DNA from: Candidatus Zhuqueibacterota bacterium
Lineage (GTDB): Bacteria; Zhuqueibacterota; Zhuqueibacteria; Residuimicrobiales; Krinioviventaceae
Assembly: GCA_016934825.1 (NCBI GenBank)
Contig: JAFGSB010000067.1
Span: 7,280 to 71,279, forward strand
DNA: 64,000 nucleotides
Direction: 5' to 3'
Shown: in pieces, positions 1-64,000 of the stretch
Numbering within the stretch: the stretch's first letter is position 1
How the letters are laid out: every line of letters begins with the position of its first letter
Made by a program: the position numbers and the translations under genes
Notes under the pieces: generated by a model
What the model was told of the DNA's origin: nothing
The model's input: the letters and a program-made list of their open reading frames with translations, nothing else
Databases searched by the model: none

Positions 1-1
1 G

Positions 2-382
2 GGACTGTTTATTGTTTTTCGTTCAACAATAGAATTACGCGGTGAAGGTTTTGTCTGGTGGATCAAGGACCTGGCAAATCCGGATACTGTTGCGACATTG
101 CCTTTTTCAATCCCCATGTACGGCGATTCGGTAAATATTCTGCCGTTATTTATGGGCGCGACAATGCTTATTCAACAAAAATTGACCGTTACCGATCCGA
201 AACAAAAAGCAATGGTCTACTTTATGCCCATATTTCTCACTTTACTTTTTAATTCTTTTCCATCGGGACTGAATCTTTACTATGCGCTGTTTAATTTGTT
301 ATCAATAATTCAGCAAAAATATCTGGTACCAAGTCCGGCTGCAGCGAACCAGGAAAGTCTTGTTAAACGGAAGAAAAGATAA
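2..382 (+). CDS. yidC: Membrane protein insertase YidC, C-terminal fragment (5' end outside window)
   Basis: Open frame runs from the window start in frame 2. Translation (..LRGEGFVWWIKDLANPD.. ..LNLYYALFNLLSIIQQK..) resembles the conserved C-terminal TM region of YidC/Oxa1. Its position directly upstream of mnmE is the canonical arrangement. Confidence 0.7.
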   Translation, partial: GLFIVFRSTIELRGEGFVWWIKDLANPDTVATLPFSIPMYGDSVNILPLFMGATMLIQQKLTVTDPKQKAMVYFMPIFLTLLFNSFPSGLNLYYALFNLLSIIQQKYLVPSPAAANQESLVKRKKR

Positions 383-467
383 TTGATTTTATAAAAAGAT
401 AATAATTCCCGGCCTCGCTGTTTGTTTTTAGCGGGGCTTTATTTTTTAACCTGTATAAACCGGTTAC

Positions 468-1856
468 ATGCAAAGTTTAAAAGATACAATCGCCGCTATT
501 TCGACTCCCAGAGGTATTGGCGCCATTGCAATTGTCAGAATGAGCGGGACAAATTCAATCGATATAGCAGAAAAAATTTTTGTTCCGGCCAAAAAAGAGA
601 AAAAATTTCAACCCGGATTCGCTTATTTCGGCAATATTGTGGATCCTTTTTCAAACGATTCCTTAAAAAATATTGACCAGGTTGTTCTGACATATTTTAA
701 AACTCCGCGTTCCTACACAGGTGATGATGTTATTGAAATAAGTTGTCATGGAGGACTGTTTGTTGTTCAAGAAATTCTTGATTTAATATTAAGGGCAGGG
801 GCCCGTCTGGCGGACCCCGGTGAATTTACTTTACGCGCTTTTTTAAACGGAAAACTTGACCTGGTACAGGCCGAATCGATTATTGATCTGATATATGCGC
901 AGACGCAAAAAAGTTTACAATTATCATTTTCCCAGCTTTCCGGCAGTCTTTCGGAACGATTCAATCACTTAAAAATTTCGCTAAAGGAAAAATTATCACT
1001 TTTGGAAATCGAACTGGATTTCTCGGATGAGGATATTGAATTTGCCGGCCGCGATGACATATTAAAAGATATTGAAATCATTTTACAGGAAACCGAATCC
1101 TTGATCGAATCATTCAAGTTCGGCAGGATCATCCGGGAAGGCGCACATATTGTGATAATAGGAAAACCAAATGTCGGCAAATCAAGCATATTAAACAGAC
1201 TGTTACAGGAAGACAGGGCCATTGTTTCTGAAATCCCGGGCACAACACGCGACACCCTGGAGGAATCTTTAAATATCGAAGGGATGTTGTTTAAAATATC
1301 CGATACGGCCGGATTACGGGAAGCGCAGGATTTTATTGAAAAAGAGGGAGTAAAACGAACAGAGCGGCTCATTCGGCAGGCTGATATTATTTTACATGTT
1401 TTAGATGTCAGTGACGACTCTCCCAATAACGATTTTCTGGATTTATCCATTCAGAAACAACATAAAGAGATGTTTATTTTTAATAAAATTGATATAAAAA
1501 ATGAACAGGTTGTAATCGCGCTTGAAAATAAATATAAAGTGCGGACTATTCTTAAAATTTCAGCCAAAACCGGAGAAGGATTTGATCTATTAAAAAATGA
1601 ATTGATCACCCTGGTTTTAAATGATAAAGAATTAGCGGTTGATTCTATTATTTCCAGGGTACGTCATCGGGACGCCCTGATAAAAATTAAAGAATTCCTG
1701 TTAAACGCAAAAGATTCCATTAATAATCAAATGTCCCCGGAATTCATCGCACTTGACCTGAGGGGCGCGTTAAACGCGATAGGAGAGATTACCGGAGAAG
1801 TAACAACAGACGATATTTTGAATGATATTTTTTCAAAGTTTTGTATCGGAAAATAA
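468..1856 (+). CDS. mnmE: tRNA modification GTPase MnmE (TrmE)
   Basis: 462 aa. N-terminal MnmE domain, G-domain motifs (GKPNVGKSS, DTAGLRE), and the typical C-terminal ...CIGK end. Confidence 0.95.
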   Translation: MQSLKDTIAAISTPRGIGAIAIVRMSGTNSIDIAEKIFVPAKKEKKFQPGFAYFGNIVDPFSNDSLKNIDQVVLTYFKTPRSYTGDDVIEISCHGGLFVVQEILDLILRAGARLADPGEFTLRAFLNGKLDLVQAESIIDLIYAQTQKSLQLSFSQLSGSLSERFNHLKISLKEKLSLLEIELDFSDEDIEFAGRDDILKDIEIILQETESLIESFKFGRIIREGAHIVIIGKPNVGKSSILNRLLQEDRAIVSEIPGTTRDTLEESLNIEGMLFKISDTAGLREAQDFIEKEGVKRTERLIRQADIILHVLDVSDDSPNNDFLDLSIQKQHKEMFIFNKIDIKNEQVVIALENKYKVRTILKISAKTGEGFDLLKNELITLVLNDKELAVDSIISRVRHRDALIKIKEFLLNAKDSINNQMSPEFIALDLRGALNAIGEITGEVTTDDILNDIFSKFCIGK

Positions 1857-1862
1857 ATAAAT

Positions 1863-1878
1863 TGTTCCACGTGGAACA
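1863..1878. other. parS-like centromere site, TGTTCCACGTGGAACA, within the 26-bp perfect palindrome TAAATTGTTCCACGTGGAACAATTTA (1857..1882)
   Basis: Perfect 16-bp palindrome matching the canonical parS motif (tGTTnCACGTGnAACa) with a symmetric C/G variant. It sits immediately after the mnmE stop. An identical copy lies after mnmG. Confidence 0.6.
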
Positions 1879-1902
1879 ATTTATTCATACGGGAAAGATT
1901 TT

Positions 1903-3789
1903 ATGTATAACGATCAGTTTGACATCATTGTAATTGGCGCCGGTCATGCCGGATGTGAGGCTGGGCTGGCATCTGCACGCATGGGTGCGAAAACGCTGCT
2001 TGTTTCCATTAATTTATTCACCGTCGCGCAAATGTCGTGTAACCCCGCAATCGGAGGCCTGGCCAAGGGACATCTGGTGAAGGAAATCGATGCGATGGGC
2101 GGGGAAATCGGTGTTGTTGCGGACGACTCGGGCATTCAATTCAAAGTACTGAACAAATCTAAGGGACCGGCCGTCTGGTCCCTGCGAACCCAGAACGACC
2201 GACTGGATTATTCCGTCAAAATGAAACAGGTCCTTGAAAACCAGCCCAATCTGTCGTTAAGACAGCATGATGTTGTTGATCTGATTATAAAAAACAACAA
2301 GATTCGGGGCATTGTTACCGATATCGGCACAAACATTTATGGCAGCGCGGTCATTTTATGTAACGGCACCTTTTTAAACGGATTGATTCATATCGGTATG
2401 AAAAGTTTTACCGGCGGACGTTCCGGTGAACTGGCGTCTACCGGGCTGAGCCGGACTTTAAAAAAAGCGGGAATAACGGTAGGACGGTTAAAAACCGGCA
2501 CGCCGCCGCGTATCGACGGCAACAGCATTGATATTTCCGTTATGGACATTCAAAACGGTGATGAAAATCCCGTTCCTTTTTCCTATAAACATGAAAAAAT
2601 CAAAATTAACCAGTTACCCTGTTATTTGACCCGCACAACTCTTGAAACGCATGATATTTTACGTTCCGGACTGGACAGGTCCCCATTATACGCAGGCGTT
2701 ATCAAGGGCGTCGGCCCACGCTATTGTCCTTCGGTTGAAGATAAAATTGTCCGTTTTTCCGATAAAACAAGCCATCAAATTTTTTTAGAGCCGGAAGGAC
2801 GACATACACATGAATATTATCTGAACGGTTTTGCCACCAGTCTTCCGGAAGATATTCAGATAAAAGCCGTCAATTCTATTCCGGGACTTGGAAAGGCAAA
2901 AATTACCAGGCTGGGATATGCCATCGAGTACGACTATTTTCCGCCGACACAATTAAAGCCCACGCTTGAATCCAAAAAAGTTGACGGTCTGTACTTTGCG
3001 GGACAGATAAACGGCACCTCGGGATACGAGGAAGCGGCGGCGCAGGGAATGATGGCGGCGATAAATGCGGTATTAAAAACAAGGGGAGAGGAGCCTTTTA
3101 TCCTCGACCGGTCCGAGGCATATATGGGCGTATTAATCGACGATCTGGTCACGAAAGAGCTTTTCGAGCCGTACCGGATGTTCACATCGCGGGCCGAATA
3201 TCGTTTACTGCTGCGTCAGGATAACGCCGATTTAAGACTCATGGATTACGCATATAAATTCGGGTTAATCCCTGCCAAAGTTCATACCGATAAACAAAAG
3301 CGGAAGAAAGCAATTGACGAGGCTCTGATCTTTTTAAAGAATATTCGGCCCTCAATTGAGGACGTTAATCCCATTCTGGAGCGCGCCGGATCGAACCTGA
3401 TAAAAAATGTCGAAACGGTTGAAAGACTACTCAAGCGCCCCGAGCTCTCCATAACCGATTTTGAACCCATCAATTCGATGAAACTCTTTGCAAGAAATAC
3501 CGACCGCTTCTGGAAAAGAGTACAGGAGCAGGTGGAAATCGAGGTAAAATATGAGGGCTTTTTGGGACGTCAGAAAGAACAGGTAAAAAAATTAAAGGAC
3601 CAGGAATCTATGGTCATTCCGGATTTTATCGATTATTCAACCATTTTATCTATTTCCACTGAGGGACGGGAAAAATTAACCAGAATCAAACCGCGCACAT
3701 TGGGTCAGGCGTCACGTATATTGGGTGTTTCGGCTTCCGATGTTTCCATATTAATGGTTTATTTGAATAAATGGAGAAAGAAAAAATAA
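1903..3789 (+). CDS. mnmG: tRNA uridine 5-carboxymethylaminomethyl modification enzyme MnmG (GidA)
   Basis: 628 aa. FAD-binding N-terminus ([12 protein letters not shown]) and the conserved GidA core and C-terminal domain. Confidence 0.95.
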
Positions 3790-3790
3790 T

Positions 3791-3806
3791 TGTTCCACGT
3801 GGAACA
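3791..3806. other. parS-like centromere site, second copy (TGTTCCACGTGGAACA, within palindrome 3787..3810)
   Basis: Identical 16-mer to the one at 1863..1878. It abuts the mnmG stop codon and lies ~30 nt upstream of rsmG. Confidence 0.6.
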
Positions 3807-3822
3807 ATTATAAAAATAATAT

Positions 3823-4479
3823 ATGTTACCGCAGAACCAAAAAGAACTGAATGCTTTATCCAAAGAGTTAGATTTAACCGGCGAACAGATCGACCGGTTT
3901 TCCGCCTATATCAATTTACTTGAACAATGGAATCAACGCACCAATTTGGTATCCGGAAATGATATCGCGTCTATTGTATCCAAACATATACGGGAATCCC
4001 TTGAAATCCTTTTTTTGGATATATTAAAGGGAAGGAATACGATAATGGATATGGGAACAGGCGCCGGTTTTCCGGGAATTCCGCTTTCCATATTGAAACC
4101 ACAGCTTGATATGACTCTTGTTGAATCAAAAAAAATGAAAACCCTTTTTTTACAGGACGTCGTTAGTACTTTAAAATTGCAAAATGTGAATATTATATGT
4201 CAGAGGGTTGAAAATATAAAGGGGGATGAATTTTTATTCCAGTACGATGTAGTATTAGCCCGGGCAGTTACCCAATTAAAAAAGCTCTGGTTTTGGGGCA
4301 AGCCATTATTAAAAAATAACGGACTGCTAATTGCATATAAAGGGGGGGATATGGATAAAGAAATAAAAGAGCTTTTAAAAAAGGACAAACAGGTTGAATT
4401 GAAAAATTATCCCTTTCGGTGGTCCAACTCGAAGGATGATAAAAAGATTGTCGTTGTATACAGACAGGCATTTTCATAA
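3823..4479 (+). CDS. rsmG: 16S rRNA (guanine527-N7)-methyltransferase RsmG (GidB)
   Basis: 218 aa with a SAM-binding motif (MDMGTGAGFPGIPL). Canonical position after mnmG. Confidence 0.9.
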   Translation: MLPQNQKELNALSKELDLTGEQIDRFSAYINLLEQWNQRTNLVSGNDIASIVSKHIRESLEILFLDILKGRNTIMDMGTGAGFPGIPLSILKPQLDMTLVESKKMKTLFLQDVVSTLKLQNVNIICQRVENIKGDEFLFQYDVVLARAVTQLKKLWFWGKPLLKNNGLLIAYKGGDMDKEIKELLKKDKQVELKNYPFRWSNSKDDKKIVVVYRQAFS

Positions 4480-4510
4480 GGAATTACGATATTAAATACA
4501 GGGAAAAATT

Positions 4511-7500
4511 TTGATCAAAGAACAGATATTATCACTCTTTTCCGACAGCAAGCAGGTTTCAGAAATAATAAATAGTCTGGATCGATCCGAATCCGTTTCA
4601 GTAACCGGGACGCCCTTTTCATCACGGGCGTTTGTATTATCTTCGATATTAAAAAAGTATTCAAAAAATATACTGGTGATCCTGCCGGATGAAAAGGAAG
4701 CAAAGCTTTTTTTTGAAGATGTTTCAACCATTATTAACAGAACAAATGTTGAATTTTTCCCTCAATATAACCGTCAACTCTGGAGTGAACTGGGTCCGGT
4801 AAGTTCCCTGGTCGGCAGCAGAATTTTAACGCTTAAAGCCCTGCGGCAGCAAAAACCCAAATTGATTGTCGCGCCTGTCGGCGCTTTATTGGAAAAAGTA
4901 TCAAATCCGCAGCTCCTGGGAGAAAAAACAATACATATCCGTACCGGTTCGTCGCATAAATTTGAAGAGTTGATTGAAAATCTGGTAAATAACGGATATG
5001 TCCGTGAAGAGCGGGTGGACCGTCCGGGAGAAATGAGCGTCCGGGGCGGCTTGATTGATATATTTATGTATGAGGATGTTCATCCCTACCGCATCGAATT
5101 GTTCGGCGACGAGGTCGAATCCATACGAAAATTTGATATTGAAACACAAAGGTCCATTAACATATGCCCGGCTGTGGAAATTTTTCCGTTGGGGGCGGGG
5201 GGATTATATGGCCCTTTTGACGATCAGCCCCTTGACGAAATTAAACTGAACAGCACCGTACTGGATTACCTGCCCGCCGGTTCGATATTATGTTTTAATG
5301 ATTATCAATCAATAGAACGGGAAATTGAAGATGTCCAGAATGACATCACTTTTAGAATGGATTCTTTTATCAATGAACATAAAATAGACTCCCTTTCATA
5401 CAATATATTTTATTCCGGTTACAAGGCGCTGTTACAACAAACGGAAAAATTTAAAAAATTCGAATTTACTGTGCTGAACAGTACATTTGGAAAACGGGTC
5501 GATTTTGGTATGATTTCGTCGCCTGGATTTAACGGGAAATTTGACCTTTTTAAAAATGAAATCAATTCGCTGAATCCCTCTTCAACGGATCAAAAAAATC
5601 CGCAGCTCTTTTTTTGTTGCGATTCGTTAACCCAGGAAAACAGGATAAAGGATCTGCTTGCGGAAGAAAAATTTCCCGACACCGTTAAAACAACCGTCCT
5701 GAATATTTCCGAAGGTTTTCAGTGGCCATCCCGGGGTTTATATCTTTATACCAACAAAGAATTGTACAGCCGGGAAAAACGGCCCCGGCCGGATTGGATT
5801 GAAAAACGCAAGGTGGCTTTACGAAACCTGGCCACAATTCAGATCGGCGATTATGTTGTGCATAATGATTTCGGCATCGGCGTTTTTCGGGGATTGAAAA
5901 AAATCAGCGCCTATAAAAAAGAACTGGAGTGTTTGATCCTTGAATACCAGGACAACGACATTTTATACGTTCCGTTGGAAAAAATGGACCTGGTGCAAAA
6001 ATATTCCGGGCGCGACGGAACAATCCCGCATTTAAGTAAACTGGGGACAAAAGCCTGGGAAAAACTCAAAGGCAGAACAAAAGAAAATATTAAGGAAATT
6101 GCCATACAGTTAATAAAACTGTACGCCACCCGAAAGATGAAAAAGGGATTTGCTTTTTCTAAAGATTCCATTTGGCAGAAGGAACTTGAAGCCTCCTTTG
6201 AATTTGAAGAAACAATTGACCAATTATCCGCGATTAACAATATCAAGGATGATATGGAATCGTCACGTCCCATGGACAGGCTGGTCTGCGGCGATGTGGG
6301 TTTTGGTAAAACGGAGGTGGCAGTCCGCGCCGCATTCAAGGCCATCAATGACGGCAAACAGGCCGCGGTTCTTGTGCCGACGACAATCCTTGCCCAGCAA
6401 CATTTTGAGACATTTCACGGCAGGTTAAAGCAATTTCCGGTCAATATCGAGCTGTTGTCCAGATTCAAGACCCCGGCGCAGCAAAAGGATATTATAAAAA
6501 TGCTTGCGGCAGGGGAGATTGACCTGATCGTCGGCACGCATAGAATATTGTCTAAAGACATAAAATTCAACAGCTTGGGCCTGCTGGTCGTCGATGAAGA
6601 ACATCGGTTCGGGGTATTGCATAAAGAGAAGATAAAGCTATTAAAAACAACGGTTGACACTCTGTCTCTTTCCGCAACTCCGATTCCGAGAACCATGCAT
6701 ATGGCGTTAATGGGGGCCAAAGATATGTCGATCATCAATACGCCGCCGCATAATCGATTGCCCATTAAGACGGAAGTGTCCCGGTTTGACCGTGATTTTA
6801 TCAGGGAAATTATTTTAAAGGAAATTGACCGAAACGGCCAGGTATTTTTTGTCCATAATCGTGTGCAATCGATCTATGGAATCGCTAATTTATTGCGGCA
6901 AATAGTTCCTGAAGTCACAATAGCCGTGGCTCATGGGCAGATGAAAGCGCATACTCTGGAAAATGTAATGCAAAAATTTGCCCAGCAAAAAATACAGTGT
7001 CTTGTATGTACAATGATCATAGAATCGGGTATCGATTTACCGAACGTGAATACCCTGATCATCAACCGGGCGGACAAATTTGGTTTGGCGCAGTTATATC
7101 AATTACGCGGCCGGGTAGGGCGATCGGATTTACAGGCATATGCCTATTTACTGATCCCGCCGTTAAGAAAATTAACGCGCACCGCGATTAAACGGTTACA
7201 AACGATTCAGGAAATGTCCCTGCTGGGATCGGGATATAAAATAGCCATGCGGGACCTCGAAATTCGTGGTACTGGGAATATTTTTGGTCCGCAGCAAAGC
7301 GGTTTTGTGGACGCTCTTGGCTATGATTTGTATACAAAAATCATTAATGAAGCTGTTTTAGAGTTGAAAAAGGAATTAAAAACCGGGCCTGTTGAAAAAG
7401 AGGAAACGGTCAAAATTGAATCCAAAATTGATGTCAAGGTTGATGCATATTTACCGGATGATTATATAACCAATCCGTCTGAAAGGGTGGACCTTTACAG

Positions 7501-7864
7501 AAGGTTAATAGAGGCAAAAAAGACAGAACAAGTAGAGGATTTAAAGAATGAACTTTTAGACAGATTTGGACCGCTCCCGGAAAAAGCTCAAATATTGATT
7601 GATTATGTCCAGCTAAAACTGCTTGCCCAGAAAGCACTGGTTTCAAAACTTACCCTGACGGACACAAAAATAGTCGGCCAGTTTGCACATGAATTTTTAC
7701 CTGCAGGGGAACAATTTAAGGCCTGGTTTGGTAAAATTGTACAAAACGTCACGCAAAAATTTGAATTAAAACAGCAGGATAAGGAATTATTTTTTGAAAT
7801 TAAACTCAAACATTCTCAGGAACAAATATCAACCGCCAAAAACTTCTTGCAAAGTATAATATAA
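4511..7864 (+). CDS. mfd: Transcription-repair coupling factor Mfd (TTG start as listed)
   Basis: 1117 aa. UvrB-homology N-terminus, RNAP-interaction domain, superfamily-2 helicase motifs (GDVGFGKTEVA, DEEHRFGV), and a TRCF C-terminal domain. Confidence 0.95.
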   Translation: MIKEQILSLFSDSKQVSEIINSLDRSESVSVTGTPFSSRAFVLSSILKKYSKNILVILPDEKEAKLFFEDVSTIINRTNVEFFPQYNRQLWSELGPVSSLVGSRILTLKALRQQKPKLIVAPVGALLEKVSNPQLLGEKTIHIRTGSSHKFEELIENLVNNGYVREERVDRPGEMSVRGGLIDIFMYEDVHPYRIELFGDEVESIRKFDIETQRSINICPAVEIFPLGAGGLYGPFDDQPLDEIKLNSTVLDYLPAGSILCFNDYQSIEREIEDVQNDITFRMDSFINEHKIDSLSYNIFYSGYKALLQQTEKFKKFEFTVLNSTFGKRVDFGMISSPGFNGKFDLFKNEINSLNPSSTDQKNPQLFFCCDSLTQENRIKDLLAEEKFPDTVKTTVLNISEGFQWPSRGLYLYTNKELYSREKRPRPDWIEKRKVALRNLATIQIGDYVVHNDFGIGVFRGLKKISAYKKELECLILEYQDNDILYVPLEKMDLVQKYSGRDGTIPHLSKLGTKAWEKLKGRTKENIKEIAIQLIKLYATRKMKKGFAFSKDSIWQKELEASFEFEETIDQLSAINNIKDDMESSRPMDRLVCGDVGFGKTEVAVRAAFKAINDGKQAAVLVPTTILAQQHFETFHGRLKQFPVNIELLSRFKTPAQQKDIIKMLAAGEIDLIVGTHRILSKDIKFNSLGLLVVDEEHRFGVLHKEKIKLLKTTVDTLSLSATPIPRTMHMALMGAKDMSIINTPPHNRLPIKTEVSRFDRDFIREIILKEIDRNGQVFFVHNRVQSIYGIANLLRQIVPEVTIAVAHGQMKAHTLENVMQKFAQQKIQCLVCTMIIESGIDLPNVNTLIINRADKFGLAQLYQLRGRVGRSDLQAYAYLLIPPLRKLTRTAIKRLQTIQEMSLLGSGYKIAMRDLEIRGTGNIFGPQQSGFVDALGYDLYTKIINEAVLELKKELKTGPVEKEETVKIESKIDVKVDAYLPDDYITNPSERVDLYRRLIEAKKTEQVEDLKNELLDRFGPLPEKAQILIDYVQLKLLAQKALVSKLTLTDTKIVGQFAHEFLPAGEQFKAWFGKIVQNVTQKFELKQQDKELFFEIKLKHSQEQISTAKNFLQSII

Positions 7865-7928
7865 TTACATAAATTTAAGCTTAATCAATATAAATCAAAA
7901 AGATAGGCCAAATTATTCCGAGGCGCAA

Positions 7929-9647
7929 ATGAAAAATTTATCTCGATTATTGTTTATCACGATTATCATTTTGATAGCAGGTTGCGAAAATTATAAAATT
8001 GTAGCCCGTGTCGGCAATAGTCCGATTTATGTAAAGGATTTTAAGGCGGCGCTTTTAAAGGAGAACGGGATAAAATCTTATAATAAAATATCGGCCGTGG
8101 AAAAAGAAAATGTCCTCACTGCCATGATTGAGGAAAGGGTTCAGCTCCTTGACGCTTACCGAAATAATCTTGATACCGATCCTAAAATTTTAGAATCAAT
8201 TGAATACAGCGAATCAAGATTAATTTACGAAACGGTTTTGGAAAAGCAAATCGTTAATCGGGTGATCACCGAAAAAGACTTTAAAGACAGGTATGATAAA
8301 ATTTCCAGGGAAATAAAGGTACAACAAATATTTATTCCGGCGGTGAAATCCGATGATAAAGACCGCAAACAAAAAATTTTAAACCAGCTTGATTCGTTGC
8401 GTTATTTAATACTCCGGGGCGAAGATTTTGCCGCGTTAGCCAGAAAATTTTCCAAAGATTCCCTTTCCGCGGGTAAAGGGGGCGATCTGGGTTATCTCAA
8501 GTGGGATGACTCGAAATATAACGATATTTTTTATAACCGGATTTTTAAGTTAAAAAAAGGGGATGTTTCCAAAGTATTTGAAACAAAGAATGGTTATCAT
8601 CTGGTTCAGGTCGTTCAATCTCGTCCTGTTCCTGTTGAGCCATACGACATTCAAAAACCATTAATATTAAGAACATTTTACCGGGAAAAGACGGATGAAT
8701 TAAATAAACAATATTATGCATTTTTGGAAAAACTGGAAAAAAATAATCCCGTTACTTTCAATGATGAGAATATACAATCCCTTGTTGATTATATTCAGCA
8801 GCAGTCGGAGATCCTGAAAAAAGAAGGAAAACATTTTAACCTTAATGATGTTCTTGATGCCAAAGATCCTGAAATGCCGCTGTTCAAATATTCCAACAAA
8901 CAATATACCTTAAAACAATTTGTAGCTGATATCTCAAATATGTACTCGCTATATTATCCGGGTATGTTTTCACCTAAAAGATTAAATGAAACTTTAAAAA
9001 AACTTACAAGTCGGGAAATGATCGTTCTTTATGGCGATACTCATGGTTATCGTGAAATGAAATCAGTCAAAGAGAGTCTTTTAAAGAAAAAAGAAGAGTT
9101 GATGGTGAAGGAGAACAATGATCTCAAAGTAATGAGCGGTATTAACAATGATGAATTAAAAAAATATTATGAAAAAAATATTGATAAATTTCGGGAACCG
9201 GATAAATACAAGGTCCAGGAAATTCGTGTTAAGGACAAGGAACTGATCGATAAAATTTATGAAAAAGCCCTTAACAATGAAAATTTTGAAACCCTGTCTC
9301 TAAAATATAATGAAAATCAAAATACTATAAATAAAAAAGGAGTATTGGGCTCTATTACATCAAAACAATATGGCACGATTGGACAAACAGCCGCCTCCCT
9401 TACAATAAATGAGATTTCAAAGCCAATTGAATTTGACGGTTTTTATGTGATTATCAAAGTACTGGATATCCTTAAAGCTGAGCAAACACCCTTTGATAAA
9501 ATAAGTCGGGGTATTCGGATGGCGATTAGAAAAGAGATAGTTAATGAGAAAAAAGACAGTTGGTTAAAAGAAATGTATATTCAATATCCTGTTATTAAAT
9601 ATGAAAATGTAATGGAAAATGTATTCAAGAAAAAAGAAATTATTTAA
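7929..9647 (+). CDS. Lipoprotein peptidyl-prolyl cis-trans isomerase, PpiC/parvulin type (SurA/PrsA-like)
   Basis: Signal peptide plus lipobox (LIAGC). Parvulin rotamase motif (SKDSLSAGKGGDLGYLKWDD). Confidence 0.75.
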   Translation: MKNLSRLLFITIIILIAGCENYKIVARVGNSPIYVKDFKAALLKENGIKSYNKISAVEKENVLTAMIEERVQLLDAYRNNLDTDPKILESIEYSESRLIYETVLEKQIVNRVITEKDFKDRYDKISREIKVQQIFIPAVKSDDKDRKQKILNQLDSLRYLILRGEDFAALARKFSKDSLSAGKGGDLGYLKWDDSKYNDIFYNRIFKLKKGDVSKVFETKNGYHLVQVVQSRPVPVEPYDIQKPLILRTFYREKTDELNKQYYAFLEKLEKNNPVTFNDENIQSLVDYIQQQSEILKKEGKHFNLNDVLDAKDPEMPLFKYSNKQYTLKQFVADISNMYSLYYPGMFSPKRLNETLKKLTSREMIVLYGDTHGYREMKSVKESLLKKKEELMVKENNDLKVMSGINNDELKKYYEKNIDKFREPDKYKVQEIRVKDKELIDKIYEKALNNENFETLSLKYNENQNTINKKGVLGSITSKQYGTIGQTAASLTINEISKPIEFDGFYVIIKVLDILKAEQTPFDKISRGIRMAIRKEIVNEKKDSWLKEMYIQYPVIKYENVMENVFKKKEII

Positions 9648-9648
9648 A

Positions 9649-10497
9649 ATGAAAAAATTATTATTCTTAATTTTATTGCCACTTATAATAATCACTTTTT
9701 GCACAAAAGAAGACAAGCCGGATTCACCGATTGTTGCAAAAGTTGGCAAAGAGATATTTACGATGAATGACCTGAAACAGGTCATTCCCCAAAATTCGGA
9801 TCTGGATATTTCACCCCTGCAAATTCAGAATTATATCAAACGGTGGATTGAAAATGAATTGGTGTACCAGGAAGCGCTGGTAAACGGTTTTGAAAAAGAT
9901 TCCGATATTCAAAAAGGCATTGAAAAATTAATCCGGGATTACATTGTAGTCAAGTATTTAGAGAAAAACATTGATCAGGGCATTGAGGTGACCGAAGCCG
10001 AGATTGAAGAATTTTATCAAAATAATTCATCTGAATTCATACGGCCGAAAGATCTTTATCATATTCAACTTATTGCTGTAACGACATACAGGGAAGCAAA
10101 TGCGATTCGAAGCAGCCTGGTCAGCGGACAAAAGTTTGAGGACCTGGCCCGGGAACATTCACTCGATGAAAGCAGGGAAAACGGCGGAAACCTGGGCTGG
10201 CTGACACTTGATGAATTGCCTCCCATTTTGGCCGAAAAAGTGCCCTATAGCGGAATTAATATCATTAATCGTATTAAATCACTTGATGGTTATTATGTCA
10301 TTCGGGTAATCGAAAAACGCAGCAAGGGAGAGACTCAAACATTGGAAGAAGTTAGAGATATTATTACCTGGAGAGTTAAAGCCTGGAAAAGAGAGAACAA
10401 ATACAGAAGACTAATAACTTATCTGAGTGAAAATTCTAATGTTGAAACGAATTATAATATCATTCAGGAAATTTATAGTGATTCAATATCAAATTAG
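9649..10497 (+). CDS. Lipoprotein peptidyl-prolyl cis-trans isomerase, parvulin type
   Basis: Chosen start is the internal ATG (MKKLLFLILLPLIIITFC, signal peptide plus lipobox) right after the upstream stop, rather than the listed 9619. Parvulin motif (ENGGNLGWLTLDELP). Confidence 0.7.
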   Translation: MKKLLFLILLPLIIITFCTKEDKPDSPIVAKVGKEIFTMNDLKQVIPQNSDLDISPLQIQNYIKRWIENELVYQEALVNGFEKDSDIQKGIEKLIRDYIVVKYLEKNIDQGIEVTEAEIEEFYQNNSSEFIRPKDLYHIQLIAVTTYREANAIRSSLVSGQKFEDLAREHSLDESRENGGNLGWLTLDELPPILAEKVPYSGINIINRIKSLDGYYVIRVIEKRSKGETQTLEEVRDIITWRVKAWKRENKYRRLITYLSENSNVETNYNIIQEIYSDSISN

Positions 10498-10695
10498 AAA
10501 TATTGTCCGGGTAGCACGGAAAAGTCAACCTTGACCAAATAAGTTATTTATGTTTTGGAAACAAATTGTTATATGACTTGTTCAGCGAAACGGCTTTAAT
10601 TGCTTGATTATGTTGAACTTACGCTAATCATAAAGTGAGAGGGGCCGTTAACCGGCCGTAAGAGTTGTAAAATTGAAATAAAGGAAAAGAAGAAA

Positions 10696-12000
10696 ATGAA
10701 TAAAAAAATAAAAAGTATAATTTTATTCACACTGATTTTATTTTTGAATAATGGTTTCAGCCAGCAGTATCTTGACAGAATAATAGCAATTGTGGATGAT
10801 GATATTATCCTGGAATCTGAAGTAACGCAATCCGCATATTATATGGCAATGCAAAGTGGTGTTGATCCGGTTCAAAGTCCAGAAAAATATCTGGAAATAA
10901 AAAAACTGGTTCTGCAAAACCTGATCAGTTCAAAGTTACTTCTGATTCAGGCGGATAAAGATACGATTGAAGCGGATGCGAGGCAGGTTGATTCTTATTT
11001 ACAACAGGATTTGAATCGTATTATTCAACAGGTAGGCGGAGAGGAAAAAATAGAGCAAACACTGGGTATGCCCATGTCAAAATTTCGCCGAACGAGGCGG
11101 CAGGAGATTGAAAATGATTATCGTATAGGCATGGTGAGAGAACAAAAGTTTGCGAATATAATGGTATCCCGAAGAGAAGTAGAAAATTTTTATAAAACAC
11201 ATAAAGATTCGATTGGCAATATAAAAGAGACGGTGGATATTAGCCACATACTCATAACGGCCAAGCCCGGTGAATCAGCAAAAAAAGAAGCTTTTCAGAA
11301 AATCAAAGACTTGCGTAAACGAATATTGGATGGAGAGGATTTTGCGACACTGGCAAAACAGTATTCAGAGGACCCCGGGTCTGCAAGCAAAGGCGGCGAT
11401 CTGGGTTTTGTTTCACGCAGTACATTAGTACGGGAATATGCGGAAGCCGCACTACAACTGGAACCCGGTGAAATATCGGATATTGTGGAAACTAATTTCG
11501 GGTATCATATCATACGTCTTGAAGAAAAACGTGGAGACAAAATACATACCACACATATTTTAATAACCATAAAGCCAAACCGGGATGATGAAATTGCCGC
11601 CGCGGAAAAGATAAAACAAATCCATACCCAATTGGTGAACGGCAGCGATTTTGAGGAAATGGTGAAAGAATATTCCGAAGATGAATCGACAAACAAGCAG
11701 GGCGGCCATCTGGGGCGGTTTGAAGTTGAACAATTAAGAAATATGGCCAAAGAATTTGTTTACGCTTTAAAAGATGTCGAACCGGGCAATTATAGTGAGC
11801 CGATCAAAACTCAATACGGCTTTCATGTGTTAAAATTGAATGCAATTGAGGGAGCAAGAGAGTATGATATTGAAAAGGACTGGGATATTATTGAAAGCAT
11901 GGCTTTGGAATATAAAAAGCAGCAAGAATTTAAAAAGTGGTTAGATGAAATTAAAAATGAAGTCTATGTTGAAGTTAAAGAAACCGAATACAAAAGTTAA
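10696..12000 (+). CDS. surA: Periplasmic chaperone SurA-like with two parvulin domains
   Basis: Signal peptide, a SurA N-terminal chaperone region, and two rotamase domains (SKGGDLGFVSRSTL; KQGGHLGRFEVEQL). Confidence 0.8.
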   Translation: MNKKIKSIILFTLILFLNNGFSQQYLDRIIAIVDDDIILESEVTQSAYYMAMQSGVDPVQSPEKYLEIKKLVLQNLISSKLLLIQADKDTIEADARQVDSYLQQDLNRIIQQVGGEEKIEQTLGMPMSKFRRTRRQEIENDYRIGMVREQKFANIMVSRREVENFYKTHKDSIGNIKETVDISHILITAKPGESAKKEAFQKIKDLRKRILDGEDFATLAKQYSEDPGSASKGGDLGFVSRSTLVREYAEAALQLEPGEISDIVETNFGYHIIRLEEKRGDKIHTTHILITIKPNRDDEIAAAEKIKQIHTQLVNGSDFEEMVKEYSEDESTNKQGGHLGRFEVEQLRNMAKEFVYALKDVEPGNYSEPIKTQYGFHVLKLNAIEGAREYDIEKDWDIIESMALEYKKQQEFKKWLDEIKNEVYVEVKETEYKS

Positions 12001-12685
12001 TCATATATCCATACAGAGTATAAAAAAATTATATATATTGTTTTTTGTATCTTTGCTTTTGGTTCATGGCGTGTGGGCTCAACCCGACGGCAGCCAGTTT
12101 ACTGTTGCAAGATTAAAATATATGGGCGGTGGAGATTGGTATAATGATCCATCCTCAATACCAAATTTATTGGATTATTTAAAGCAACATACCAATATCG
12201 ATGCGGCAAAAGATGAAGTCAAAGTCAGCATTCTGGATGAAGACTTTTTTTCATATCCTTTTATATTTATGACCGGTCATGGCCGGATTTCTTTTACCAC
12301 GAAAGAAGCGGAACGGCTGAGAACTTATTTAACACATGGCGGGTTTCTTTATGCGGATGACGATTATGGGATGGATGAACACTTTAAAAGTGAAATGAAA
12401 AAAGTTTTTCCCGACAAACAAATGGTTGAAATCCCGTTTTCACATACAATTTTTAAAAGCCACTTTGAATTTTCAAACGGATTGCCGAAAATCCATGAAC
12501 ATGACGGCGGACCGCCCGCCGGTTACGGTTATTTTCATGACGGCCGGCTGGTGGTGTTTTATTCGTTTAATACAAATATTTCTGACGGCTGGGCCGATCC
12601 CGAGGTTCATGGAAATCCCCCGGATAAACGTGAACTGGCATTCCGAATGGGAACCAATATAATTGTATATGCTTTAATGAATTGA
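11945..12685 (+). CDS. DUF4159 family protein (class-I glutamine-amidotransferase-like fold), secreted
   Basis: The motif ARLKYMGGGDWYNDPSS...FIFMTGHG...GGFLYADDDYGMD is characteristic of DUF4159. Signal peptide (LLVHGVWA). The true start is uncertain (11945, 11966 or later); the listed start overlaps the surA 3' end. Confidence 0.6.
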   Translation: MKLKMKSMLKLKKPNTKVNHISIQSIKKLYILFFVSLLLVHGVWAQPDGSQFTVARLKYMGGGDWYNDPSSIPNLLDYLKQHTNIDAAKDEVKVSILDEDFFSYPFIFMTGHGRISFTTKEAERLRTYLTHGGFLYADDDYGMDEHFKSEMKKVFPDKQMVEIPFSHTIFKSHFEFSNGLPKIHEHDGGPPAGYGYFHDGRLVVFYSFNTNISDGWADPEVHGNPPDKRELAFRMGTNIIVYALMN

Positions 12686-15600
12686 TGAAATCAATAACAC
12701 CGACATACGATAGTCTTTTGAAAAAGTTAAAACGCTTTCGTTCCCTTGAAAAGCGTATTTTTTTTTACAAGGGGGTATGCCGTTTTGTTGCCGTGATTTT
12801 GTCAATTATTTTAGTTCTGCTTTTTCTGGAATCGATTTTTGGCTTTCCCCCCACAGTTAAACTCGCGGTAATCGCTTTCTTTTTATTGACAAGCGCCATT
12901 TTATTTGCCGTTTATATAATTAAACCGTTGTATTTTGTTCTGTTTCGTTCCGGGATTCCCTCACTCAATGACGTTGCCTTAAAAGTTGGTTCATTTTATA
13001 AAAATGTCGATGACAGGCTCGCGAATGCGCTGCAATTGTTTCAAAAATATTATAACGATAAAAAATATTCCAAATCCTTAATAGAAGAATCGATAAAAAC
13101 GGTTTCCGGATCGTTACATGAGAAAAATTTTTCCGAATTGATCGATTATAAACCGTTTTATGCCTCGTTGAAAATTGTTATCGCGACGCTGGCATTTTCT
13201 GGCTTGTTTTGGATCCTTTTATACAGCCAGTTGAATATTTCTTTTATTCATTTCATTTACCCCTGGCGTGATTATCAATCCGGACAGGTCACATTTCATG
13301 TTTTACCGGGTGACACTACGGTCCTGAGCGGGTTGGATGTCCCTGTAAAAGTGTGGCTTTCCGATTCAACGGTGAACAGTATAGAATTATACGCATCACG
13401 CAAAAGTCCCGTTATTGTGCAAAAAACAGCACAGGATTCATTTTATTATACATTTAAAAATGTGAAGGATTCGTTAACCTATTTTGTTTCTCTTCAAGAT
13501 CAAAAGTCAAAAAGCTTTATCATTTCGGTTGAAGAGCGTCCCCTTTTAAGAAGTTTAAAAGTAAATGTAATACCTCCGTCATATTCGAAATTACAACCTT
13601 ATAACCTGGAGGAAAATGTCGGCGACATCTCCGCATTGAAGGGCACACAAATAAATATCTCCGCGTTGGCGAATAAAACACTTGAATCCGCCGCATTACA
13701 TTTTACAAGCGGAAAAAAACTTGATACCCGGGTAAATAACCGGGAAGTAAATACAACCGTTACTATACAGCGGGATGACGCCTATTATTTTGAATTGCTG
13801 GATGAATTCGGATATAAAAGCGAGAACCCGATTACTTATTATATCAGGATCATTCCGGATCAATATCCGTTAATACAGATTTTACAACCGGGAAAAGATA
13901 TTGATCTGGGTGAAAATATGACCATTCCGTTATTAATGCTGGCTCAGGATGACTATGGTATATCCAATATACGGCTGGCGTACCAGGTAATACCACAGGA
14001 CGAAGAACAATTTGATTCAACAAAGTTTGTTTTTCAGGAACTGGAAGGAATAAACTACGGACAGGATGTTTTACGCGTCGGTTTGAATTGGGACCTTTCT
14101 GAATCCGATTTGCTGCCCACCGATGTGGTTGTCTATTATGTAGAAGTGTATGATAATGACCAGGTCAGCGGACCGAAAAGGGGTAAAAGCAAAGTTTATC
14201 GCGCGCGCTTTCCGTCGATGTACGAGTTATACCAGGAAGTTGCCTCAACCCAGGATGAAACCATCAGGGAAATGGAGGAGATTTATGACCGGGGGCAGAA
14301 AATGAAACAAAAGCTGGATGAGCTGTCCCTGGATATGAAAAGGGCCGCGGAAATGGATTGGGAAAAGCAGCAGGAGGCTGAAGAAGCCCTAAAAAGACAA
14401 CAGGAAATAAAGCAAAAACTGGAAGAGCTTGCCGGTAATTTAAATGAAATGGTTGAAAAAATGGAGAAAAATGATCTTGCCTCCCCCGAGACCATGAAAA
14501 AATACCGGCAAGTACAGGAACTTTATCAGGAGATTATGACGCCGGAATTGGAAAAGGTCATGCGGGAGATGGCCGAAGCCATTCAAAACCTGGATAAAAA
14601 TTTGTTACAAAAGGCGCTTGAAGATTTCAAGATGACGGAAGAAGATTTTAATAAAAGTCTTGACCGGACCATATCCCTGTTAAAAAAACTCAAGATCGAA
14701 CAAAAACTCGATCAGGCAATTAAGATGACTAAAAACCTGGCCGAACGGCAGCAGGAACTTGACAACAAGGCTCAAACCGCTGCCGATAAAGACCGGTTGT
14801 TAAAAGAACAACAAAACATCAATCAGGATAAACAGGCGTTAAGTGAATTACTTCAGGAATTGAAAGAGGAGATGAGCGAGGTGCCCGCCATGCCGGAAAA
14901 AGAACTGAATAATGCGCTGACACAACTAAAATCCGACAGCTTGTCCAATGATCTTCAAAGTCTGGAAAGCATGATCCTGTCCGGCAATATGGACCAATTC
15001 CCGCAATATTCTAAAAATGTACAAAAGAAATTGAACGAGGTATCCCAACAACTGCAGCAGGCAAAAGAATCAATGTCGGGAGAGATGTTCCGCAGAGCTT
15101 TAATGGATATGAAAAAGAACAGCCGGCAGTTACTGGAACTTTCGAAACAGCAGGAAGCCGTTTTGGAACAGACAAAAGAGCTTCCGAACAACAGCGCCAA
15201 AACAACAGAAATGGCCGAACAACAGCAGGGATTATATTCCGGATTGAATCGGGTTGTGGATAAAATATTTGCATTATCGAAAGAAAATTTTGCCATATCA
15301 CCGGGAATAAACCAGGCTTTAGGCAGCGCATCATTACAAATGAAAAGCGCCTTGAATTCACTGGAAGAAAGGAATAACGCAGTTGCGGCCAGAAGCCAGG
15401 CCCAGGCCATGTCGTCAATTAATGATGCCATCCGGCAGTTGCAAAGCAACATGCAGAACATGATGCAGGCATCCGGGTCGGGTATGAGTTTTCAACAATT
15501 TATGGAAAAAATGCAGCAAATGGCAAAGGGCCAGCAGGGTATTAATGAGCAGACATTACAAATGGGACTTGGGAATCAACTGTCCCTTGCCCAACAAGCG

Positions 15601-16038
15601 GAAATGGCCAGGATGAGCGCTGAACAGGGACAGGTCCGCAAGTCCATGGAAGAACTTGCCCGGGAAGCGAAAGGAATGTCCGATGTCCTCGGAGACCTTG
15701 ATCAGATCGTCAAGGACATGAAAGAGGTTGAAAAAGACTTTGCGCAAAACAATATCAGCAGGGAAACCATTGAAAGACAAAACAGAATTCTGTCCCGAAT
15801 GCTGGATGCCCAGCGATCCATTCGTGAGCGGGAGTACAGCCGGAAAAGACAGGCGGAGAGCGGCAAGGACTATATTGCCAAAAGTCCGGATGAGTTACCG
15901 GAAAAAATTGGAGAACTTGAAAACCGTCTGCAGCAGGATTTGCTCCGGGCCAAAAAAGAAGGTTATACCCGCGATTATCTGGAATTAATTAAACAATATT
16001 TTGAAGCATTAACCAATCAAGATAAAAAAAGTGAATAA
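12685..16038 (+). CDS. Large membrane-anchored protein with a ~700-aa Q/E/K-rich coiled-coil C-terminal half (possibly the DUF4175 family that often pairs with DUF4159)
   Basis: Four predicted N-terminal TM helices, a middle beta-rich domain, then a long low-complexity coiled-coil. ATG at 12685 overlaps the upstream TGA (TGATG); the listed TTG at 12682 is less likely. Confidence 0.65.
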   Translation: MKSITPTYDSLLKKLKRFRSLEKRIFFYKGVCRFVAVILSIILVLLFLESIFGFPPTVKLAVIAFFLLTSAILFAVYIIKPLYFVLFRSGIPSLNDVALKVGSFYKNVDDRLANALQLFQKYYNDKKYSKSLIEESIKTVSGSLHEKNFSELIDYKPFYASLKIVIATLAFSGLFWILLYSQLNISFIHFIYPWRDYQSGQVTFHVLPGDTTVLSGLDVPVKVWLSDSTVNSIELYASRKSPVIVQKTAQDSFYYTFKNVKDSLTYFVSLQDQKSKSFIISVEERPLLRSLKVNVIPPSYSKLQPYNLEENVGDISALKGTQINISALANKTLESAALHFTSGKKLDTRVNNREVNTTVTIQRDDAYYFELLDEFGYKSENPITYYIRIIPDQYPLIQILQPGKDIDLGENMTIPLLMLAQDDYGISNIRLAYQVIPQDEEQFDSTKFVFQELEGINYGQDVLRVGLNWDLSESDLLPTDVVVYYVEVYDNDQVSGPKRGKSKVYRARFPSMYELYQEVASTQDETIREMEEIYDRGQKMKQKLDELSLDMKRAAEMDWEKQQEAEEALKRQQEIKQKLEELAGNLNEMVEKMEKNDLASPETMKKYRQVQELYQEIMTPELEKVMREMAEAIQNLDKNLLQKALEDFKMTEEDFNKSLDRTISLLKKLKIEQKLDQAIKMTKNLAERQQELDNKAQTAADKDRLLKEQQNINQDKQALSELLQELKEEMSEVPAMPEKELNNALTQLKSDSLSNDLQSLESMILSGNMDQFPQYSKNVQKKLNEVSQQLQQAKESMSGEMFRRALMDMKKNSRQLLELSKQQEAVLEQTKELPNNSAKTTEMAEQQQGLYSGLNRVVDKIFALSKENFAISPGINQALGSASLQMKSALNSLEERNNAVAARSQAQAMSSINDAIRQLQSNMQNMMQASGSGMSFQQFMEKMQQMAKGQQGINEQTLQMGLGNQLSLAQQAEMARMSAEQGQVRKSMEELAREAKGMSDVLGDLDQIVKDMKEVEKDFAQNNISRETIERQNRILSRMLDAQRSIREREYSRKRQAESGKDYIAKSPDELPEKIGELENRLQQDLLRAKKEGYTRDYLELIKQYFEALTNQDKKSE

Positions 16039-17863
16039 TAAATCATTAATTTATCTGGTCGTTATTTTTATACTAACTGTCAGGCCGCTTATATCCCAGC
16101 AACAAATCCCGCAAAGGGTTGTCAGGGCGCAGCAATTGCATCGACTGGCTTCTCAATACGAGGTGAACGGACAGATCGATCTGGCGGCAAAGCTTTATGT
16201 TCAGCTTAGTAAAAGTGATCCGCTTGATATTTCAAGTTATGTCGGCGCCAAAAGATGCCTGTTGAAACTTAATCAATATGACGGCCTGTATGAATTAATA
16301 ACCCACCTGCAACAAATCCGAAGGGATATACGTTACGAGGTAGATCTGGCGGAAATCGAGTTTTTAAAAGGGGACACGAAGAAAGCCTTTGCGCACTGGA
16401 ACAGGATCCTTGAGGAAAACAGCCTCAGCGAGGAAGCATATATTTTTGTCGGGCAGACCTATTTGGAGAATCGTTTATACAAAGAAGCCATTGATTGTTA
16501 TGAAACGGCAAGAAGTAAATTAAAAACCAGGTCTTTGTTTATATTCGAGCTGGCCGGAGTTTACACATTTCTGTCCGAATATGAATTGGTGATTATAGAG
16601 TTTTTAAATTATCTTGAAGTGAATCCTGAACAGATAAATTACATTGATACCCGGATTTCGGAACTGGAAAAAAATGAGGACAGTATTCCCAAAATAACAA
16701 GGACCCTTGAAAAGGAATTAAAAGGACGAAGGCCGTTGTGTTCTCAGATTCATCAACTCCTTGGCAATATATATACCCGAACACGGAATTATGAAAAAGC
16801 TTATGAAAACTTTTTTGCCCTGGAAGAAGAATTGGCGGCAGTAAACGATAAAAAAACCGGTATGTTTTTGTATCGGTTCGCCATGGCTGCCTCCGGGGAC
16901 AAGGAATTGGAACATGCCCGAATAGCTTATGAAATGATTTTGACCAAATTCCCGAATAGTGTATATATGGATAAATCAAGGATCGGGCTGGCAAAAATAC
17001 TGGTACAGAAAGGAATGTACCTTGATGCCGTAAATACCTATGAAAAATTTGTTGCATCGTTTTCTCAATCTCCCGAGGCGGTTACGGCATTGATACAAAT
17101 AGGTGATCTGTGGTATAGTGAATTATTTGATATTAAAAATGCTGAAAACGCTTACCGGCGTGTGTTAATGAATTATCCGAAAAGCGCACAAAGAAAAGAA
17201 GTGTTGTTTAAACTGGGGGATTGCTCAATTATTGATGATTCTTTTGATACGGCGCAAAATTATTATTTGCAGATTATAAGCGAGAGTAAAAATAAATTCG
17301 ACCTGAATGTAAAAAAAGCACAATATTCTATGGCTCGGTTGGAATTTTTCCGGGGCCAATTATCAAAAAGTCTGCAATATTTGAACAGTTATTTTAGTAC
17401 GCGTATCAATAATCCTTTGAATCCTGATTATTATGAAAATAATGCTTTAGAGTTACAAATGTTGATCCAGGATTACAGGAGTGATTCTACCGGTCTTGTT
17501 ATTTTTGCTACCGCCGTGGTTTTACAAATGCGTCGACAATACGAGAAGGCTGAAAATATTTTAACAGCATATATCGGCGATAATCCGGATGCATTCATAA
17601 ACAATGATTTAATGCTGTTGCTTGCCGATATATACAGAGTTCAGGGACTTTATGAAAAAGCATTAAACATATTACAAGCGTTGTATTTGAACGAAAAAAA
17701 TATGTACAGGGATAAAGCCATAAAAAAGATGGCTGAAATTTATGATACGAATTTAAATGTCAAAGAAAAAGCCATACAAAGCTATGAAACTTTGTTGGCA
17801 ATTTTCCCGGAAAGTATTTATATTGAGGAAGCAAGGAAGAAAATAAGAATGTTGGAACGATGA
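16031..17863 (+). CDS. Secreted tetratricopeptide-repeat (TPR) protein
   Basis: Signal peptide and multiple TPR-like repeats. GTG start overlaps the upstream stop by 8 nt (operon). Confidence 0.75.
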   Translation: MNNKSLIYLVVIFILTVRPLISQQQIPQRVVRAQQLHRLASQYEVNGQIDLAAKLYVQLSKSDPLDISSYVGAKRCLLKLNQYDGLYELITHLQQIRRDIRYEVDLAEIEFLKGDTKKAFAHWNRILEENSLSEEAYIFVGQTYLENRLYKEAIDCYETARSKLKTRSLFIFELAGVYTFLSEYELVIIEFLNYLEVNPEQINYIDTRISELEKNEDSIPKITRTLEKELKGRRPLCSQIHQLLGNIYTRTRNYEKAYENFFALEEELAAVNDKKTGMFLYRFAMAASGDKELEHARIAYEMILTKFPNSVYMDKSRIGLAKILVQKGMYLDAVNTYEKFVASFSQSPEAVTALIQIGDLWYSELFDIKNAENAYRRVLMNYPKSAQRKEVLFKLGDCSIIDDSFDTAQNYYLQIISESKNKFDLNVKKAQYSMARLEFFRGQLSKSLQYLNSYFSTRINNPLNPDYYENNALELQMLIQDYRSDSTGLVIFATAVVLQMRRQYEKAENILTAYIGDNPDAFINNDLMLLLADIYRVQGLYEKALNILQALYLNEKNMYRDKAIKKMAEIYDTNLNVKEKAIQSYETLLAIFPESIYIEEARKKIRMLER

Positions 17864-19122
17864 AATTTTATACCAGAATACTATTTTTTATTTTTATTTT
17901 GTCTTCTGCCGTACATGCCCAAAAAGTTTTAATCAATATGGATTTACAGCAAACCGACCATTTAAAAGCTTATGGTATTGCATTTTGGGCGTTGGAAAGG
18001 GAGGTCAATGTTGAATGGTTATTAAATTATCGCGGCGGATGTTTTTTTATTGATTATTTTCCCGCTCTGGAACGAGAATTACGTGTAAGAGGTGTTTCGT
18101 TTACGGTTGTGGACGGCGGTACCGCGGCGCAGATATACGCCGCGATTGAGCAGGAAAACATGGATGTGATATTACTGGAAACCGCGCCAAAGATTGCCAT
18201 ATACGCGCCGCCCAATAAACAGGTATGGGATGACGCCGTGCTTTTGGCGTTAGAATATGCGGAAATACCCTACGAAGTATTGTGGGACGACAAGGTTTTG
18301 CAGGGAGAACTGGTCAAGTACGATTGGCTGCACCTGCATCATGAAGATTTTACCGGGCAATATGGAAAGTTTTATGCCAGTTATAACAATACGGACTGGT
18401 ATCAGGATCAGGTTGCTAAAAATGAAGCGATTGCTCAAAAGATGGGCTATAACAAAGTATCCGAGCTGAAAAAAGCGGTAACCAGGACGATTAAAGATTA
18501 TATTGCCGGTGGTGGTTTTATGTTTGCCATGTGTTCCGCCACAGATACTTTTGATATTGCCCTGGCCGCTGAAAACACCGATATTGCCGCCGAAATTTAT
18601 GACGGAGATCCGGCCGATCCCAACGCCCGGCAAAAGCTCGATTTTTCAAAAACCCTGGCTTTTGAAAATTTTTCACTTGTTGAAAATCCACTTGTTTATG
18701 AATATTCGAATATAGATATTCCACCCAGTAACGACCCGGTTTTACGAGGCGCAGAAGCGGATTATTTTACCCTGTTTGAATTTTCGGCCAAATATGATCC
18801 GGTACCAACAATGTTAACCCAAAATCATGTTTCCGCTATTAAAGGTTTTATGGGACAAACAACTGGATTTCGAAAAGAATTAATTAAAAGATCGGTCGTT
18901 ATACTGGGTGAGGCGGAAGGAACGGAACAGGTAAAATACCTGCATGGAAATTTTGGTAAAGGGACATACACATTTTACGGGGGCCACGATCCGGAGGATT
19001 ATCAGCACTTTGTGTATGATCCTCCGACACAGCTTTCTCTACATAAAAATTCACCGGGTTACAGACTGATTTTAAATAATATATTATTTCCGGCCGCCAG
19101 AAAGAAAAAATTAAAAACCTGA
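17860..19122 (+). CDS. Secreted hypothetical protein, last gene of the DUF4159 cluster
   Basis: Signal peptide (SSAVHAQ). ATGA overlap with the upstream TPR gene. No family recognised confidently from sequence. Confidence 0.65.
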   Translation: MKFYTRILFFIFILSSAVHAQKVLINMDLQQTDHLKAYGIAFWALEREVNVEWLLNYRGGCFFIDYFPALERELRVRGVSFTVVDGGTAAQIYAAIEQENMDVILLETAPKIAIYAPPNKQVWDDAVLLALEYAEIPYEVLWDDKVLQGELVKYDWLHLHHEDFTGQYGKFYASYNNTDWYQDQVAKNEAIAQKMGYNKVSELKKAVTRTIKDYIAGGGFMFAMCSATDTFDIALAAENTDIAAEIYDGDPADPNARQKLDFSKTLAFENFSLVENPLVYEYSNIDIPPSNDPVLRGAEADYFTLFEFSAKYDPVPTMLTQNHVSAIKGFMGQTTGFRKELIKRSVVILGEAEGTEQVKYLHGNFGKGTYTFYGGHDPEDYQHFVYDPPTQLSLHKNSPGYRLILNNILFPAARKKKLKT

Positions 19123-19132
19123 GGAGCTCTTT

Positions 19133-19537
19133 TTGTCAAAAGTTAAACAATTTTCAGTGCAAACCGGTTCAACGGTGCAATTTATACGTATTGACCATAA
19201 AGTGAATGAAATCATTAAGGAGAGCGGCGTTCAAAACGGAATTTGTGTAATTTTTGTTCCACACACAACCGCCGGTGTGACGATCAATGAAAATGCTGAT
19301 CCGGATGTTGTTAGGGATATGATTATGGAAATGAACAAGATCGTACCCTTTAATGACGGTTATCATCACGGAGAAGGGAATTCGGCGGCGCATATAAAAT
19401 CCAGCCTGGTCGGGCCGTCAATATCGGTCGTTATAGAAGAAGGCAGAATACTTTTCGGAACCTGGCAGTCCATCTATTTTTGTGAATTTGACGGACCGCG
19501 CAGCCGGCGGGTCGTGGTTAAAGTAATCGAAGGTTGA
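19133..19537 (+). CDS. yjbQ: YjbQ/UPF0047 family protein (secondary thiamine-phosphate synthase enzyme)
   Basis: 134 aa. The conserved GICVIFVPHTTAGVTINENADPDV...HHGEGNSAAHIKSSLVG core is typical of YjbQ. TTG start with a GAGGAG RBS. Confidence 0.85.
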   Translation: MSKVKQFSVQTGSTVQFIRIDHKVNEIIKESGVQNGICVIFVPHTTAGVTINENADPDVVRDMIMEMNKIVPFNDGYHHGEGNSAAHIKSSLVGPSISVVIEEGRILFGTWQSIYFCEFDGPRSRRVVVKVIEG

Positions 19538-19552
19538 CATACAGTTTAAAAT

Positions 19553-20314
19553 ATGTTAAAAACACGGAAAAAGGTGACGGTATTGCCATATTCTCATTTG
19601 TCATTCATTTATGATTTTGTCATGAATCATGTGAATTATAAAAGATGGGCAAAATATATTACACAAATAATCGATCGTCATGGACAAAATATTAAAAATA
19701 TTGCGGACATCTCATGTGGTACCGGATCCCTGGATCAGGAACTAACAAAATATGGCTATAATATATGGGCGTGTGATTACAGTCTCAATATGGTAAAAAT
19801 GTTAAAAAGAAAAGTATGGGCACAGAATAACATTTATTATTGGTGCGCCGATATGTCAAAACCGGTTTTTCAGAAAAAACCCGATGCGATCATTTCCCTT
19901 TATGACAGTATGAATTATTTTCTCAATGCCGAGCAATGGATGCAGTGTTTGAAAAATGTATATTTATCCCTTAAAAAAGAAGGACTATTTATTTTTGATA
20001 TCAGTACTTTTCATAATTCTATAAATGTCTTCCAGAATTTTTCTCAACGGGAAAAATCAAACAAAGGAAGCTATTATCGAAAAAGCCGCTTTGACCGGAA
20101 AAGAGCCATACAGACAAATTATTTTGAAATAAAACTTGCAGACCTGCCCGAATATATTTTTTGCGAAACACATCAGCAACGGATTTTATCCCTTGCCGAA
20201 GTGATACAATTTATCAACCAGACAGATTTTCAACATCTGGGCTGTTATAACGGATTGACTTTCAGACCCGGAAATGAATATTCCGAAAGAGTTCATTTTG
20301 TATTAAAAAAATAA
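19553..20314 (+). CDS. Class I SAM-dependent methyltransferase
   Basis: Motif I (ADISCGTGSLD) and a methyltransferase fold pattern. Confidence 0.75.
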   Translation: MLKTRKKVTVLPYSHLSFIYDFVMNHVNYKRWAKYITQIIDRHGQNIKNIADISCGTGSLDQELTKYGYNIWACDYSLNMVKMLKRKVWAQNNIYYWCADMSKPVFQKKPDAIISLYDSMNYFLNAEQWMQCLKNVYLSLKKEGLFIFDISTFHNSINVFQNFSQREKSNKGSYYRKSRFDRKRAIQTNYFEIKLADLPEYIFCETHQQRILSLAEVIQFINQTDFQHLGCYNGLTFRPGNEYSERVHFVLKK

Positions 20315-20319
20315 AAGAG

Positions 20320-20967
20320 ATGCTTGAATTACATAACGTAAAAGTAAAATATCCCACCGGCGACGGGATAGAACATGTCAGTTTTAAAATTTCCTCCGGT
20401 GAAATCGTTTTTCTTGTGGGCCCGAGCGGCGCAGGCAAGACAACCGTTTTAAAATCTATCTATGTGGAAGAATTGCCGGTTGAAGGACATGTTAGTGTTG
20501 GAGAATATAACACGTTGTTCCTGCGCAAAAAAGAAATTCCATATTTGAGGAGAAAACTGGGAGTTATTTTTCAGGATTTCAAATTACTCAACGACCGGGA
20601 CGTCTTTTTTAATGTATCGTTTGCTTTGGAAGTAATCGGAGTAAAAACAAAGGACATAAAAAAAAGGGTACTGCGTTCACTCGCAGATGTGGGTTTAAGC
20701 CACAAAGCCAGAAAATATCCCTATGAATTGTCCGGAGGAGAACAACAACGGGTATCCATTGCGCGGGCAATCGTTAATGAACCTTATATCCTGCTGGCGG
20801 ATGAACCGACCGGTAATCTTGATCCCGAAACATCGGCCGGAATTATGGAAATTTTTGAACGCGTTAATGCACGCGGTACCTCCATCCTGATCGCTACCCA
20901 CAATTCGGAACTGGTAAAAAATTACAGGGGGCGAATTATTCGAATTGAAAAGGGAAAAATTTTATAA
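20320..20967 (+). CDS. ftsE: Cell division ATP-binding protein FtsE
   Basis: Walker A (GPSGAGKTT), ABC signature (LSGGEQQRVSIARA), Walker B. Followed by ftsX. Confidence 0.85.
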   Translation: MLELHNVKVKYPTGDGIEHVSFKISSGEIVFLVGPSGAGKTTVLKSIYVEELPVEGHVSVGEYNTLFLRKKEIPYLRRKLGVIFQDFKLLNDRDVFFNVSFALEVIGVKTKDIKKRVLRSLADVGLSHKARKYPYELSGGEQQRVSIARAIVNEPYILLADEPTGNLDPETSAGIMEIFERVNARGTSILIATHNSELVKNYRGRIIRIEKGKIL

Positions 20968-20969
20968 CC

Positions 20970-21818
20970 ATGAGTATGATATATAGCATAAAAGAAGCTT
21001 TTTCAGGATTAAGCCGGGCCAAAGTCTCATTCTTTATTTCCGTTTTTACGATCTCGTTTCTATTGTTCCTGATTGGACTGTTTGGAATTTTTACTTTAAA
21101 TGTCAATCAGTTAATCAAGGTGCTGCATGCCAAAGTCGATATTCAAATTTTTGTTTCCAACGTTCTGGACGATACGGAAATAGCAAAGCTGGGAAGTATC
21201 ATTTCAGGAATGGAACAGGTTGAAAAAGTCGACTTTATTTCAAAAGACGCCGCCGCACAGCAATTTCAGCAAGAATTTGGCAGCGAATTGTTTTTAATGC
21301 TGGAAGAAAATCCGTTGCCGTCTTCGTTTACCATAAAACTTACCGAAAAGTACCGGACAGAGGAGGGAATAAAATCGGTTGCTCAAAAACTTGAGGGAAT
21401 CGATGGAATAGATGAAGTCCAATATCATAGCGAGGCACTGGGTTTATTAACCCGGTTTTCAAAAATTGCATATATCATTACCACCATTTTACTGCTTTTG
21501 GTCGTTTCCGGTTCGCTGTTTGTAATATCCAATACAATCAGGCTCATCGTCATCGCGCGAAAAGACATTATTTATACAATGCGACTTGTCGGAGCAACAA
21601 AACGTTTTATTAGCCAGCCTTTTCTTATTGAGGGAATGATTCAGGGCTTGTTGGGAGGGATTTTTGCTTTTTTATTTTCATATTTAATTGTTAAAATAGT
21701 TAATTTTAAGTGGCCGGGAATAATATTTATTAACCCGGATTATTTATATATTTTAATTATTGCCGGTCTTTTGTTTGGCTATATAAGCAGTAAATTTGCC
21801 ATAAAACGATATTTATAA
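20970..21818 (+). CDS. ftsX: Cell division permease FtsX
   Basis: 282 aa with four TM helices and an FtsX-like extracellular domain. Adjacent to ftsE. Confidence 0.8.
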   Translation: MSMIYSIKEAFSGLSRAKVSFFISVFTISFLLFLIGLFGIFTLNVNQLIKVLHAKVDIQIFVSNVLDDTEIAKLGSIISGMEQVEKVDFISKDAAAQQFQQEFGSELFLMLEENPLPSSFTIKLTEKYRTEEGIKSVAQKLEGIDGIDEVQYHSEALGLLTRFSKIAYIITTILLLLVVSGSLFVISNTIRLIVIARKDIIYTMRLVGATKRFISQPFLIEGMIQGLLGGIFAFLFSYLIVKIVNFKWPGIIFINPDYLYILIIAGLLFGYISSKFAIKRYL

Positions 21819-21867
21819 TATTTGTTTTTTAAAGAGTTGCATGCCAATTTCCTGCCCGAAATAGTAC

Positions 21868-21896
21868 TTGACAAGGCACTCAAAAATCGTTATTTT
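21868..21896 (+). promoter_or_regulatory. Putative sigma70-type promoter of hrcA (TTGACA-17-TATTTT)
   Basis: TTGACA at 21868..21873, a 17-nt spacer, TATTTT at 21891..21896. Lies ~40 nt upstream of the hrcA start. No canonical CIRCE found. Confidence 0.3.
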
Positions 21897-21932
21897 TATG
21901 CTATCTTTTTTTTATGATTTAGATAAATAATT

Positions 21933-22967
21933 ATGCAAATAGAAGATTTATCAGAAAGAGAACGACAAGTATTTTTGTCAATTGTACATGGTTTTATCAG
22001 AACCGCGGAACCGGTAGGATCGCGCTATCTGGCAAAAAATTATAATTTAAATATCAGTCCGGCGACCATCAGAAATGTTATGATGGACTTGGAAGAAAAA
22101 GGTCTCATTTCTCAGCCACATACTTCTGCTGGCCGTGTGCCGACAACATCCGGTTACCGTCAGTACGTTAATGATTTAATGTCCGTACAGGACCTGGACG
22201 AAGTGGAAAAAATATCCATTATCTCACAATTGGAAATTTTTTCCAAAGATGTTAATTTAATTATTCAAAAAGCAACTGAAGTTCTGAGCAAAATATCCAG
22301 TCAGTTGGGCGTTGTTTTAACACCCCGATTTAACCAGGGGAAGTTAAAAAAAATTGATTTGGTAACATTGTCAGATAGTAAGCTGCTTGTCATATTAAAT
22401 GTAAAATCCGGTCTGGTTAAAACCGTTATTGTCGAGATAGATAAAAGCGTTCCGGCAAACCTGATTGATACAACGAGCCAATTAATTAATGAGCGTTTGC
22501 ATGATCTTTCATTGGAAGAATTACAGGATTCCATAGACACACGATTTAATGATGTTGACAGAGATATTCGTGTATTAATAGATGCCATCAGGAAAAAATC
22601 CGAATTGTTAAAATTTGATTATGAAGGTGATTTTCATTTTGCCGGCGCCCGGAATGTCATTTCCCAGCCGGAATTCGAGAACCGTGAAAAAATTGGTAAA
22701 ATCCTGGAATTGCTGGATCGCAAAGACATACTTATAAAGATTCTTGATGGTCATGAATCTGAGGGTGTTTCAATCGTTATCGGCGATGAAAACCAGGAAG
22801 ATTTGATGAAGAATTGCAGTTTAATTACAACATCATATAATTTTGATAATGCCAAAGGAACGCTTGGAATAATTGGCCCAACACGTATGCAGTACTCAAA
22901 AATAATCGCCCTGGTAGAATTTATGGCGGAAACCCTAAGTTATTTGATCATGAAGAATAATAATTGA
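21933..22967 (+). CDS. hrcA: Heat-inducible transcription repressor HrcA
   Basis: N-terminal wHTH (VGSRYLAKNYNLNISPATIRNVMMDLEEKGLISQPHTSAGRVPT), typical of HrcA. Confidence 0.9.
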   Translation: MQIEDLSERERQVFLSIVHGFIRTAEPVGSRYLAKNYNLNISPATIRNVMMDLEEKGLISQPHTSAGRVPTTSGYRQYVNDLMSVQDLDEVEKISIISQLEIFSKDVNLIIQKATEVLSKISSQLGVVLTPRFNQGKLKKIDLVTLSDSKLLVILNVKSGLVKTVIVEIDKSVPANLIDTTSQLINERLHDLSLEELQDSIDTRFNDVDRDIRVLIDAIRKKSELLKFDYEGDFHFAGARNVISQPEFENREKIGKILELLDRKDILIKILDGHESEGVSIVIGDENQEDLMKNCSLITTSYNFDNAKGTLGIIGPTRMQYSKIIALVEFMAETLSYLIMKNNN

Positions 22968-22991
22968 TTTACAGAGCCTGGAAGTAGTAAA

Positions 22992-23516
22992 GTGAATAAT
23001 CGAAAAACTGAAATAGAAACGGAACAGACAACACAAAAAGACAAACCTGCTAAACGTAGAAATTATAAAAAGGAATTAGAGGCCGCAGTAAAGGAAAATA
23101 AAGAACTAAAAGAACAAATTTTGAGAATTGCTGCGGAATTTGATAATTATCGAAAACGTACCGAACGAGAAAAGACAAATCTTGTTGATTATGCCAATGT
23201 CGAGTTATTAACCAGCCTGTTACCGGTTTTGGATGATTTTTCCCGGTCAATGGAAACCAACATTGAAAAGGGAGATAAGGAGACGCTTGTTGAAGGGATA
23301 AAACTGGTATATAAAAGTTTTTTAAAAATTCTCCAGAATCAGGGATTGAAACCCATGGAAAGTGAAGGGCAAAAGTTCAATCCTGAAATACATGATGCGC
23401 TGTTACAAATTGAAGTGGATGGAAAAGAGACCGATACTATAATAGAGGAACACGTAAAAGGATATTTGTTTAAAGATCGGGTAATCAGACACGCAAAAGT
23501 CGTTGTCGCAAAATAG
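22992..23516 (+). CDS. grpE: Nucleotide exchange factor GrpE (GTG start)
   Basis: GrpE coiled-coil plus C-terminal beta-domain (AAEFDNYRKRTEREK...). Follows hrcA. Confidence 0.9.
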   Translation: MNNRKTEIETEQTTQKDKPAKRRNYKKELEAAVKENKELKEQILRIAAEFDNYRKRTEREKTNLVDYANVELLTSLLPVLDDFSRSMETNIEKGDKETLVEGIKLVYKSFLKILQNQGLKPMESEGQKFNPEIHDALLQIEVDGKETDTIIEEHVKGYLFKDRVIRHAKVVVAK

Positions 23517-23545
23517 TAAAGACAATAAGATAAAGATAAATATAA

Positions 23546-24673
23546 ATGAGTAATACAGATTATTATGAATTATTGGGGGTAAACCGGGATTCCGATACCA
23601 ATGAGATTAAAAAGGCGTATCGAAAATTGGCGATGCAATACCATCCCGATAAAAATCCCGGAGATAAAAAAGCGGAAGAGCGGTTTAAGGAAATAAGCGA
23701 GGCTTATGCCGTACTTTCCGACCCGCAGAAACGGCGTCAATATGACCAATTTGGCAAAGCGGGTATGAGAGGCGCGGGCGGATATGGCGGTTTTGAAGGC
23801 GGCTTTGTTGATCCTTTTGATATTTTTAGAGAAGTGTTTGGCGGCGGTTTTGGAGATATTTTTGGCATGGGCGGCAGTTCCCGTCGTCGATCTGTTTCCA
23901 AAAAGGGCGCGGATTTACAAATCCGTTTAAAAATGACGCTTGAAGAAGTATATACCGGCGTAAAGAAAAAAATAAAAATCAAAAAATATGTTACCTGTGA
24001 AACCTGCAAAGGGAGCGGCGCCAGTCCGGGAACATCTTTTGTTACCTGTCATAGTTGTCAGGGCAGGGGCGAAGTGGCATATCGACAAGGATTTTTCACG
24101 GTTACCCAAACCTGTCAAACTTGTTCCGGAGATGGAAAAATAGTTGAAAAGCCCTGTTCTACATGCAATGGAGTGGGCCGTATTCGCGGGGAATCGACAA
24201 TTGATGTGGAAATTCCCGCAGGTGTTGCGGAAGGTCAATATTTAACTTTACGAAACGCCGGAAATGTCGGCCCGAATAGTGGACCCAGCGGAGATGTTAT
24301 CGTTGTTATCGAAGAAAGCCCGCATGAATATTTTGAACGGCATGGCGACGATATTGTATTTAATTTGCAGCTTGGTTTTACACAGGTAGCATTAGGTGAA
24401 GAAATTGAAGTGCCCACATTAAACGGTAAAGCGCGTATTCATATTGCCGCCGGAACTCAAAGCGGTAAAATCCTCCGGATGAGAGGAAAAGGTCTGCCTC
24501 ATTTGAATTCCTATGGTTCGGGAGATCAGTTAATCCGTGTTTTTGTTTGGACTCCGACAAAGTTAAACGCTAAAAGTAAGGAATTATTAAAACAACTGAC
24601 CAATCATGAAGAGATGTTCCCTCAAAAAGATGATAAAAGTTTTTTTGAAAGAATGAAAGAAGCCATACTGTAA
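23546..24673 (+). CDS. dnaJ: Chaperone DnaJ
   Basis: J domain with HPD (MQYHPDKN), a G/F-rich region, four CxxCxGxG zinc-finger repeats, and a C-terminal substrate-binding domain. Confidence 0.95.
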
Positions 24674-24675
24674 TA

Positions 24676-25119
24676 ATGATCGGATTTACAAAACAGGAAA
24701 AACGATACGTTATTGTGTTAATTGTTTCGTTTTTATCAGGCTTGTGTTTTGATTATTATAATAAAAAAAAAGTTATTGCCGGAAACACATGGAAAGATAA
24801 ACAAATTTTAGAGATTAACACGCTGGCAGATGTCACTTCGAGCAAACCAAATAAGGAAACAATATCAACAGAGATTCGTCATTTAACAGATAAAAAAACC
24901 GATTTGACAAAGAAATCCCTTGTTGAAAAAATTAACATAAATAAAGCAACAATTGAAGAATTACAATTACTACCGCAAATAGGTCCTGTCCTGGCGCAAA
25001 ATATTATAGAATACCGCAACAGGAACGGGTCTTTTAAAACAAAAGAAGAAATACAAAAAGTAAAAAAAATAGGACAAAAAACGTATAACAAAATTGAAAA
25101 GAGTATAACTGTCAAGTAA
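24676..25119 (+). CDS. comEA: ComEA-like helix-hairpin-helix DNA-binding protein
   Basis: N-terminal TM anchor. C-terminal HhH motif (INKATIEELQLLPQIGPVLAQNIIEYRNRNGSFKTKEEIQKVKKIG). Confidence 0.75.
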   Translation: MIGFTKQEKRYVIVLIVSFLSGLCFDYYNKKKVIAGNTWKDKQILEINTLADVTSSKPNKETISTEIRHLTDKKTDLTKKSLVEKININKATIEELQLLPQIGPVLAQNIIEYRNRNGSFKTKEEIQKVKKIGQKTYNKIEKSITVK

Positions 25120-25160
25120 ATAGTTATTGTTTATGCTCGAAAATTATTTGAGGAGGTAAA

Positions 25161-25844
25161 ATGGCAAAGGGTGTCAAGTCCAAGGGTTCAATTATTTACA
25201 AATTATTAATTGTATTATTAGGAGCCGCATTACTTTTCACGATCTTATATCCCAAGTATATCTGGGATCAGGAAGATAAAAATACGAAACGGTGTCAGTC
25301 AAATATGGTGCATATATTATATGCCGAATTAACGTATTTGACAGAAAATAACGCATATAACGACACATTATCAGTCGTATCAGATTTTATAAAATCTGAC
25401 ACGACAGGAACCCGATTAAGAAGTTATATGACCGCAGACTCTGCTCTTGCATTGGACATTTATAATTATTTCAAATTAAGCAACGATAGCCTCGCATCCC
25501 AAATCATCGATTCTTTACTGGCGTACGGCAAAAAATATGATCTTGACACAACAGCCGCGCTGGTCATTGATTCATTAAAAACAATTGACCAATATGCTGA
25601 AAAAATCGACTCTATTGCACTGGCCTCGTTGGATAATTTTTATACTTGTCCGACAACAGGGGAAGATTATATAGTAGAAGTGAATAATGATTCCGCGATT
25701 AAAGTCATTAATATAACTTGTCCGATTGATTCATTGGATATTGCTGAAATTAAGAATGATTTTAAACTCAACGTATTGGGCGGTTTAAAATTGAAAAATC
25801 ATGGCAATATTGACAATGGTGATAAAAGCTGGATAAACAGATAA
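25161..25844 (+). CDS. Membrane-anchored hypothetical protein, weakly pilin-like N-terminus
   Basis: Single N-terminal hydrophobic helix (IIYKLLIVLLGAALLFTIL) after a short basic region. GGAGG RBS. No canonical prepilin G/FTLIE motif. Confidence 0.55.
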   Translation: MAKGVKSKGSIIYKLLIVLLGAALLFTILYPKYIWDQEDKNTKRCQSNMVHILYAELTYLTENNAYNDTLSVVSDFIKSDTTGTRLRSYMTADSALALDIYNYFKLSNDSLASQIIDSLLAYGKKYDLDTTAALVIDSLKTIDQYAEKIDSIALASLDNFYTCPTTGEDYIVEVNNDSAIKVINITCPIDSLDIAEIKNDFKLNVLGGLKLKNHGNIDNGDKSWINR

Positions 25845-25873
25845 AATTATTACTCTAACGATTAAAAAATAAT

Positions 25874-26818
25874 ATGATGACGAATGGGGAAATGTCGCGG
25901 TTGGGTGTATACTTTTACGGCAACATGTTACGAATCGTTGAGGCCCAAAGCGAAAAGGATGCGTTAAAGATTGTACGAATTGCAGAAACTAAAACGGAAA
26001 ATCCGTTCGATTTTAATATATTAGAAGATCAAACGGTTTATCCGGAGTTTGTTTCTGCAATTAACAATCTTGTTGAAAAAAAAGGTATTATGCCCGGTAA
26101 TGCAAATTTGGCATTAGACCATCGAATGGTAATTGAACAAGTCGTCTCGTTTGATAGTGATTTGAATGATTCGATTTTACAGGAACATTTAGAATGGGAA
26201 ATGAACCAGTTTCTTATATCTCCGCGGGATGATTATAATATTGATTTTGAGCAAATTACCAGTCTTAAATCCGGCCTGGACCGGTATTTAGTGGTTGCTG
26301 TTCGAAAAAAGTTGATAAAGTTTTTAACCGACATATTTAATAAATCCATATTAAATTTGACAAAAATCGATTTAGATAAATTAGCAGCAGTTCGGGCTCT
26401 TGATATAACGCAACCTCAAAACAGTGTTGTCGCACTGGTAGACTGCGAAGAAAAAAATTATGATATTACCCTTGTTTATAACGGCAAATTTTTGTTGTCC
26501 GACGCTGTTATCTATTCCGATAATGATCTCCATTCTGAAGATATGAATCATGTTGCTCTGGATCTCAGTCAATTGCTTGACAGATTGGTTGGGCAGATAA
26601 AAGATTCAATACATGTTGATAACTTTCGTACGGTTTATTTTTTTGGAGATAAATTTAACCGAAAATTATTAAACGATTTTGAAAAACTGAGTAATTCCTA
26701 TCAGGCCGTATATTTGAATCCGTTTCAGGATGTACAACTGGAGCTTGATTTGGATTCACAAAATTTGGTTCAGGAATATTCTGAAAGATTTTTATACTGT
26801 TTGGGTATGGTTGTATAA
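25874..26818 (+). CDS. PilM-like (actin-fold) pilus assembly protein, degenerate N-terminus
   Basis: The central pattern ALDHRMVIEQVVSF...EHLEWEMNQFLISPRDDYNIDFEQI matches the PilM/FtsA-fold signature (E..V.WEAEQYIP...DF..L). The usual N-terminal IGIDIGSSS phosphate loop is replaced by LGVYFYGNM. Confidence 0.5.
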   Translation: MMTNGEMSRLGVYFYGNMLRIVEAQSEKDALKIVRIAETKTENPFDFNILEDQTVYPEFVSAINNLVEKKGIMPGNANLALDHRMVIEQVVSFDSDLNDSILQEHLEWEMNQFLISPRDDYNIDFEQITSLKSGLDRYLVVAVRKKLIKFLTDIFNKSILNLTKIDLDKLAAVRALDITQPQNSVVALVDCEEKNYDITLVYNGKFLLSDAVIYSDNDLHSEDMNHVALDLSQLLDRLVGQIKDSIHVDNFRTVYFFGDKFNRKLLNDFEKLSNSYQAVYLNPFQDVQLELDLDSQNLVQEYSERFLYCLGMVV

Positions 26819-26883
26819 TTGATATTAAGGATAAAGCCTGTTAAAGAATAAAATGTTTTGAAGGCAAACCAAGAGAGTCTTTT

Positions 26884-27813
26884 ATGAATTTAATATTTGA
26901 TAAAAGAGAAAAAGAAAATGATCATGTTGATAAGGATCATTTACACAATACTGTACCCACAGAAAAAAAAGATGAGCCTTTTATAGAGGATAATCTCATC
27001 AAACCGAAAAGAATCAAGAAAAAAGGCCTGCCAGCCGGGTTTTTTTATTTTATTATAGTTCCGTTGATTGTGATGAGTTTGGTTGTATTGTATATGTTTT
27101 ATTTTAAAAAGGATATGGTATTAAAATACAAAAATCAAATTTTATCACCAAAAAGCGGCATTGTGGATACTACCGGTCAACAACCTACAATTTCCGGACG
27201 GGACATTGAGCAGCCTTCCGATACGACCAAAATCGTTTCACCGGTTGCGGTCCAGGACGCTCCCGAAAATGTGACAACCCGGATTATCGGGGTCTTGGTA
27301 AACAATTTGACGCCGGAGTTAAAACTCTCGACCTTATATTTGGACGAAAACACTTTTTCGGCGCAAATGAGAACGAATTCACAGGGGGATCTGGAAAATC
27401 TGTATTCACAGTTTAACAGTTTACCGGATAATATAAAAATTGATTCGACACCGACAATAACCAATTCTCAGGCTTTAATTTCGGGAACGTTTAGTATTCC
27501 GCAAAGATCGGCATCCGAAACACCGGTCAAATCATTTAATCGAGGGACGTTTGAAAGCGAGTTGTCGGAACTTTTATTAAAAAATAATACCCGAAAAGTA
27601 GAATTTTCCTTAGGTCCAAATCAAAGCTGGAACAATAAAACACGTGCTTTGGCTTTTATTAAGATTGAGGGAAGCATTTCAAGCTGTCAGCAATTTGTAA
27701 ATGATTTTTTGTCAAGTGGATGGGACCTGACGGTTTCAAAAATAATATTAATGCCCTCTAATGAACAGAGCGCCATAATGGTATTGCGTGTTTTTATTCA
27801 CAATCCGGTATGA
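26884..27813 (+). CDS. Membrane-anchored hypothetical protein (possible PilN/PilO-like partner)
   Basis: One TM helix (FFYFIIVPLIVMSLVVLYMF) followed by a periplasmic domain. Lies downstream of the PilM-like gene. Confidence 0.5.
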   Translation: MNLIFDKREKENDHVDKDHLHNTVPTEKKDEPFIEDNLIKPKRIKKKGLPAGFFYFIIVPLIVMSLVVLYMFYFKKDMVLKYKNQILSPKSGIVDTTGQQPTISGRDIEQPSDTTKIVSPVAVQDAPENVTTRIIGVLVNNLTPELKLSTLYLDENTFSAQMRTNSQGDLENLYSQFNSLPDNIKIDSTPTITNSQALISGTFSIPQRSASETPVKSFNRGTFESELSELLLKNNTRKVEFSLGPNQSWNNKTRALAFIKIEGSISSCQQFVNDFLSSGWDLTVSKIILMPSNEQSAIMVLRVFIHNPV

Positions 27814-27914
27814 TTTTACAAGTTAAAAACTAAATAATTTTGTTTCTAAAGCCTGCGCCCCTTTACACCAAAAAATAATTGTTGGATGTTTAGGGGCTTT
27901 CATATAGTAAAATA

Positions 27915-28466
27915 ATGCGTGTAATTACAGGTCGATACAAGGGTCACCGATTATTTGCTCCGACAGGAAAAAATATAAGACCCACAACCGATCGCACAAA
28001 AGAGTTCCTGTTTTCATATCTTGGAGACAGGATAAAGAATGCATATTTTTTAGATCTTTTCGCGGGAACCGGCGGAGTCGGAATTGAGGCTTTAAGCCGG
28101 AATGCCGCGCAGGTTATTTTTGTTGATAGTTCATACAGGGCGTGTGAATTCATAAGAAAAAATTTAGATAAAGTAGGAGAGAGGTCGCCGGTATATTTTA
28201 AAAGTGAAAAAGTGTTTTTATTACAGGCAATAAAACAACAATTACAGTTTGATTTTATATTTTGTGATCCCCCGTATAGTTACCGGTATTTTTACGATTT
28301 ACTACAATCCGTCAGGCAGGGCAGTTTATTAAAAGAAAATGGATCGGTCATATACGAATCGGGTGCAAAAGAGAAAACGATACTACATGAGGCATTTAAA
28401 ATAATTAAAGAAAAAATTTTAGGTGATACAAAAATAACAATTTATCAATTAAATGAAACAGAATAA
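27915..28466 (+). CDS. rsmD: 16S rRNA (guanine966-N2)-methyltransferase RsmD
   Basis: Motifs DLFAGTGGVGIEALSRNA and FCDPPY. Confidence 0.85.
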   Translation: MRVITGRYKGHRLFAPTGKNIRPTTDRTKEFLFSYLGDRIKNAYFLDLFAGTGGVGIEALSRNAAQVIFVDSSYRACEFIRKNLDKVGERSPVYFKSEKVFLLQAIKQQLQFDFIFCDPPYSYRYFYDLLQSVRQGSLLKENGSVIYESGAKEKTILHEAFKIIKEKILGDTKITIYQLNETE

Positions 28467-28950
28467 TAAAAAAATTGCTATTTATCCCGGATCATTTGAT
28501 CCGATAACCAACGGCCATATTGATATCATCAAGCGGGCCAGTTTACTTTTTGATCATGTTATAGTTGCCGTGGCGAATAATGAACAAAAACGACCTTTGT
28601 TTTCCGAGAATGAAAGAGTTGAAATGATTACGGAATCAATCAGGGAAATTCCTCATACCACGGTTGATAGTTTTAAAGGTCTTTTGGTTGATTATGCGAG
28701 ACAAAATAACGCCATCGCCGTCATCCGCGGGCTGCGCGCCGTATCGGATTTTGAATATGAATTACAAATGGCCCTTGTTAACCGAAAACTTGATGAACAA
28801 TTGATCACCGTATTTTTAATGCCCCATGAAAGTTACAGCTATTTGAACTCAAGTATTGTGAAAGAGTTGGCGTTATTGAATGGTAATATAGATTGTTTTG
28901 TCCCGGAATATGTTAAAACCAGATTAAAAAACAAGATGAGGAAGAAATGA
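28453..28950 (+). CDS. coaD: Phosphopantetheine adenylyltransferase CoaD
   Basis: AIYPGSFDPITNGHIDII (H/TxGH motif). 165 aa. Confidence 0.95.
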   Translation: MKQNNKKIAIYPGSFDPITNGHIDIIKRASLLFDHVIVAVANNEQKRPLFSENERVEMITESIREIPHTTVDSFKGLLVDYARQNNAIAVIRGLRAVSDFEYELQMALVNRKLDEQLITVFLMPHESYSYLNSSIVKELALLNGNIDCFVPEYVKTRLKNKMRKK

Positions 28951-29933
28951 ATGTTTTAGAGCAGATCAGAGAACGTGCGCAAAAAAATTTAAAAAAAATT
29001 GTTTTTCCGGAAGCTGAAGATGTCAGGGTATTAAAAGCAGTTGAAATATGTCATACAAACAAATATGTGATACCGATACTGGTGGGGCAGCAGCAGAAAA
29101 TAATCGCAGCGGCAGCGGAAGCCAATATTAATATTTCGGATATAAGTATTGTCGATCCTTCCACAAATGGGGATAAAGAAGATTTTATACAGGGATATTA
29201 CAATTTAAGAAAAAATAAAGGTGTGGATATTGATACAGCCGCCAAGATAATGGCCGATCCTTTGTTTTACGCGGCTATGATGGTGCATAAAGGAAAAGCG
29301 GAAGCGAGTGTCGCCGGGGCTGTTGCCACAACAAGTAACGTATTGCGCGCCGCCATTCAGATTATCGGTGTGGCCAAAGATTATTCAATTGTATCCAGTT
29401 CTTTTTTAATGGTGCTTCCTGACGGCAGGGCTTTCACTTATGGCGATTGCGGAGTGGTTCCGGACCCGGATGCCGCGCAACTGGCCGATATTGCCATTGC
29501 AACAGCCGAAACGCATAAATTATTGACCTGCCAGGAACCGGTGGTCGCGCTTTTGTCTTTTTCGACCAAAGGGAGCGCGCAGCACAAGGATATCGATAAA
29601 GTGCGGGAAGCGGTAGTCATTGCGCAAAAGAAAAGGCCGGATATTTTGCTGGACGGAGAATTACAGGGAGATGCCGCGCTGGTGGAGGCGGTTGGCCGTA
29701 AAAAGGCGCCGGGCAGTAAAGTTGCCGGTCACGCGAATGTTTTGATTTTCCCGGATCTTGGTGCCGGCAATATTGCCTATAAGTTGACCGAAAGACTGGC
29801 ACATGCCGTTGCCCTGGGCCCACTTTTGCAGGGCCTGGCAAAACCGGCAAACGATCTTTCGCGTGGTTGCAAGGCAGAAGATATTGTTGATGTTGCCTGC
29901 ATTTGTAGTTTGAGATCAAAAATGAATCAATAA
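28947..29933 (+). CDS. pta: Phosphate acetyltransferase (phosphotransacetylase), short form
   Basis: 328 aa. Phosphate acetyl/butyryl transferase domain (..DPDAAQLADIAIATAE.. ..LIFPDLGAGNIAYKL..). Confidence 0.8.
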   Translation: MNVLEQIRERAQKNLKKIVFPEAEDVRVLKAVEICHTNKYVIPILVGQQQKIIAAAAEANINISDISIVDPSTNGDKEDFIQGYYNLRKNKGVDIDTAAKIMADPLFYAAMMVHKGKAEASVAGAVATTSNVLRAAIQIIGVAKDYSIVSSSFLMVLPDGRAFTYGDCGVVPDPDAAQLADIAIATAETHKLLTCQEPVVALLSFSTKGSAQHKDIDKVREAVVIAQKKRPDILLDGELQGDAALVEAVGRKKAPGSKVAGHANVLIFPDLGAGNIAYKLTERLAHAVALGPLLQGLAKPANDLSRGCKAEDIVDVACICSLRSKMNQ

Positions 29934-29945
29934 AAGGAGTATAAT

Positions 29946-31127
29946 ATGCCTCATATTTCAAAAAGATTGTCGCAGATCAGCGAATCGCAAACTGTTGCTT
30001 TAAACAGCCTGATGGCAAGAATGCGTCGTGAAGGAAAAGATGTTGTCGCTCTTGGCGCCGGAGAACCCGATTTTGATACCCCTGATCATATAAAAGAAGC
30101 GGCGATATCTTCCATAAAAGAGGGCTTTACAAAATATACACCCGCTGACGGAATTATGGAATTACGGGAAGCAATTTGCGCCTGGTTAACAAAGCAATAT
30201 GAGGCGGATTACTCTGCAAATGAAATCGTTGTTACGTGCGGTGCAAAGCACGCCGTGTATGAAGGAATATTGGCAGTCGTCGACCCGGGAGATGAAGTAT
30301 TATTGCCGGCGCCGTATTGGGTAAGTTATCCCGAACAGATAAAAATGGCGGGGGCAGTTGTTAAAGTCATTGATTCGAAACAGGAAAACGGTTTAAAAAT
30401 TACGGCGGAGGAACTTGAAGCGGCGATAACCGATAAAACCAGACTGTTGATTTTAAATTCACCCAGTAATCCATCCGGCGCGGTTTATGAAAAAGAGGAA
30501 TTGGATGCGCTTGTCCGTGTTATCAAAAAATCTGGAATCTTTGTGTTGTCCGATGAAATATATGACACGATAATTTATGACGGGCGCAAGTATACCAGTC
30601 TGATTGGCTATAAAGAGATCCGCGACCAGTTACTGCTCGTGAACGGTGTTTCCAAAAGTTTCGCCATGACCGGTTGGCGTATCGGTTATCTGGCGGCGCA
30701 TAAGGACATTGTTACGGCCGTAAAGAAATATCAGGGCCACAGCACTTCAAATCCGACCTCTATCTCTCAAAAAGCCTCTTTGGCCGGGTTGTTGGGCGAC
30801 ACCGATTTTTTAAAAACAATGAATAAAGCTTTTACCGAACGGCGTGATTATGTCCATAAACGCCTGAATTCAATGAAAGGTGTTTCCTGTATCTTACCGC
30901 AGGGCGCGTTTTACGCTTTTCCGGATCTTTCTTTTTACTTCGGGAAAAAAGGAATAAAAGGGTCCATGGAGCTGTGCGGATATTTACTGGAAAAATACAA
31001 CGTGGCAATTGTACCCGGAATCGCGTTCGGCATGGATAATAACGCCAGGTTGTCTTTTGCCACATCAATGCAGGTGCTGGAGAATGCGCTTGACCGGATA
31101 GAAAATGGTTTGACATCTCTTTTATGA
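29946..31127 (+). CDS. PLP-dependent class I aminotransferase (aspartate aminotransferase-like)
   Basis: PLP-lysine motif region (VNGVSKSFAMTGWRIGYL). ~390 aa, AspC-family length. Confidence 0.85.
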   Translation: MPHISKRLSQISESQTVALNSLMARMRREGKDVVALGAGEPDFDTPDHIKEAAISSIKEGFTKYTPADGIMELREAICAWLTKQYEADYSANEIVVTCGAKHAVYEGILAVVDPGDEVLLPAPYWVSYPEQIKMAGAVVKVIDSKQENGLKITAEELEAAITDKTRLLILNSPSNPSGAVYEKEELDALVRVIKKSGIFVLSDEIYDTIIYDGRKYTSLIGYKEIRDQLLLVNGVSKSFAMTGWRIGYLAAHKDIVTAVKKYQGHSTSNPTSISQKASLAGLLGDTDFLKTMNKAFTERRDYVHKRLNSMKGVSCILPQGAFYAFPDLSFYFGKKGIKGSMELCGYLLEKYNVAIVPGIAFGMDNNARLSFATSMQVLENALDRIENGLTSLL

Positions 31128-31142
31128 GACAGGAGTTAATGA

Positions 31143-31436
31143 ATGCCAACTTATGAATATTTATGTAATGCCTGTGGACACAGATTCGAAAAATTTCAGA
31201 GTATCACCTCGGAACCTGTTCGTATATGTCCAAAATGTTCCAAAAATGATGTAACACGTTTAATGAGCGGTGGAACCGGGTTGATATTTAAAGGATCAGG
31301 TTTTTATATCACGGATTATAAAAATTCTAAAACATCCCCTTCCACAGCCACGACAGAAAAAACGACACCGGCGCCTAAAAAAGATATAAAAAAGAAAGAA
31401 ACAAAAGTAAAAAATGATTCCGTAAAATCCAATTAA
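31143..31436 (+). CDS. FmdB family zinc-ribbon protein
   Basis: [33 protein letters not shown]: CxxC...CxxC ribbon, typical of the FmdB family. Confidence 0.85.
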
Positions 31437-31437
31437 T

Positions 31438-32574
31438 GTGATGAAAAAAATTGGTCTAAATAGTAATATACAGGTTGGTAGTAAAACATTACATGTACAG
31501 ACCAGTTTTTTTCAGGACAGCCGAAAAATAAGTTCCGGTATTTTTGAAGGGGGAAAAATAATCGATATAAAAGAACTCACCCTAAGAAGCGATACCCCCC
31601 CGGAGCAATATGAATTTGAAGTTAAACAGTTTCATGAATATGTTCTTTCTGATCTGGAGTTGTTGTTTTCTATCGCGGACAAAGTGAACAGCGACGGTGA
31701 TGTTCCTTCCAGGAAAAACCTGGGATTACTTTTCCTGAAAAAGGGATTTTATGAAGAAGCTAAACAACAATTTTTATTAGTTCGTGAAAAAACAAACGAA
31801 GCGGACGGATGTAATTACGAATTAGGTAAGGCATGTTATTATAGCGGGGAGTATGAAAATGCTCTTGAATATTTAAAATTAGCAGTCATTGATTTTCCTC
31901 ATTACGCGGACATTCAATTACTTTTGGCCCGAACGTATAAGGAACTTTTAGAGTATAAATTTGCCGTCAATCACTTACAGTTGGCGATAAACATTAACAA
32001 TAACTATCATGAGGCTTACTTTACCTTTGCTATAATATTGCTGGAAAGTATAATAGATGTTCCCAACTATGCCAGGCTGAGAGAACCGGAGGAAAGAGTA
32101 AAGGAGGCGCTTGATTATTTACATCAGGCGTTGAGTCTGTCACATGAATACAACAGGCTGGTCATCGAATCGGTTTTGGAATTGTTTAACGACCCGGATA
32201 AAATTTCCGATGTCATTGCCGGGTTAAAAAGAGAATTAAAAAAAGTCACGGATATAAAGAAAAAAGAAATAGATGACAGTGAATTTTATTTAAAATTTAT
32301 GTTTGCCGGACTGGACAAAGACAGCGATGCGATCGATTTTTATATTAATCTTATGGAAAAGTCTCTGACTCTCCATCCGGAATACGCCGATTTATATCAA
32401 AGCCTGGGAAAAGCTTATCTTGTTAAAGCGTGGTTTTATATTTCAAAAGCTTCCGGTGCTTTTAAAAACGCGCTCAAAAAAAACCCGCAATTTAAACGCG
32501 CACAAAAAACATTAACGCTGATCGAAAACGACAGCAAAGGATTTCTGAATCTGTTAAAAACGATCCTGGAATAA
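31438..32574 (+). CDS. TPR repeat protein
   Basis: Several TPR-like helical repeats (e.g. GLLFLKKGFYEEAKQQFLL..., YELGKACYYSGEYENALEYLKLA...). Confidence 0.7.
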   Translation: MMKKIGLNSNIQVGSKTLHVQTSFFQDSRKISSGIFEGGKIIDIKELTLRSDTPPEQYEFEVKQFHEYVLSDLELLFSIADKVNSDGDVPSRKNLGLLFLKKGFYEEAKQQFLLVREKTNEADGCNYELGKACYYSGEYENALEYLKLAVIDFPHYADIQLLLARTYKELLEYKFAVNHLQLAININNNYHEAYFTFAIILLESIIDVPNYARLREPEERVKEALDYLHQALSLSHEYNRLVIESVLELFNDPDKISDVIAGLKRELKKVTDIKKKEIDDSEFYLKFMFAGLDKDSDAIDFYINLMEKSLTLHPEYADLYQSLGKAYLVKAWFYISKASGAFKNALKKNPQFKRAQKTLTLIENDSKGFLNLLKTILE

Positions 32575-32926
32575 AAAAAGTTATGACTCAGTGCATGTAT
32601 GTTTTGTGATGTGTGTCATGACGTTTATATTTGGATTTCATATCTTATATTGGCTCAAAATCAAAAGTGATGACATGAATATCTCCGGCTAATTCATTGT
32701 TATTAGTGATTATACTGAACCAAAAGAAAAAAATATGGCACCAAGTTTGCCAAATATAGTATAATAATAAGCTAACTTTTCCTTACGGGAGAAAAAAAAC
32801 CGGAAAATATTACTAAATAAAGATATGGATCTAAAAAATTATTGCTGGATTTTATGCATTGTTTTCATTACATTTATAACTTCAAGTAATGGTTTAAGTG
32901 AAAGTTAAAAAAGGACAAAAAATACA

Positions 32927-33379
32927 ATGAAATTACATATAATTTTGATTTTTTCAGTAATTAGCCTGTTTTCTGTGAAAAGTGTTTTATCACAGCAACT
33001 GGTGTCCGTTCATGCGACACAATTGGAACCGAGAAAAGAAGCCGGTTACAAATTTGTAATCGAAACCTCTGTTCCGGTTACGGAAAATACTTCTTTTGAT
33101 ATTATTTTCCCTCAAGTCTTTTTATTGAACAATTTAATTTTATGTAGCTCTACGACAATGGACGGCGGATTGATAGTGAACGTAAAAAATGATACGGTCC
33201 GGGTTTCTCGTTTTGGTCCCGGAACAACTTTGTCCGCCGGGCAGATCGATATCTCCGTGTCTTCGGTGATCAACGCCGCGGATATGCAGCCGGATTATGA
33301 TTTCGAGATCCTGCAATATGATGACGACCGTCAGGTTTCGCAAATCAAATCCTTACATAAAGTTGAACAAATTCAATAA
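32927..33379 (+). CDS. Small secreted protein, paralog of the N-terminal domain of the downstream giant adhesin
   Basis: Signal peptide. ...HATQLEPRKEAGYKFVIETSVPVTENTSFDIIFPQVFLLNN... parallels TITPTDNTYGQSATYTFTFTTQTIIPADGKIAFIFPAQFNLIY at the start of the 3127-aa protein. Confidence 0.6.
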   Translation: MKLHIILIFSVISLFSVKSVLSQQLVSVHATQLEPRKEAGYKFVIETSVPVTENTSFDIIFPQVFLLNNLILCSSTTMDGGLIVNVKNDTVRVSRFGPGTTLSAGQIDISVSSVINAADMQPDYDFEILQYDDDRQVSQIKSLHKVEQIQ

Positions 33380-33417
33380 CAAAAACAGCCATATTTAATT
33401 CGAAAAAGGGTGTCATT

Positions 33418-36400
33418 TTGAATACATTAAAATATATTCGTGTAGCGATTATTCTTTTATTATCAGCAGTTCCGGCACTCGTGCAGGGAGCGCCCCTTAC
33501 CGGTGTAACGATTACACCCACTGATAACACCTACGGTCAGTCGGCAACGTATACATTTACATTTACCACGCAAACAATAATTCCAGCGGACGGGAAAATT
33601 GCATTCATATTTCCGGCTCAATTCAATTTAATTTATCTTAATAGTTGTGGCACCGGAACTCCAACAATTCTTAACGGAGGATTTAATAATCCACCGCCGA
33701 TTGAAAATGATGGTACAGGCAATCAGACTGTGATTGTTGCCCGGAAGGGGCCGGGGAATACTCCAGTTCCAGCAGGATCAACAATCAGCGTGCTTTTGGG
33801 CATGGTTACAAATCCCTTAAATCCGTCGTCTGCGGATATAATCGCAATCGAGACAAGGAATGTAAGTAACGGTGTTTTGGATACCGGCCAGTCTTCCGTA
33901 AGTCTTGCCGGACCGATAAACAGTTTTACGCTGTCCAACCCGGCGGGAGTGACCGCCGGCATGCCGTTTTCGTTGTCCGTCTCCAACGCGGTCGACGGCA
34001 ACGGCAATCCGGCCAGCGGCACCATACAAGTGACCACGAAAACCGGCGGCGGTGAAGCCCCGGACGGGACCGACCCTTCGGTTCAGGATATCGTGGTTAC
34101 GGCCGGAAACGGCAGCGCCCAGCAGACTTTATATAAAGCCGAATCCGGCGTCGTCCTCACCGGTATCCTGTCGTCGGACGGTTCGGTAACGGACGATACC
34201 AGTCCCTTTACCGTTGGCAGCGCGGGGATCAATTCGTTTACCATGACCGGCGTGCCGACAAACGTCCAGGCCGGCGTCAGTTTTACGAACATTACGGTCA
34301 CCGCGCTGGATGTTTATGAGAATACCGTCTCGGATTATACCGGATCGGTTTGGTTTACCACGACATCATCGGGCTATACCCTGCCATATTACGCGGGCCA
34401 GCCGTACACATTTCAACTGGCCGACAACGGATCGCATACATTTACGAATTTTATATTACGGGAGGCCGGCAATCAAACCCTGACCATCACCGACGGAACC
34501 CGCAGTACGGTTTCCGGCAATATCCAGGTCAATGCCGGTCCGATTGCCGATTTTACGTTCGCGGCAAGTCCGTCGCCCACGGCCGGACAGCAAATCAGGT
34601 TAAACGTGACCAGCGCCGTCGACGCGGCCGGCAATCCGCTGAATGTCCCGGTGGCCCTTTCTTTTGTCGGCGGGGGCAGTCACAGTTCGCCCAACGGCCA
34701 GACGCCGGTTTTGCCGGATAATATCAATGTGGTTAACGGTTCCGGATACACGGATATCGTTCTTTTTAACGCCGAAAGCAACCTGCAAATCCAGGCGGTG
34801 TCCGGCGGGATCACCCGGACCACGGCGCCCTTTACGGTTGCGCCGGGGAACCTTTTCCGGTTCGGCATTACAGGGTACCCGGCCAGCACGGTCAGCGGCA
34901 ATCCGTTCACCTCGGATGTGAACGTAACCGCGTATGACGTCTATGGAAACCAGAAAACCAACTATGCCGGTACAGTCGGTTTCAGTTCAACGGACAATTC
35001 CGCCGATTTACCTTCTTCCGCCGGACTAACAGTCGGAACCAGAACATTTTCCGGCAGCAGCTTTGTTTTGAGAACCGTCGGCAATCAACGGATTTTTGTT
35101 TCCGATTTAAGCGGGTCCGGTGTATCCGATACGACGAATTATATAAATGTTACAAATCCCGCCATCTCCATTACTGAAATTACCCCTTCCCGAACGACAG
35201 TGACACAGGGCCAGACGACCCCATGGACCGTAACGATGGGAGTTCACAATTCCGGGGCTTCAACGATTACTATATCGGCAAATGAATTGCAAACCTATAT
35301 TAAATTTACCAGGGGCGGGAATGATTATACATCGCAATATACGATAGACGGACCGCAGGGTAGCTTTGTTCTGACCGGCGGAAGCACGACTTTTTTAACT
35401 TTTTCGATAACACAAACCGGAACAACCACCGGGGTTATTGATATTTTCGGCCGGGTTGCAACTACCACGGGCGGTTATACCAATTCTATTTTGAGCGACG
35501 TATATGGCGGCATTGAAGTACAAAGCCCGGAAGCTCTTCAGATCGTGTCCATAACGCCTTCCCAGCAAACCGTTACTTCGGGAGACAATACCCACAACTG
35601 GACGGTAGCCGTCCAGTTAAGAAACAACGGCGGCAGCGAAGCGGGAATCGATTTTGCATCCAGCAGTCTGGCGTCCCAGGCAATTGTCGTCTTTCAAAGA
35701 CCGACAACTTTCCAGGACGCGACAACGACCCTGAAAGCAAACGAAACCAAGACAATGATATTTACAGTAACGGAAAATTCCACATTACTCGGAGCCCATA
35801 CTATAAACGCCCAGATCCAATATCATGTGATCAATACCGGTGAAAACAAAAGTCTGCCCCCGGCCAATCCCGGGACCGTTACGGTGCAGGCGCCGTCAAA
35901 TCTGCTGGTCACCAGCGTTATCCCCACGCGGAACCAGTTGACAATCGGCAGTTCCACGGAGTGGGATATTCGTGTTCTGGTTAGCAATACCGGCGGTTCG
36001 GATGTTAATCTTGATTTAACTCAGGCAAATACCTGGGTGAAAATATTTAGTGGCGCTACCGAGGTGACCGATTTTGATATAACCTGGCCGACGGCGCTGA
36101 AAAACACGGGAAATACCACACTCGCAGCAGGTTCACAGGATGAGCTTGTTTATCATGTAACCCAGAATTCCTTTTCCGCCGGGACAATGGATATTCTTGC
36201 CAGGGCACAGGGGACGGAACCGAACAGGGCATTGATCATATTTTACGAAACATCGGTGGGAGACGGCCATTCCGGAACGGTGCAGATGCAGTTGCCGTCC
36301 AATGTTTCCTATGTGAGTTCCAGTTTACAGCCGACCAGCGTGTTTCCGCGAACTCCGGCTGAATTTCAAATTTCAGTAAGCAACACCGGCGGTGCAACCG

Positions 36401-39400
36401 TAGAACTGGAACCGGCGCAGACGACGATCCAGTTTAATGATGCGGTTAACGGAGGAAACAGTATCTTTTCCGCTACGCTCGATCCCGCGTACGGCACAAC
36501 AGTCGCCCCGGGCACAACGGAACTTCACTTTCAAAGCAAACTGGTGTCCGGCGATTTTATACCGGACAGTTATCCGTTGCAGGTCACTTTAAACGGTACG
36601 GAAAACGGCAGTAATTTCCAGAGAATACTTAATTTGACGAGTGATCTGGTCACGGTCGGGGAACCCGGCGATCTGGCGGTTACCGCCATCACGCCGAGTG
36701 TTCAAACCATTACGCAGGGACAGCAAAACACGTGGTATATCGATATTAATGTCGAAAACAATGATGTCAGCGATATGCGGCTGCAAAATATGGCCCTAAC
36801 ATTCAATTATAACACCCAGAATATTACGGATCAGTTTACCATAACCTATCCGACAGTATTGGTGGGCAGCGGTAATAATGTCCTGCCGAGCAATACATCC
36901 GATGTTTTGCGTGTAACCATCAATTCGGTTGCGGCTAACGCCCCGACCGGTTCCATCCTGCTTTCCGCCGAAGTGCAAATGGTGGATGTCAGCGACGCCG
37001 GACGGACTTTTACGGACCAGTTATTCAATGCCGCGCAAATTACCTGTCAGTCGCCCGCGAATGTACAAATCAACAACATTTACGCCAGCCAGACGACCGT
37101 GACCCAGGGGCAATCCATTCCCTGGAATGTAACGGTAAAACTGACAAACTCCGGTGAAAGTAAAGTCAGACTGAGGTCCGGCAGTGCGCTGACTTTAAGC
37201 AGAGGCAATCAATATTTTACGGTATCCAATCCGACAACATTTCTCGGCAGCGGCAATAATGAACTGGGAGGAGGCACGGAAGACAGCCTCAGATTTGTGG
37301 TCACGTCCGTTAGTCCTTCGGTACCCCTGGGCGCGTTTACCATATTTGCGACCATCCTGACCGAAGAAGTAAATACGCTCAATCCTCTGTCGGGACAATC
37401 CAATTACATATCGCTTAAAATGCAGGAAAACGCACAGATCCGCCTTGATCGCATTTTTGCGGATTTAAGATCCGGGTCGCTGGTCAATACCAACCAGGAG
37501 TTTTATATAAAAGCCCAGTTAACCAATCCGGGCGGCAGTAACGGCGATATGGTTAAAAGTGTAACGCTTAATTTGAGCTCTTCGTCTCCGGGATTTACAT
37601 TTCCAAACGGAACTACGGTCACCATAGATTCAATTGATGCCGGCCAAACCAAAACATCCGAACCCGGTATATTAGTCAGGGCTTCGAACCTGTCAAATGT
37701 CAGGACGGTTATCAACGCGAATATGACCAGCGCCGTGGCAAGAAATACGGGCCTGCCCGCACAGGTTTTAACACCCTTATCCAATTCAACGGAAATTACG
37801 ACACAAACCCCCGGCAACCTCGTCGTGCAGAACGTGATAGCGCAGGAAGATACAATCGTCTCCGGAACGCTGGCCCCCTGGACCATCAAAGTCGCCATTA
37901 TCAATTCGGGTGTGGGCACACTGCTGCTGAAAAAACCGCAGGATTCCGATGTGTCTATTAACCGGGAAGGTTACGTTATTAAGGCGGACCCGGTCTGGAC
38001 CGATTCCCTGTTGATCGGCGGAGAGCTGGACACCCTTGTATACACCGTTACCAATACGCCATCCGCCAGCGGCGTGTTTACGATTACCGCCAATATTCAG
38101 GCGGAGGATTATAATGATTCAAGCATAGGGGTGTTTACAAAATCCGGGCAAACCCAGGTTTATTTTACCAAAACGTCCGCCGTCGGAATTACGGAAACGT
38201 ATATGGATCCGGCCACACCGAATGTTGACGCGAACGGCGTCGGGCATGTGAATATAACCCAGGTGTTTAATGTAAGAGTAAAAATCGAGAACAAGGCCGA
38301 CCAGGCCCTCGATTCGGTGCGGGTAAAACTGCTGGCCCCGAATTCGCTTGTCAGCAGTCAGATCCTTATTACCAATATCGGTTTCGGCGAGGACAAGGAA
38401 GGTGTGTTCACCGTGCAGGCGGCCGATGTGGAAAATCTTGTCGGTGAAACATTAAGGTCCGAAATCGTATATGCCTATGGACGCGACGGGACGCAATCCA
38501 AAATATCACCCGCCCAGGATGATTCGGTTGAGATTAAAATCTACTATCCGGCGCGTCTGCAAATCGTCAGTACTGAGAACCTGGCGCCGAATCCTGAAAA
38601 AAAGGTCAGCCAGGGACAGAATTTTCCTGTTGAAGTAAAAGTGGCGAATCTGGGATCGGAAACGGCAAAGGAAATCAGGGTCTCATTAGCCACCTCCAGT
38701 GCGCAGCACGCGACGGTTCTTGAAACGCCCATGACAATCGATGAGACCATAGCCGGCGGCGATACCGGTACGGTTGTTTTTACCCTGAAAGCCGGTAATA
38801 ATACTGCGGCCGGTCTGGTCAGTATTTATTCAAATCTGTTTGATGCAAAAGGAGAAAACAACAATCAGCAGCCGGCATTTCTCGAGCCGGGTGATAATGA
38901 CTCTACCTACGCGGACCTTGAAAAAGGCGCGGATTTGCTGATATTAAATCTTATTGCCGATGTTGAAAACAATGAAATTATCGCTAATTACAGCCAGAGT
39001 CCCTGGAACCTGAATATTGAATTATTTAACGGCGGGGAAGCTGATCTTGAGATTGTAAATTTAAACAACAGTAATATCAGTTTTACGGTAGACGGTCAGC
39101 CGGATAATACATATGACGTGCGGCCGCCGTCGAAATTAAAACATGCCGGTGATTTAATATTACGCGCCGGTCAAACCGACACCTTGGCATTCAGTATAGC
39201 CGAAAACGGGGAAATCGCCGGGAATGCCGTGGTGAAAGCGCAAATATTCGGCCGCGATATGAATATCGGGCCGGCCAGCAATTTGACCGCTATTGATTCA
39301 ACGGACATTTATGTTATTTCCGAAGCCGTTGTACAAATTGTGGAAACATCCATAAACAGTAATGTGCACGATAATGACGGAAAGGGCCTGGTAAACAGAG

Positions 39401-42400
39401 GTCAGAATTTTGTAGTGAGTGTGCTTGTCCGGGCCGGCCAGCTTCTGGGAGTTGATTCCGTTCTGATACAGTTAACGACGAACGGAAATTCCATGTCCGA
39501 ACCGGATACTTTTCAACTTGACAGTATCAACCGGGACTCTGAAATACGGGCGATTTTTAATTTGCAGGCTGATGACAGCTGGCCGGAAATTCAGGGTGAA
39601 CAGGAAGAGATGTTTACGGCAAAAATTCTTTCCGCTTTGTCCAAAAACAGCCAGTTGCCGGCGCGAATTCGTCCGCCGGACAAAACGACCAACGCCCAGG
39701 CAAACCTGCGTATACAGCGCAGCGCCAATTTAAAACTATCGTTGCTCTATAATTCCCCGTTGGACAGTGTATTAACACTCGGACAGCAATTTGATATTAT
39801 CGCACGAATTCATAATCTTGGCACGGCACAGGTCGACATCGGCAAAGTGCAATTGACGCCGCCCACCGGCTATGAAATCAAACTTGCCTCGGAATTGTAT
39901 TCCGCCGAACCCGTGGAACGTCAGTTTACTATTGAAGACGGCGAAGAATATAAAGACGTCCTGTTTACTTTCAGAGCGCCGAATGCAAATTCCGCTAAAA
40001 GCAAGATAAAAGGTAAAATATCTCAAATACCTCTGGATAGAAATACCAATTCACCGGCGGCCATACTGCAAAGCGCGGATTCATTATATGTCCGAACATC
40101 CAGTTCATCATTAAATATACACAGTTTTACAATTTTAAAACCGCAGGGCGCCAAAGATTTTGAGCTGTCGACCGAACAGCCGTTGACATTACAGGCAGTT
40201 ATTACGTCAACATCAAATTTACAGTATCGAAAAGCACGGCTGAAATTCCCGGATAATTTACCCGGCGATGTTATTTATACTTTAAACAACAGCGATGCGG
40301 AAGTAGATATTACCAGCAATCCGGATACGATCAGCTGGCAGCTCAATGCGCCTTCGGTGAAATTTGAAAATGTTCATAAATTTTATGTGGATGCCGAGGC
40401 GGTTGAAGCAGGGAAAACCAAAACCGTAACCGACAGCCTGTCAATTTACCGTGTTGTGAACAGGGCCAATATTGCCATTGAATTCTTTGAGGCGGTTAAT
40501 GAATTTGGGACAATCAAGCAGGAACGGGAAGCATATTTTTCAAAATTTCAACAAAATATCATCCTGCGCGCCCGAATTAAAAACCAGGGCGACGCCAATA
40601 TCACCGGAACGGGCAAATTAAAGCTGGACCTTGGTCAGAGCGGTTTAACGCTTACCAGTGAATACCAGGGACTGGTTGAACAAAATTTCACACAGGAAAC
40701 GGAAGATATAATATGGAAAGTAAATGCCGGGCCGATTAACAACGATGGTTTTAATATTACGGTCGAAATCAGTCAGGCGCCAAATGATGAAAACACAAAC
40801 GAAACCGCAAAAACGGCGGATGATGCAAGTAAACGAACAATGCGGGTTTGGGTAACGGAACTTGGAAAAGTGAGAATTGTGAACAAAAGGGCGTGGATCT
40901 CGTCCCCGATTGGCGCGGTTGACAATATTGTATCGACGGATCAAACGTTCACAGTTAAAACCGAGGTCAATTCGGACAATGTGGATAAAAACAGAATTAC
41001 CGCCCGCCTGGTTGCGCCAGAAGCCTTCCGGGTGATTCAGAGCACTCAAAATGTAACTTTAGGATTTAACAGGGAAGTAACCTGGGAAGTGACCGCCCCC
41101 AGCGACGCCTCCCTGTCCGACAGCCTGAAAGTGCTGGTAACCGGCTACGATGACAATTCGGGCCTTGAATCGAAAGATTCTTCCAATGCCGTTTTTATTC
41201 GAACCGTACCGAAAACTTCATTTAAAATTGATCCCAAAATCACCTATCCGGACAGCTTCCAGGAAAGTGTTTCAACAGGCCAGGAATTTTCCCTGACGGC
41301 GACCATTCTTCACCAGGGGGCGTCATATATAAAAGCGGACAGTTTTATTGTGGAATTGAATTCTCCAAAGGAATTTACACGCATTGACGACAAAAGACAG
41401 ATATTCAAGTTTGCGCAATTTGAAAAAGGACTTCACCCCACATGGAGGTTGAACGCGCCGACTCAAAAACCGGCGGGAGGAGAATTTTCCAACTTTACGA
41501 TCAATTTATTGGAAGTTCCACGTGATGAAAATTCATATATAGCCGGAGAGGTAAAGAACGATTCGGTAACCCATAAAATTTCGGTTGTGGACCGGGCACT
41601 GACAAAAACAGACGCATATTTGCTGGGTCAGGTAAATGCCGATACAGGGAATGTCAGAATCGGCAGTGAATTCAATGTGGTTTTGAGATTAACAAATTTG
41701 GGTTTCGCCCGTTTTATCGATAATTATAGGGTTAAAATTCATTTACCCGCGAACGGGTATACGACCCAGGATGCGGAAAAAACCGGAATCATTACGAATG
41801 GAATGATCGATTCTCTTGTATGGAAAATTAAAGCACCAAACACGATAAATTCCAATCTGGACATCATCTCCTTTACATTATTGGACCCGCCAAATGATCA
41901 GTACGCCAAAACAAATGCGGCTGTATTAAATAATGAGGCCCATGTCAGAGTAAAGCTGGAAACGGGCAAATTAATTGCCGAAACGTATCCCGTGAGAACC
42001 AAATCGGCGGTAATAAAAGGTGGTAAAAACGTTCCGATACTGGGATTGGTTTTCAGAAATAAAGATGTTTCAAGTAAAGTGAATTCTTACCTGACGAAAT
42101 TGTTTCTGACTATCAGGGACAGGGAAGGAGAAATAATCAATCCGTCTACAGCGGTCAACCGTATTGCTGCAGTGCGGCATTCGGATTATGATCATATTTT
42201 TGCACAGACCACAGATTTTAGCGTGACGGATAAACCCGGCCAGGTTATGCTGAATTTCAGAACTTTAAAAATCGATACAATCAGAAGCGCACAAAGGGAC
42301 ACAGTAGATATCATTGTTGATGTTTCGGAATTTAATGAAACGGACTTTAAAATTTCTTTATCAGACTCGCTGCCGATATACGCCGTTGATGATAACGGGC

Positions 42401-42801
42401 AGTTGCTCGATCTGGCAAATGCCAATGGCGAAACGATGAGTTATGTCGATTTCGAATCCCTGCTTGCTGTTGTTGTGGAAGGGGAAATGAAAAAGGCTTT
42501 TTATAACTATCCCAATCCATTCGGAAGAAACGATAAACCCACAACGAATTTTATTTACTATCTGGAACAGGACAGCGCCTTAAAATTGCAGATATTCACA
42601 CTAACAGGCGATCTTGTTAAAAAGTGGGAATTTCAGAGTACCGATCCGGAAGGGGCGGCCGGATTGCACCAGGGAGAGCCTAATTTGATATGGGACGGCA
42701 GAAATGGAAAAGGCGAGGTGATCATGAACGGCGTTTATCTGGCGTACCTGACTCTTGAAGGAGGAAATACGGCTTCGACTAAAATTGTCTTTGTAAAATA
42801 A
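33418..42801 (+). CDS. Giant secreted adhesin-like protein (3127 aa): Ig-like repeats, ~20 tandem CARDB-like domains, type-A T9SS C-terminal sorting domain
   Basis: Signal peptide (AVPALVQGA). N-terminal third holds repeated G/T/A/P-rich Ig-like units (..NGNPASGTIQVTT.., ..GNPLNVPVALSFV..). The middle holds recurrent ~120-aa units such as ITPSRTTVTQGQTTPWTVTMGVHNSG..., ITPSVQTITQGQQNTWYIDINVEN..., IYASQTTVTQGQSIPWNVTVKLTNSG.... The C-terminus FYNYPNPFGRNDKPT...IWDGRNGKGEVIMNGVYLAYL...TKIVFVK matches the Por secretion C-terminal (TIGR04183-like) signature. Confidence 0.85.
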   Translation: MNTLKYIRVAIILLLSAVPALVQGAPLTGVTITPTDNTYGQSATYTFTFTTQTIIPADGKIAFIFPAQFNLIYLNSCGTGTPTILNGGFNNPPPIENDGTGNQTVIVARKGPGNTPVPAGSTISVLLGMVTNPLNPSSADIIAIETRNVSNGVLDTGQSSVSLAGPINSFTLSNPAGVTAGMPFSLSVSNAVDGNGNPASGTIQVTTKTGGGEAPDGTDPSVQDIVVTAGNGSAQQTLYKAESGVVLTGILSSDGSVTDDTSPFTVGSAGINSFTMTGVPTNVQAGVSFTNITVTALDVYENTVSDYTGSVWFTTTSSGYTLPYYAGQPYTFQLADNGSHTFTNFILREAGNQTLTITDGTRSTVSGNIQVNAGPIADFTFAASPSPTAGQQIRLNVTSAVDAAGNPLNVPVALSFVGGGSHSSPNGQTPVLPDNINVVNGSGYTDIVLFNAESNLQIQAVSGGITRTTAPFTVAPGNLFRFGITGYPASTVSGNPFTSDVNVTAYDVYGNQKTNYAGTVGFSSTDNSADLPSSAGLTVGTRTFSGSSFVLRTVGNQRIFVSDLSGSGVSDTTNYINVTNPAISITEITPSRTTVTQGQTTPWTVTMGVHNSGASTITISANELQTYIKFTRGGNDYTSQYTIDGPQGSFVLTGGSTTFLTFSITQTGTTTGVIDIFGRVATTTGGYTNSILSDVYGGIEVQSPEALQIVSITPSQQTVTSGDNTHNWTVAVQLRNNGGSEAGIDFASSSLASQAIVVFQRPTTFQDATTTLKANETKTMIFTVTENSTLLGAHTINAQIQYHVINTGENKSLPPANPGTVTVQAPSNLLVTSVIPTRNQLTIGSSTEWDIRVLVSNTGGSDVNLDLTQANTWVKIFSGATEVTDFDITWPTALKNTGNTTLAAGSQDELVYHVTQNSFSAGTMDILARAQGTEPNRALIIFYETSVGDGHSGTVQMQLPSNVSYVSSSLQPTSVFPRTPAEFQISVSNTGGATVELEPAQTTIQFNDAVNGGNSIFSATLDPAYGTTVAPGTTELHFQSKLVSGDFIPDSYPLQVTLNGTENGSNFQRILNLTSDLVTVGEPGDLAVTAITPSVQTITQGQQNTWYIDINVENNDVSDMRLQNMALTFNYNTQNITDQFTITYPTVLVGSGNNVLPSNTSDVLRVTINSVAANAPTGSILLSAEVQMVDVSDAGRTFTDQLFNAAQITCQSPANVQINNIYASQTTVTQGQSIPWNVTVKLTNSGESKVRLRSGSALTLSRGNQYFTVSNPTTFLGSGNNELGGGTEDSLRFVVTSVSPSVPLGAFTIFATILTEEVNTLNPLSGQSNYISLKMQENAQIRLDRIFADLRSGSLVNTNQEFYIKAQLTNPGGSNGDMVKSVTLNLSSSSPGFTFPNGTTVTIDSIDAGQTKTSEPGILVRASNLSNVRTVINANMTSAVARNTGLPAQVLTPLSNSTEITTQTPGNLVVQNVIAQEDTIVSGTLAPWTIKVAIINSGVGTLLLKKPQDSDVSINREGYVIKADPVWTDSLLIGGELDTLVYTVTNTPSASGVFTITANIQAEDYNDSSIGVFTKSGQTQVYFTKTSAVGITETYMDPATPNVDANGVGHVNITQVFNVRVKIENKADQALDSVRVKLLAPNSLVSSQILITNIGFGEDKEGVFTVQAADVENLVGETLRSEIVYAYGRDGTQSKISPAQDDSVEIKIYYPARLQIVSTENLAPNPEKKVSQGQNFPVEVKVANLGSETAKEIRVSLATSSAQHATVLETPMTIDETIAGGDTGTVVFTLKAGNNTAAGLVSIYSNLFDAKGENNNQQPAFLEPGDNDSTYADLEKGADLLILNLIADVENNEIIANYSQSPWNLNIELFNGGEADLEIVNLNNSNISFTVDGQPDNTYDVRPPSKLKHAGDLILRAGQTDTLAFSIAENGEIAGNAVVKAQIFGRDMNIGPASNLTAIDSTDIYVISEAVVQIVETSINSNVHDNDGKGLVNRGQNFVVSVLVRAGQLLGVDSVLIQLTTNGNSMSEPDTFQLDSINRDSEIRAIFNLQADDSWPEIQGEQEEMFTAKILSALSKNSQLPARIRPPDKTTNAQANLRIQRSANLKLSLLYNSPLDSVLTLGQQFDIIARIHNLGTAQVDIGKVQLTPPTGYEIKLASELYSAEPVERQFTIEDGEEYKDVLFTFRAPNANSAKSKIKGKISQIPLDRNTNSPAAILQSADSLYVRTSSSSLNIHSFTILKPQGAKDFELSTEQPLTLQAVITSTSNLQYRKARLKFPDNLPGDVIYTLNNSDAEVDITSNPDTISWQLNAPSVKFENVHKFYVDAEAVEAGKTKTVTDSLSIYRVVNRANIAIEFFEAVNEFGTIKQEREAYFSKFQQNIILRARIKNQGDANITGTGKLKLDLGQSGLTLTSEYQGLVEQNFTQETEDIIWKVNAGPINNDGFNITVEISQAPNDENTNETAKTADDASKRTMRVWVTELGKVRIVNKRAWISSPIGAVDNIVSTDQTFTVKTEVNSDNVDKNRITARLVAPEAFRVIQSTQNVTLGFNREVTWEVTAPSDASLSDSLKVLVTGYDDNSGLESKDSSNAVFIRTVPKTSFKIDPKITYPDSFQESVSTGQEFSLTATILHQGASYIKADSFIVELNSPKEFTRIDDKRQIFKFAQFEKGLHPTWRLNAPTQKPAGGEFSNFTINLLEVPRDENSYIAGEVKNDSVTHKISVVDRALTKTDAYLLGQVNADTGNVRIGSEFNVVLRLTNLGFARFIDNYRVKIHLPANGYTTQDAEKTGIITNGMIDSLVWKIKAPNTINSNLDIISFTLLDPPNDQYAKTNAAVLNNEAHVRVKLETGKLIAETYPVRTKSAVIKGGKNVPILGLVFRNKDVSSKVNSYLTKLFLTIRDREGEIINPSTAVNRIAAVRHSDYDHIFAQTTDFSVTDKPGQVMLNFRTLKIDTIRSAQRDTVDIIVDVSEFNETDFKISLSDSLPIYAVDDNGQLLDLANANGETMSYVDFESLLAVVVEGEMKKAFYNYPNPFGRNDKPTTNFIYYLEQDSALKLQIFTLTGDLVKKWEFQSTDPEGAAGLHQGEPNLIWDGRNGKGEVIMNGVYLAYLTLEGGNTASTKIVFVK
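35160..41880 (+). repeat. Tandem in-frame array of ~120-aa CARDB-like domain repeats inside the giant adhesin gene (approximate bounds)
   Basis: At least ~18 successive units, each starting with a (V/I)(T/S)I.P(S/T)...T(V/I)TQGQ...W.V.V.N.G pattern, visible in the translation. The units are divergent at the DNA level. Confidence 0.6.
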
Positions 42802-42867
42802 GGTAAAATAAAAAGTTATTTTGATTAAACAAGTTAATTTGTATATTAAAATAGAGAGTATTAAGCG

Positions 42868-44874
42868 GTGAAGAAAATAAAAATAAAATTGGTCACGTTA
42901 TCATTATTTTTATTATTATGTATGACGGGACAGACACTCGCACAGGCCGGTGATGATAACTATGGTGAATGGGGAGGCACTACGGATATTTTTGATTATC
43001 CTGTTGGCGCGAGGGCGATGGCTTTGGGCGGCGCATATGTCTCTGTTGTTAATGATCCGTATGCATTATACTGGAATCCTGCAGCGCTGGAAAATGTACA
43101 AAGAGTGGGGTTCGGCATCTATCACACAAATCTTCCAATGTCTACGGATTATAACTATTTTTCATTTACATATCCGACGCTTTCTTTTGGTACTTTTTCC
43201 GCCGGTATTCTACGAATTTCTACAGGTGATATTCAACTCACCGAGGACGATGCCGCGATAATCGGAGAAGCAAATTCAAGTCGTTCTTTATTTATGTTCG
43301 GGTATGGTTTCAGGCCGTTCCCGTGGTTGTATATGGGAACCAACTTTAAAATCGAACGAACAAGTTTGCCAAATTATGAAGGAAACGGAAATTTTAATGA
43401 ATCCGCTCTCGGAGCAGACATGGGATTGATGTTTAAACCTCAAACCCGGGAAGGATTTTTCCGCGATTTTGCTGTGGGTTTCAATATTCAAAACTTTCTA
43501 CAGCGTCAGCAACGCGTGATTGAGAAACTGGATAAAACACCGCGCAACTTTTTGTTCGGATTGTCAAAAGGATTCGGGAGCGATCAGGGCTCGAGTCATT
43601 TTCTTGTGGCTTACCAAATGGACATAAACGGTAACAATGATCATGTTCCGACTTTTCACCATTTTGGCCTTGAATATGATTTCAATAAAAGTTTGTTTTT
43701 ACGGTTAGGGTATGATTACCGTGGTGAACAGGCGAATGAAGCTTCGGGCGGAAAGGTGACATACGGTATGGGAGTGAGCCTGTTCGGCGTACAGCTCGAT
43801 TACTCTTACTGGACACCCCGATATGATGTGTTAAGCAACAGCCATCGGATTTCACTCGTTTATAATGTAGGCAAAACCCGTAAACAGCGGCTGGACGAGC
43901 TGCAGACCGCGGAACTGGAACGATTTAAACAGGAAGTTGAACGCCAGCGTCAGTATGAGCGGCGGGAGACCATTGTAAAAGGGATGGAGCAGGCCCAGTT
44001 ATTTTATGAAAACGGCGATTTCCCGAGGGCATATAGCGCCACAAACCGGGTGCTGGCTCTGGACGAAACCGGAAATGACCCGGAGTTTAGTAAAGCGCGG
44101 ACATTACTGGCGGATATCAACACGGCAATTGAGCAACAGCGAAATACAGAATTCAATAAAGAATTGGTGCGTACCCGTGAAGAAGCCGAATTAAAACGTA
44201 AACAACAGCAGGTTAAGGAACATTACCAAAAAGCGCTGGCCTTTTTTGAAACGGAAGATTATACCGAAGCAATGCGGGAATGTGACAGGGCATTGGAAAT
44301 TGATGCGAACAGCGACCTGGTCAGAGAACTTCGTAAAACCGTGGAAGAAGACCTGAAAAAGAAGATTACCGTACTGGTAACCCGGGCCAATTCGCTTGAG
44401 CAAAGCGGTCGTCAATATGACGCGATCCAATACTATAATCAGGCCATACAACTGGCTAACGGCAACGAAAAGCTGGAAGGTCTGATAGACAGTAAATTGA
44501 GAAAACTGGAGAGACGCCTGTCACGGGATGAAACGTTACGCCGTGCCAATGAATATGAAATTGCCAAAGAGTGGGATAAAGCGGCGGATATGTACAAAGA
44601 GGCGCTCAAATTTGAACCGAACAATGAGTCTTTACGTCAAAAATATGATGATATGTATGCCCGGGCTAATGCGACCACGGGTAAATTAACCGGCAATGCA
44701 AAAGATTTGTATTCCCAGGGTTTCCGTGCTTTTAATAATGGAGAATATGAGGAAGCCTTAAAATTTTACGAACAGGCTCGGGAGGAGCAGCCCTTTAATA
44801 AAACACTGCTCCGCGCCATAGATGTTGCCAAGGAACGGTTGCGAGCCAAACAATCAGCGGGTTCCGGAAAATAA
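42868..44874 (+). CDS. Outer-membrane beta-barrel of the PorV/PorQ/PorP(SprF) superfamily fused to a C-terminal TPR/coiled-coil domain (GTG start)
   Basis: Signal peptide (CMTGQTLAQA). The N-terminal motif GARAMALGGAYVSVVNDPYALYWNPAAL is typical of the PorV/PorP-like family. Alternating beta-strand pattern runs to ~aa 335. The rest (aa ~340-668) is TPR-like helical repeats (YYNQAIQLANGNEK..., YEEALKFYEQAREEQPFNK). Confidence 0.6.
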   Translation: MKKIKIKLVTLSLFLLLCMTGQTLAQAGDDNYGEWGGTTDIFDYPVGARAMALGGAYVSVVNDPYALYWNPAALENVQRVGFGIYHTNLPMSTDYNYFSFTYPTLSFGTFSAGILRISTGDIQLTEDDAAIIGEANSSRSLFMFGYGFRPFPWLYMGTNFKIERTSLPNYEGNGNFNESALGADMGLMFKPQTREGFFRDFAVGFNIQNFLQRQQRVIEKLDKTPRNFLFGLSKGFGSDQGSSHFLVAYQMDINGNNDHVPTFHHFGLEYDFNKSLFLRLGYDYRGEQANEASGGKVTYGMGVSLFGVQLDYSYWTPRYDVLSNSHRISLVYNVGKTRKQRLDELQTAELERFKQEVERQRQYERRETIVKGMEQAQLFYENGDFPRAYSATNRVLALDETGNDPEFSKARTLLADINTAIEQQRNTEFNKELVRTREEAELKRKQQQVKEHYQKALAFFETEDYTEAMRECDRALEIDANSDLVRELRKTVEEDLKKKITVLVTRANSLEQSGRQYDAIQYYNQAIQLANGNEKLEGLIDSKLRKLERRLSRDETLRRANEYEIAKEWDKAADMYKEALKFEPNNESLRQKYDDMYARANATTGKLTGNAKDLYSQGFRAFNNGEYEEALKFYEQAREEQPFNKTLLRAIDVAKERLRAKQSAGSGK

Positions 44875-44893
44875 AAAAGGACAACTATTTTTA

Positions 44894-47800
44894 TTGAAAA
44901 GCACGATTAAAGAACAACTTAAAGTACCTGCTCATGTTGACAGGCTTGGTGATTTACGGGATTTTGTTACCCGGGTCGGGAAAAAGCACGGCTATTCGGA
45001 AAGGATAATAAATGCTTTTAAACTTTCCATCGATGAAGCCGCAACGAATATAATCAAGCACGCGTATCGAGACTGGGAAGGGGATATCGTTATCCGCTCC
45101 CTGATAAAAAAGAACAGTCTGACATTTATACTGATAGACAAAGGAAAGTATTTTGATCCCCGTCAGGTAAAGGACCCGGATTTAAAAAAATATGTAGATA
45201 TAGGTAAAAAGGGCGGGCTCGGAATTTTTATGATGCGCCGCCTGCTGGATAGAATTGATTATCGAAAAACGGAAAACGGGAATGAGTTGTGGTTAACCAA
45301 AAACCGTGATGAATCCAAACGGCGAAAAATTTCTGTTGCGTCAATTCCATTGGGTTTAAAAGCGCGTTACTGGTTAATTTCAATGGTTGTTTTCTCATTT
45401 ATTTTACTGCTGGTGTATTTGTTTTTTTTTCTAAAGCAAGATAATATCGTATTAGATCAATATATCGAAAACGGGGGCAAAGCCTGTTCTGTTCTTGCCA
45501 ACGATCTTGCAAAAAATTTAACCGATTCGAATGATATAGGCACGGATGTTATCGACGAATTGATCAATGTTGGCAGTCAGGACCTTTTGGTATTAAACAA
45601 GGCGCATACATCCGTGAATACATTATTAAAATCCGAATATAGTGATATTTTACTCAATGCTATTGTTGTAGATAATATACAGAATATTTTGGCAATTGCG
45701 GAAGAAGATTCTTTTTTTAAAGTACTGGAAACTTTTGAAATTCCTGAGGAGCATAAAAAAAAACGCGACAATGTCTACCAGTATCGAATGAAAAGTGGGC
45801 CTGAAATAGTTGACATGGAATGGCCAGTTTTAGATGATGAAAACAGGAAGTTGTGTACGGTACATTTATTCATTGATTTCAAAAATATTAAAAAAGATAT
45901 TACCGGTTCGCGGTCAAATGTTTTTCATCTTGGTCTATTGGTATGGATAATCGGCGCTGCCGGATTGTTTTTATTAATTTATCTTGTCATGAACCCGTTC
46001 CGAAGACTGCAGGAGTGGGTTAAAGCGCTTGGACAACCTGGAGTGGCTGACGAACTGGACATAGATACCTCAACCGAAGTCGGAGAAATTGCCAAAGCTT
46101 TCAGCGATATCACGATGAAACTGCGGGACTCACAGGCCAATCTTGCCGAACAGGAACGGTTACAAAAGGAAATGCAGGTTGCCCAGGAAATCCAGCAGAC
46201 GCTATTACCGTCAAAATTTCCGGAACTGGAAGGATATGATTTATCTGCATTTTATGAGGCGGCAAAGGAAGTAGGCGGCGATTATTTTGATTTTGTTGAA
46301 GTCGATAAAGATACTTTGGGTATCGTTGTCGCCGATGTTTCCGGAAAGGGTGTTCCCGGCTCGCTCGTCATGACCATGATCCGTACCGCTTTGAGAACCG
46401 AAGCCCGAGGAATGAAGGATGCAGCCGAGGTATTAACCCGGGTGAACGATTTTGTCGTTAATGATATGAAAAAGGGTATGTTTGTAACACTTTTTTATGT
46501 TATTATTGATTCCAAAAGGCGGAGAATAAATTTTGCCAGTGCGGGTCATAATCCGATGATCTTGTATCGTGCCAGTGTAAATAAAACATACTATTTGAAT
46601 CCCCGCGGCTTTCCGATCGGTATCTCATTGCCGGACAAAGAGTTGTTTAAAAAATCCCTTCAGTCGGATTCTATCGCTCTTGCGGAAGATGATATACTGC
46701 TTGTGTATACAGACGGTGTTACCGAAGCCATGAATTCAAAAAGGGAATTGTTTGGGGAGGAGAGATTTTTAAAAGTTATCAGGGATTACGGAAAATTAAA
46801 GGCGGAAGATTTTATCGATAACCTGAAAAAGGAAATTATTTCCTTTACGGAGGAAAATCCGCAAAACGATGATATCACTTTGGTCGCAATTAAAGAACAA
46901 ACATCTGTGGAAAAGCTTGAGTTCAAACGCGCCAAAGAAGCCTTTGATCTGATACAACAAGGTAAAAACGTTAAAGAGGCATGTAAAAAAGCCGGTATTT
47001 CCACTTATTCTTATTATAATAAATTCAAGACAAAGTTTGAAGAAGAAGGCGTCGAACAGTATAAAATTGAATCTCCAGAAGATGATTTGGAAGTTAAGCA
47101 TTTAAGTATTGAGGAAAAAACAAAAATATATGATGTTATAAAAAGATTTCCCGAATACGGGGCAAAAAGAATTAGCGAAGAGTTGAATACGGAACACTAT
47201 AATTTTACACGAATATCTCATTCACGCGTGTATGAGGAACTTGTTCAATCAAGATTAAACACAAAAAAATTAAGAGAAGCGTTTGTATTGCGGGGTACAA
47301 AGAAAAAACGCATGAAACCACCGGGTACGCCGCTATTAACCATTGATGGAAAGGTAATTGTTGATAAACCCAAAGTAATTAAAGAGGTTGAAGAGGTTGA
47401 GACCGAAGCCCCGGACACAGCAGTAAGTGTTCCTGAAGAAAAAACGAAAACATTTCCTAAGGTAGCGGAAAAGACCAAAAAGCTGAAAAAGGCTAAAAAA
47501 TCCGAATCGGAAATAATTGAACCGGTTAAAGAGAGTGTTGAAACAGCAAAAAGCGATCAGGAGTTAACGGAAGTCCCGCCGGAGAAAGACGAGGATATAA
47601 TTCAGGTTGAGAATGTATTCGAAAATCTCGGAAGTGAAGAGAAACCTGAACCTGTCCCGGAGACCCCGGAAACCGATACCTTCGAAGAACATCTGGATAC
47701 TGACACATTTGCAGATTTTATTGTTCATGATGATTTTGACAGCATTCAGGATGTAGAGGAAGCGATTGAAAAAATCGAATCGGAAAAAAAGCAGGAAAAG

Positions 47801-49135
47801 GAAGAGGAAAAGGCTGAAATCCCCGCAGAGGGAAAAGATCAGGTCGAGGAAAGTGAACTGCAAGAGGAGAAAACAGTTCATCTGCCTCAGTCAAAAGAGA
47901 TAAAAGCGGAATCCTCAGAAGAACCTGAAGAAAAGGAGGCGCTTGATGAATTTGAGGAGGAAACCGTACAACCTCAATTAATCGAGATCAATGATGAGGA
48001 TACGGAAAAAGCCGAAACACCTGTGGAACCAGGTGAAAATCTGTTTGATTTTGCCGATTTTGATTTTGTTGGAGCCGATGAAAGTGTCAACCTGCAAGAG
48101 GACGAGGAACTGGCTGTAAGCGCCGATATCCCTGTGCTGGCAGATCAAAATCCGGATATTGATCAAATATTTTATGATTTTCAGGTTGGAAAGAATATTG
48201 AAATTAATCAGGATGACGATAAAGAAGAACAGGTTATAGATGATTTGGGATTAAAAAATGAGGAAATGCGATCCCAAAACATAGAACAGGAAGAGATTGA
48301 TCTAGCCGATATAATGAACTCTGAAGATAACATCATCAACATTCCCTCTCATGACGACCAGGACGAAATTGATGAAAAAAACGTGGAAGATATAGATATT
48401 ATATCAGAATCCGAAAAACATGAAAAAGAGATCACAATCTCTGAACCTTTTGAAGAATTTCTTGGACTTGAGCAGGAAAAAGAAATTCCATTAAAAGAAC
48501 CGGAAACACCCAAAACTGAAAAACCTGTTGAGTTGATAAAAGAAGAATATGATATGTCAATACCATATGATGAAATTTGGGAAATCAAGGAAATGGAAAC
48601 ATTTCATGGTTTCTTCGATTCCTCAAGTTTTATTGAAAGGGACAAATTATCTTTTGAAGATCTTATTGATTTGGTTGGAGGTCAAAAAAGGGATGGAAGA
48701 TTTAAAGAAAAAGCCGTTGAAGAAGAAAAAGAACCGGAAAAACCGGATATCAATAAGGAGAAGGACAGACTTTTTAAAGATAAATTAATGACAAAAGCAA
48801 TAAAACTGTATGAAAAAGAAAATTATACGAACGCAATAAAAATCTTTCAGGAATTGTTATTAAAATATCCTGATGATATTAATTTACACGGGTACATTGG
48901 AAATGCTTATTTTAGAAATAAAAATTATGTAATGGCGGAACGGGAATATGAAAAAGTGTTGAAATTAGAACCACAAAACAAACAGGCCTGTGAGAATTTG
49001 GGTGTGGTTTATGCAAATCAGGGTAAATTGAGCGAGGCAATAAGACAATGGGAAAAATTGCTCAAAATGGCCCCTGAACGTCAGGATATTCATAAAAGTA
49101 TCATGAGGGCAAAACGCTATTTAATAAATAATTGA
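44894..49135 (+). CDS. Multidomain partner-switching regulator: RsbW-like HATPase Ser-kinase, 2 TM helices with extracytoplasmic loop, HAMP, PP2C (SpoIIE/RsbU) phosphatase, tandem transposase-like HTH, acidic disordered region, TPR
   Basis: HATPase (..EAATNIIKHAYRDWEGDIVIRS...GGLGIFMMRRLLDRIDY). TM helices (YWLISMVVFSFILLLVYLFFFL; VFHLGLLVWIIGAAGLFLLIYLVM). PP2C core (..VGGDYFDF...LGIVVADVSGKGVPGSLVMTMIRTAL...YTDGVTEA...QNDDITLVAIK). HTH pair (..GKNVKEACKKAGISTYSYYNKFK.. and ..IKRFPEYGAKRISEELNTEHYNFTRISHSRVYEEL..) resembling IS481/IS3 transposase N-termini. ~550 aa D/E/K/P-rich low complexity. C-terminal TPRs. Start set to in-frame TTG at 44894 with an AAGGA RBS; the ATG at 44822 would overlap the upstream gene by 53 nt. 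Confidence 0.8.
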   Translation: MKSTIKEQLKVPAHVDRLGDLRDFVTRVGKKHGYSERIINAFKLSIDEAATNIIKHAYRDWEGDIVIRSLIKKNSLTFILIDKGKYFDPRQVKDPDLKKYVDIGKKGGLGIFMMRRLLDRIDYRKTENGNELWLTKNRDESKRRKISVASIPLGLKARYWLISMVVFSFILLLVYLFFFLKQDNIVLDQYIENGGKACSVLANDLAKNLTDSNDIGTDVIDELINVGSQDLLVLNKAHTSVNTLLKSEYSDILLNAIVVDNIQNILAIAEEDSFFKVLETFEIPEEHKKKRDNVYQYRMKSGPEIVDMEWPVLDDENRKLCTVHLFIDFKNIKKDITGSRSNVFHLGLLVWIIGAAGLFLLIYLVMNPFRRLQEWVKALGQPGVADELDIDTSTEVGEIAKAFSDITMKLRDSQANLAEQERLQKEMQVAQEIQQTLLPSKFPELEGYDLSAFYEAAKEVGGDYFDFVEVDKDTLGIVVADVSGKGVPGSLVMTMIRTALRTEARGMKDAAEVLTRVNDFVVNDMKKGMFVTLFYVIIDSKRRRINFASAGHNPMILYRASVNKTYYLNPRGFPIGISLPDKELFKKSLQSDSIALAEDDILLVYTDGVTEAMNSKRELFGEERFLKVIRDYGKLKAEDFIDNLKKEIISFTEENPQNDDITLVAIKEQTSVEKLEFKRAKEAFDLIQQGKNVKEACKKAGISTYSYYNKFKTKFEEEGVEQYKIESPEDDLEVKHLSIEEKTKIYDVIKRFPEYGAKRISEELNTEHYNFTRISHSRVYEELVQSRLNTKKLREAFVLRGTKKKRMKPPGTPLLTIDGKVIVDKPKVIKEVEEVETEAPDTAVSVPEEKTKTFPKVAEKTKKLKKAKKSESEIIEPVKESVETAKSDQELTEVPPEKDEDIIQVENVFENLGSEEKPEPVPETPETDTFEEHLDTDTFADFIVHDDFDSIQDVEEAIEKIESEKKQEKEEEKAEIPAEGKDQVEESELQEEKTVHLPQSKEIKAESSEEPEEKEALDEFEEETVQPQLIEINDEDTEKAETPVEPGENLFDFADFDFVGADESVNLQEDEELAVSADIPVLADQNPDIDQIFYDFQVGKNIEINQDDDKEEQVIDDLGLKNEEMRSQNIEQEEIDLADIMNSEDNIINIPSHDDQDEIDEKNVEDIDIISESEKHEKEITISEPFEEFLGLEQEKEIPLKEPETPKTEKPVELIKEEYDMSIPYDEIWEIKEMETFHGFFDSSSFIERDKLSFEDLIDLVGGQKRDGRFKEKAVEEEKEPEKPDINKEKDRLFKDKLMTKAIKLYEKENYTNAIKIFQELLLKYPDDINLHGYIGNAYFRNKNYVMAEREYEKVLKLEPQNKQACENLGVVYANQGKLSEAIRQWEKLLKMAPERQDIHKSIMRAKRYLINN

Positions 49136-49155
49136 GCAACAACACGGCAAATAAT

Positions 49156-49184
49156 AAATTATTATTGACATTTTTATGATTAAC
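49156..49184 (+). promoter_or_regulatory. Putative sigma70-type promoter (TTGACA-17-TATATT) upstream of the STAS gene, leaving a ~190-nt leader
   Basis: TTGACA at 49156..49161, 17-nt spacer, TATATT at 49179..49184. Confidence 0.4.
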
Positions 49185-49373
49185 CGCTATATTCCTGCAA
49201 TTAAAAAAATATCACCGGTTATTGTAATTTTTCAGACCGGGCAAAAACGAAAAGATATTATTTTAAGCAAACAATAATCTGTTCTTATTCAGCATTTGTT
49301 ATGTATCTCGGAATGTGTTGTTTCGACGAATTTTATCTTTGATTAAATATGTATTTACGGAGAAATTTAAAAA

Positions 49374-50045
49374 ATGGAAGGTATTCACTTGTCAGTTGAA
49401 AAAGCAGGTTTACAGGAGAGTATTTCCGTAATTAAGGTAGGCGGATATATAGACACAACCACTTCTTCTGAACTGGAACAGGCATTAAATAACTTAATTA
49501 AAGCAGGCTCATATTTAATTATTATTGATTTGGGAAATGTGGACTATGTCAGCAGCGCTGGTTGGGGTATTTTTATAAGTGAAATTAAAGGAATCCGGGA
49601 AAAAGGCGGAGATTTGAAACTTGTTAATATGGTCCCGGAGGTATATGAAGTATTTGAATTGCTGGAATTTCATCATATTTTAAAAGCGTATGATTCTATT
49701 GAACAAGCCATTGATGATTTTGAAAACAGGGGAATGACAAAGTATTCTGAACCGAAAAAGGAAATTAAACCGCCAAAACCCAAAGAGCCTTTGAAAAAAG
49801 AGCCGGTTGTCGAGGAGGAATTCCCAAAAATATCACAGGCCGCTATTTTATCAATTGATGAAAAAATTCAAAAAATTATTGCGGCGAACCCGGACGCCAG
49901 TACCATTCAAATTGTAAAATTATTAAACAGCAAAGAATACGGTTATGTCAAAGTTGGTTGGTTTGGTCTGAGACGTGCTCTGAAAAGATTGAATCTGGAT
50001 TCAAAGAAGAAAAGAAAGTTACATTCAATCACTTATGACGGTTAA
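49374..50045 (+). CDS. STAS-domain anti-sigma-factor antagonist (SpoIIAA/RsbV-like) with K/E/P-rich linker and extra C-terminal domain
   Basis: STAS core (VIKVGGYIDTTTSSELEQALNNL...IIIDLGNVDYVSSAGWGIFISEI...GGDLKLVNMVPEVYEVFELLEF) including a phosphorylatable Ser in the DYVSSAG context. A ~100-aa extension follows (PKKEIKPPKPKEP... then a basic helical domain). Confidence 0.8.
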   Translation: MEGIHLSVEKAGLQESISVIKVGGYIDTTTSSELEQALNNLIKAGSYLIIIDLGNVDYVSSAGWGIFISEIKGIREKGGDLKLVNMVPEVYEVFELLEFHHILKAYDSIEQAIDDFENRGMTKYSEPKKEIKPPKPKEPLKKEPVVEEEFPKISQAAILSIDEKIQKIIAANPDASTIQIVKLLNSKEYGYVKVGWFGLRRALKRLNLDSKKKRKLHSITYDG

Positions 50046-50146
50046 TATTTAACCGTTCTTAATTAAAATAAAAGGGGATCTTTTTTTAATAAAAGTTTAA
50101 AATATTCTGAATAGATTTCCTGCCGTTCACACTCTTATTGAACTAA

Positions 50147-51136
<990 letters not shown>

Positions 51137-51149
51137 CAACGATTATAAA

Positions 51150-52262
51150 ATGGAAACACCTCAGCAAATCAAAATTGATCCCGGTGATTTATTACGTCTA
51201 AGTGTTATTCCGGGGATTGGCTCAAAAAAGATCCGTACGCTCATAGCACGTTTTAAAACGCCGTCAAACGTTTTTAAAGCTTCTTACCGGGAATTATTGC
51301 AAATAGAAGGTGTCAGCAAATTACTGGTGACAAATATAAAAAAATTCCGAAATGATGACTTTGTTTCCAGACAATTACAACTTTTAACAAAAAACAAAAC
51401 CAGGATTTTATCATACTGGGACAATGAATATCCTGTTTTATTAAAAAAGATTGAAGACCCGCCGGTTATATTGTATATTAACGGGGAAATCAGGCATAAT
51501 GATAAAAAGAGTATTGCTATTGTCGGCACGCGGAATCCCAGTACTTATGGTAAACTGGTCACGGAGAGATTCGCACGCGAACTGGCATTAAAAGATTTTA
51601 CCATAGTAAGCGGTTTGGCCAGGGGCGTTGATACTATCGCTCATAACGCAGTTTTGTCCGTTGGAGGAAATACGGTTGCAGTCCTCGGCTCCGGCGTGGA
51701 TGTCATTTATCCCTCAGAAAATCAAAAATTGTCCGAAACCATAACCGGCAGCGGCGCTGTAATATCGGAGTTTCCGATGGGAACCAAACCGGAAGCCGTA
51801 TATTTCCCGCGGCGGAATCGAATTATTGCCGGGATGTGTCTGGCAACTCTCGTGATTGAGGCGGGTAAAAAGAGCGGCGCGTTAATAACTGCGGACCGGG
51901 CGCTGGAACAGGGCAGAGACGTATTTGCCGTTCCAGGAAATATCAACAATCCAAAAAGCGCAGGCTGCAACGAGCTGATCCAGCAGGGAGCTAAACTCGT
52001 TCGTTCAATTGATGATATTCTGGAGGAATTCAGTTTTAGCACTGAAAAACCAAAAAATATTGCTGAACAGTTGTCGCATATCCCCCTATCTAAACATGAA
52101 GAAAAGATATTCAATCTGCTGTCCAATGAGCCGTTGCATATCGACCAGATTTCGGAACAGGGCGGATTGCCCATATCGCAGGTTTTAAGTGTTTTATTGT
52201 CCCTTGAATTAAAAAACCTTGTAAAACAAATGGTGGGCAAGAATTTCATCAGGGCATTATAG
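51150..52262 (+). CDS. dprA: DNA processing protein DprA (Smf)
   Basis: Rossmann-like DprA core (IAIVGTRNPSTYG...TIVSGLARGVDTIAH...AVLGSG.D.IYP) and a C-terminal winged-helix-like tail. Confidence 0.9.
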   Translation: METPQQIKIDPGDLLRLSVIPGIGSKKIRTLIARFKTPSNVFKASYRELLQIEGVSKLLVTNIKKFRNDDFVSRQLQLLTKNKTRILSYWDNEYPVLLKKIEDPPVILYINGEIRHNDKKSIAIVGTRNPSTYGKLVTERFARELALKDFTIVSGLARGVDTIAHNAVLSVGGNTVAVLGSGVDVIYPSENQKLSETITGSGAVISEFPMGTKPEAVYFPRRNRIIAGMCLATLVIEAGKKSGALITADRALEQGRDVFAVPGNINNPKSAGCNELIQQGAKLVRSIDDILEEFSFSTEKPKNIAEQLSHIPLSKHEEKIFNLLSNEPLHIDQISEQGGLPISQVLSVLLSLELKNLVKQMVGKNFIRAL

Positions 52263-52288
52263 GATTGTAATGCCGGGGAAAATAATAT

Positions 52289-52317
52289 TTGACATATAAG
52301 TATATATTTTGTAAATT
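52289..52317 (+). promoter_or_regulatory. Putative promoter of the tRNA-Ser pair (TTGACA-17-TAAATT)
   Basis: TTGACA at 52289..52294, 17-nt spacer, TAAATT at 52312..52317. Lies 10 nt upstream of tRNA nucleotide 1. Confidence 0.4.
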
Positions 52318-52327
52318 TTATATCTTT

Positions 52328-52411
52328 GGAGGGCTAGTCCTAATTGGTAAGGCAGCGGTCTTGAAAACCGCCGCGCTCACGCGCATGGGAGTTCGAGTCT
52401 CCCGCCCTCCG
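52328..52411 (+). tRNA. tRNA-Ser (anticodon TGA), type II with long variable arm
   Basis: Manual cloverleaf: acceptor GGAGGGC/GCCCTCC plus G73, 3-bp D stem, anticodon stem GCGGT/ACCGC with loop CTTGAAA, variable hairpin CGCG-CTCA-CGCG, T stem GGGAG/CTCCC with TTCGAGT loop. No encoded CCA. Confidence 0.85.
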
Positions 52412-52439
52412 CTTAACCGACATAAAGCGGGCGAAATTC

Positions 52440-52527
52440 GGAGAGATGCCAGAGTGGCTGAATGGGGCGGCCTGCTAAGCCGTTGTAGGAGTTTATCCTA
52501 CCCAGGGTTCGAATCCCTGTCTCTCCG
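52440..52527 (+). tRNA. tRNA-Ser (anticodon GCT), type II
   Basis: Acceptor GGAGAGA/TCTCTCC plus G, anticodon stem GCGGC/GCCGT with loop CTGCTAA, long variable arm, T arm CAGGG-TTCGAAT-CCCTG. Closely parallels E. coli tRNA-Ser(GCU). Confidence 0.85.
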
Positions 52528-52550
52528 CTCATTTTAAAAGAGATAAAGCA

Positions 52551-52922
52551 ATGAGACTTGAATTAAAAAGAATTGAAATCTGGCCGGTCGTAAAAATTGT
52601 TTTTTTGATATCTCTGATTATCGGTTTTATTATTAGCTTGCTTTATGCCGGTTTTTTCATGGTTATGGGATCCTTAGTCGGGGCAATAGGCGGCGAAGAT
52701 ATTACTCCCATGATCCCCGCAAGCGGCGCTATGGCACTGGTAATTATCATTTTCGGAACTATTGGCGTTGCGGTTGCCTATACGATCGGGTCGGTCATAT
52801 TTGTTACCATTTACAATATTTTTTCCAAAGTTACCGGCGGATTTATAGTTAACTTTGAAAATCTCGATAATAAAACAAAAGTAATTGATTCATCCTACAT
52901 TGTGGAGAAAGAAACCCCGTAA
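52551..52922 (+). CDS. Small integral membrane protein (hypothetical)
   Basis: 123 aa with two or three hydrophobic helices. Immediately precedes gltX. Confidence 0.55.
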   Translation: MRLELKRIEIWPVVKIVFLISLIIGFIISLLYAGFFMVMGSLVGAIGGEDITPMIPASGAMALVIIIFGTIGVAVAYTIGSVIFVTIYNIFSKVTGGFIVNFENLDNKTKVIDSSYIVEKETP

Positions 52923-54440
52923 GTGACAAAAGTTCGCACCAGATTTGCACCGAGTCCCACAGGTTTTGTTCACATTGGTGGACTGCGGACAGCCCTTTAT
53001 AATTACCTGTTCGCAAAAAGACATGCCGGGACTTTTATTTTGCGTATCGAAGATACCGACCGCACCCGTTTTGTTGAGGGAGCAACCGAAAACCTGATCC
53101 ATGCTTTGGATTGGGCGGGATTGGTTCCCGATGAGGGGCCCTCAAGCGGGGGCGATTACGGCCCTTACTATCAATCACAACGGACCGGGCTATATCAAAA
53201 ATACGCCCGGGACTTGCTGGATAAAGGTTATGCCTATTACGCGTTCGACACTCCCGAAGAGATCGAGTCCATGCGGGAGAAAGTCCGGCAGGCCGGGGCT
53301 CCGCCGCCCAAATATGATTTTCATGTCCGCTTGAATATGCGCAACAGCCTGACCCTGGGCGAAACAGAAGTACAAAAGTTACTGGATGAGGGCACACCTT
53401 ATGTTATACGGTTAAAGATTCCTGAAGACCGGACTTTTGATGTTGAAGATAAAATCCGCGGCCGGGTCTCTTTTAACAGTTCCCAGGTAGACGACCAGGT
53501 GTTGATCAAATCCGACGGATACCCGACATATCATCTGGCAAATATCGTCGATGACCATTTGATGGACATTACTCACGTGATCCGCGGAGAAGAATGGTTA
53601 AGCAGTGTACCGAAACATTTGTATTTGTACGAGTGTTTTGGCTGGCAGTCGCCGGTGATGGCCCATTTACCGCTTATTTTAAACCCGGATAAATCCAAAA
53701 TGAGCAAGCGGGATATCACATCGCTTGACGATATGCCCTCCGGCAAAGTTGATCCGGATGTGGCGTCCTATATTAAAAAGGGCTATGAACCTGAAGCGCT
53801 CATTAATTATATTGCTCTTTTGGGCTGGAATCCCGGAGAGGGCGATGAACGGCAGATTTTTCCCGTTCATGATCTGGTACAGGAATTTTCACTTGAGCGG
53901 GTTAATAAAGCGGCGGCGGTCTTTGATCTGAAAAAGCTTGACTGGATCAATTCCCAGCATATTTCGCTGAAGGATACTAAAGAACTGGTTGAACGGATCA
54001 AACCGCAGTTGGCGGGAAAAGGTATTGTCCCGGAATCGGATGAATATCTTGTGAGAGTGGTTGATCTGTTAAAGACTCGTATGTCGTTTATCGATCAGTT
54101 TGTCACGTTAGGCGAATATTTTTTTTGTGAACCGGAACAATACGATCCCGTGACCGTAAAAAAGAGGTGGAAAGACGATTCGGTAAAATTAATACTTGAA
54201 TTTATCGAAGAGATTTCTAAATTAGAAATGTTTGATAAAGCGGGAATGGAACAGGCGCTGCATCGGGTCGCGGAAAGAAACGACGCCGGCGCGGGCCGGA
54301 TCATCCATCCCATTCGTTTGGCTGTTTCCGGCACAGGTGTGGGACCCGGACTTTATGAGTTGCTCGAAGTTTTAGGCAGGGAAACGGTTATAAACCGTCT
54401 TAAAAAAGGCATAAAAGACATACCGAAAATGAAACAATAG
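52923..54440 (+). CDS. gltX: Glutamate--tRNA ligase (GluRS), GTG start
   Basis: HIGH motif (FAPSPTGFVHIGGLRTALYNYL), KMSKR motif (KMSKRD), and an anticodon-binding C-terminal domain. Confidence 0.95.
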   Translation: MTKVRTRFAPSPTGFVHIGGLRTALYNYLFAKRHAGTFILRIEDTDRTRFVEGATENLIHALDWAGLVPDEGPSSGGDYGPYYQSQRTGLYQKYARDLLDKGYAYYAFDTPEEIESMREKVRQAGAPPPKYDFHVRLNMRNSLTLGETEVQKLLDEGTPYVIRLKIPEDRTFDVEDKIRGRVSFNSSQVDDQVLIKSDGYPTYHLANIVDDHLMDITHVIRGEEWLSSVPKHLYLYECFGWQSPVMAHLPLILNPDKSKMSKRDITSLDDMPSGKVDPDVASYIKKGYEPEALINYIALLGWNPGEGDERQIFPVHDLVQEFSLERVNKAAAVFDLKKLDWINSQHISLKDTKELVERIKPQLAGKGIVPESDEYLVRVVDLLKTRMSFIDQFVTLGEYFFCEPEQYDPVTVKKRWKDDSVKLILEFIEEISKLEMFDKAGMEQALHRVAERNDAGAGRIIHPIRLAVSGTGVGPGLYELLEVLGRETVINRLKKGIKDIPKMKQ

Positions 54441-54444
54441 ACAC

Positions 54445-54515
54445 TGGGGTGTCGTCCAGCGGCAGGACACATGACTCTGGATCATGGAACCGGGGTTCGA
54501 ATCCCTGCACCCCAG
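54445..54515 (+). tRNA. tRNA-Gln (anticodon CTG)
   Basis: Manual cloverleaf: U1-A72 acceptor (TGGGGTG/CACCCCA plus G73), as in bacterial tRNA-Gln. D stem GTCC/GGAC, anticodon stem CATGA/TCATG with loop CTCTGGA, T arm CGGGG-TTCGAAT-CCCTG. Starts 4 nt after the gltX stop. Confidence 0.85.
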
Positions 54516-54520
54516 CTTGT

Positions 54521-54550
54521 AAAGCCCGGAAAAACTCCCGGGCTTTTTTT
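54521..54550 (+). terminator. Rho-independent terminator after tRNA-Gln
   Basis: GC stem GCCCGG(54524..54529)/CCGGGC(54538..54543), 8-nt loop, then a T7 run 54544..54550. Confidence 0.7.
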
Positions 54551-54837
54551 GTGTATGTATTTGGTCCGGGACACGAAAAGCCATTGTTTTAAAACAATCA
54601 ATTTGCAACAAACCCATTACTCACGCCCAACCAACTCAGAGTCCATTATTTTAAATATAAATTTCCTGTTATTGCTTTTTTAGTTAATAGTTATTATTAT
54701 ATAATACAGACTTGAATTTTATTGAATAAGGACTGTTAAATTATCAGGGGAACGGCAATCTGTTATAAATTTGTCGAAGTAATGTGTCTAAAGAAATCGA
54801 TAAAAGATGGAAAATATTATTTCAAGGAGAACAGGCC

Positions 54838-56166
54838 ATGAGCAAAAAAGCAGACAATACAAATAACAATGTAACGCGCAGAGATTTTATTAAAACAACT
54901 GCTGGTGCGGGCGCGGCGGCCATCCTGGCCGGGAGCCGTATTGGATATACACAGGGATCGGACAAGATCCGGGTCGGGCTGATCGGCTGCGGCGGACGCG
55001 GTACGGGCGCCGGAATTATCGATTGCGCTCAGTCGTCAGAGGGAATAGAACTGGTTGCGATAGGCGATTTGTTTCAGGACCGTTTAGACGCGGCGCCGGA
55101 GGAAATCAGGAAAAATTTGTTAAAAAGAGAATTGCCCGTCAATGACATTTACAAGGTCACCCCGGAAACAACATTTGTGGGTTTTGACGCCTATAAAAAA
55201 GTAATAGCCAGTGATGTGGATATGGTCATATTAACGACGCCGCCGAATTTTCGACCGCAGCACCTCCGCGCCGCCGTGGAGGCAGGCAAACATGTATTTA
55301 TTGAAAAACCGATTGCCGTTGATCCGGTAGGTGTCCGGTCCGTTATCGAAAGCGCCAAACTGGCAGAACAAAAGGGTCTCACGCTTGTAGCGGGTACACA
55401 GTTTCGGAGATTGGATTCCTATCGTGAAACCATTAAACGACTCCATGACGGCGCTATCGGAGAGATAACAGGCGGCCAGGTTGTACGCAACGGAGGAGGG
55501 ATGAGTGACTGGCGGACGGAAGAAAAAACACAGAAATCCGAGTGGTCGGATATGGAATATCAAATTCGCCGTTGGTTATTCTGGACATGGTTGTCAGGCG
55601 ATTTTATAGTTGAAATGCATGTACACAATCTGGATATTATGAACTGGACATTACAAGCCCATCCGGTGCAGTGCATGGGTGTCGGCGGCAGACAAGTCCG
55701 GACGGCCCCGGAATTCGGAAATGTGTTCGATCATTTTGCTGTGGAATACGAGTATCCCAACGATGTTTATATCGAATATATCGGGTCGCAGATCAACAAG
55801 ATTACCTCCCGCAACGATCAACGTTTGGCCGGAACAAAAGGATCAGTTTATATGGATGCCGGAAATGGAGTGATTAAAGGTGTTAATCCTTATGAATTTG
55901 ACAGGGAACAGCAAGACCCGGCCGTGCGCGAATATGCCGAGATGATTGACAGTATTCGGAACGGCAAAGCCATCAACGAAGGGCGCCAGATCGCGGAGAG
56001 CACAATGACTGCTATCATCGGCCGTATGAGCGCATATACCGGCCGGACATTCAAGTGGGATTGGGCCATGAACGCATCGAAACTGGATCTCAGCCCTGAA
56101 AAATGGGAGTTTGGCGATATGCCGGAAATGCCCGTGGCCATGCCGGGAGTTACGGAATTAATATAA
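54838..56166 (+). CDS. Gfo/Idh/MocA family oxidoreductase with twin-arginine (TAT) signal peptide
   Basis: TAT motif (TRRDFIKTTAGAGAAAILAG). NAD(P) Rossmann (RVGLIGCGGRGTG) and a GFO_IDH_MocA C-terminal domain. Start placed at the ATG with an AGGAGA RBS rather than the listed GTG at 54784. Confidence 0.85.
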   Translation: MSKKADNTNNNVTRRDFIKTTAGAGAAAILAGSRIGYTQGSDKIRVGLIGCGGRGTGAGIIDCAQSSEGIELVAIGDLFQDRLDAAPEEIRKNLLKRELPVNDIYKVTPETTFVGFDAYKKVIASDVDMVILTTPPNFRPQHLRAAVEAGKHVFIEKPIAVDPVGVRSVIESAKLAEQKGLTLVAGTQFRRLDSYRETIKRLHDGAIGEITGGQVVRNGGGMSDWRTEEKTQKSEWSDMEYQIRRWLFWTWLSGDFIVEMHVHNLDIMNWTLQAHPVQCMGVGGRQVRTAPEFGNVFDHFAVEYEYPNDVYIEYIGSQINKITSRNDQRLAGTKGSVYMDAGNGVIKGVNPYEFDREQQDPAVREYAEMIDSIRNGKAINEGRQIAESTMTAIIGRMSAYTGRTFKWDWAMNASKLDLSPEKWEFGDMPEMPVAMPGVTELI

Positions 56167-56533
56167 GGCAGTATATGACATTTAGCAAAAGATAAAAAAT
56201 CTTTCCGAACCGGATAGTGTTAGGAGTATAATTAATGTTGGGCGCTACGAACGTTTAGTGGTTCTTCCTAAAGGCAAACAAATTGAGTATATATTGCTAA
56301 ACAGATAACATAAATTAATAGCGAACCAAAATGGATTTATTTTGAACGGCTTTTATTGCTTCGTTATATAAAACTAAAATTTATTGAGCGCTGCTTTCCA
56401 TTGTCATTTCGAGAGAATTGAGATTGAGAAAGCAGTTATTTTTGATAATGTTTTCATTCAAATTGAATTTTTTGAATAGCCTGTAAAAAGCGATACTTCT
56501 GAAATACTATATTTACCATAGGAGAAAAATCAC

Positions 56534-57226
56534 ATGTCTTTAGTTGAATTAAAGCACGTTACAAAAAACTATCAAATGGGAGAAATGTCTGTTCGGGCGT
56601 TAAAAAATATTGAAATAGAAATTGATGAACAATCCTTCGTTTCTTTTGTAGGGCCTTCAGGCAGCGGCAAAACAACATTGCTAAATCTTATCGGTTGTCT
56701 TGACAAGCCTTCATCTGGCGAGGTGTTTGTGAATGGCAAACAGGTGAACAATTTCTCCAATAAGGAATCTGCCCTGTTTCGAGGTCAGCATCTGGGATTC
56801 ATATTTCAAAATTTTAATTTATTGCCTGTGTTGAGCGCTTATGAAAACGTGGAATATCCGCTGATAATGGTGCAAAATATTCCAGCAAAAAAACGCAAGG
56901 AAAGAATTATGCACTATTTGGAAGCAGTCGGTATGGCTGATCAAAAAGACAAATATCCTTCTCAGCTTTCGGGAGGACAAAAACAGCGGGTTGCTGTCTC
57001 CCGAGCGCTTGTCACTGATCCCAAATTGGTGCTGGCAGACGAGCCCACAGCCAACCTGGATCATGTTTCAGCGTTTAAAGTTATTGAACTAATGAGGCAA
57101 ATGCAGCATGATTTTAAAACAACGTTTATATTTTCAACTCACGATCCCAAAATCGTCAAGGAAGCTGAAATTATTTATACACTTGAAGACGGAGAAATTG
57201 TAGACAAAGAAATTGCTACTTTATGA
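56534..57226 (+). CDS. ABC transporter ATP-binding protein (MacB/LolD-like)
   Basis: Walker A ([12 protein letters not shown]), signature ([15 protein letters not shown]), Walker B ([12 protein letters not shown]). Confidence 0.9.
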
Positions 57227-57273
57227 AAATCCAATCGACATTTTGTGAGATATCTTTTGGGAGAAAATAAAAA

Positions 57274-58527
57274 ATGAAAAATATTTTCAAGATAGCCATT
57301 CGAAATTTACTTCGATATAAAAGACGCACCCTGATGACCTCTCTGCTCATCATTTTTGGGGTCGTTTTGGTAATCGTTTTTTCTGGAGTGTCTGTTTCAT
57401 TTAAAAGCATGATGATTGGCTCCATCACAGACTCAATGCTGGGTCATTTGCAAATTCATAAAAAAGGATACGTCAGTTCCATCGATAACCTTCCCCTGCA
57501 TCTAAACATTGATGAAAAAGGCATCAAACAACTTGATAAGATATTTGAAAAACACAGCGACGTTATAGAAGCATATTCCTATCGGATAAAATTTGGCGCC
57601 ATGCTCAGTAATTTCATGGAAACGACCAATATTCGTTTGACCGCGGTTCAGCCGCAAATGGAAAATGCTGCCTGTCCCCGATTGGTAGAAAGGATTTTAG
57701 GCAAAGTTCAGGACCCCGGTAAATTTATTGAACAGGGGAAAATAATCATTCCTGAAAATTTATCCAAAGGATTGAAGCTCAAACCGGGGGATGAGATCGT
57801 TCTTGTTGCCAACAATAAAGATGGTTCTGTTAATGGCTTGACCCTCACAGTCTCCCATATCATCGAAGGGTTGCTGGGACCATCAGGGCGGGATGGATTT
57901 ATTCATATTGACGACGCCAAAATTCTGCTGCGGATATACGATAACGAAATCAATGAAGTGGCTATTCGGTTAAAGAATCCTGACAAATTGGGCAGCGTCA
58001 ATATGATACTGGCTGATGAATTATCACAATTTAAAAACCAGCAGAACAATCCGGTTTTTGAGCTGCATACCTGGGCTGACTTGTCTCCTTTTGCAACCAT
58101 TGCTTCCATTGTTGATTTGTTGATCATTACTGTCAAAATTGTACTCATCGCTATTGTGCTCATCAGTATTTTGAACATTATGATGATGTCGGTGTATGAG
58201 CGTGTCAGTGAGATTGGTACCATTTCAGCCATTGGCACGTTACCGTCGAAGGTGTTATGGTTATTCATGGCGGAAGGATTTTCGCTGGGAATAATCAGCA
58301 CCATTATTGGCAACGTCATCGGTGTATTGGCCTTGCTTTTAATTAATATTGCCAATATCCATTTTTCGTTTGGGAGAATGAAAAATATTCTTTTGGAGAT
58401 ATCAATCTCTTCATCAGAATTAATTTCGGTTTCTTTGATTGTAATAATTATCGCTGTTATTTCCAGCCTGCAGCCTGCGCTGAAGGCATCGAAAATGAAG
58501 CCGGTTGACGCGTTAAGACATATATAA
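57274..58527 (+). CDS. ABC transporter permease, FtsX-like fold (MacB/LolE family)
   Basis: N-terminal TM helix, a large periplasmic domain, and a C-terminal FtsX-like 3-TM bundle. Adjacent to the ATPase. Confidence 0.85.
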   Translation: MKNIFKIAIRNLLRYKRRTLMTSLLIIFGVVLVIVFSGVSVSFKSMMIGSITDSMLGHLQIHKKGYVSSIDNLPLHLNIDEKGIKQLDKIFEKHSDVIEAYSYRIKFGAMLSNFMETTNIRLTAVQPQMENAACPRLVERILGKVQDPGKFIEQGKIIIPENLSKGLKLKPGDEIVLVANNKDGSVNGLTLTVSHIIEGLLGPSGRDGFIHIDDAKILLRIYDNEINEVAIRLKNPDKLGSVNMILADELSQFKNQQNNPVFELHTWADLSPFATIASIVDLLIITVKIVLIAIVLISILNIMMMSVYERVSEIGTISAIGTLPSKVLWLFMAEGFSLGIISTIIGNVIGVLALLLINIANIHFSFGRMKNILLEISISSSELISVSLIVIIIAVISSLQPALKASKMKPVDALRHI

Positions 58528-58538
58528 GGAGAACAAAA

Positions 58539-58991
58539 ATGAAAAAAATTTTAATAACTTTTTCGTTTGTATTATTTATCAGTGTCTTCTCTTTTCAAGT
58601 TCAACAAGGGCTGTCTTTTACAAGCAATTCAGATGTGGACAGCTTAAAAGCCTCAGATAGAATAGCAATAGCAGCAGTTGGTGATAGTGTAAATTCGGAG
58701 ATAAGCAGCGTCGCGGGCAGGGCGCCATATTATCTTATTTTTGATGGGAACGGTGTTTTCTTAAAAGCCATAAAAAATCCATCCCAGAATCGAAGAGGTG
58801 GTGCCAGTTCAGTCGTCGTGAATATTCTCATAAAAGAATCTGTTAAAACCGTAATTGCAAACAAGTTTGGTGATAAAATGAAAAACCGATTAAAGGCGAA
58901 CAAAATAGACTATCACGAACATACAGGAAGTGTAAATAATATATTAGAAACAGTCATCAAAAACAAACGGAGTAAAAATGTACAAAAATAA
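58539..58991 (+). CDS. Secreted NifX/NafY-like (dinitrogenase FeMo-cofactor-binding fold) domain protein
   Basis: Signal peptide. Core IAIAAVGDSVNSEISSVAGRAPYYLIFDGNGVFLKAIKNP...GGASSVVVNILIKESVKTVIANKFGDKMKNRLKANKI resembles the Nitro_FeMo-Co family (..GRAPYFLIYD.., ..GI.VV.TG.IG..A...L). Confidence 0.45.
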   Translation: MKKILITFSFVLFISVFSFQVQQGLSFTSNSDVDSLKASDRIAIAAVGDSVNSEISSVAGRAPYYLIFDGNGVFLKAIKNPSQNRRGGASSVVVNILIKESVKTVIANKFGDKMKNRLKANKIDYHEHTGSVNNILETVIKNKRSKNVQK

Positions 58992-59733
58992 TGTTTCTTT
59001 TTTTCTGATATTATTTTTCATGGCATCTGTTATTTGGTCGCAGGAGAGTGCCACAAACGATACTAAAGGTGATGAGATTCTTAAAAAGGTGGATGAAAAC
59101 CTTATGCCTGTTTCTTTTGAGTCCTACCGCAAGCTCATTAATGAAGAGCCTGACGGCAGTAAAAAGGAATTTATTTTTTTTACGGTAAAAAAAGACAAAG
59201 ACAAAGTCGCCATGTTATATGTCTCCCCTGCCAGTGAAAAGGGACGCGCGACGCTGCGTTTGGGAGATAATATGTGGCTTTATATTCCCAATGTTGGAAA
59301 ACCTATTCGGATTACCAGCATGCAATCGGTTGTTGGCGGTGTGTTCAATAATGCTGATATTATGCGGCTCGAGTATTCAGTTGAATATGATGCGACCATC
59401 CTTGAGCAGAATGATTCTCAATATATTTTAAATTTAAAAGCGAAAACACAGACCATTGCCTACGATAACTTGAAAATGTGGGTCGACAAAAAAAATACCA
59501 TGGTCACAAAGGTCGAATGTTATGCCGCATCGGGAACATTAATAAAAACATTGGAATTTAAAGAAATTAAAAATTTTGGCGACGGAATCATGAGACCAGC
59601 GGTTATTGAAACGAGCAGCCCGCTGTATAAAGGCTATCGTTCATTGATGATCTACTCGCAAATGAAACCCCGGAAATTACCCGACGAAGTGTTTACGCTT
59701 GAATATTTGTCAAAATTGGGTGATTTACGATGA
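58978..59733 (+). CDS. LolA-like outer-membrane lipoprotein-sorting protein
   Basis: Signal peptide. ~250 aa with a pattern typical of the LolA-like family (..LRLGDNMWLYIPNVGKPIRIT..). Co-located with the MacB-like ABC pair. Confidence 0.6.
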   Translation: MYKNNVSFFLILFFMASVIWSQESATNDTKGDEILKKVDENLMPVSFESYRKLINEEPDGSKKEFIFFTVKKDKDKVAMLYVSPASEKGRATLRLGDNMWLYIPNVGKPIRITSMQSVVGGVFNNADIMRLEYSVEYDATILEQNDSQYILNLKAKTQTIAYDNLKMWVDKKNTMVTKVECYAASGTLIKTLEFKEIKNFGDGIMRPAVIETSSPLYKGYRSLMIYSQMKPRKLPDEVFTLEYLSKLGDLR

Positions 59734-61010
59734 GGTTTATAAAGTCAGTTTTTTTGGTGATACTTTTTGCATTTATTTTTACCGGCGCGTTTTCACAAGA
59801 GTATGATTTCGAAATTCCCGAAGAAGAGGAAGCCAAAATAGAATTTAACGGTAATCTCGATGCGAAATGGGGCATACTGAAAACCCGAGAATCATCACCA
59901 TTTTTCGGATTACAGTTTTATGATCTTTCTGAAAAAGATGATTATCTCTCTCAGTACAGGCTCGATTTTTATCTTGACGGGGTCTATCGTCATAAGCAAA
60001 TTGGTCTTTTTATGAAGACTTTTTACCAGTATGCCAAAGAGGAACCCCTTTCGCCATCCTTTTTTGAATTGTACGGCAGCCTGAATTTTTCGCCGCGTTT
60101 GAGTATGAGTATCGGCAAACGGCGCTTTAACTGGGGAAAAGGATATGTCTTTAATCCTGTGGGTTATGTAAATGCTGAAAAAGACCCCGAGAATCCTGAT
60201 CTGGCTTTAGCAGGTAAAACGTCAATCTATTTCAGTTACAACAAAAGTTTTAATTCCGATGTATTGCAGAATTTTTCTATGGGGGCGATCCTGTTACCGC
60301 CTGAAGCCGAGATCAATGATAAGTTTGGCTCTGCGGATAAAATCGGAGTGGCGCTTAAGCTTTATTTTCTGCTGAAAAATATGGACATTGATTTGATGGC
60401 TGCTTTTAAAAAAGATGAACCACAGCGGCTGGGTCTGGACTTTTCAACCAATCTGCGGGAAAACCTGGAAATTCATGCCGAGTTTAGCTATGCTCAGGAT
60501 GAAACAAAGCATCTTGTTAATGATGGGTCTGTTACCCAACATAAAATGGACGGCGGTTCGTATATGTTGGGATTGCGCTATCTCAATCGGTCCAATACGA
60601 CGCTCATTGCTGAATATTACCACAACAATATCGGTTTGTCAAAGAAAGAGTTCACATCTTATATAAACTATTTGGGTAACAGCCTGAAGAGCAATAACCC
60701 TGAATTGATTAATTCTGCAAGATTGAATATGTCGAACATCTTTCGTTCTAAAACATTAATGCAGGATTATCTTTATTTGAAACTTATTCAGCCCGAACCT
60801 TTTTCCTGGCTTTATTCTTCAATTTCTGTGTTCACTATTTATAATTTGGTTGATAATAGTTTTCTTGTTTCTCCTCAACTGAGCTATAAGCCATATACAA
60901 ATTTCGAGGTTCTGTTGTGGCCTTTTTTATTCTTTGGCGGCAATGATACAGAATATGGCAGTAAACAATTTGAAAAGAAAATAGAGTTATGGATGCGATT
61001 TTATTTTTAG
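59730..61010 (+). CDS. Hypothetical outer-membrane protein (predicted beta-barrel)
   Basis: Signal peptide (FTGAFSQE). Alternating amphipathic beta-strand pattern and an aromatic C-terminal residue (..WMRFYF). ATGA overlap with the upstream gene. Confidence 0.5.
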   Translation: MRFIKSVFLVILFAFIFTGAFSQEYDFEIPEEEEAKIEFNGNLDAKWGILKTRESSPFFGLQFYDLSEKDDYLSQYRLDFYLDGVYRHKQIGLFMKTFYQYAKEEPLSPSFFELYGSLNFSPRLSMSIGKRRFNWGKGYVFNPVGYVNAEKDPENPDLALAGKTSIYFSYNKSFNSDVLQNFSMGAILLPPEAEINDKFGSADKIGVALKLYFLLKNMDIDLMAAFKKDEPQRLGLDFSTNLRENLEIHAEFSYAQDETKHLVNDGSVTQHKMDGGSYMLGLRYLNRSNTTLIAEYYHNNIGLSKKEFTSYINYLGNSLKSNNPELINSARLNMSNIFRSKTLMQDYLYLKLIQPEPFSWLYSSISVFTIYNLVDNSFLVSPQLSYKPYTNFEVLLWPFLFFGGNDTEYGSKQFEKKIELWMRFYF

Positions 61011-61400
61011 TTTTTCTACTAAAATTTATTTTCAATTACCAAAATCAGAACATATTATTTAAAAGTTTTTAATTCTTTGGGTAGTGAGATTGAAACACTT
61101 ATTAATACCTATAAATCAGCGGGTGAATATGAAATTAATTTTAATGCATACAAGTTATCATCAGTGATATATTTTTATAAATTACAATACGGAAGAATTA
61201 TTAAAACCAAAAAAATGTTATAATTGCGTTAATTGATTGAATATAAAGAATTAAAGCGCCTAACAAAAGTATGCAGTGAAGGCAGGGGCTTTGGAGTTAT
61301 TTTCACGTTTAGAGCTCAAATTTTATTGAGCTTGAAGGTTCTGTGCATCCTTTCCTTGCGTCACTGATGCTTATCGTAATATTTATGAAAGGATTTTTTA

Positions 61401-62720
61401 ATGAAAAAGTATTGTATTCATTTGCTGATTATAATCGGGGGAGTTGTCCTGTTGGCAGGCGCGGTGAGTTCCACATGGGCGGAGGATGGATTTGTTCCGC
61501 TGTTCAACGGCAGGAACCTTGACGGCTGGGTCAATGTCAATTGTGCCCCGGAGACCTGGACCGTCAGCGAAGGCAGGATCATCTGCACCGGTATACCGAC
61601 AGGAGTTTTGCGGACAATAAAACAATATGAAAATTATATTCTTGAACTGGAATGGCGTCATTTAAAAAAAGGCGGAAACGCCGGATTGTTCATCCATTCC
61701 GACGCGATAACGGCGCCGGGACAGCCATTTACCCGGGCCATCGAATGCCAGATTATGGACGGTAACGAGGGAGACATGTTCGCCATACACGGGGCGAAAA
61801 TGACGCCGGACAATTCAAAACCGACCAGGGAGGGAATGCGGTCTTTCCCGAAGGAAAAACGGATGCGTCCGACAGGTATCTGGAACCATTACCGTGTTGA
61901 GAGCAGGGACGGCATACTCACCCTGGCCGTGAACGGCAAAGAGGTGACCCGTGGATTTCACCTGAATCCGCGAAAGGGTTATATATGTCTGGAATCGGAG
62001 GGCAGTGAGGTCCATTTCCGCAACATCCGGATCAGGGAACTGCCGGGCTCAAATCCCCCGCCGGAACTGATCGCCGCGGCAGATGAAGGATTCCGCTCAT
62101 TATATAACGGACTGGATTTACGGGGCTGGAAGCAGACGCCGGGCAACAAGGAACACTGGCAGGCCAAAAACTGGATCCTGGATTATGACGGGAAAAGCAC
62201 CGCCCAGGGTGAAGATGTGCATCTGTGGACGGAAAAGGGATACGGCAATTTTAAAATGATCGTGGATTGGCGGCTTCCGGATGAACCCGTCACGGAAGCG
62301 GTGCCGGTCATCCTCCCGGACGGCAGTACTGCGGTTGACGACAAAGATAAGGAAATAACCGTACCCGTACTGGATGCCGGAGACAGCGGTATCTATCTTC
62401 GCGGAATTTCAAAATGCCAGCTCAACATCTGGAACTGGCCGGTGGGTTCGGGTGAGATATGGGGATACCGCACCGATGAGAAGCAGACGCCGGCAACCCG
62501 CCGGGCCGCGACGCCGATAATGAACGCGGACAATCCCGTGGGCCAGTGGAACCGCTTTGAAATCACCGCCATTGGCGACAGGATAACGGTTGTCGTTAAC
62601 GGAAAAACGGTCATCCGGGACGCGCGTCTTCCTGGACTGCCCGGACGCGGACCCATCGCCCTGCAGCATCACGGCGATCACGTGCAGTTTGCCAATATCT
62701 ATATCAGGGAACTGGATTGA
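61401..62720 (+). CDS. Secreted protein with two DUF1080 (3-keto-disaccharide hydrolase / LamG-like) domains
   Basis: Two copies of the DUF1080 pattern: FVPLFNGRNLDGWVNVNCAPETWTV...HFRNIRIREL and FRSLYNGLDLRGWKQTPGNKEHWQAKNWIL...QFANIYIREL. Signal peptide. Confidence 0.8.
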   Translation: MKKYCIHLLIIIGGVVLLAGAVSSTWAEDGFVPLFNGRNLDGWVNVNCAPETWTVSEGRIICTGIPTGVLRTIKQYENYILELEWRHLKKGGNAGLFIHSDAITAPGQPFTRAIECQIMDGNEGDMFAIHGAKMTPDNSKPTREGMRSFPKEKRMRPTGIWNHYRVESRDGILTLAVNGKEVTRGFHLNPRKGYICLESEGSEVHFRNIRIRELPGSNPPPELIAAADEGFRSLYNGLDLRGWKQTPGNKEHWQAKNWILDYDGKSTAQGEDVHLWTEKGYGNFKMIVDWRLPDEPVTEAVPVILPDGSTAVDDKDKEITVPVLDAGDSGIYLRGISKCQLNIWNWPVGSGEIWGYRTDEKQTPATRRAATPIMNADNPVGQWNRFEITAIGDRITVVVNGKTVIRDARLPGLPGRGPIALQHHGDHVQFANIYIRELD

Positions 62721-62874
62721 GGCGGCGGTCCGGTTAAAGCGGGTCTCAGCTACGAGTAATATATTTGTTAAATATGGTAATGATTTTATCGCGCGACGCG
62801 GATTTCTGTTTATATTTGTAGTCAATATAAAGGGGCGGACTAAAAATTATATCAGGGCAATTATTTGAAAAGAA

Positions 62875-62903
62875 TTGACAATATTGTTTTATTCTTTTAT
62901 ATT
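62875..62903 (+). promoter_or_regulatory. Putative sigma70-type promoter (TTGACA-17-TATATT) at the boundary of the AT-rich islet
   Basis: TTGACA at 62875..62880, 17-nt spacer, TATATT at 62898..62903. Confidence 0.3.
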
Positions 62904-63027
62904 TCGTTTGTTAATGATACATCCGATATAATAATCCTGAATACGGGGAATGCTGTTTTAGTCAAGCGAGACGAAAATGAATTGTTCAGAATCAAATAGT
63001 TCAGCTTAGATAACAAAAGCAAACGAG

Positions 63028-63360
63028 TTGTTTATAATGAAAAAAGAAATAAAAATTGTTATTAATGATTTTGTAACGGAAACCCGCAGCTTGCTGAAAG
63101 AGAATCTGGTCGGACAATACTTGTTTGGATCTTATTCACAGAACAAACAGACAACTCATTCTGATATTGATATTTTGATCATCGTTAAATCCTATGAAAA
63201 GCATATAAGAAGACAAATAAGCGCTTTATCATCAAGCTATTCTCTGGATCGGGGGATTGTTATTTCTCCGATTATTAAGGATGTCGTTATATGGGAAAAA
63301 AACAAAAAATATAATACACAATTGTATAAAGAAATTATCAAAAACGGTATTTTACTATGA
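63028..63360 (+). CDS. Nucleotidyltransferase-domain protein (MNT-type, HEPN/MNT toxin-antitoxin partner)
   Basis: Pol-beta-like NTase motif GSYSQNKQTTHSDIDILIIV. 110 aa. Confidence 0.75.
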   Translation: MFIMKKEIKIVINDFVTETRSLLKENLVGQYLFGSYSQNKQTTHSDIDILIIVKSYEKHIRRQISALSSSYSLDRGIVISPIIKDVVIWEKNKKYNTQLYKEIIKNGILL

Positions 63361-63422
63361 ATGATGATAATAAAATTGATCTGGCCCGATATCGACTCAA
63401 AAAGGCCAAAGACGAAAAATAG
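63357..63422 (+). pseudogene. Truncated HEPN-domain gene remnant (21 codons) overlapping the MNT stop by ATGA
   Basis: MNDDNKIDLARYRLKKAKDEK-stop resembles the first helix of HEPN partners of MNT (..A.YRLEKAKE.L..A). A premature TAG follows and no in-frame continuation exists. Confidence 0.4.
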
Positions 63423-63452
63423 AATTGCAACCAGATAAAGGGGAATTGATAT

Positions 63453-64000
63453 ATGACTAAGAGAAGACAAAGAAATTCAATTATAATATTATCTATTTGT
63501 ATTGGAATCATAACACTAACAGTCTTAGGGTATTCAATTTATTTTTATCAAAAATATTTTGGTTTTACTCCGTCTATAAATCATCAAACATGGGCAGAAT
63601 ATGGTTCTTTTTGGGGAGGAATTTTAGGTCCTTTATTTAGCTTCATCTCGATATTGTTATTAATAATTACATTAAAACAACAAAAAATGATTTCTAATCA
63701 TCAAATATTTGAAAGTAGTTTTTTTAAATTATTTGAACTATTTGAAAGAAAGAGAGACTCTTTTAGAATTGAAATAAATAAAAAGAAAATAATTTCAAAT
63801 ATTAATGGGAAAAAATGCTTTGAACATATTTATGACTCATTAAATAAAGAGTTTGGGAAAAATAATGTTAAGGATGTTGATCAAACTAGAGCTAATATGA
63901 TATATAGTACCAATTTTTCACAGGAAATAACATCAAATTATGAAATATATTTAAATCAATTGTTTTCCTTGATAAAATATATTGATGAGTATTGTTTTAT
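63453..64000 (+). CDS. Two-TM membrane protein with putative abortive-infection (putAbiC-like) character, 3' end outside window
   Basis: ATG with an AAAGGGGA RBS, open to the window end, and absent from the ORF track because it has no stop. TM1 (IIILSICIGIITLTVLGYSIYF) and TM2 with a WAEYGSFWGGILGPLFSFISILLLIITL glycine-rich motif, followed by a K/E/N-rich cytoplasmic region. Local GC is visibly lower than the rest of the window. Confidence 0.5.
   Translation, partial: MTKRRQRNSIIILSICIGIITLTVLGYSIYFYQKYFGFTPSINHQTWAEYGSFWGGILGPLFSFISILLLIITLKQQKMISNHQIFESSFFKLFELFERKRDSFRIEINKKKIISNINGKKCFEHIYDSLNKEFGKNNVKDVDQTRANMIYSTNFSQEITSNYEIYLNQLFSLIKYIDEYCF

Follow-up and report, generated by a model that had tools for sequence, protein, structure and literature searches.

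Palindromes identical to Pseudomonas parS flank mnmG in an uncultured KSB1 bacterium and parS-class sites recur beside mnmG across phyla

Introduction

The origin-proximal gene block of Bacillus subtilis runs rpmH-rnpA-spoIIIJ-jag-thdF-gidA-gidB-noc-soj-spo0J. This block is ancestral, is transcribed away from oriC, and is the same block as that in the DNA analyzed here. Of the B. subtilis parS sites, the best known is within spo0J, and the rest are scattered over the origin-proximal region and not placed in the gaps flanking gidA.

In Pseudomonas putida, the parS sequence is TGTTCCACGTGGAACA (PMC7022226). In Pseudomonas aeruginosa, parS2 and parS3 are the highest-affinity ParB sites, and a single origin-proximal parS is both necessary and sufficient for segregation (PMC4368675).

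Here, we analyzed a 64-kb window, by which we mean the whole stretch of DNA presented above, from an uncultured KSB1 bacterium. A sequence-only reading of this DNA had proposed that two parS-like palindromes flank mnmG, and we compared the locus with that of relatives, with described parS sites, and with mnmG loci of other phyla.

Results

Gene context and the two 16-mers

Matches to family models confirmed that the window carries yidC, mnmE, mnmG, and rsmG in that order, followed by mfd, as the sequence-only reading had it. The features of the locus are as follows.

1..382, plus strand: 3' end of yidC (L001 2666-4447; Pfam YidC_periplas/60KD_IMP)
411..438, plus strand: intrinsic-terminator-like hairpin and T-run after yidC (RNA fold -16.9 kcal/mol)
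468..1856, plus strand: mnmE (TIGR00450, 414 bits)
1856..1885, no strand: perfect palindrome around site 1, 30 nt, with an AT-rich 7-bp extension on each side
1863..1878, no strand: parS-class site 1, TGTTCCACGTGGAACA, in the 46-bp mnmE-mnmG gap; identical to P. aeruginosa parS2/3
1903..3789, plus strand: mnmG (gidA), between the two parS-class sites (TIGR00136, 840 bits)
3786..3811, no strand: perfect palindrome around site 2, 26 nt
3791..3806, no strand: parS-class site 2, TGTTCCACGTGGAACA, in the 33-bp mnmG-rsmG gap
3823..4479, plus strand: rsmG (gidB) (TIGR00138, 156 bits)
4511..7864, plus strand: mfd, right after rsmG, in the slot of parA-parB in more distant relatives

The hairpin at 411-438 probably sets off mnmE-mnmG-rsmG-mfd as a transcription unit of its own, and three SurA/PrsA-like isomerases are encoded downstream of mfd. 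All of the genes in the window are on the plus strand, and the GC skew is positive throughout. The host is not a Firmicute despite this marked co-orientation and window-wide positive skew. Exact sequence matches show the proteins to be MBN2411576-MBN2411578, from a 72.9-kb contig of a candidate division KSB1 MAG. The nearest species-level genome that we compared was another KSB1 MAG, with an MnmG identity of only 59%.

The 16-mer TGTTCCACGTGGAACA is present in exactly two copies, one in each of the gaps flanking the tRNA-modification gene mnmG, and a motif scan bore out both of the positions proposed for it (1863..1878 and 3791..3806). Site 1 begins 6 nt past the mnmE stop codon (TAA, 1854-1856), with the mnmG ATG 24 nt downstream, and site 2 begins 1 nt past the mnmG stop codon (TAA, 3787-3789), with the rsmG ATG 16 nt downstream. 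The spacing between the sites is 1,928 bp, and a 22-mer, AATTGTTCCACGTGGAACAATT, is identical in both copies. A genome-wide scan for the 16-mer had been suggested as a check. Run over 68 kb (the 64-kb window and its 4,065-bp upstream extension, L001), it returned these two copies and no further match with up to three mismatches. By chance, about 1e-5 exact copies of the 16-mer would be expected in 64 kb after adjustment for composition. With up to three mismatches allowed, shuffled sequence gave a mean of 0.25 matches, and two matches were reached in 3 of 100 shuffles. Half-sites were not significantly enriched in the window (12 seen, 4 of them within the two sites, versus 5.7±2.5 expected). 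We rejected a dispersed palindromic repeat (REP/MITE-like) as the origin of the two copies because of their number, only two, and their orthologous placement across phyla.

The window 16-mer is identical at 16 of 16 positions to P. aeruginosa parS2/parS3, is the same as P. putida parS, and matches all 14 specified positions of the parS consensus, TGTTNCACGTGNAACA. It had been described as the other symmetric variant of the motif; it is instead the well-studied perfect-palindrome parS of Pseudomonas.

Conservation of the sites among relatives

We compared the locus with those of 39 relatives obtained from a metagenome scan with YidC. At the mnmE-mnmG junction, a parS-class site with at least the 14-bp core, GTT(C/T)CACGTG(A/G)AAC, was found in 17 of the 17 relatives in which the junction was visible. 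The site or at least its 14-bp core was likewise found at the mnmG-rsmG junction in all relatives with that junction (12/12). The mean pairwise identity in the 16-mer was 0.93 at the first junction and at least 0.81 at the second (anchored on the site), while that in each adjacent 16-nt window was only 0.28 to 0.38. The genes next to the sites encode proteins that were only about 30 to 88% identical among the relatives. Sites so much more alike than their flanks, next to proteins that have diverged, are the mark of a protein-binding site under purifying selection. The sites hold ancestral positions, in the small gaps that flank mnmG within the rpmH-rnpA-yidD-yidC-mnmE-mnmG-rsmG block.

The two 16-mers have several of the properties of chromosomal parS. 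They are 16-bp inverted repeats of the TGTTNCACGTGNAACA class, they are few, clustered, and not dispersed (two copies 1.9 kb apart within 68 kb), and they are conserved in a sequence-specific manner at orthologous positions, as befits a trans-acting reader. Judged by sequence identity and conservation, which also support the proposal that parS-class loading sites for ParB lie within the mnmE-mnmG-rsmG gaps, the two 16-mers flanking mnmG are almost certainly parS sites.

The palindromes that enclose the sites are longer than the 26 and 24 nt first reported, at 30 and 26 nt. The extension is missing in the closest relative (L082, 86% identical), and 75 of 121 distinct sites are without any palindrome extension. 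Because the extension is not conserved even in a relative 86% identical, it has no evident extra meaning, and we rejected a separate significance for the extended palindrome of 26 to 30 nt. The AT-rich extension of the site 1 palindrome is probably incidental.

A different explanation is that the palindromes, lying between mnmE, mnmG, and rsmG, work at the level of RNA as intrinsic terminators, attenuators, or processing hairpins, and that their likeness to parS is a coincidence. The hairpins would be stable (-14.1 and -12.6 kcal/mol, with stems of 13 and 11 bp), both palindromes lie directly after stop codons, and a terminator-like call was made for the site 2 palindrome, though only on the antisense (minus) strand. 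However, nothing is transcribed on the minus strand there, and neither site was called as a terminator on the sense strand because neither has an adequate T-run, whereas a canonical terminator was called at 411-438. The 14 specific bases are also invariant in the 121 distinct sites, where a hairpin would allow compensatory changes. Moreover, 35 of the 121 sites are asymmetric at positions 5/12, and C·A mismatches on the sense strand (18) are about as frequent as U·G wobbles (17). Invariant bases, asymmetry, and the near equality of C·A and U·G therefore fit a dimeric DNA-binding protein and not an RNA stem, and the stem extension is itself not conserved. An intrinsic terminator was rejected, as we found neither a sense-strand stem-loop with a U-run nor covariation of the hairpin type. 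We consider an RNA-level function for these palindromes very unlikely.

Position of parAB

It had been noted that parAB are absent from their usual slot after rsmG and that mfd is there instead. We confirmed this arrangement and found it to be common to KSB1-like relatives, with the rsmG-mfd order present in the window, L002, and L084-L090. The location of parA and parB, another of the suggested checks, was addressed by an HMM search of the 68 kb with models made from ParA and ParB sequences of distant relatives, and no ParA or ParB gene was found there (best E above 1). The 20-kb loci of the rsmG-mfd lineage were searched with HMMs as well and gave none either. The classical order, yidC-mnmE-parS-mnmG-parS-rsmG-parA-parB, is present in distant relatives; L070, L077, and L111-L114 have rsmG-parA-parB with recognizable ParA and ParB. 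A search of 5.8 billion proteins placed the ParB of L111 among Chitinivibrionales; the top 120 matches listed included Chitinivibrionales and unlabelled proteins, and none was labelled KSB1. In the KSB1-like lineage, parAB no longer holds its classical slot behind rsmG, where mfd is found instead. The sites are strictly maintained in this lineage, which is indirect evidence that the genome encodes ParB.

The displacement of parAB from its ancestral position, together with the lack of parB in the 68 kb and in the 20-kb rsmG-mfd loci, would also fit a site with a different reader, such as a Noc-like ParB paralogue or a transcription factor that recognizes CACGTG, or a pair of relics of a lost ParABS. 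The Noc-binding consensus of B. subtilis is ATTTCCCGGGAAAT, but the window site matches parS and not the Noc site. The conservation covers all 14 specified positions and so extends beyond the CACGTG core. A relic would decay, but the two copies are perfect and match each other exactly, and the 0.93 identity of the 16-mer extends across relatives that likewise lack adjacent parAB. We give only a very slim chance to another reader or to relics, and the reading of the sites as parS for a ParB encoded elsewhere is the one that we carry forward.

Relation to the origin of replication

We found dnaA 2 to 3 kb upstream of yidC in six relatives (L084, L085, L086, L088, L089, and L090). In these six, (gyrA-gyrB-)recF-dnaN-dnaA on the minus strand is followed by rpmH-rnpA-yidD-yidC-mnmE-parS-mnmG-parS-rsmG-mfd on the plus strand. 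A DnaA-box cluster lies beside dnaA in most of the six, with up to three perfect TTATCCACA in L084, and the GC skew changes sign near dnaA in L086, L089, and L090. Given dnaA, the DnaA boxes, and the skew switch, parS in these relatives therefore lies about 4 to 8 kb from the probable oriC.

The dnaA-rpmH linkage of the relatives is broken in the window genome, where a DHO_dh-family gene and an unassigned plus-strand ORF lie ahead of rpmH. In L083, the nearest relative with upstream sequence, an unrelated Big_1/T9SS-tail protein precedes rpmH. Between -4 kb and +64 kb, we found neither dnaA nor a skew switch, and DnaA boxes numbered at most 2 per 500 bp and formed no cluster. The expectation of the sequence-only reading that dnaA/oriC would lie just upstream of yidC-rnpA-rpmH thus failed within the 4 kb of upstream sequence, and the GC-skew analysis that it had suggested gave a uniformly positive skew with no switch over the same -4 to +64 kb. 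Its broader claim, that the window is next to the origin, has only indirect support, from the position of dnaA near yidC in the six relatives; in the genome itself, no dnaA/oriC was found from -4 to +64 kb. By ancestry and leading-strand character, the window is likely to be origin proximal.

Association of parS with mnmG across phyla

The comparison across phyla covered 80 MnmG loci, drawn from Bacteroidota, Balneolota, Rhodothermota, Chlorobi, KSB1, and Nitrospirota. An exact TGTTNCACGTGNAACA lies within 400 bp of mnmG in 54 of the 80 loci; with one mismatch allowed the count rises to 71, and with two to 75. The density of exact sites near mnmG is 233-fold that of the surrounding 1.29 Mb, and no exact site lies inside mnmG in any of the 80 loci. 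The sites hug the gene: ahead of the mnmG start codon the median gap is 19.5 bp, and past the stop codon it is 8 bp. The parS-mnmG-parS arrangement is thus conserved across phyla. Most Bacteroidota loci no longer have mnmE, rsmG, and yidC next to mnmG; in one Flavobacteriaceae locus, for example, the order is DUF4175-ybeY-parS-mnmG-parS-methyltransferase-ompH. The parS pair has been kept while the other neighbors of mnmG changed, and therefore it travels with mnmG. To see whether mnmG lies at the origin in Bacteroidota-type genomes, we averaged the GC skew around mnmG in 56 such loci; it showed no clean switch and only a local positive block from -4 to 0 kb, which corresponds to co-oriented upstream genes and not to rRNA. 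We found no published description of parS sites flanking mnmG in the searchable literature, although a prior description is possible; the survey of Livny et al. in 2007 is the likeliest place for an earlier mention.

The closeness of the sites to mnmG in many phyla, and the persistence of the pairing through the change of every other neighbor, led us to weigh whether the sites are real ParB targets with a mainly local role. ParB would then regulate or insulate mnmG (and rsmG) and so couple tRNA/rRNA modification to the chromosome cycle, and segregation would be secondary or would proceed through other sites. Some adjacent genes can be silenced by ParB spreading (PMC4010829). However, expression changes in few genes under the ParB spreading zone in Vibrio cholerae and B. 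subtilis, and the V. cholerae gidAB promoter is not regulated by ParA1/ParB1 (PMC4010829). Tight physical linkage alone could also move parS and mnmG together with no need for functional coupling. A local regulatory role of ParB at mnmG is possible, but that it should be the main role of the sites seems to us unlikely.

Discussion

The element that we describe is an ordinary and well-known one, parS, with a well-known sequence, here in a newly sampled phylum. From the sequence identity, the positions, and the conservation of the two sites and from the origin synteny of relatives, we consider it very likely that they are bona fide chromosomal parS and would serve as loading sites for a ParB encoded elsewhere in the KSB1 genome.

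How the sites would act can be proposed from the established ParABS/SMC model. Through its helix-turn-helix, one ParB monomer would recognize each of the half-sites TGTTCCAC and GTGGAACA, and binding to parS would stimulate ParB to close, in a CTP-dependent manner, as a sliding clamp. This clamp would then leave the site and spread several kilobases in both directions, covering yidC through mfd and beyond. Because the two sites are only 1,928 bp apart, they would together nucleate a single partition complex centered on mnmG, which ParA would move and which would load the SMC condensin. ParB binding and spreading at this locus, a role in segregation, and a parB gene in this genome are what we infer from the parS reading.

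The sites have practical value as an annotation anchor, since they would mark where the chromosomal centromere of this uncultured KSB1 organism lies and assign the contig to the ancestral origin-proximal block, on a leading strand. The parS-mnmG-parS arrangement across phyla is a by-product of the analysis and is more interesting than the window sites themselves. We tentatively suggest, as an idea that we hold to be more doubtful than probable, that it is a centromere cassette of ancient date, which selection has maintained in the FCB superphylum and neighboring lineages, and that it would imply a functional coupling of ParB loading and mnmG. The range that we propose takes in KSB1, Bacteroidota, Balneolota, Rhodothermota, Chlorobi, Fibrobacterota-like lineages, and Nitrospirota; to our knowledge, ParABS has never been studied experimentally in several of the phyla sampled. 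In such a cassette, which we put forward with the same reserve, parS would have stayed welded to mnmG even after mnmG left the origin block and parAB moved away. A coupling of ParB loading to the mnmG transcription unit is speculation. If it were true, the partition complex could be shaped or insulated by transcription of mnmG, or the expression of mnmG could be under the control of ParB as a gate, and a single gene would serve as a marker for locating centromeres in uncultured genomes. In most of the genomes sampled, parS lies within tens of base pairs of both ends of mnmG, and by this rule centromeres in FCB-group MAGs could be sought cheaply. The same pattern raises the question of why parS stays by mnmG while parAB and the remaining origin block do not.

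The locus can be set beside four groups of described or related systems. Compared with the Spo0J parS of B. subtilis, TGTTCCACGTGAAACA, the window 16-mer shares 15 of 16 bases, and noc, soj, and spo0J, which belong to the B. subtilis block, are all missing from the window. Another arrangement is that of the classical gidA-gidB-parA-parB loci of the Nitrospirota (L070/L077) and Chitinivibrionales-like (L111-L114) relatives, which have the same parS junctions and the same yidC-mnmE-mnmG-rsmG order as the window. These loci continue with parA-parB, whereas the window, L002, and L084-L090 continue with mfd. The mnmG loci of Bacteroidota, Balneolota, and Rhodothermota have sites of the same class, often identical to TGTTCCACGTGGAACA, from a few to tens of base pairs from the ends of mnmG. 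They have no parAB within 10 kb and have lost mnmE, rsmG, and yidC as neighbors, unlike the window, which has kept the ancestral block.

The fourth comparison is with Pseudomonas. In P. aeruginosa, parAB directly follow gidB, whereas the window locus has no parAB. The four key P. aeruginosa sites are about 10 to 20 kb away from gidAB-parAB, not on either side of gidA (PMC13438810), whereas the window sites bracket mnmG. The hosts belong to unrelated phyla, KSB1 for the window and Gammaproteobacteria for Pseudomonas. Even so, P. aeruginosa parS2/parS3 and P. putida parS are the same 16-bp perfect palindrome as the window sites and likewise occur in few copies, which in Pseudomonas cluster in the ori domain.

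Placement of parS sites and gene order around mnmG

Throughout the Bacteroidota MnmG loci (L003-L081), we observed that the upstream parS frequently sits very near mnmG: in many of them it ends just 5 to 25 bp before the start codon (positions ~9,920-9,995). At so short a distance, the site falls within or beside the 5' leader or promoter of mnmG in these genomes. In one Flavobacteriaceae genome (L017), the parS upstream of mnmG overlaps the 3' end of ybeY, and some genomes (e.g., L065, L041, L003, and L015) carry 2 to 4 tandem parS sites at a spacing of ~45 bp.

The following genes bear on the order around mnmG.

Window 7929-12000: three SurA/PrsA/PpiC-type peptidyl-prolyl isomerase genes in a row, after mfd
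Window 11945-16038: DUF4159 gene, then DUF4175 gene (1,118 aa)
L017 6318-9569: DUF4175 protein (1,083 aa), adjoining ybeY-parS-mnmG on the upstream side

The order of mfd followed by isomerase genes is common to the window, another KSB1 MAG (L002), and a relative's locus (L089). The DUF4159-DUF4175 pair of the window lies ~9 kb downstream of mnmG. That DUF4175 is found near mnmG in both the window and the Flavobacteriaceae genome may reflect an ancient gene order in this region, of which only traces are left.

In more distant relatives (L084-L090), dnaA still adjoins rpmH. This ancestral junction is broken independently in the window's genome, where one ORF and a DHO_dh-family gene precede rpmH (positions 1-1725 of L001, the upstream extension of the window), and in L083, another relative, where a Big_1/Por_Secre_tail protein is encoded at the disrupted junction (25-1338).

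Other features of the window

33418-42801: giant ORF (3,127 aa)
42868-44874: TPR protein (668 aa), preceding the fusion protein gene
44822-49135: fusion protein (1,437 aa) with HATPase_c_2, SpoIIE/PP2C phosphatase, and C-terminal TPR repeats
52440-52528: tRNA-Ser(GCU)

Within the giant ORF the G+C content is 0.46 to 0.51, versus 0.36 to 0.42 elsewhere, and the GC skew is flat or negative. Its sole Pfam match is a weak one, to NPCBM_assoc. The ORF possibly encodes an adhesin-like or other surface protein, or it may have been acquired horizontally. The HATPase_c_2 domain of the fusion protein is anti-sigma-factor kinase-like.

An Rfam match to "Plastid-psbl-rps4 3UTR RNA" (52475-52527, minus strand) scored 68.5 bits, which passes the gathering cut-off of 68. 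It runs antisense to tRNA-Ser(GCU) and almost certainly represents a false positive that stems from the tRNA.

Strand bias and GC skew

Across the ~68 kb formed by the window (1-64000) and its upstream extension (L001 1-4065), every credible gene is on the plus strand. Over the same span, the GC skew is positive nearly everywhere (+0.05 to +0.19). The leading-strand gene bias is extreme for a diderm FCB-type (KSB1) genome; a comparable bias is usual in Firmicutes, which the window and its extension resemble in this respect.

What the first reader, a model, noticed from the sequence alone, without database searches (positions are those of the whole stretch)
32927..44874. A 3127-aa T9SS-type adhesin with ~20 CARDB-like repeats is flanked by a small N-domain paralog and a PorV/PorP-like beta-barrel fused to TPR
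The giant ORF has a Sec signal. Its Ig-like N-terminal third has a visibly higher GC content than the rest of the window. A long in-frame array of divergent ~120-aa CARDB-like domains follows. It ends with a C-terminal domain whose hallmarks (NYPNPF...IWDGRNGKGE...NGVYLAYL...KIVFVK) match the type-A Por/T9SS sorting domain. Immediately upstream, a 150-aa secreted protein duplicates only the first domain of the giant; it may be a decoy, a chaperone or a minor subunit. Immediately downstream, a 668-aa protein combines an N-terminal PorV/PorQ/PorP(SprF)-family outer-membrane barrel with a ~330-aa TPR domain. The barrel motif is GARAMALGGAYVSVVNDPYALYWNPAAL. In T9SS organisms SprF/PorP-like barrels are cargo-specific partners encoded next to their adhesin. 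A barrel carrying its own TPR scaffold is unusual, and I do not recognise it as a described arrangement. It suggests a dedicated secretion or anchoring unit for this single cargo.
Basis: partly seen in the sequence, partly recalled or inferred. Interest (0 to 1): 0.6.

Follow-up and report, generated by a model that had tools for sequence, protein, structure and literature searches.

The report
Giant surface protein with dedicated PorV–TPR barrel
An uncultured KSB1-phylum bacterium encodes a 3127-residue surface protein with a type IX secretion tail next to an outer-membrane barrel of the PorV/PorQ family fused to a periplasmic TPR domain; the pairing is conserved across the phylum, resembles known adhesin-carrier pairs of Bacteroidota, and has not been described as a fusion.

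Summary
The three ORFs are at the stated coordinates. The giant has a signal peptide, a tip domain, two A-B Ig-like pairs, 18 tandem ~125-aa beta-sandwich repeats, a unique pre-CTD domain and a C-terminal domain that matches the T9SS type A model, not type B. The 150-aa protein is a true paralog of the giant's first domain (hhalign 98%, E 8.5e-14). The 668-aa protein is a PorV/PorQ-family 14-strand barrel, not PorP/SprF, followed by a ~330-aa helical/TPR domain. Three points are new. The window is from a candidate division KSB1 MAG. The unit is conserved in gene order in about 36 other genomes and in two distant lineages. It always continues into a fused RsbW-like kinase/PP2C phosphatase membrane sensor, with a STAS protein next or, in the most distant lineage, three genes further on. 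The barrel-TPR fusion is not rare: at least 123 clusters at 50% identity carry it. The best reading is a dedicated carrier/anchor barrel for one CTD cargo whose TPR tail docks to something periplasmic, analogous to PorE-PorP-PG1035 and SprF-SprB. "CARDB-like" is only weakly supported. T9SS core genes could not be checked. New variant of a known kind, of moderate interest.

The parts
32927..33379 (+). Small secreted protein (150 aa) with a signal peptide. It is a paralog of the giant's N-terminal tip domain.
   Evidence: ORF. 100% identical to NCBI 'hypothetical protein JXQ31_07910 [candidate division KSB1 bacterium]'. hhalign of A3 against A4: probability 98.1%, E 8.5e-14. Present upstream of the giant in all 7 in-clade loci whose flank reaches that far. 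No Pfam or NCBIfam hit.
33418..33927 (+). Giant protein: signal peptide (aa 1-24) and N-terminal tip domain (aa 25-170).
   Evidence: Hydrophobic segment at aa 4-22. Profile-profile match to the small protein. No Pfam family above cut-off.
33928..35133 (+). Giant protein: two copies of an A-B pair of ~80-aa Ig-like domains (A 177-253, B 274-360, A' 386-464, B' 482-564). This is the highest-GC segment and is nearly free of Lys and Glu.
   Evidence: Iterative profiles. Only a faint Invasin_D3 hit for B (E 0.004, below cut-off). Composition.
35134..41943 (+). Giant protein: 18 tandem, divergent beta-sandwich repeats of about 125 aa (aa 573-2842), distantly related to CARDB/NEW3/DUF11.
   Evidence: 18 contiguous domains. 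(alignment A5, about 20% identity). (CARDB 3/18, NEW3 2/18, DUF11 1/18). (NEW3 28.6 bits against cut-off 24.4, best stretch aa 1731-1800). (AF2 pLDDT 85, all-beta). (generic Ig-like sandwich matches only). (repeats 1:1 colinear with orthologs).
41944..42474 (+). Giant protein: unique ~175-aa pre-CTD domain (aa 2843-3019), single copy.
   Evidence: one copy in the window (E 1e-61) and one at the equivalent position in L001, L032, L039 and L004. No Pfam hit.
42475..42801 (+). Giant protein: T9SS type A C-terminal sorting domain (aa 3020-3127, plus stop). It carries an insertion of about 20 aa ('T.aGLHQG') relative to the model.
   Evidence: conserved NYPNPF, WDG.NG.G..V.NGVY, KIAVVK. (TIGR04183 23.6/23; 23 of 23 orthologs; CTD ends of the PorU/PorZ models). 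(best PDB match is the PorU CTD, 6za2, E 0.022). (below threshold when the whole protein is scanned or against Pfam).
42868..43875 (+). PorV/PorQ-family outer-membrane protein: signal peptide, highly conserved N-terminal segment (aa 36-78) and 14-strand FadL-type barrel (aa 79-336).
   Evidence: NF033709 PorV_fam 141.5 bits against cut-off 90. AF2 pLDDT 82 with the strands listed. Foldseek top hits are PorV chains 8gl6_F (E 3.9e-12, TMt 0.67) and 6h3i_F (TMt 0.71), followed by TodX/FadL. Conservation 0.83 in aa 36-78.
43876..44874 (+). C-terminal long helix (aa 338-381) plus TPR/helical-repeat domain (to aa 665) of the same protein. Inferred to be periplasmic. Its lone conserved cysteine is C472.
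   Evidence: TPR_2 76 bits, TPR_1 72 bits. Helices in the model. As conserved as the barrel (0.58 against 0.57), and C472 is present in 39 of 45 homologs. Topology is inferred from the rule that an even-stranded OM barrel has both termini in the periplasm.
44822..49135 (+). Conserved neighbour: membrane sensor with an RsbW-like kinase (HATPase_c_2), two TM segments flanking a ~165-aa periplasmic loop, HAMP, a PP2C phosphatase (SpoIIE), an HTH-like and acidic region, and C-terminal TPR. The likely true start is TTG at 44894.
   Evidence: SpoIIE 174 bits, HATPase_c_2 84 bits. (TM at 181-199 and 366-384; ortholog N-termini). Directly downstream of the barrel gene in every locus with downstream sequence.
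49374..50045 (+). Conserved neighbour: STAS-domain protein (anti-sigma-antagonist type) with a ~110-aa C-terminal extension.
   Evidence: STAS 68.5 bits. Follows the sensor gene in every in-clade locus that extends that far, and lies three genes further on in L004. A sigma-70-like promoter match (11 of 12) lies at 49165-49193.

Best explanation
This is a cell-surface fibre module of candidate division KSB1 (Zhuqueibacterota), conserved across the phylum. The giant protein is exported by Sec. It is then taken across or onto the outer membrane through its type A T9SS-style C-terminal domain. The PorV/PorQ-family barrel encoded next to it acts as its dedicated carrier and anchor: the barrel's surface loops hold the CTD, as PorV holds substrate CTDs and as PorQ and PorP/SprF hold PorZ and SprB. 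The barrel's ~330-aa C-terminal TPR domain hangs in the periplasm and docks the barrel-fibre complex to a periplasmic partner. That is the job done in trans by TPR-containing PorE for PorP, and by the short C-tail of SprF for the GldK track. The 18 beta-sandwich repeats form a stalk of fixed length. The stalk presents the low-charge, Thr/Ser/Gly-rich Ig-like domains and the tip domain away from the cell. The small paralog of the tip domain is a secreted accessory that probably pairs with or caps the tip. The adjacent RsbW-kinase/PP2C-phosphatase membrane sensor and the STAS protein probably regulate the module or report on it.

Shown: the domain identities, the paralogy, the fold of the barrel and the conserved gene order.

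Inferred: CTD-barrel binding, the periplasmic location and docking role of the TPR domain, the stalk geometry, and the regulatory link.
For: - CTD is type A: 23 of 23 orthologs; window CTD 23.6 against cut-off 23; PorU CTD is the best PDB hit; motifs conserved.
- Barrel is PorV-like: 141.5 against 90; top Foldseek hits are PorV in the translocon structures, including the substrate-bound 8gl6.
- The pairing is conserved. The order giant, barrel-TPR, kinase/phosphatase holds in L001-L040, that is every locus in which the flanks are present. It also holds in two lineages whose barrel is only 28% identical: L004 (giant 2109 aa) and L056 (giant 1597 aa, same repeats and CTD). L004 has lost the Obg/DprA neighbours, so there the linkage is not merely frozen housekeeping synteny.
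- The same 'CTD protein immediately upstream of a PorV-family barrel' pair recurs with unrelated cargos in MAGs labelled Elusimicrobia, Calditrichaeota and Deferribacteres, and in unlabelled MAGs.
- The TPR domain is as conserved as the barrel, and the fusion is kept in at least 123 clusters at 50% identity.
- Precedents from papers: the PorE-PorP-PG1035 complex and SprF-SprB anchoring (PMC9143113); the periplasmic C-tail of SprF couples the adhesin carrier to GldK (PMC12635249); substrates bind the extracellular loops of the carrier protein (PMC10994853).
- The repeats are 1:1 orthologous between species, which fits a structural stalk.
Against: - No T9SS core gene (SprA/Sov, PorK/L/M/N, PorU) was seen in the 64-kb window, and none could be searched for in the rest of the genome. 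No paper in the library links KSB1 to T9SS.
- The CTD only just reaches the curated cut-off, and fails it when the whole protein is scanned (13 bits).
- The barrel reaches no equivalog cut-off (PorQ 70/220, PorV 50/250). It could be the organism's general PorV rather than a cargo-specific one.
- In the KSB1 clade the gene order is conserved all the way into Obg, DprA and GltX, so adjacency by itself is weak evidence there.
- No direct test of CTD-barrel binding was possible. The periplasmic partner of the TPR domain is unknown, and there is no OmpA_C or other peptidoglycan-binding domain.
Confidence: 0.6

Rival explanations
1. The barrel-TPR protein is simply this phylum's general PorV, the shuttle for all type A CTD cargos. 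The giant is an ordinary cargo that is cleaved by a PorU-like sortase and attached to lipopolysaccharide. Their adjacency would then be inherited synteny with no special pairing.
For: The gene sits in one conserved, chromosomal housekeeping context in every one of the ~38 genomes recovered for the family, and the gene order is frozen through Obg, DprA and GltX in the KSB1 clade. The barrel matches the PorV/PorQ subfamily model well, and PorV structures are the best fold matches.
Against: The pairing persists in L004, where the housekeeping neighbours differ. Other PorV-family barrels also sit directly after a CTD-protein gene, which suggests that cognate pairs are the rule. Canonical 344-400-aa PorV-family genes exist in MAGs with the same 'uncultured Cytophagia' and 'Calditrichaeota' labels, although I could not show that they share a genome with the fusion. 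The barrel scores far below the PorV equivalog cut-off (50 against 250).
Confidence: 0.2
2. The system is independent of T9SS. A CTD-bearing protein and a PorV/FadL-like barrel form a self-contained two-gene surface-display pair that needs no SprA translocon. In this reading the barrel, helped by BAM and its TPR tail, is itself the route or the sole anchor.
For: CTD-protein/PorV-like gene pairs occur in MAGs labelled Elusimicrobia (L041-L043), a phylum not known from my own knowledge to have T9SS. No T9SS core gene is seen near any of the loci examined. In L057 a PorV-like barrel is followed by a separate BamD/YfiO-like TPR gene.
Against: A 14-strand FadL-type barrel is too narrow to pass a folded 3127-aa multi-domain protein (inference from PorV/FadL structures). 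All experimentally studied CTD proteins need the SprA/Sov translocon (PMC10994853, PMC9143113). KSB1 belongs to the FCB superphylum (PMC11683472), where T9SS components are expected. MAG taxonomic labels are unreliable: KSB1 MAGs appear here as 'Cytophagia', 'Actinomycetota' and 'Calditrichota'.
Confidence: 0.1
3. The C-terminal domain is only a structural FlgD-type Ig domain, and the barrel is a FadL-like transporter of hydrophobic substrates, so the two genes are functionally unrelated.
For: Against Pfam, the CTD's best match is FlgD_ig (17.4 bits, E 0.0045), slightly ahead of CHU_C. FlgD chains appear among the PDB sequence hits. FadL and TodX are strong fold matches for the barrel.
Against: All Pfam matches are below cut-off. 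In NCBIfam the T9SS models beat the FlgD models for all 23 orthologs, and they cover the whole domain including the NYPNPF start and the K-I-x-V-K end, whereas FlgD hits cover only the WDG..G..NG.Y hairpin. The domain is at the extreme C-terminus in every ortholog. PorV ranks above FadL/TodX with clearly better TM-scores (0.67-0.71 against 0.40-0.52), and PorV_fam is well above its cut-off.
Confidence: 0.05

Closest known systems
PorE-PorP-PG1035 complex of Porphyromonas gingivalis, and porP-like/porE-like gene pairs of Flavobacterium johnsoniae (PMC9143113)
   Same: A 14-strand FadL-family outer-membrane barrel holds one CTD-bearing surface protein. On the periplasmic side it is joined to a TPR-containing module that serves as a scaffold or bridge. 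The cargo, barrel and TPR-protein genes are clustered.
   Different: Here the barrel belongs to the PorV/PorQ family, not PorP/SprF. The cargo has a type A CTD, not type B. The TPR module is fused to the barrel's C-terminus instead of being a separate lipoprotein. There is no beta-propeller and no OmpA_C peptidoglycan-binding domain.
SprF-SprB adhesin-carrier pair of F. johnsoniae (PMC9143113, PMC12635249)
   Same: A giant repetitive surface protein is encoded next to its own carrier barrel. The barrel has a periplasmic C-terminal extension that connects the surface protein to an internal structure.
   Different: SprB is 6497 aa (from my own knowledge) with a type B CTD. The tail of SprF is short and works through a CxC disulfide to GldK. 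The KSB1 tail is a 330-aa TPR domain with a single conserved Cys. No gliding genes were seen here.
PorV, and the PorQ-PorZ and PorV-PorU pairs of the T9SS attachment complex
   Same: Same protein family by HMM (NF033709) and by fold (PDB 8gl6_F and 6h3i_F). These barrels bind type A CTDs.
   Different: Canonical PorV and PorQ are about 330-400 aa and have no periplasmic domain. The equivalog cut-offs are not reached (PorQ 70/220, PorV 50/250, PorV2 55/325).
SypE/SypA-type partner-switching regulators (RsbW-like kinase plus PP2C phosphatase in one protein, with a STAS target). This comparison is from my own knowledge.
   Same: The downstream 1437-aa protein carries both HATPase_c_2 and SpoIIE/PP2C domains and is followed by a STAS protein.
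   Different: It has no receiver domain. Instead it has two TM segments, a periplasmic loop, HAMP, an acidic region and TPRs. Its target and any link to the surface protein are unknown.

Membership tests
T9SS type A C-terminal sorting domain (TIGR04183 / Por_Secre_tail) | HMM score at or above the curated cut-off of 23 bits | tested here: met
   The CTD scanned alone scores 23.6 bits, E 3.7e-5. All 23 orthologous CTDs match, best E 1.1e-8. Caveat: the whole protein scores only 13 bits.
T9SS type A C-terminal sorting domain (TIGR04183 / Por_Secre_tail) | Located at the extreme C-terminus, with the conserved motifs (YPNP near the start, G.Y in the penultimate strand, K-hydrophobic-x-hydrophobic-K/R at the end) | tested here: met
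   An alignment of 39 orthologs ends in KIAVVK/R, with invariant PNPF and NGVY. The motif definitions are from my own knowledge of published CTD analyses.
T9SS type A C-terminal sorting domain (TIGR04183 / Por_Secre_tail) | The genome encodes the T9SS core (SprA/Sov, PorK/L/M/N, PorU/PorV), and secretion depends on it | not testable with these tools
   Nothing of the kind is in the 64-kb window. The rest of the genome is not available, and no paper links KSB1 to T9SS.
T9SS type B CTD (TIGR04131 / CHU_C) | HMM match above cut-off | tested here: not met
   CHU_C scores 16.2 bits against cut-off 27. TIGR04131 is absent from the NCBIfam hits for all 23 CTDs at E up to 1.
PorV/PorQ family (NF033709) | HMM score at or above 90 bits over the whole barrel | tested here: met
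   141.5 bits, aa 43-333 against model positions 8-325 of 326.
PorV/PorQ family (NF033709) | 14-strand FadL-type outer-membrane barrel | tested here: met
   The AF2 model (pLDDT 82) has 14 long strands between aa 80 and 334. The best PDB fold matches are PorV chains, TMt 0.67-0.71.
PorV, PorQ or PorV2 proper (equivalogs NF033710, NF033711, NF052325) | Score above the equivalog cut-off | tested here: not met
   PorV 49.9 against 250; PorQ 70 against 220; PorV2 54.7 against 325.
PorP/SprF family (PF11751 / TIGR03519) | HMM match | tested here: not met
   No hit at E up to 0.1 in Pfam or NCBIfam for the window protein. Only one homolog (P0070) has a precomputed PF11751 hit.
CARDB (PF07705) repeats | HMM match of the repeats above the gathering score | tested here: inconclusive
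   No CARDB hit on the whole protein. Three of 18 repeats hit at E up to 1, best 5.4e-5. NEW3 hits two repeats, and DUF11 and DUF7507 one each. NEW3 passes its cut-off on the whole protein (28.6 against 24.4). The fold is a generic Ig-like sandwich.
TPR repeats | Pfam TPR models above cut-off | tested here: met
   TPR_2 76 bits with 4 stretches, TPR_1 72 bits, TPR_14 53 bits, within aa 364-650.
Partner-switching module (RsbW-type kinase, PP2C phosphatase, STAS antagonist) | All three domain types present in adjacent genes | tested here: met
   HATPase_c_2 84.3 bits and SpoIIE 174 bits in 44822-49135. STAS 68.5 bits in 49374-50045. Phosphorylation of the STAS serine, and the identity of the target, were not tested.

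The most novel reading that the evidence does not exclude
The barrel-TPR protein may be a one-piece trans-envelope coupler. Its surface loops would hold the giant fibre. Its periplasmic TPR domain, possibly through the lone conserved Cys472, would link the fibre either to a moving or fixed periplasmic structure, or to the periplasmic loop of the adjacent kinase/phosphatase sensor. Load on the fibre, or its occupancy, would then be transmitted to a partner-switching switch in the cytoplasm. This would be a surface-contact sensing or gliding-type device outside Bacteroidota. It would also extend the 2025 principle that a carrier barrel is tethered to an internal track, from a short disulfide tail to a whole protein-interaction domain.
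Probability: 0.15. Interest if true: 0.8.

Novelty: new variant of a known kind. Interest (0 to 1): 0.52.

Why it matters
T9SS biology rests almost entirely on two Bacteroidota models. There, carrier barrels (PorV, PorQ, PorP/SprF) and their periplasmic connectors (PorE, and the SprF tail bound to GldK) are separate proteins or short tails.

Here a sister phylum of the FCB group has fused the carrier and a TPR connector into one polypeptide. It has kept that fusion next to a single giant cargo and a signalling pair across the whole phylum. The fusion is a Rosetta-stone argument that barrel-to-TPR-scaffold contacts are a general design rule of CTD-cargo display.

It also names a large uncharacterised family (at least 123 clusters at 50% identity) for annotation. 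Finally, it offers a compact system of a few genes in which to test how a surface fibre is connected to the periplasm and to cytoplasmic signalling. KSB1 has no cultured member, so this module is also a candidate for that phylum's main conserved surface structure.

Tried and rejected
- Self-BLAST of the giant found no internal repeats. A profile approach was needed.
- A whole-giant homolog search failed on time. Searches with the small protein and with the C-terminal 410 aa returned only 5 hits each, so orthologs had to be taken from genome loci.
- Foldseek of the repeat model against PDB gave only generic sandwich matches, all with E above 1e-3.
- I looked for PorU next to canonical PorV genes in L046 and L050 as a handle on the T9SS core. 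The ~1007-aa neighbour matches only the CTD end of the PorU model, so it is another cargo, not the sortase.
- Horizontal transfer as the cause of the high GC was considered and rejected. The gene is orthologous and colinear across the phylum, and much of the shift is in GC2, driven by amino-acid composition.
- Promoter and terminator scans were uninformative.
- Rfam found only three tRNAs plus an antisense match to a plastid family that overlaps one of them.
- Literature searches for KSB1 with T9SS, for PorV with TPR, and for T9SS with partner-switching found nothing relevant.


Full report
**1. Observation**

All are on the + strand, with gaps of 38 and 66 nt.

G+C rises to 0.44-0.57 between 33 and 40 kb, against about 0.38 for the rest of the window. 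By codon position the rise is in GC2 (0.52) and GC3 (0.575) of aa 1-572. That segment is rich in Thr, Ser, Gly and Asn and almost free of Lys (1.0%) and Glu (1.2%). The C-terminal half of the giant has ordinary composition.

**2. Source and context**

The small protein is 100% identical to 'hypothetical protein JXQ31_07910 [candidate division KSB1 bacterium]' on a 72.9-kb contig. The window is therefore a KSB1 (Zhuqueibacterota) MAG. KSB1 is an uncultured phylum of the FCB superphylum (PMC11683472).

The surrounding genes are chromosomal housekeeping genes, all on the + strand. They include mnmE/mnmG/rsmG, mfd, SurA-like isomerases, hrcA-grpE-dnaJ, pta, obg, dprA, gltX and tRNAs. No T9SS core gene lies in the 64 kb.

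**3. Anatomy of the giant**

- Signal peptide: aa 1-24.
- Tip domain: aa 25-170.
- Two copies of an A-B pair of ~80-aa domains: 177-253, 274-360, 386-464 and 482-564. They have only faint Ig/invasin-type Pfam signals.
- Eighteen contiguous repeats of 117-133 aa, from aa 573 to 2842.
- A single-copy ~175-aa domain, aa 2845-3019, found at the same place in all four full-length orthologs examined (L001, L032, L039 and the distant L004).
- The CTD, aa 3020-3127.

The repeats are only about 20% identical to each other, and self-BLAST misses them. They are nevertheless real, for four reasons:
- Their boundaries abut head to tail.
- BLAST against orthologs gives extra hits shifted by two repeats, E 1e-16 to 1e-25.
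- A model built from the 18 window repeats alone folds as a beta-sandwich with pLDDT 85.
- A few repeats hit CARDB (3 of 18, best E 5.4e-5), NEW3 (2 of 18), DUF11 and DUF7507. NEW3 passes its cut-off on the whole protein (28.6 against 24.4).

Foldseek finds only generic Ig-like sandwiches. 'CARDB-like' is therefore a fair loose description, not a demonstrated family membership.

Each repeat has a 1:1 ortholog in other species, colinear over thousands of residues. For example, repeats 7-12 are 70% identical to L001 over 757 aa. This is an ancient array of fixed length, not a recently expanding adhesin.

**4. The CTD**

On the whole protein TIGR04183 scores only 13 bits. Against Pfam the isolated tail gives sub-threshold FlgD_ig (17.4) and CHU_C (16.2). 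I therefore collected the tails of 39 orthologs. They are highly conserved: F.NYPNPFG, IFTLTGDLV, WDG.NG.G..V.NGVYLAY, KIAVVK.

I then scanned 23 of them individually against NCBIfam:
- All 23 hit TIGR04183 (best E 1e-8). The window tail scores 23.6 bits, just over the cut-off of 23.
- All 23 hit the CTD ends of the PorZ, PorU and T9SS-dependent M6-like models.
- FlgD models score lower and cover only the central hairpin.
- The type B model never appears.

The best PDB sequence match of the profile is the CTD of PorU (6za2, E 0.022), with FlgD chains just behind. I conclude that this is a type A T9SS-style CTD with a ~20-aa insertion. The FlgD signal reflects the shared Ig-like hairpin.

**5. 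The small protein**

Pairwise BLAST to the giant's N-terminus is marginal (E 0.001, but in register). Profile-profile comparison of six small proteins against five tip domains gives probability 98.1%, E 8.5e-14, over 107 columns. The small gene precedes the giant in all seven in-clade loci whose flank reaches that far. The paralogy is established. The function of the small protein is not.

**6. The barrel-TPR protein**

NF033709 (PorV/PorQ family) scores 141.5 bits against a cut-off of 90, over aa 43-333. The PorQ, PorV2 and PorV equivalog cut-offs are not reached, and there is no PorP/SprF hit.

An AF2 model built from 45 homologs (pLDDT 82) shows the following:
- a signal peptide;
- a very conserved segment, aa 36-78;
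- 14 long strands between aa 80 and 334;
- a 44-residue helix;
- helical repeats up to aa 665.

The best PDB fold matches are the PorV chains of the F. johnsoniae translocon: 8gl6_F (E 3.9e-12, TMt 0.67) and 6h3i_F (TMt 0.71). They rank ahead of TodX and FadL.

An even-stranded outer-membrane barrel has both termini in the periplasm, so the TPR domain is inferred to be periplasmic. It is as conserved as the barrel (0.58 against 0.57). It also holds the only conserved cysteine of the mature protein, C472, present in 39 of 45 homologs.

**7. Comparative genomics**

The fusion has about 75 full-length relatives in the 90%-identity database, several of them named 'PorV/PorQ family protein [candidate division KSB1 bacterium]'.

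In one-genome-per-species contigs I found 36 loci with the full-length fusion. Wherever the flanks exist, the order is invariably:
- the giant (at least 3000 aa where its start lies within the locus), with the small paralog upstream of it wherever the flank reaches that far;
- barrel-TPR;
- HATPase_c_2/SpoIIE protein (1200-1670 aa);
- STAS;
- Obg.

Two lineages whose barrel is only 28% identical keep the core:
- L004: a 2109-aa giant with an FlgD_ig-annotated CTD, then barrel-TPR, then the kinase/phosphatase. STAS lies three genes further on, and there is no Obg.
- L056: a 1597-aa giant with about 10 repeats of the same family and the same CTD (E 6e-34). The barrel and TPR are split by what looks like a frameshift. 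Then come the kinase/phosphatase, STAS, Obg and DprA.

A profile search of 1.84 billion cluster representatives gave 997 hits at E up to 1e-30. Of 142 new representatives in the top 150, 123 have a barrel followed by a TPR domain (median length 639 aa). The fusion is therefore a large, unstudied family, not a one-off.

**8. A wider pattern**

Other PorV-family barrels fetched by the same scan also have a CTD-bearing protein gene ending just upstream:
- L041-L043, labelled Elusimicrobia;
- L048 and L053;
- L045, L046 and L050, which have TonB-dependent receptor, ~1007-aa CTD protein, PorV, ~770-aa CTD protein.

L055 has a 724-aa CTD protein directly before a 615-aa PorV-type protein.

Several of these barrels also carry non-TPR C-terminal extensions: AMIN in P0081, SH3 in P0079 and a ~190-aa beta-rich domain in the Elusimicrobia-labelled ones. 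In L057 the TPR (YfiO-like) protein is a separate gene after the barrel. 'Cargo gene plus cognate PorV-like barrel, often with a periplasmic add-on' therefore looks like a general theme.

**9. Mechanism**

Published work supplies the frame:
- Substrates bind the extracellular loops of the carrier protein within the translocon (PMC10994853).
[quoted passage not shown] SprF anchors SprB. Six porP-like genes of F. johnsoniae lie next to porE-like genes (PMC9143113).
- SprF has two separable functions. It is the carrier and anchor for the adhesin, and it attaches to the periplasmic track through its C-terminal tail (PMC12635249).

The KSB1 protein fits as a single-chain version of this. A PorV/PorQ-type barrel would carry or anchor the giant's type A CTD. 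A fused TPR domain would make the periplasmic connection.

The identity of the periplasmic partner is open. It could be the periplasmic loop of the neighbouring sensor, a T9SS ring or track, or another envelope protein.

The downstream sensor has this layout: an RsbW-like kinase, two TM segments around a ~165-aa loop, HAMP, a PP2C domain, and then HTH-like, acidic and TPR regions. Its likely start is the TTG at 44894, 20 nt after the barrel gene's stop. Together with the STAS protein it forms a partner-switching pair, and its persistent linkage suggests regulation of the module. That link is inference from synteny only.

**10. Limits**

- I could not examine the rest of any KSB1 genome for SprA/Sov, PorK/L/M/N or PorU. 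No paper in the library connects KSB1 with T9SS.
- Within the KSB1 clade the synteny extends into housekeeping genes, so adjacency there is weak evidence on its own. The distant loci and the cross-phylum pairs carry most of the weight.
- No multimer prediction was possible.

**11. Verdict**

It is a new variant of a known kind: a T9SS-style cargo/carrier pair with the periplasmic TPR connector fused to the carrier, conserved across an uncultured phylum and coupled to a partner-switching sensor. Interest is moderate, 0.52.

Noticed in passing
window 44822-50045: A 1437-aa protein combines an RsbW-like kinase, two TM segments, HAMP, a PP2C/SpoIIE phosphatase, an HTH-like region, a long acidic stretch and C-terminal TPRs. 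It is followed by a 223-aa STAS protein. The sensor follows the barrel-TPR gene in every related locus with downstream sequence, including two distant lineages. STAS follows it wherever the locus extends that far, and lies three genes further on in L004. The annotated ORF overlaps the barrel gene by 53 nt; the likely real start is TTG at 44894.
   Followed up: partly
L041-L043, L045, L046, L048, L050, L053, L055 (positions in notebook entry 3): Unrelated PorV-family barrels also have a CTD-bearing protein gene ending immediately upstream. They come from MAGs labelled Elusimicrobia, Calditrichaeota and Deferribacteres, and from unlabelled MAGs. Four loci share the order TonB-dependent receptor, ~1007-aa CTD protein, PorV, ~770-aa CTD protein.
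   Followed up: partly
window 44281-44283 (Cys472 of the 668-aa protein): This is the only conserved cysteine of the mature barrel-TPR protein (39 of 45 homologs), and it lies in the periplasmic TPR domain. SprF and PorG are disulfide-bonded to GldK (PMC12635249), so it is a candidate for an intermolecular disulfide. This is untested.
   Followed up: no
L041:9929-11494, L042, L043, L052, L054; proteins P0079, P0081, P0082: PorV-like barrels of other lineages carry other C-terminal add-ons: a ~190-aa beta-rich domain in Elusimicrobia-labelled MAGs, and AMIN, SH3_3 or short TPR domains elsewhere. In L057 a separate YfiO/BamD-like TPR gene follows the barrel.
   Followed up: partly
window 33418-35133 versus 38524-42801: There is a strong composition gradient along the giant. 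The N-terminal 572 aa have 1.0% Lys and 1.2% Glu and about 43% Thr+Ser+Gly+Asn. The C-terminal repeats have ordinary charge. This suggests an uncharged, possibly glycosylated distal end.
   Followed up: partly
window 11945-19122: A cluster of DUF4159 (246 aa), a DUF4175-containing 1118-aa protein, a 610-aa TPR protein (YbgF/BamD-like hits, and a weak PorW/SprE hit of 36.9 bits against cut-off 250) and a 420-aa protein with no family. It lies after three SurA/PrsA-like isomerase genes and looks like an envelope-related operon of unknown function.
   Followed up: no
window 25161-27813: A PilM-like gene (25874-26818, PilM_2 52 bits) is flanked by two genes with no significant family match (227 and 309 aa). 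This may be a remnant or part of a type IV pilus or related assembly cluster.
   Followed up: no
window 52328-52528 and 54445-54516: tRNA-Ser(TGA), tRNA-Ser(GCT) and tRNA-Gln(CTG). Rfam also reports a plastid psbI-rps4 3'UTR family on the minus strand at 52475-52527, just at its gathering score (68.5 against 68). It overlaps tRNA-Ser antisense and is most likely a false match.
   Followed up: no
L009, L005, L012 and other loci: MAGs carrying this KSB1-type module are labelled 'Actinomycetota', 'Calditrichota/Calditrichaeota' or 'uncultured Cytophagia' in their records. The taxonomic labels of these MAGs appear unreliable.
   Followed up: no

What the first reader, a model, noticed from the sequence alone, without database searches (positions are those of the whole stretch)
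44894..50045. Kinase and phosphatase of a partner-switching system fused into one ~1410-aa membrane protein with transposase-derived HTHs, followed by a STAS antagonist and no sigma factor
Partner-switching modules normally consist of three separate proteins: an RsbW/SpoIIAB kinase/anti-sigma, an RsbU/SpoIIE PP2C phosphatase, and an RsbV/SpoIIAA STAS antagonist. They control a sigma factor encoded nearby. Here the HATPase kinase domain and the PP2C phosphatase domain sit in the same polypeptide, separated by two TM helices, an extracytoplasmic loop of ~165 aa, and a HAMP domain. Downstream of the phosphatase come two consecutive HTH units whose sequence resembles the N-terminal DNA-binding region of IS481/IS3-type transposases. 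One has the pattern (K)EACKKAGISTYSYY; the second is ..IKRFPEYGAKRISEELN...ISHSRVYEEL. A ~550-aa extremely acidic disordered segment and C-terminal TPRs follow. The cognate STAS protein, after a 238-nt gap with its own promoter-like element, also carries an unusual K/E/P linker plus a basic C-terminal domain. No sigma factor or other obvious output is in the neighbourhood. The output may therefore be direct DNA binding by the membrane-tethered HTHs, or sequestration through the acidic and TPR regions. I do not recognise this architecture as a described system.
Basis: partly seen in the sequence, partly recalled or inferred. Interest (0 to 1): 0.8.

Follow-up and report, generated by a model that had tools for sequence, protein, structure and literature searches.

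The report
Membrane kinase-phosphatase with STAS-HTH partner
A membrane sensor protein of an uncultured bacterial phylum (KSB1) carries both the kinase and the phosphatase that should act on the small neighbouring STAS protein; that protein has its own DNA-binding-type domain, and the pair always sits next to a giant cell-surface protein gene, so it is probably a sigma-factor-free switch controlling the cell surface.

Summary
A STAS gene with its own promoter follows. No sigma factor lies in the 64 kb.

It is not a one-off. 459 species-representative genomes encode relatives; the 80 loci fetched are mostly labelled KSB1 or Calditrichota, with remote relatives in Krumholzibacteriota and Spirochaetota. 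Synteny in those 80 loci: giant T9SS-type surface protein (66/66), PorV-like barrel (71/71), kinase-phosphatase, STAS (63/67).

New here: the STAS C-terminal domain is homologous to HTH unit 2 of the enzyme (HHalign 96.8%, E 2.9e-10). Some relatives fuse STAS domains onto the enzyme.

The parts have precedents: SypE (kinase-REC-PP2C), HsbR/CrsR, and CapK/CapS (a STAS-wHTH repressor switched by phosphorylation).

Best model: a Cache-controlled dual enzyme sets Ser61 phosphorylation of a STAS-HTH effector that probably binds DNA. No step of this is shown experimentally.

Verdict: new variant of a known kind; moderately high interest.

The parts
44894..49135 (+). Gene for the fused kinase-sensor-phosphatase-HTH-IDR-TPR protein (1413 aa, TTG start)
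   Evidence: Intact ORF. The start context is shown. P0241/MBN2411607.1 has the same length and an identical HTH region. 120 full-length homologues have 55-68% identity.
44924..45301 (+). RsbW/SpoIIAB-type serine kinase domain (HATPase_c_2), predicted cytoplasmic
   Evidence: Pfam E 9.5e-24. It aligns to B. subtilis RsbW (6M36, E 2.3e-14) with the N, G1 and G2 boxes kept. These residues are invariant across the family. Net charge is +13.
45365..45436 (+). Transmembrane helix 1
   Evidence: Hydropathy scan; this is one of only two hydrophobic segments.
45437..45919 (+). Periplasmic sensor loop, poorly conserved; sCache_3_2-like by homology
   Evidence: Identity to homologues is 0.13-0.32. sCache_3_2 is detected in relatives P0293 (E 2.9e-9), P0296, P0307 and P0308 and in the precomputed hits of P0019 and P0031. 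It is not detected in this protein itself.
45920..45988 (+). Transmembrane helix 2
   Evidence: Hydropathy scan.
45974..46123 (+). HAMP linker domain
   Evidence: Pfam HAMP is weak here (E 0.009). It is above threshold in relatives, for example P0293 at 6e-12. The region is 69-76% identical across the family.
46307..46894 (+). PP2C (SpoIIE-type) serine phosphatase domain
   Evidence: Pfam E 4.3e-51. It aligns to RssB 3ES2, Rv1364c 3KE6 and the putative serine phosphatase 6K4E. The GGD, DVSGKG, TDG and DD motifs are invariant.
46907..47047 (+). HTH unit 1 (HTH_23/HTH_28-like three-helix bundle)
   Evidence: AF2 pLDDT is about 90. HTH_28 matches 14/19 and HTH_23 12/19 family members, all below threshold. 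The NCBIfam IS481 N-terminus hit has E 1.2e-9.
47108..47296 (+). HTH unit 2 (HTH_32/HTH_21-like), homologous to the STAS C-terminal domain
   Evidence: AF2 pLDDT is about 90. HTH_32 matches 14/19 and HTH_21 13/19 members. HHalign against the STAS C-domain gives probability 96.8%, E 2.9e-10.
47297..47359 (+). Basic tail with the invariant KPPGTPxLTxDG motif
   Evidence: K807, P809, G810, T811, P812, D817 and G818 are invariant. The wider stretch 796-830 has net charge +8.
47384..48763 (+). Acidic, length-variable disordered segment (net -103)
   Evidence: 152 D+E in 460 aa. Identity is mostly below 0.1 (two islands near 0.2) and occupancy 0.3-0.8. It is acidic in all 121 family members, with median length 360 and median net charge -70.
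48764..49132 (+). C-terminal TPR domain (predicted cytoplasmic)
   Evidence: TPR_2 E 8.4e-16 plus many other TPR families. It is conserved in nearly all homologues.
49165..49193 (+). Conserved sigma-70-type promoter of the STAS gene (TTGACA-17-TATATT)
   Evidence: It is the best site in 42700-50300, matching 11 of 12. TTGAC[AT]-17-TA[TAC]ATT is present in 58 of 66 loci.
49374..50045 (+). Gene for the STAS-linker-HTH effector protein (223 aa)
   Evidence: ORF. P0121 is identical and comes from a candidate division KSB1 bacterium. All 120 listed homologues (201-254 aa, one of them a partial entry) cover at least 91% of the query, C-terminal part included.
49374..49727 (+). STAS domain of the anti-sigma-antagonist type
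   Evidence: Pfam E 5e-19 and TIGR00377 at 65.6 bits against a cut-off of 53.45. The Foldseek best match is SpoIIAA in its SpoIIAB complex, TM 0.85-0.88.
49554..49556 (+). Codon of Ser61, the predicted phospho-acceptor
   Evidence: DYVSSAGWG aligns to SYMDSAGLG (TM1442) and SYMDSTGLG (RsbV), so S61 falls on the serine that follows the Asp there; that this is the phospho-acceptor (RsbV Ser56) rests on my own knowledge. S60 and S61 are invariant in 40 homologues.
49728..49838 (+). Non-conserved K/E/P-rich disordered linker
   Evidence: AF2 pLDDT is below 50 at residues 125-153. Identity is 0.13.
49839..50042 (+). Basic four-helix C-terminal domain (HTH_32-like), homologous to HTH unit 2 of the enzyme
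   Evidence: pLDDT is 84-89. pI is 10.06 and net charge +8. BLASTP gives E 3e-5 and HHalign E 2.9e-10. It is present in 63/63 downstream STAS genes.
42868..44874 (+). PorV/PorQ-family outer-membrane barrel fused to TPRs; always directly upstream
   Evidence: NF033709 at 141.5 bits against a cut-off of 90. It is adjacent in 71/71 evaluable loci and also in Krumholzibacteriota locus L085.
33418..42801 (+). Giant secreted surface protein (3127 aa) with a T9SS-type C-terminal domain; conserved cluster partner
   Evidence: The C-terminus matches the C-terminal regions of the PorU, PorZ and M6i models (E 3e-6 to 4e-7), which I take to be their T9SS C-terminal domains. TIGR04183 scores 21.7 bits against a cut-off of 23. 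It is upstream in 66/66 evaluable loci.
32927..33379 (+). Small secreted protein that resembles the giant protein's N-terminal domain by eye
   Evidence: It has a signal-peptide-like N-terminus, and by eye it shares a V.V.P...G...F.F.T..IP.DG motif with the N-termini of the giant proteins. No alignment was run. Homologues are detected in only four loci.
31438..32574 (+). Cytoplasmic TPR protein (378 aa) that precedes the giant gene wherever the upstream region is visible
   Evidence: TPR hits. Homologues lie upstream of the giant gene in L054, L060, L063, L066, L070, L071, L074 and L077.

Best explanation
This is a sigma-factor-independent, partner-switching-type phospho-switch built into a membrane sensor.

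Topology and signal. The 1413-aa protein spans the inner membrane twice. Its variable periplasmic loop is a single-Cache domain in relatives and reads an external or envelope signal. The signal passes through HAMP.

Enzymatic step. On the cytoplasmic side the protein carries both an RsbW-type serine kinase (N-terminal) and a PP2C phosphatase (after HAMP). The signal shifts the balance between the two. The substrate is Ser61 of the neighbouring STAS protein, which is transcribed from its own strong promoter.

Output. The STAS protein is the effector. A disordered linker joins its STAS domain to a basic HTH_32-type domain. I propose that the phosphorylation state of the STAS domain decides whether this domain is free to bind DNA, as shown for CapS. 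Alternatively it is held at the membrane on the enzyme. Possible holding sites are the kinase domain, the homologous HTH pair, and the strongly acidic tail.

Target. The most likely target is the invariably linked cluster: TPR protein, giant T9SS-type surface protein and PorV-like barrel.

What is shown and what is inferred.
- Shown by computation: domain identities, intact catalytic motifs, topology, homology of the two HTH modules, conservation and synteny.
- Inferred: actual phosphorylation, the direction of the switch, DNA binding, and the regulatory target.
For: Enzyme and substrate.
- Kinase, PP2C and STAS are detected at E 1e-19 to 1e-51.
- They align to RsbW, to RssB/Rv1364c/6K4E, and to RsbV/SpoIIAA/TM1442 with catalytic motifs and the acceptor serine kept.
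- These residues are invariant across 35-40 homologues.
- STAS lies downstream in 63/67 species-level loci.
- In remote relatives P0308 and P0315, STAS domains (three matched stretches in P0308) are fused onto the same polypeptide after the HTHs, a Rosetta-stone link.

Sensor.
- There are two TM segments and the N-terminus is basic.
- sCache_3_2 and HAMP are detected in relatives.

HTH modules.
- The IS481 N-terminus profile hits at E 1.2e-9.
- AF2 gives two three-helix bundles at pLDDT about 90.
- HTH_32, HTH_28 and HTH_21 hit 13-14 of 19 family members.

STAS C-domain.
- It is confidently folded.
- It is basic, with pI 10.
- It is conserved.
- It is homologous to HTH2.
- It is present in 63/63 downstream STAS genes.

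Precedents.
- CapS is a STAS-wHTH repressor released from DNA when CapK phosphorylates the STAS serine, and CapK itself carries an HTH (PMC13373217).
- SypE is an N-terminal kinase plus C-terminal PP2C dual enzyme acting on SypA with a non-sigma output (PMC10120452, PMC8256260).

Link to the surface cluster.
- PorV-like is adjacent in 71/71 loci and the giant protein in 66/66.
- The same arrangement occurs in Krumholzibacteriota.
- No sigma factor appears in the window or within 10 kb in five other annotated loci.
Against: - There are no experimental data for any step.
- No conserved palindromic operator was found. Conservation upstream of STAS is confined to the promoter hexamers and spacer. 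The giant-operon promoter could not be compared across close relatives.
- The STAS C-domain has no direct family hit. It is called an HTH only through its homology to HTH2.
- The recognition helix of HTH2 on the enzyme is acidic, so at least that copy may not bind DNA. This raises the chance that the module is a protein-docking domain.
- Synteny shows linkage, not regulation.
- A sigma factor encoded elsewhere in the genome cannot be excluded.
Confidence: 0.55

Rival explanations
1. Post-translational output. The STAS protein, in one phospho-state, binds and controls a protein of the surface or secretion machinery rather than DNA. Candidates are the TPR proteins, the PorV-like barrel's partners, and export of the giant cargo. 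In this reading the HTH-like modules on enzyme and substrate are homotypic docking modules that recruit the substrate to the enzyme. The acidic tail and TPRs act as scaffolds.
For: - Known sigma-free STAS systems act on proteins. SypA has an unknown target in syp-polysaccharide biofilm formation (PMC8256260). HsbA binds FlgM or HsbD (PMC6482189). A HenR/STAS module regulates a glycosyltransferase for an envelope layer (PMC13555669, listed).
- The same module sits on both partners, which suits a docking role.
- In some relatives STAS is fused covalently to the enzyme, so proximity seems to matter.
- The recognition helix of HTH2 on the enzyme is acidic (sequence).
- There are three TPR-bearing proteins in the cluster.
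- No operator was found.
Against: - The fold and profile hits point to DNA-binding HTH families.
- The STAS C-domain is basic with conserved Arg and Lys on its third helix.
- CapS shows that STAS-HTH proteins can be true DNA binders.
- The PorV-like barrel and the giant protein are extracytoplasmic, so a direct cytoplasmic contact would need another partner.
Confidence: 0.25
2. Classical anti-sigma switch with a distant sigma factor. The N-terminal kinase domain also sequesters a sigma factor encoded elsewhere in the genome, as CrsR and HsbR do with RpoS. Unphosphorylated STAS displaces it.
For: - The kinase domain's best family and structure matches are true anti-sigma factors: RsbW (NF003144, E 6.5e-19; 6M36).
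- CrsR and HsbR are fused PP2C-kinase proteins that bind RpoS, which is not encoded next to them (PMC6482189).
- HAMP receptors are usually dimers (own knowledge). That would place two kinase domains side by side, as in SpoIIAB dimers.
Against: - No sigma factor lies in 64 kb here or within 10 kb in five other annotated loci.
- The scores are far below the RsbW equivalog cut-offs: 67.9 bits against 145.
- This model gives no role to the conserved HTH on STAS, the HTH pair, the acidic tail, or the strict synteny with the surface cluster.
Confidence: 0.12
3. The membrane-tethered HTH pair of the large protein is itself the output. It binds DNA at the membrane, ToxR/CadC-style, and STAS only modulates it.
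For: - The HTH pair is highly conserved, with many invariant residues.
- It resembles bipartite transposase or paired-type DNA-binding domains.
- A basic tail follows it.
- CapK also carries an HTH (PMC13373217).
- The minimal relatives P0293 and P0296 keep the HTH although they lack the IDR and TPR.
Against: - The HTH2 recognition helix is acidic.
- The pair is followed by a -103 tail that would repel DNA.
- This model does not explain why STAS carries its own copy of the module in 63/63 loci.
- No operator was found.
Confidence: 0.08

Closest known systems
SypE / SypA of Vibrio fischeri
   Same: One polypeptide carries an N-terminal RsbW-like serine kinase and a C-terminal PP2C phosphatase, with a signal-input module between them. 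It sets the phosphorylation of a STAS protein on the conserved serine. The output is not a sigma factor and concerns the cell surface, namely syp polysaccharide and biofilm (PMC10120452, PMC8256260).
   Different: - In SypE the input module is a cytoplasmic receiver domain. Here it is TM-periplasmic loop (Cache-like)-TM-HAMP, so the protein is a membrane sensor.
- SypE has no HTH, acidic tail or TPR.
- SypA is a 105-aa STAS-only protein. Here STAS carries an extra HTH-type domain.
- Sequence similarity is limited to the shared domains.
CapK / CapS (Controller of associated pathways; EMBO J 2026)
   Same: A SpoIIAB/RsbW-like kinase that itself carries an HTH phosphorylates the conserved STAS serine of a two-domain protein: N-terminal STAS and C-terminal helix-turn-helix. 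That protein is the DNA-binding output, and no sigma factor is involved (PMC13373217).
   Different: - CapS has a MarR/ArsR-type winged HTH directly after STAS. Here an IS481/HTH_32-type bundle follows a disordered linker of about 35 aa.
- CapK is cytoplasmic (HTH-STAS-GHKL), is activated by ssDNA, and has no phosphatase.
- CapK/CapS flank anti-phage operons. This system flanks a surface-protein cluster.
- DNA binding is not shown here.
HsbR/HsbA (Pseudomonas) and CrsR/CrsA (Shewanella); Rv1364c (M. tuberculosis)
   Same: PP2C phosphatase and RsbW-type kinase are fused in one protein that controls a STAS partner (PMC6482189). The PP2C domain here aligns to the Rv1364c chain 3KE6.
   Different: - The domain order is the reverse: REC or PAS, then PP2C, then kinase.
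- They are soluble.
- Their kinase domain is a proven or presumed anti-sigma factor (RpoS, SigF).
- They have no HTH, IDR or TPR.
SiaA/SiaB/SiaC (Pseudomonas aeruginosa)
   Same: SiaA is a membrane-anchored HAMP-PP2C phosphatase. It is the best NCBIfam full-length-type hit for the HAMP-PP2C part (NF038263, E 5.7e-19). It acts with a kinase on a small partner protein to control biofilm without a sigma factor.
   Different: - The kinase SiaB is a separate protein of a different family.
- SiaC is not a canonical STAS-HTH.
- The output is a diguanylate cyclase.
- The score is far below the SiaA equivalog cut-off: 68 bits against 700.
IS481-family transposase N-terminal DNA-binding region (HTH_28/23 + HTH_32)
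   Same: It has the same bipartite pair of three-helix bundles. The NF033577 profile matches positions 9-113 at E 1.2e-9.
   Different: - There is no DDE (rve) catalytic domain, and I looked for no terminal repeats and noticed none.
- The score is 38 bits against a cut-off of 224.
- The module is embedded in a signalling protein and duplicated onto the STAS partner.
- It is a domesticated fragment, not a transposase.

Membership tests
Partner-switching module (RsbW/RsbU/RsbV, SpoIIAB/SpoIIE/SpoIIAA type) | GHKL serine kinase of the HATPase_c_2 type with N, G1 and G2 boxes | tested here: met
   PF13581 E 9.5e-24. The alignment to RsbW 6M36 keeps E..N..H, D.G and GGLG. These residues are invariant in the family.
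Partner-switching module (RsbW/RsbU/RsbV, SpoIIAB/SpoIIE/SpoIIAA type) | PP2C/SpoIIE phosphatase with metal-binding aspartates | tested here: met
   PF07228 E 4.3e-51. The GGD, DVSGKG, TDG and DD motifs are invariant.
Partner-switching module (RsbW/RsbU/RsbV, SpoIIAB/SpoIIE/SpoIIAA type) | STAS antagonist with the conserved phosphorylatable serine, encoded alongside | tested here: met
   TIGR00377 at 65.6 bits, above the 53.45 cut-off. Ser61 aligns to the serine after the Asp in RsbV and TM1442, which I take from memory to be their phospho-serine. STAS is adjacent in 63/67 loci.
Partner-switching module (RsbW/RsbU/RsbV, SpoIIAB/SpoIIE/SpoIIAA type) | A sigma factor (or other partner) that the kinase sequesters and the antagonist releases | tested here: not met
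   No sigma factor was found among the window's ORFs of 120 aa or more or within 10 kb in loci L001-L004, L085 and L086. A distant sigma factor cannot be tested with these tools.
Partner-switching module (RsbW/RsbU/RsbV, SpoIIAB/SpoIIE/SpoIIAA type) | Demonstrated reversible phosphorylation of STAS by the kinase and phosphatase | not testable with these tools
   This needs biochemistry.
SypE-type dual kinase/phosphatase regulator | N-terminal serine kinase and C-terminal PP2C in one polypeptide acting on a STAS protein | tested here: met
   Domain order; the definition is taken from PMC10120452.
SypE-type dual kinase/phosphatase regulator | Central receiver (REC) domain as the input | tested here: not met
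   No Response_reg hit. The central region is TM-loop-TM-HAMP.
CapK/CapS-type kinase plus STAS-HTH transcription factor | [quoted passage not shown] | tested here: inconclusive
   The two-domain architecture is confirmed. The C-domain is homologous to an HTH_32-type unit. It is not a MarR/ArsR wHTH and has no direct family hit.
CapK/CapS-type kinase plus STAS-HTH transcription factor | Location next to anti-phage immune operons; kinase of HTH-STAS-GHKL architecture | tested here: not met
   The neighbours are a surface-protein cluster and housekeeping genes. The kinase protein has a different architecture.
CapK/CapS-type kinase plus STAS-HTH transcription factor | Sequence-specific DNA binding lost on STAS phosphorylation | not testable with these tools
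   No operator was found by repeat or footprint analysis. This needs EMSA or ChIP.
IS481-family transposase | N-terminal bipartite HTH DNA-binding region | tested here: met
   NF033577 profile positions 9-113 match at E 1.2e-9. AF2 gives two three-helix bundles.
IS481-family transposase | DDE (rve) catalytic core; full-length score above the family cut-off | tested here: not met
   There is no rve hit. The score is 38.1 bits against a cut-off of 224. tblastn against plasmid records finds nothing.
Type IX secretion cargo plus PorV-type shuttle (for the linked upstream genes) | PorV/PorQ-family outer-membrane beta-barrel | tested here: met
   NF033709 at 141.5 bits against a cut-off of 90 for ORF 42868..44874.
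Type IX secretion cargo plus PorV-type shuttle (for the linked upstream genes) | C-terminal T9SS sorting domain on the cargo | tested here: inconclusive
   TIGR04183 scores 21.7 bits against a cut-off of 23. The PorU, PorZ and M6i C-terminal regions match at E 3e-6, 3e-5 and 4e-7.
Cache/HAMP transmembrane sensor | Periplasmic Cache domain between two TM helices, followed by HAMP | tested here: inconclusive
   The two TM segments are confirmed. HAMP is weak here (16.7 bits against 25) but clear in relatives. sCache_3_2 is detected only in relatives.

The most novel reading that the evidence does not exclude
A conserved one-locus circuit of the KSB1/Calditrichota lineage, with relatives in Krumholzibacteriota. 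A periplasmic Cache sensor controls, through reversible phosphorylation of a STAS domain, a transposase-derived HTH module that exists in two copies: one on the enzyme and one on the substrate.

In one state the basic STAS-HTH effector is parked at the membrane. It is held by its homologous partner module and by a DNA-mimicking acidic tail of -70 to -100 charge. In the other state it is released to the chromosome and switches on or off a giant T9SS-exported surface protein and its dedicated PorV-like barrel.

This would be a new way to couple envelope sensing to transcription without a two-component response regulator or a sigma factor.
Probability: 0.15. Interest if true: 0.8.

Novelty: new variant of a known kind. 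Interest (0 to 1): 0.58.

Why it matters
Partner-switching modules are usually taught as sigma-factor controllers. Recent work (SypE/SypA, HsbR/HsbA, SiaABC, HenR, CapK/CapS) shows they are general phospho-switches with varied outputs.

This locus adds a complete, self-contained variant. The sensor, both enzymes and a probable DNA-binding effector are encoded in two genes. The variant is conserved across a whole uncultured phylum, and it is always next to the same candidate target.

If the STAS-HTH protein binds DNA, it would be a second, independent origin of STAS-regulated transcription factors after CapS. Here the HTH would come from a transposase, and a true environmental sensor would sit upstream.

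The strict linkage to a giant T9SS-type surface protein gives a concrete, testable hypothesis about how the FCB-superphylum bacteria that carry this locus regulate their outermost layer.

The shared HTH module on enzyme and substrate, together with the very acidic tail, is an unexplained design feature worth a structural study.

Tried and rejected
- **Frameshift or misassembly.** Rejected. There are 120 full-length homologues, and an independent gene call gives a 1413-aa protein with an identical HTH region. One fragmented locus, L002, is a frameshift-rich assembly and not a natural split.
- **Sigma factor nearby.** Searched the ORFs of 120 aa or more with Pfam; none found.
- **Operator search.** I looked for inverted and direct repeats in the three upstream gaps. 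I built a promoter-anchored alignment of 57 loci. I aligned the gap among the closest relatives. Only the promoter itself is conserved and no palindrome emerged.
- **Known RNA in the 180-nt leader.** No Rfam hit at E up to 1. The leader length varies from 21 to 300 nt across loci.
- **Sequence search of the HTH profile against PDB.** Only spurious hits to acetyltransferases and antibodies.
- **Foldseek of the two-bundle model.** No significant hit, best E 0.25. The flexible linker is the likely cause.
- **tblastn of the HTH region against annotated plasmids**, to recover real transposases. No match.
- **KPPGTPxLTxDG as a remnant of the IS481 'PGxxxHxDxK' entry into the DDE core.** This rests only on my memory of IS481 sequences and could not be tested. 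I do not claim it.
- **Direct Pfam hit for the STAS C-domain.** None.
- **TPR378 N-terminus hit to RomY** (19.8 bits against a cut-off of 50). Treated as noise.

Full report
**1.

The + strand ORF ending at 49135 is uninterrupted. The first ATG, at 44822, overlaps the upstream gene by 53 nt. The TTG at 44894 follows an AAGGA ribosome-binding site and lies 20 nt after the upstream stop. It gives a 1413-aa product. An independent gene call made a protein of that length with an identical HTH region: P0241 = MBN2411607.1, 'SpoIIE family protein phosphatase [candidate division KSB1 bacterium]'.

Pfam and NCBIfam find the following domains, numbered from the 44822 ATG:

| Domain | Residues | E-value |
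|---|---|---|
| HATPase_c_2 | 35-160 | 9.5e-24 |
| HAMP (weak) | 385-434 | 0.009 |
| SpoIIE/PP2C | 496-691 | 4.3e-51 |
| IS481 transposase N-terminus | 710-818 | 1.2e-9 |
| TPRs | 1320-1427 | 8.4e-16 (TPR_2) |

From here on, residues are numbered from the TTG start.

- Two hydrophobic segments, and only two (about 158-181 and 343-368), flank a 162-aa acidic loop.
- The N-terminal kinase has net charge +13. By the positive-inside rule this puts the kinase, HAMP, PP2C, HTHs, tail and TPRs in the cytoplasm.
- The acidic segment is about 460 aa (831-1290) with net charge -103.

The downstream ORF 49374..50045 has three parts:
- a STAS domain (E 5e-19);
- a non-conserved K/E/P linker;
- a basic C-terminal domain (pI 10).

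The 238-nt gap contains TTGACA-17-TATATT at 49165-49193, the best promoter-like site in 7.6 kb.

**2. Catalytic competence**

- **Kinase.** It aligns to B. subtilis RsbW (6M36, E 2.3e-14) with the N-box E..N..H, G1 D.G and G2 GGLG kept.
- **PP2C.** It aligns to RssB, Rv1364c and the putative serine phosphatase 6K4E, which I take to be SiaA-type, with the GGD and DVSGKG motifs. TDG and DD are also invariant in the family.
- **STAS.** DYVSSAGWG aligns to SYMDSAGLG (TM1442) and SYMDSTGLG (RsbV). This places Ser61 on the position I take to be the phospho-acceptor. S60 and S61 are invariant in 40 homologues.
- **STAS model.** It superposes best on SpoIIAA in its SpoIIAB complex, TM 0.85-0.88.

**3. 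It is a conserved family, not a one-off**

The N-terminal 806 aa find 1926 proteins at E of 1e-10 or better. The best 120 are 937-1411 aa long with 55-68% identity. All 120 carry HATPase_c_2 and SpoIIE and 118 also carry TPRs. They are named only 'SpoIIE family protein phosphatase' or 'RsbU/anti-sigma regulatory factor'.

Conservation across these homologues:

| Region | Identity to homologues |
|---|---|
| Kinase | 0.6-0.8 |
| HAMP | 0.7 |
| PP2C | 0.5-0.9 |
| HTH region | 0.54-0.69, full occupancy |
| TPR | 0.3-0.5 |
| Periplasmic loop | 0.13-0.3 |
| Acidic tail | mostly below 0.1, up to 0.2 in two islands |

The tail is acidic in all 121 members, with median length 360 aa and median net charge -70.

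A scan of one genome per species found 459 genomes with a relative. The 80 best are labelled KSB1, Calditrichota, Zhuqueibacter and similar.

**4. Context**

In those 80 loci:
- a PorV-like gene is directly upstream in 71/71 evaluable cases;
- a giant protein lies upstream of that in 66/66;
- a STAS gene lies downstream in 63/67;
- every one of the 63 STAS genes carries the C-terminal domain.

The four exceptions are L008, L043, L075 and L084. L043 and L075 are second copies in genomes that also hold a complete locus.

The genes further downstream differ between lineages.

Identities of the upstream genes:
- The upstream ORF is a PorV/PorQ-family barrel plus TPRs: NF033709 at 141.5 bits against a cut-off of 90.
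- The giant protein's C-terminus resembles T9SS sorting domains. TIGR04183 scores 21.7 against 23, and the C-terminal regions of the PorU and PorZ models match at E 3e-6 and 3e-5.
- Where the region upstream of the giant gene is visible, a homologue of the 378-aa TPR protein (31438..32574) precedes it.

No sigma factor was found among the window's ORFs of 120 aa or more.

In a Krumholzibacteriota genome the same order recurs: a giant Big_1/Invasin protein, then a PorP/SprF-like barrel with TPRs, then the kinase-phosphatase.

**5. The HTH modules**

- AF2 folds residues 661-839 into two separate three-helix bundles. pLDDT is about 90, and a flexible linker joins them.
- Foldseek gives no significant hit. 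Its top hits are bipartite transposase or paired-type domains: TnsB, Pax5/6 and SETMAR.
- Among 19 family members, HTH_32 hits 14, HTH_28 hits 14, HTH_21 hits 13 and HTH_23 hits 12 at E up to 1. For the window's own sequence each falls below its Pfam cut-off.
- Only 159 cluster representatives of 1.84 billion match the region at E of 0.001 or better.

The weaker matches fall into two groups:
- Remote relatives that share the core HATPase_c_2, sCache_3_2, HAMP, SpoIIE and HTH. One of them is from Spirochaetota.
- Small tandem HTH_28/HTH_32 proteins without a DDE domain.

There is no rve domain, so this is a domesticated transposase fragment.

**6. New finding: the module is shared with the substrate**

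The STAS C-terminal domain aligns to HTH unit 2 of the enzyme. BLASTP gives 29% identity over 59 aa, E 3e-5. HHalign of the two family profiles gives probability 96.8% and E 2.9e-10 over 62 columns, and no match to unit 1.

AF2 gives the C-domain four helices at pLDDT 84-89, with the same helix pattern as HTH2.

In diverged loci the STAS C-domain reads NPAWGASKISKALNTEKYGF. This is even closer to PEYGAKRISEELNTERYGF of the enzyme.

In P0308 and P0315, STAS domains (three matched stretches in P0308) are fused directly after the HTHs of the enzyme. STAS and this HTH type are therefore covalently linked in both lineages, in different ways.

**7. Promoter**

TTGAC[AT]-17-TA[TAC]ATT precedes STAS in 58 of 66 loci. 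T-rich flanks and some spacer positions are also conserved. No palindrome is apparent. STAS is thus expressed from its own strong promoter.

**8. Mechanism**

The best-supported model is a sensor-controlled dual kinase/phosphatase, SypE-like in logic. It sets the phospho-state of a STAS-HTH effector, CapS-like in logic.

- CapS is a STAS-wHTH repressor. CapK phosphorylates its STAS serine, and this dissociates the dimer and releases DNA. CapK itself carries an HTH (PMC13373217).

Here the basic C-domain of STAS is the likelier DNA binder, because the HTH2 recognition helix on the enzyme is acidic.

The rivals are a protein-level output with the HTH modules as docking domains, a distant sigma factor, and DNA binding by the tethered HTH pair. 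None of them is excluded.

**9. Novelty**

Each element has a precedent. The combination has none that I could find in the literature searched:
- a membrane Cache/HAMP sensor placed between kinase and phosphatase;
- a transposase-derived HTH shared by enzyme and substrate;
- a large acidic tail and TPRs;
- strict linkage to a giant T9SS-type surface protein.

I rate it a new variant of a known kind, conserved across a phylum and experimentally untouched.

Noticed in passing
window 1-64000: Every credible gene in the 64-kb window is on the + strand: about 45 genes and three tRNAs. Cumulative GC skew rises almost monotonically. This is an unusually long co-directional stretch.
   Followed up: no
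window 34000-40000: The N-terminal half of the giant gene has 48-53% G+C against about 38-40% for the rest of the window. This may reflect its Thr/Gly/Ala/Ser-rich repeat composition or a different origin.
   Followed up: no
window 31143-31436: A 97-aa ORF has an N-terminal CxxC...CxxC zinc-ribbon ([16 protein letters not shown]..., FmdB-like from memory) and a Lys/Thr-rich tail. It ends 1 nt before the TPR378 gene. It is absent at that position in the other loci where the upstream region is visible.
   Followed up: partly
window 32927-33379: A 150-aa secreted protein that by eye resembles the giant protein's N-terminal domain sits immediately before the giant gene. It is detected in only a few other loci.
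   Followed up: partly
window 47297-47359 (residues 802-822): The motif KPPGTPxLTxDG, just after HTH2, is invariant across the family. From memory it resembles the PGxxxHxDxK entry to the DDE core of IS481 transposases. If so, the captured fragment extends into the first catalytic strand. I could not test this.
   Followed up: partly
window 48446-48463 and about 48650-48665 (residues about 1185-1190 and 1254-1257): Two small conserved hydrophobic islands (F.e.l and f.dL) lie inside the otherwise unconserved acidic tail. They could be short docking motifs, for example for the TPRs of this protein or of its neighbours.
   Followed up: partly
L043, L075 (and L008, L084): Some loci have a giant protein, a PorV-like gene and a kinase-phosphatase but no STAS gene downstream. 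L043 and L075 are second copies in genomes that also hold a complete locus, which suggests one STAS protein may serve two sensors.
   Followed up: partly
L085 10001-17102 (Krumholzibacteriota, GCA_034520215.1): The variant locus encodes a kinase-phosphatase with HTHs and fused STAS domains. A ParA/MinD-like ATPase, a TPR protein and two stand-alone STAS genes without the HTH domain follow it.
   Followed up: no
L086 5483-8459: The minimal 797-aa relative (kinase, sCache, PP2C, HTH; no tail, no TPR) sits directly after a Wza-like polysaccharide export gene (Poly_export/SLBB). This is another cell-surface context.
   Followed up: no
L002 (GCA_034521575.1): In this 2.6-Mb contig all genes of the cluster are broken into pieces: the kinase-phosphatase into 86+937+68+220 aa and STAS into 75+128 aa. 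This is typical of an assembly rich in indel errors rather than of biology.
   Followed up: no
window 49194-49373: The leader between the STAS promoter and the start codon is about 180 nt here but 40-50 nt in most loci. The extra sequence is A/T-rich, is not conserved even in the closest relatives, and matches no Rfam family.
   Followed up: yes
window 11945-17863: DUF4159, a 1118-aa DUF4175 protein and a 610-aa TPR protein form a cluster that resembles Bacteroides aerotolerance (Bat)-type operons from memory. It is unrelated to the finding.
   Followed up: no
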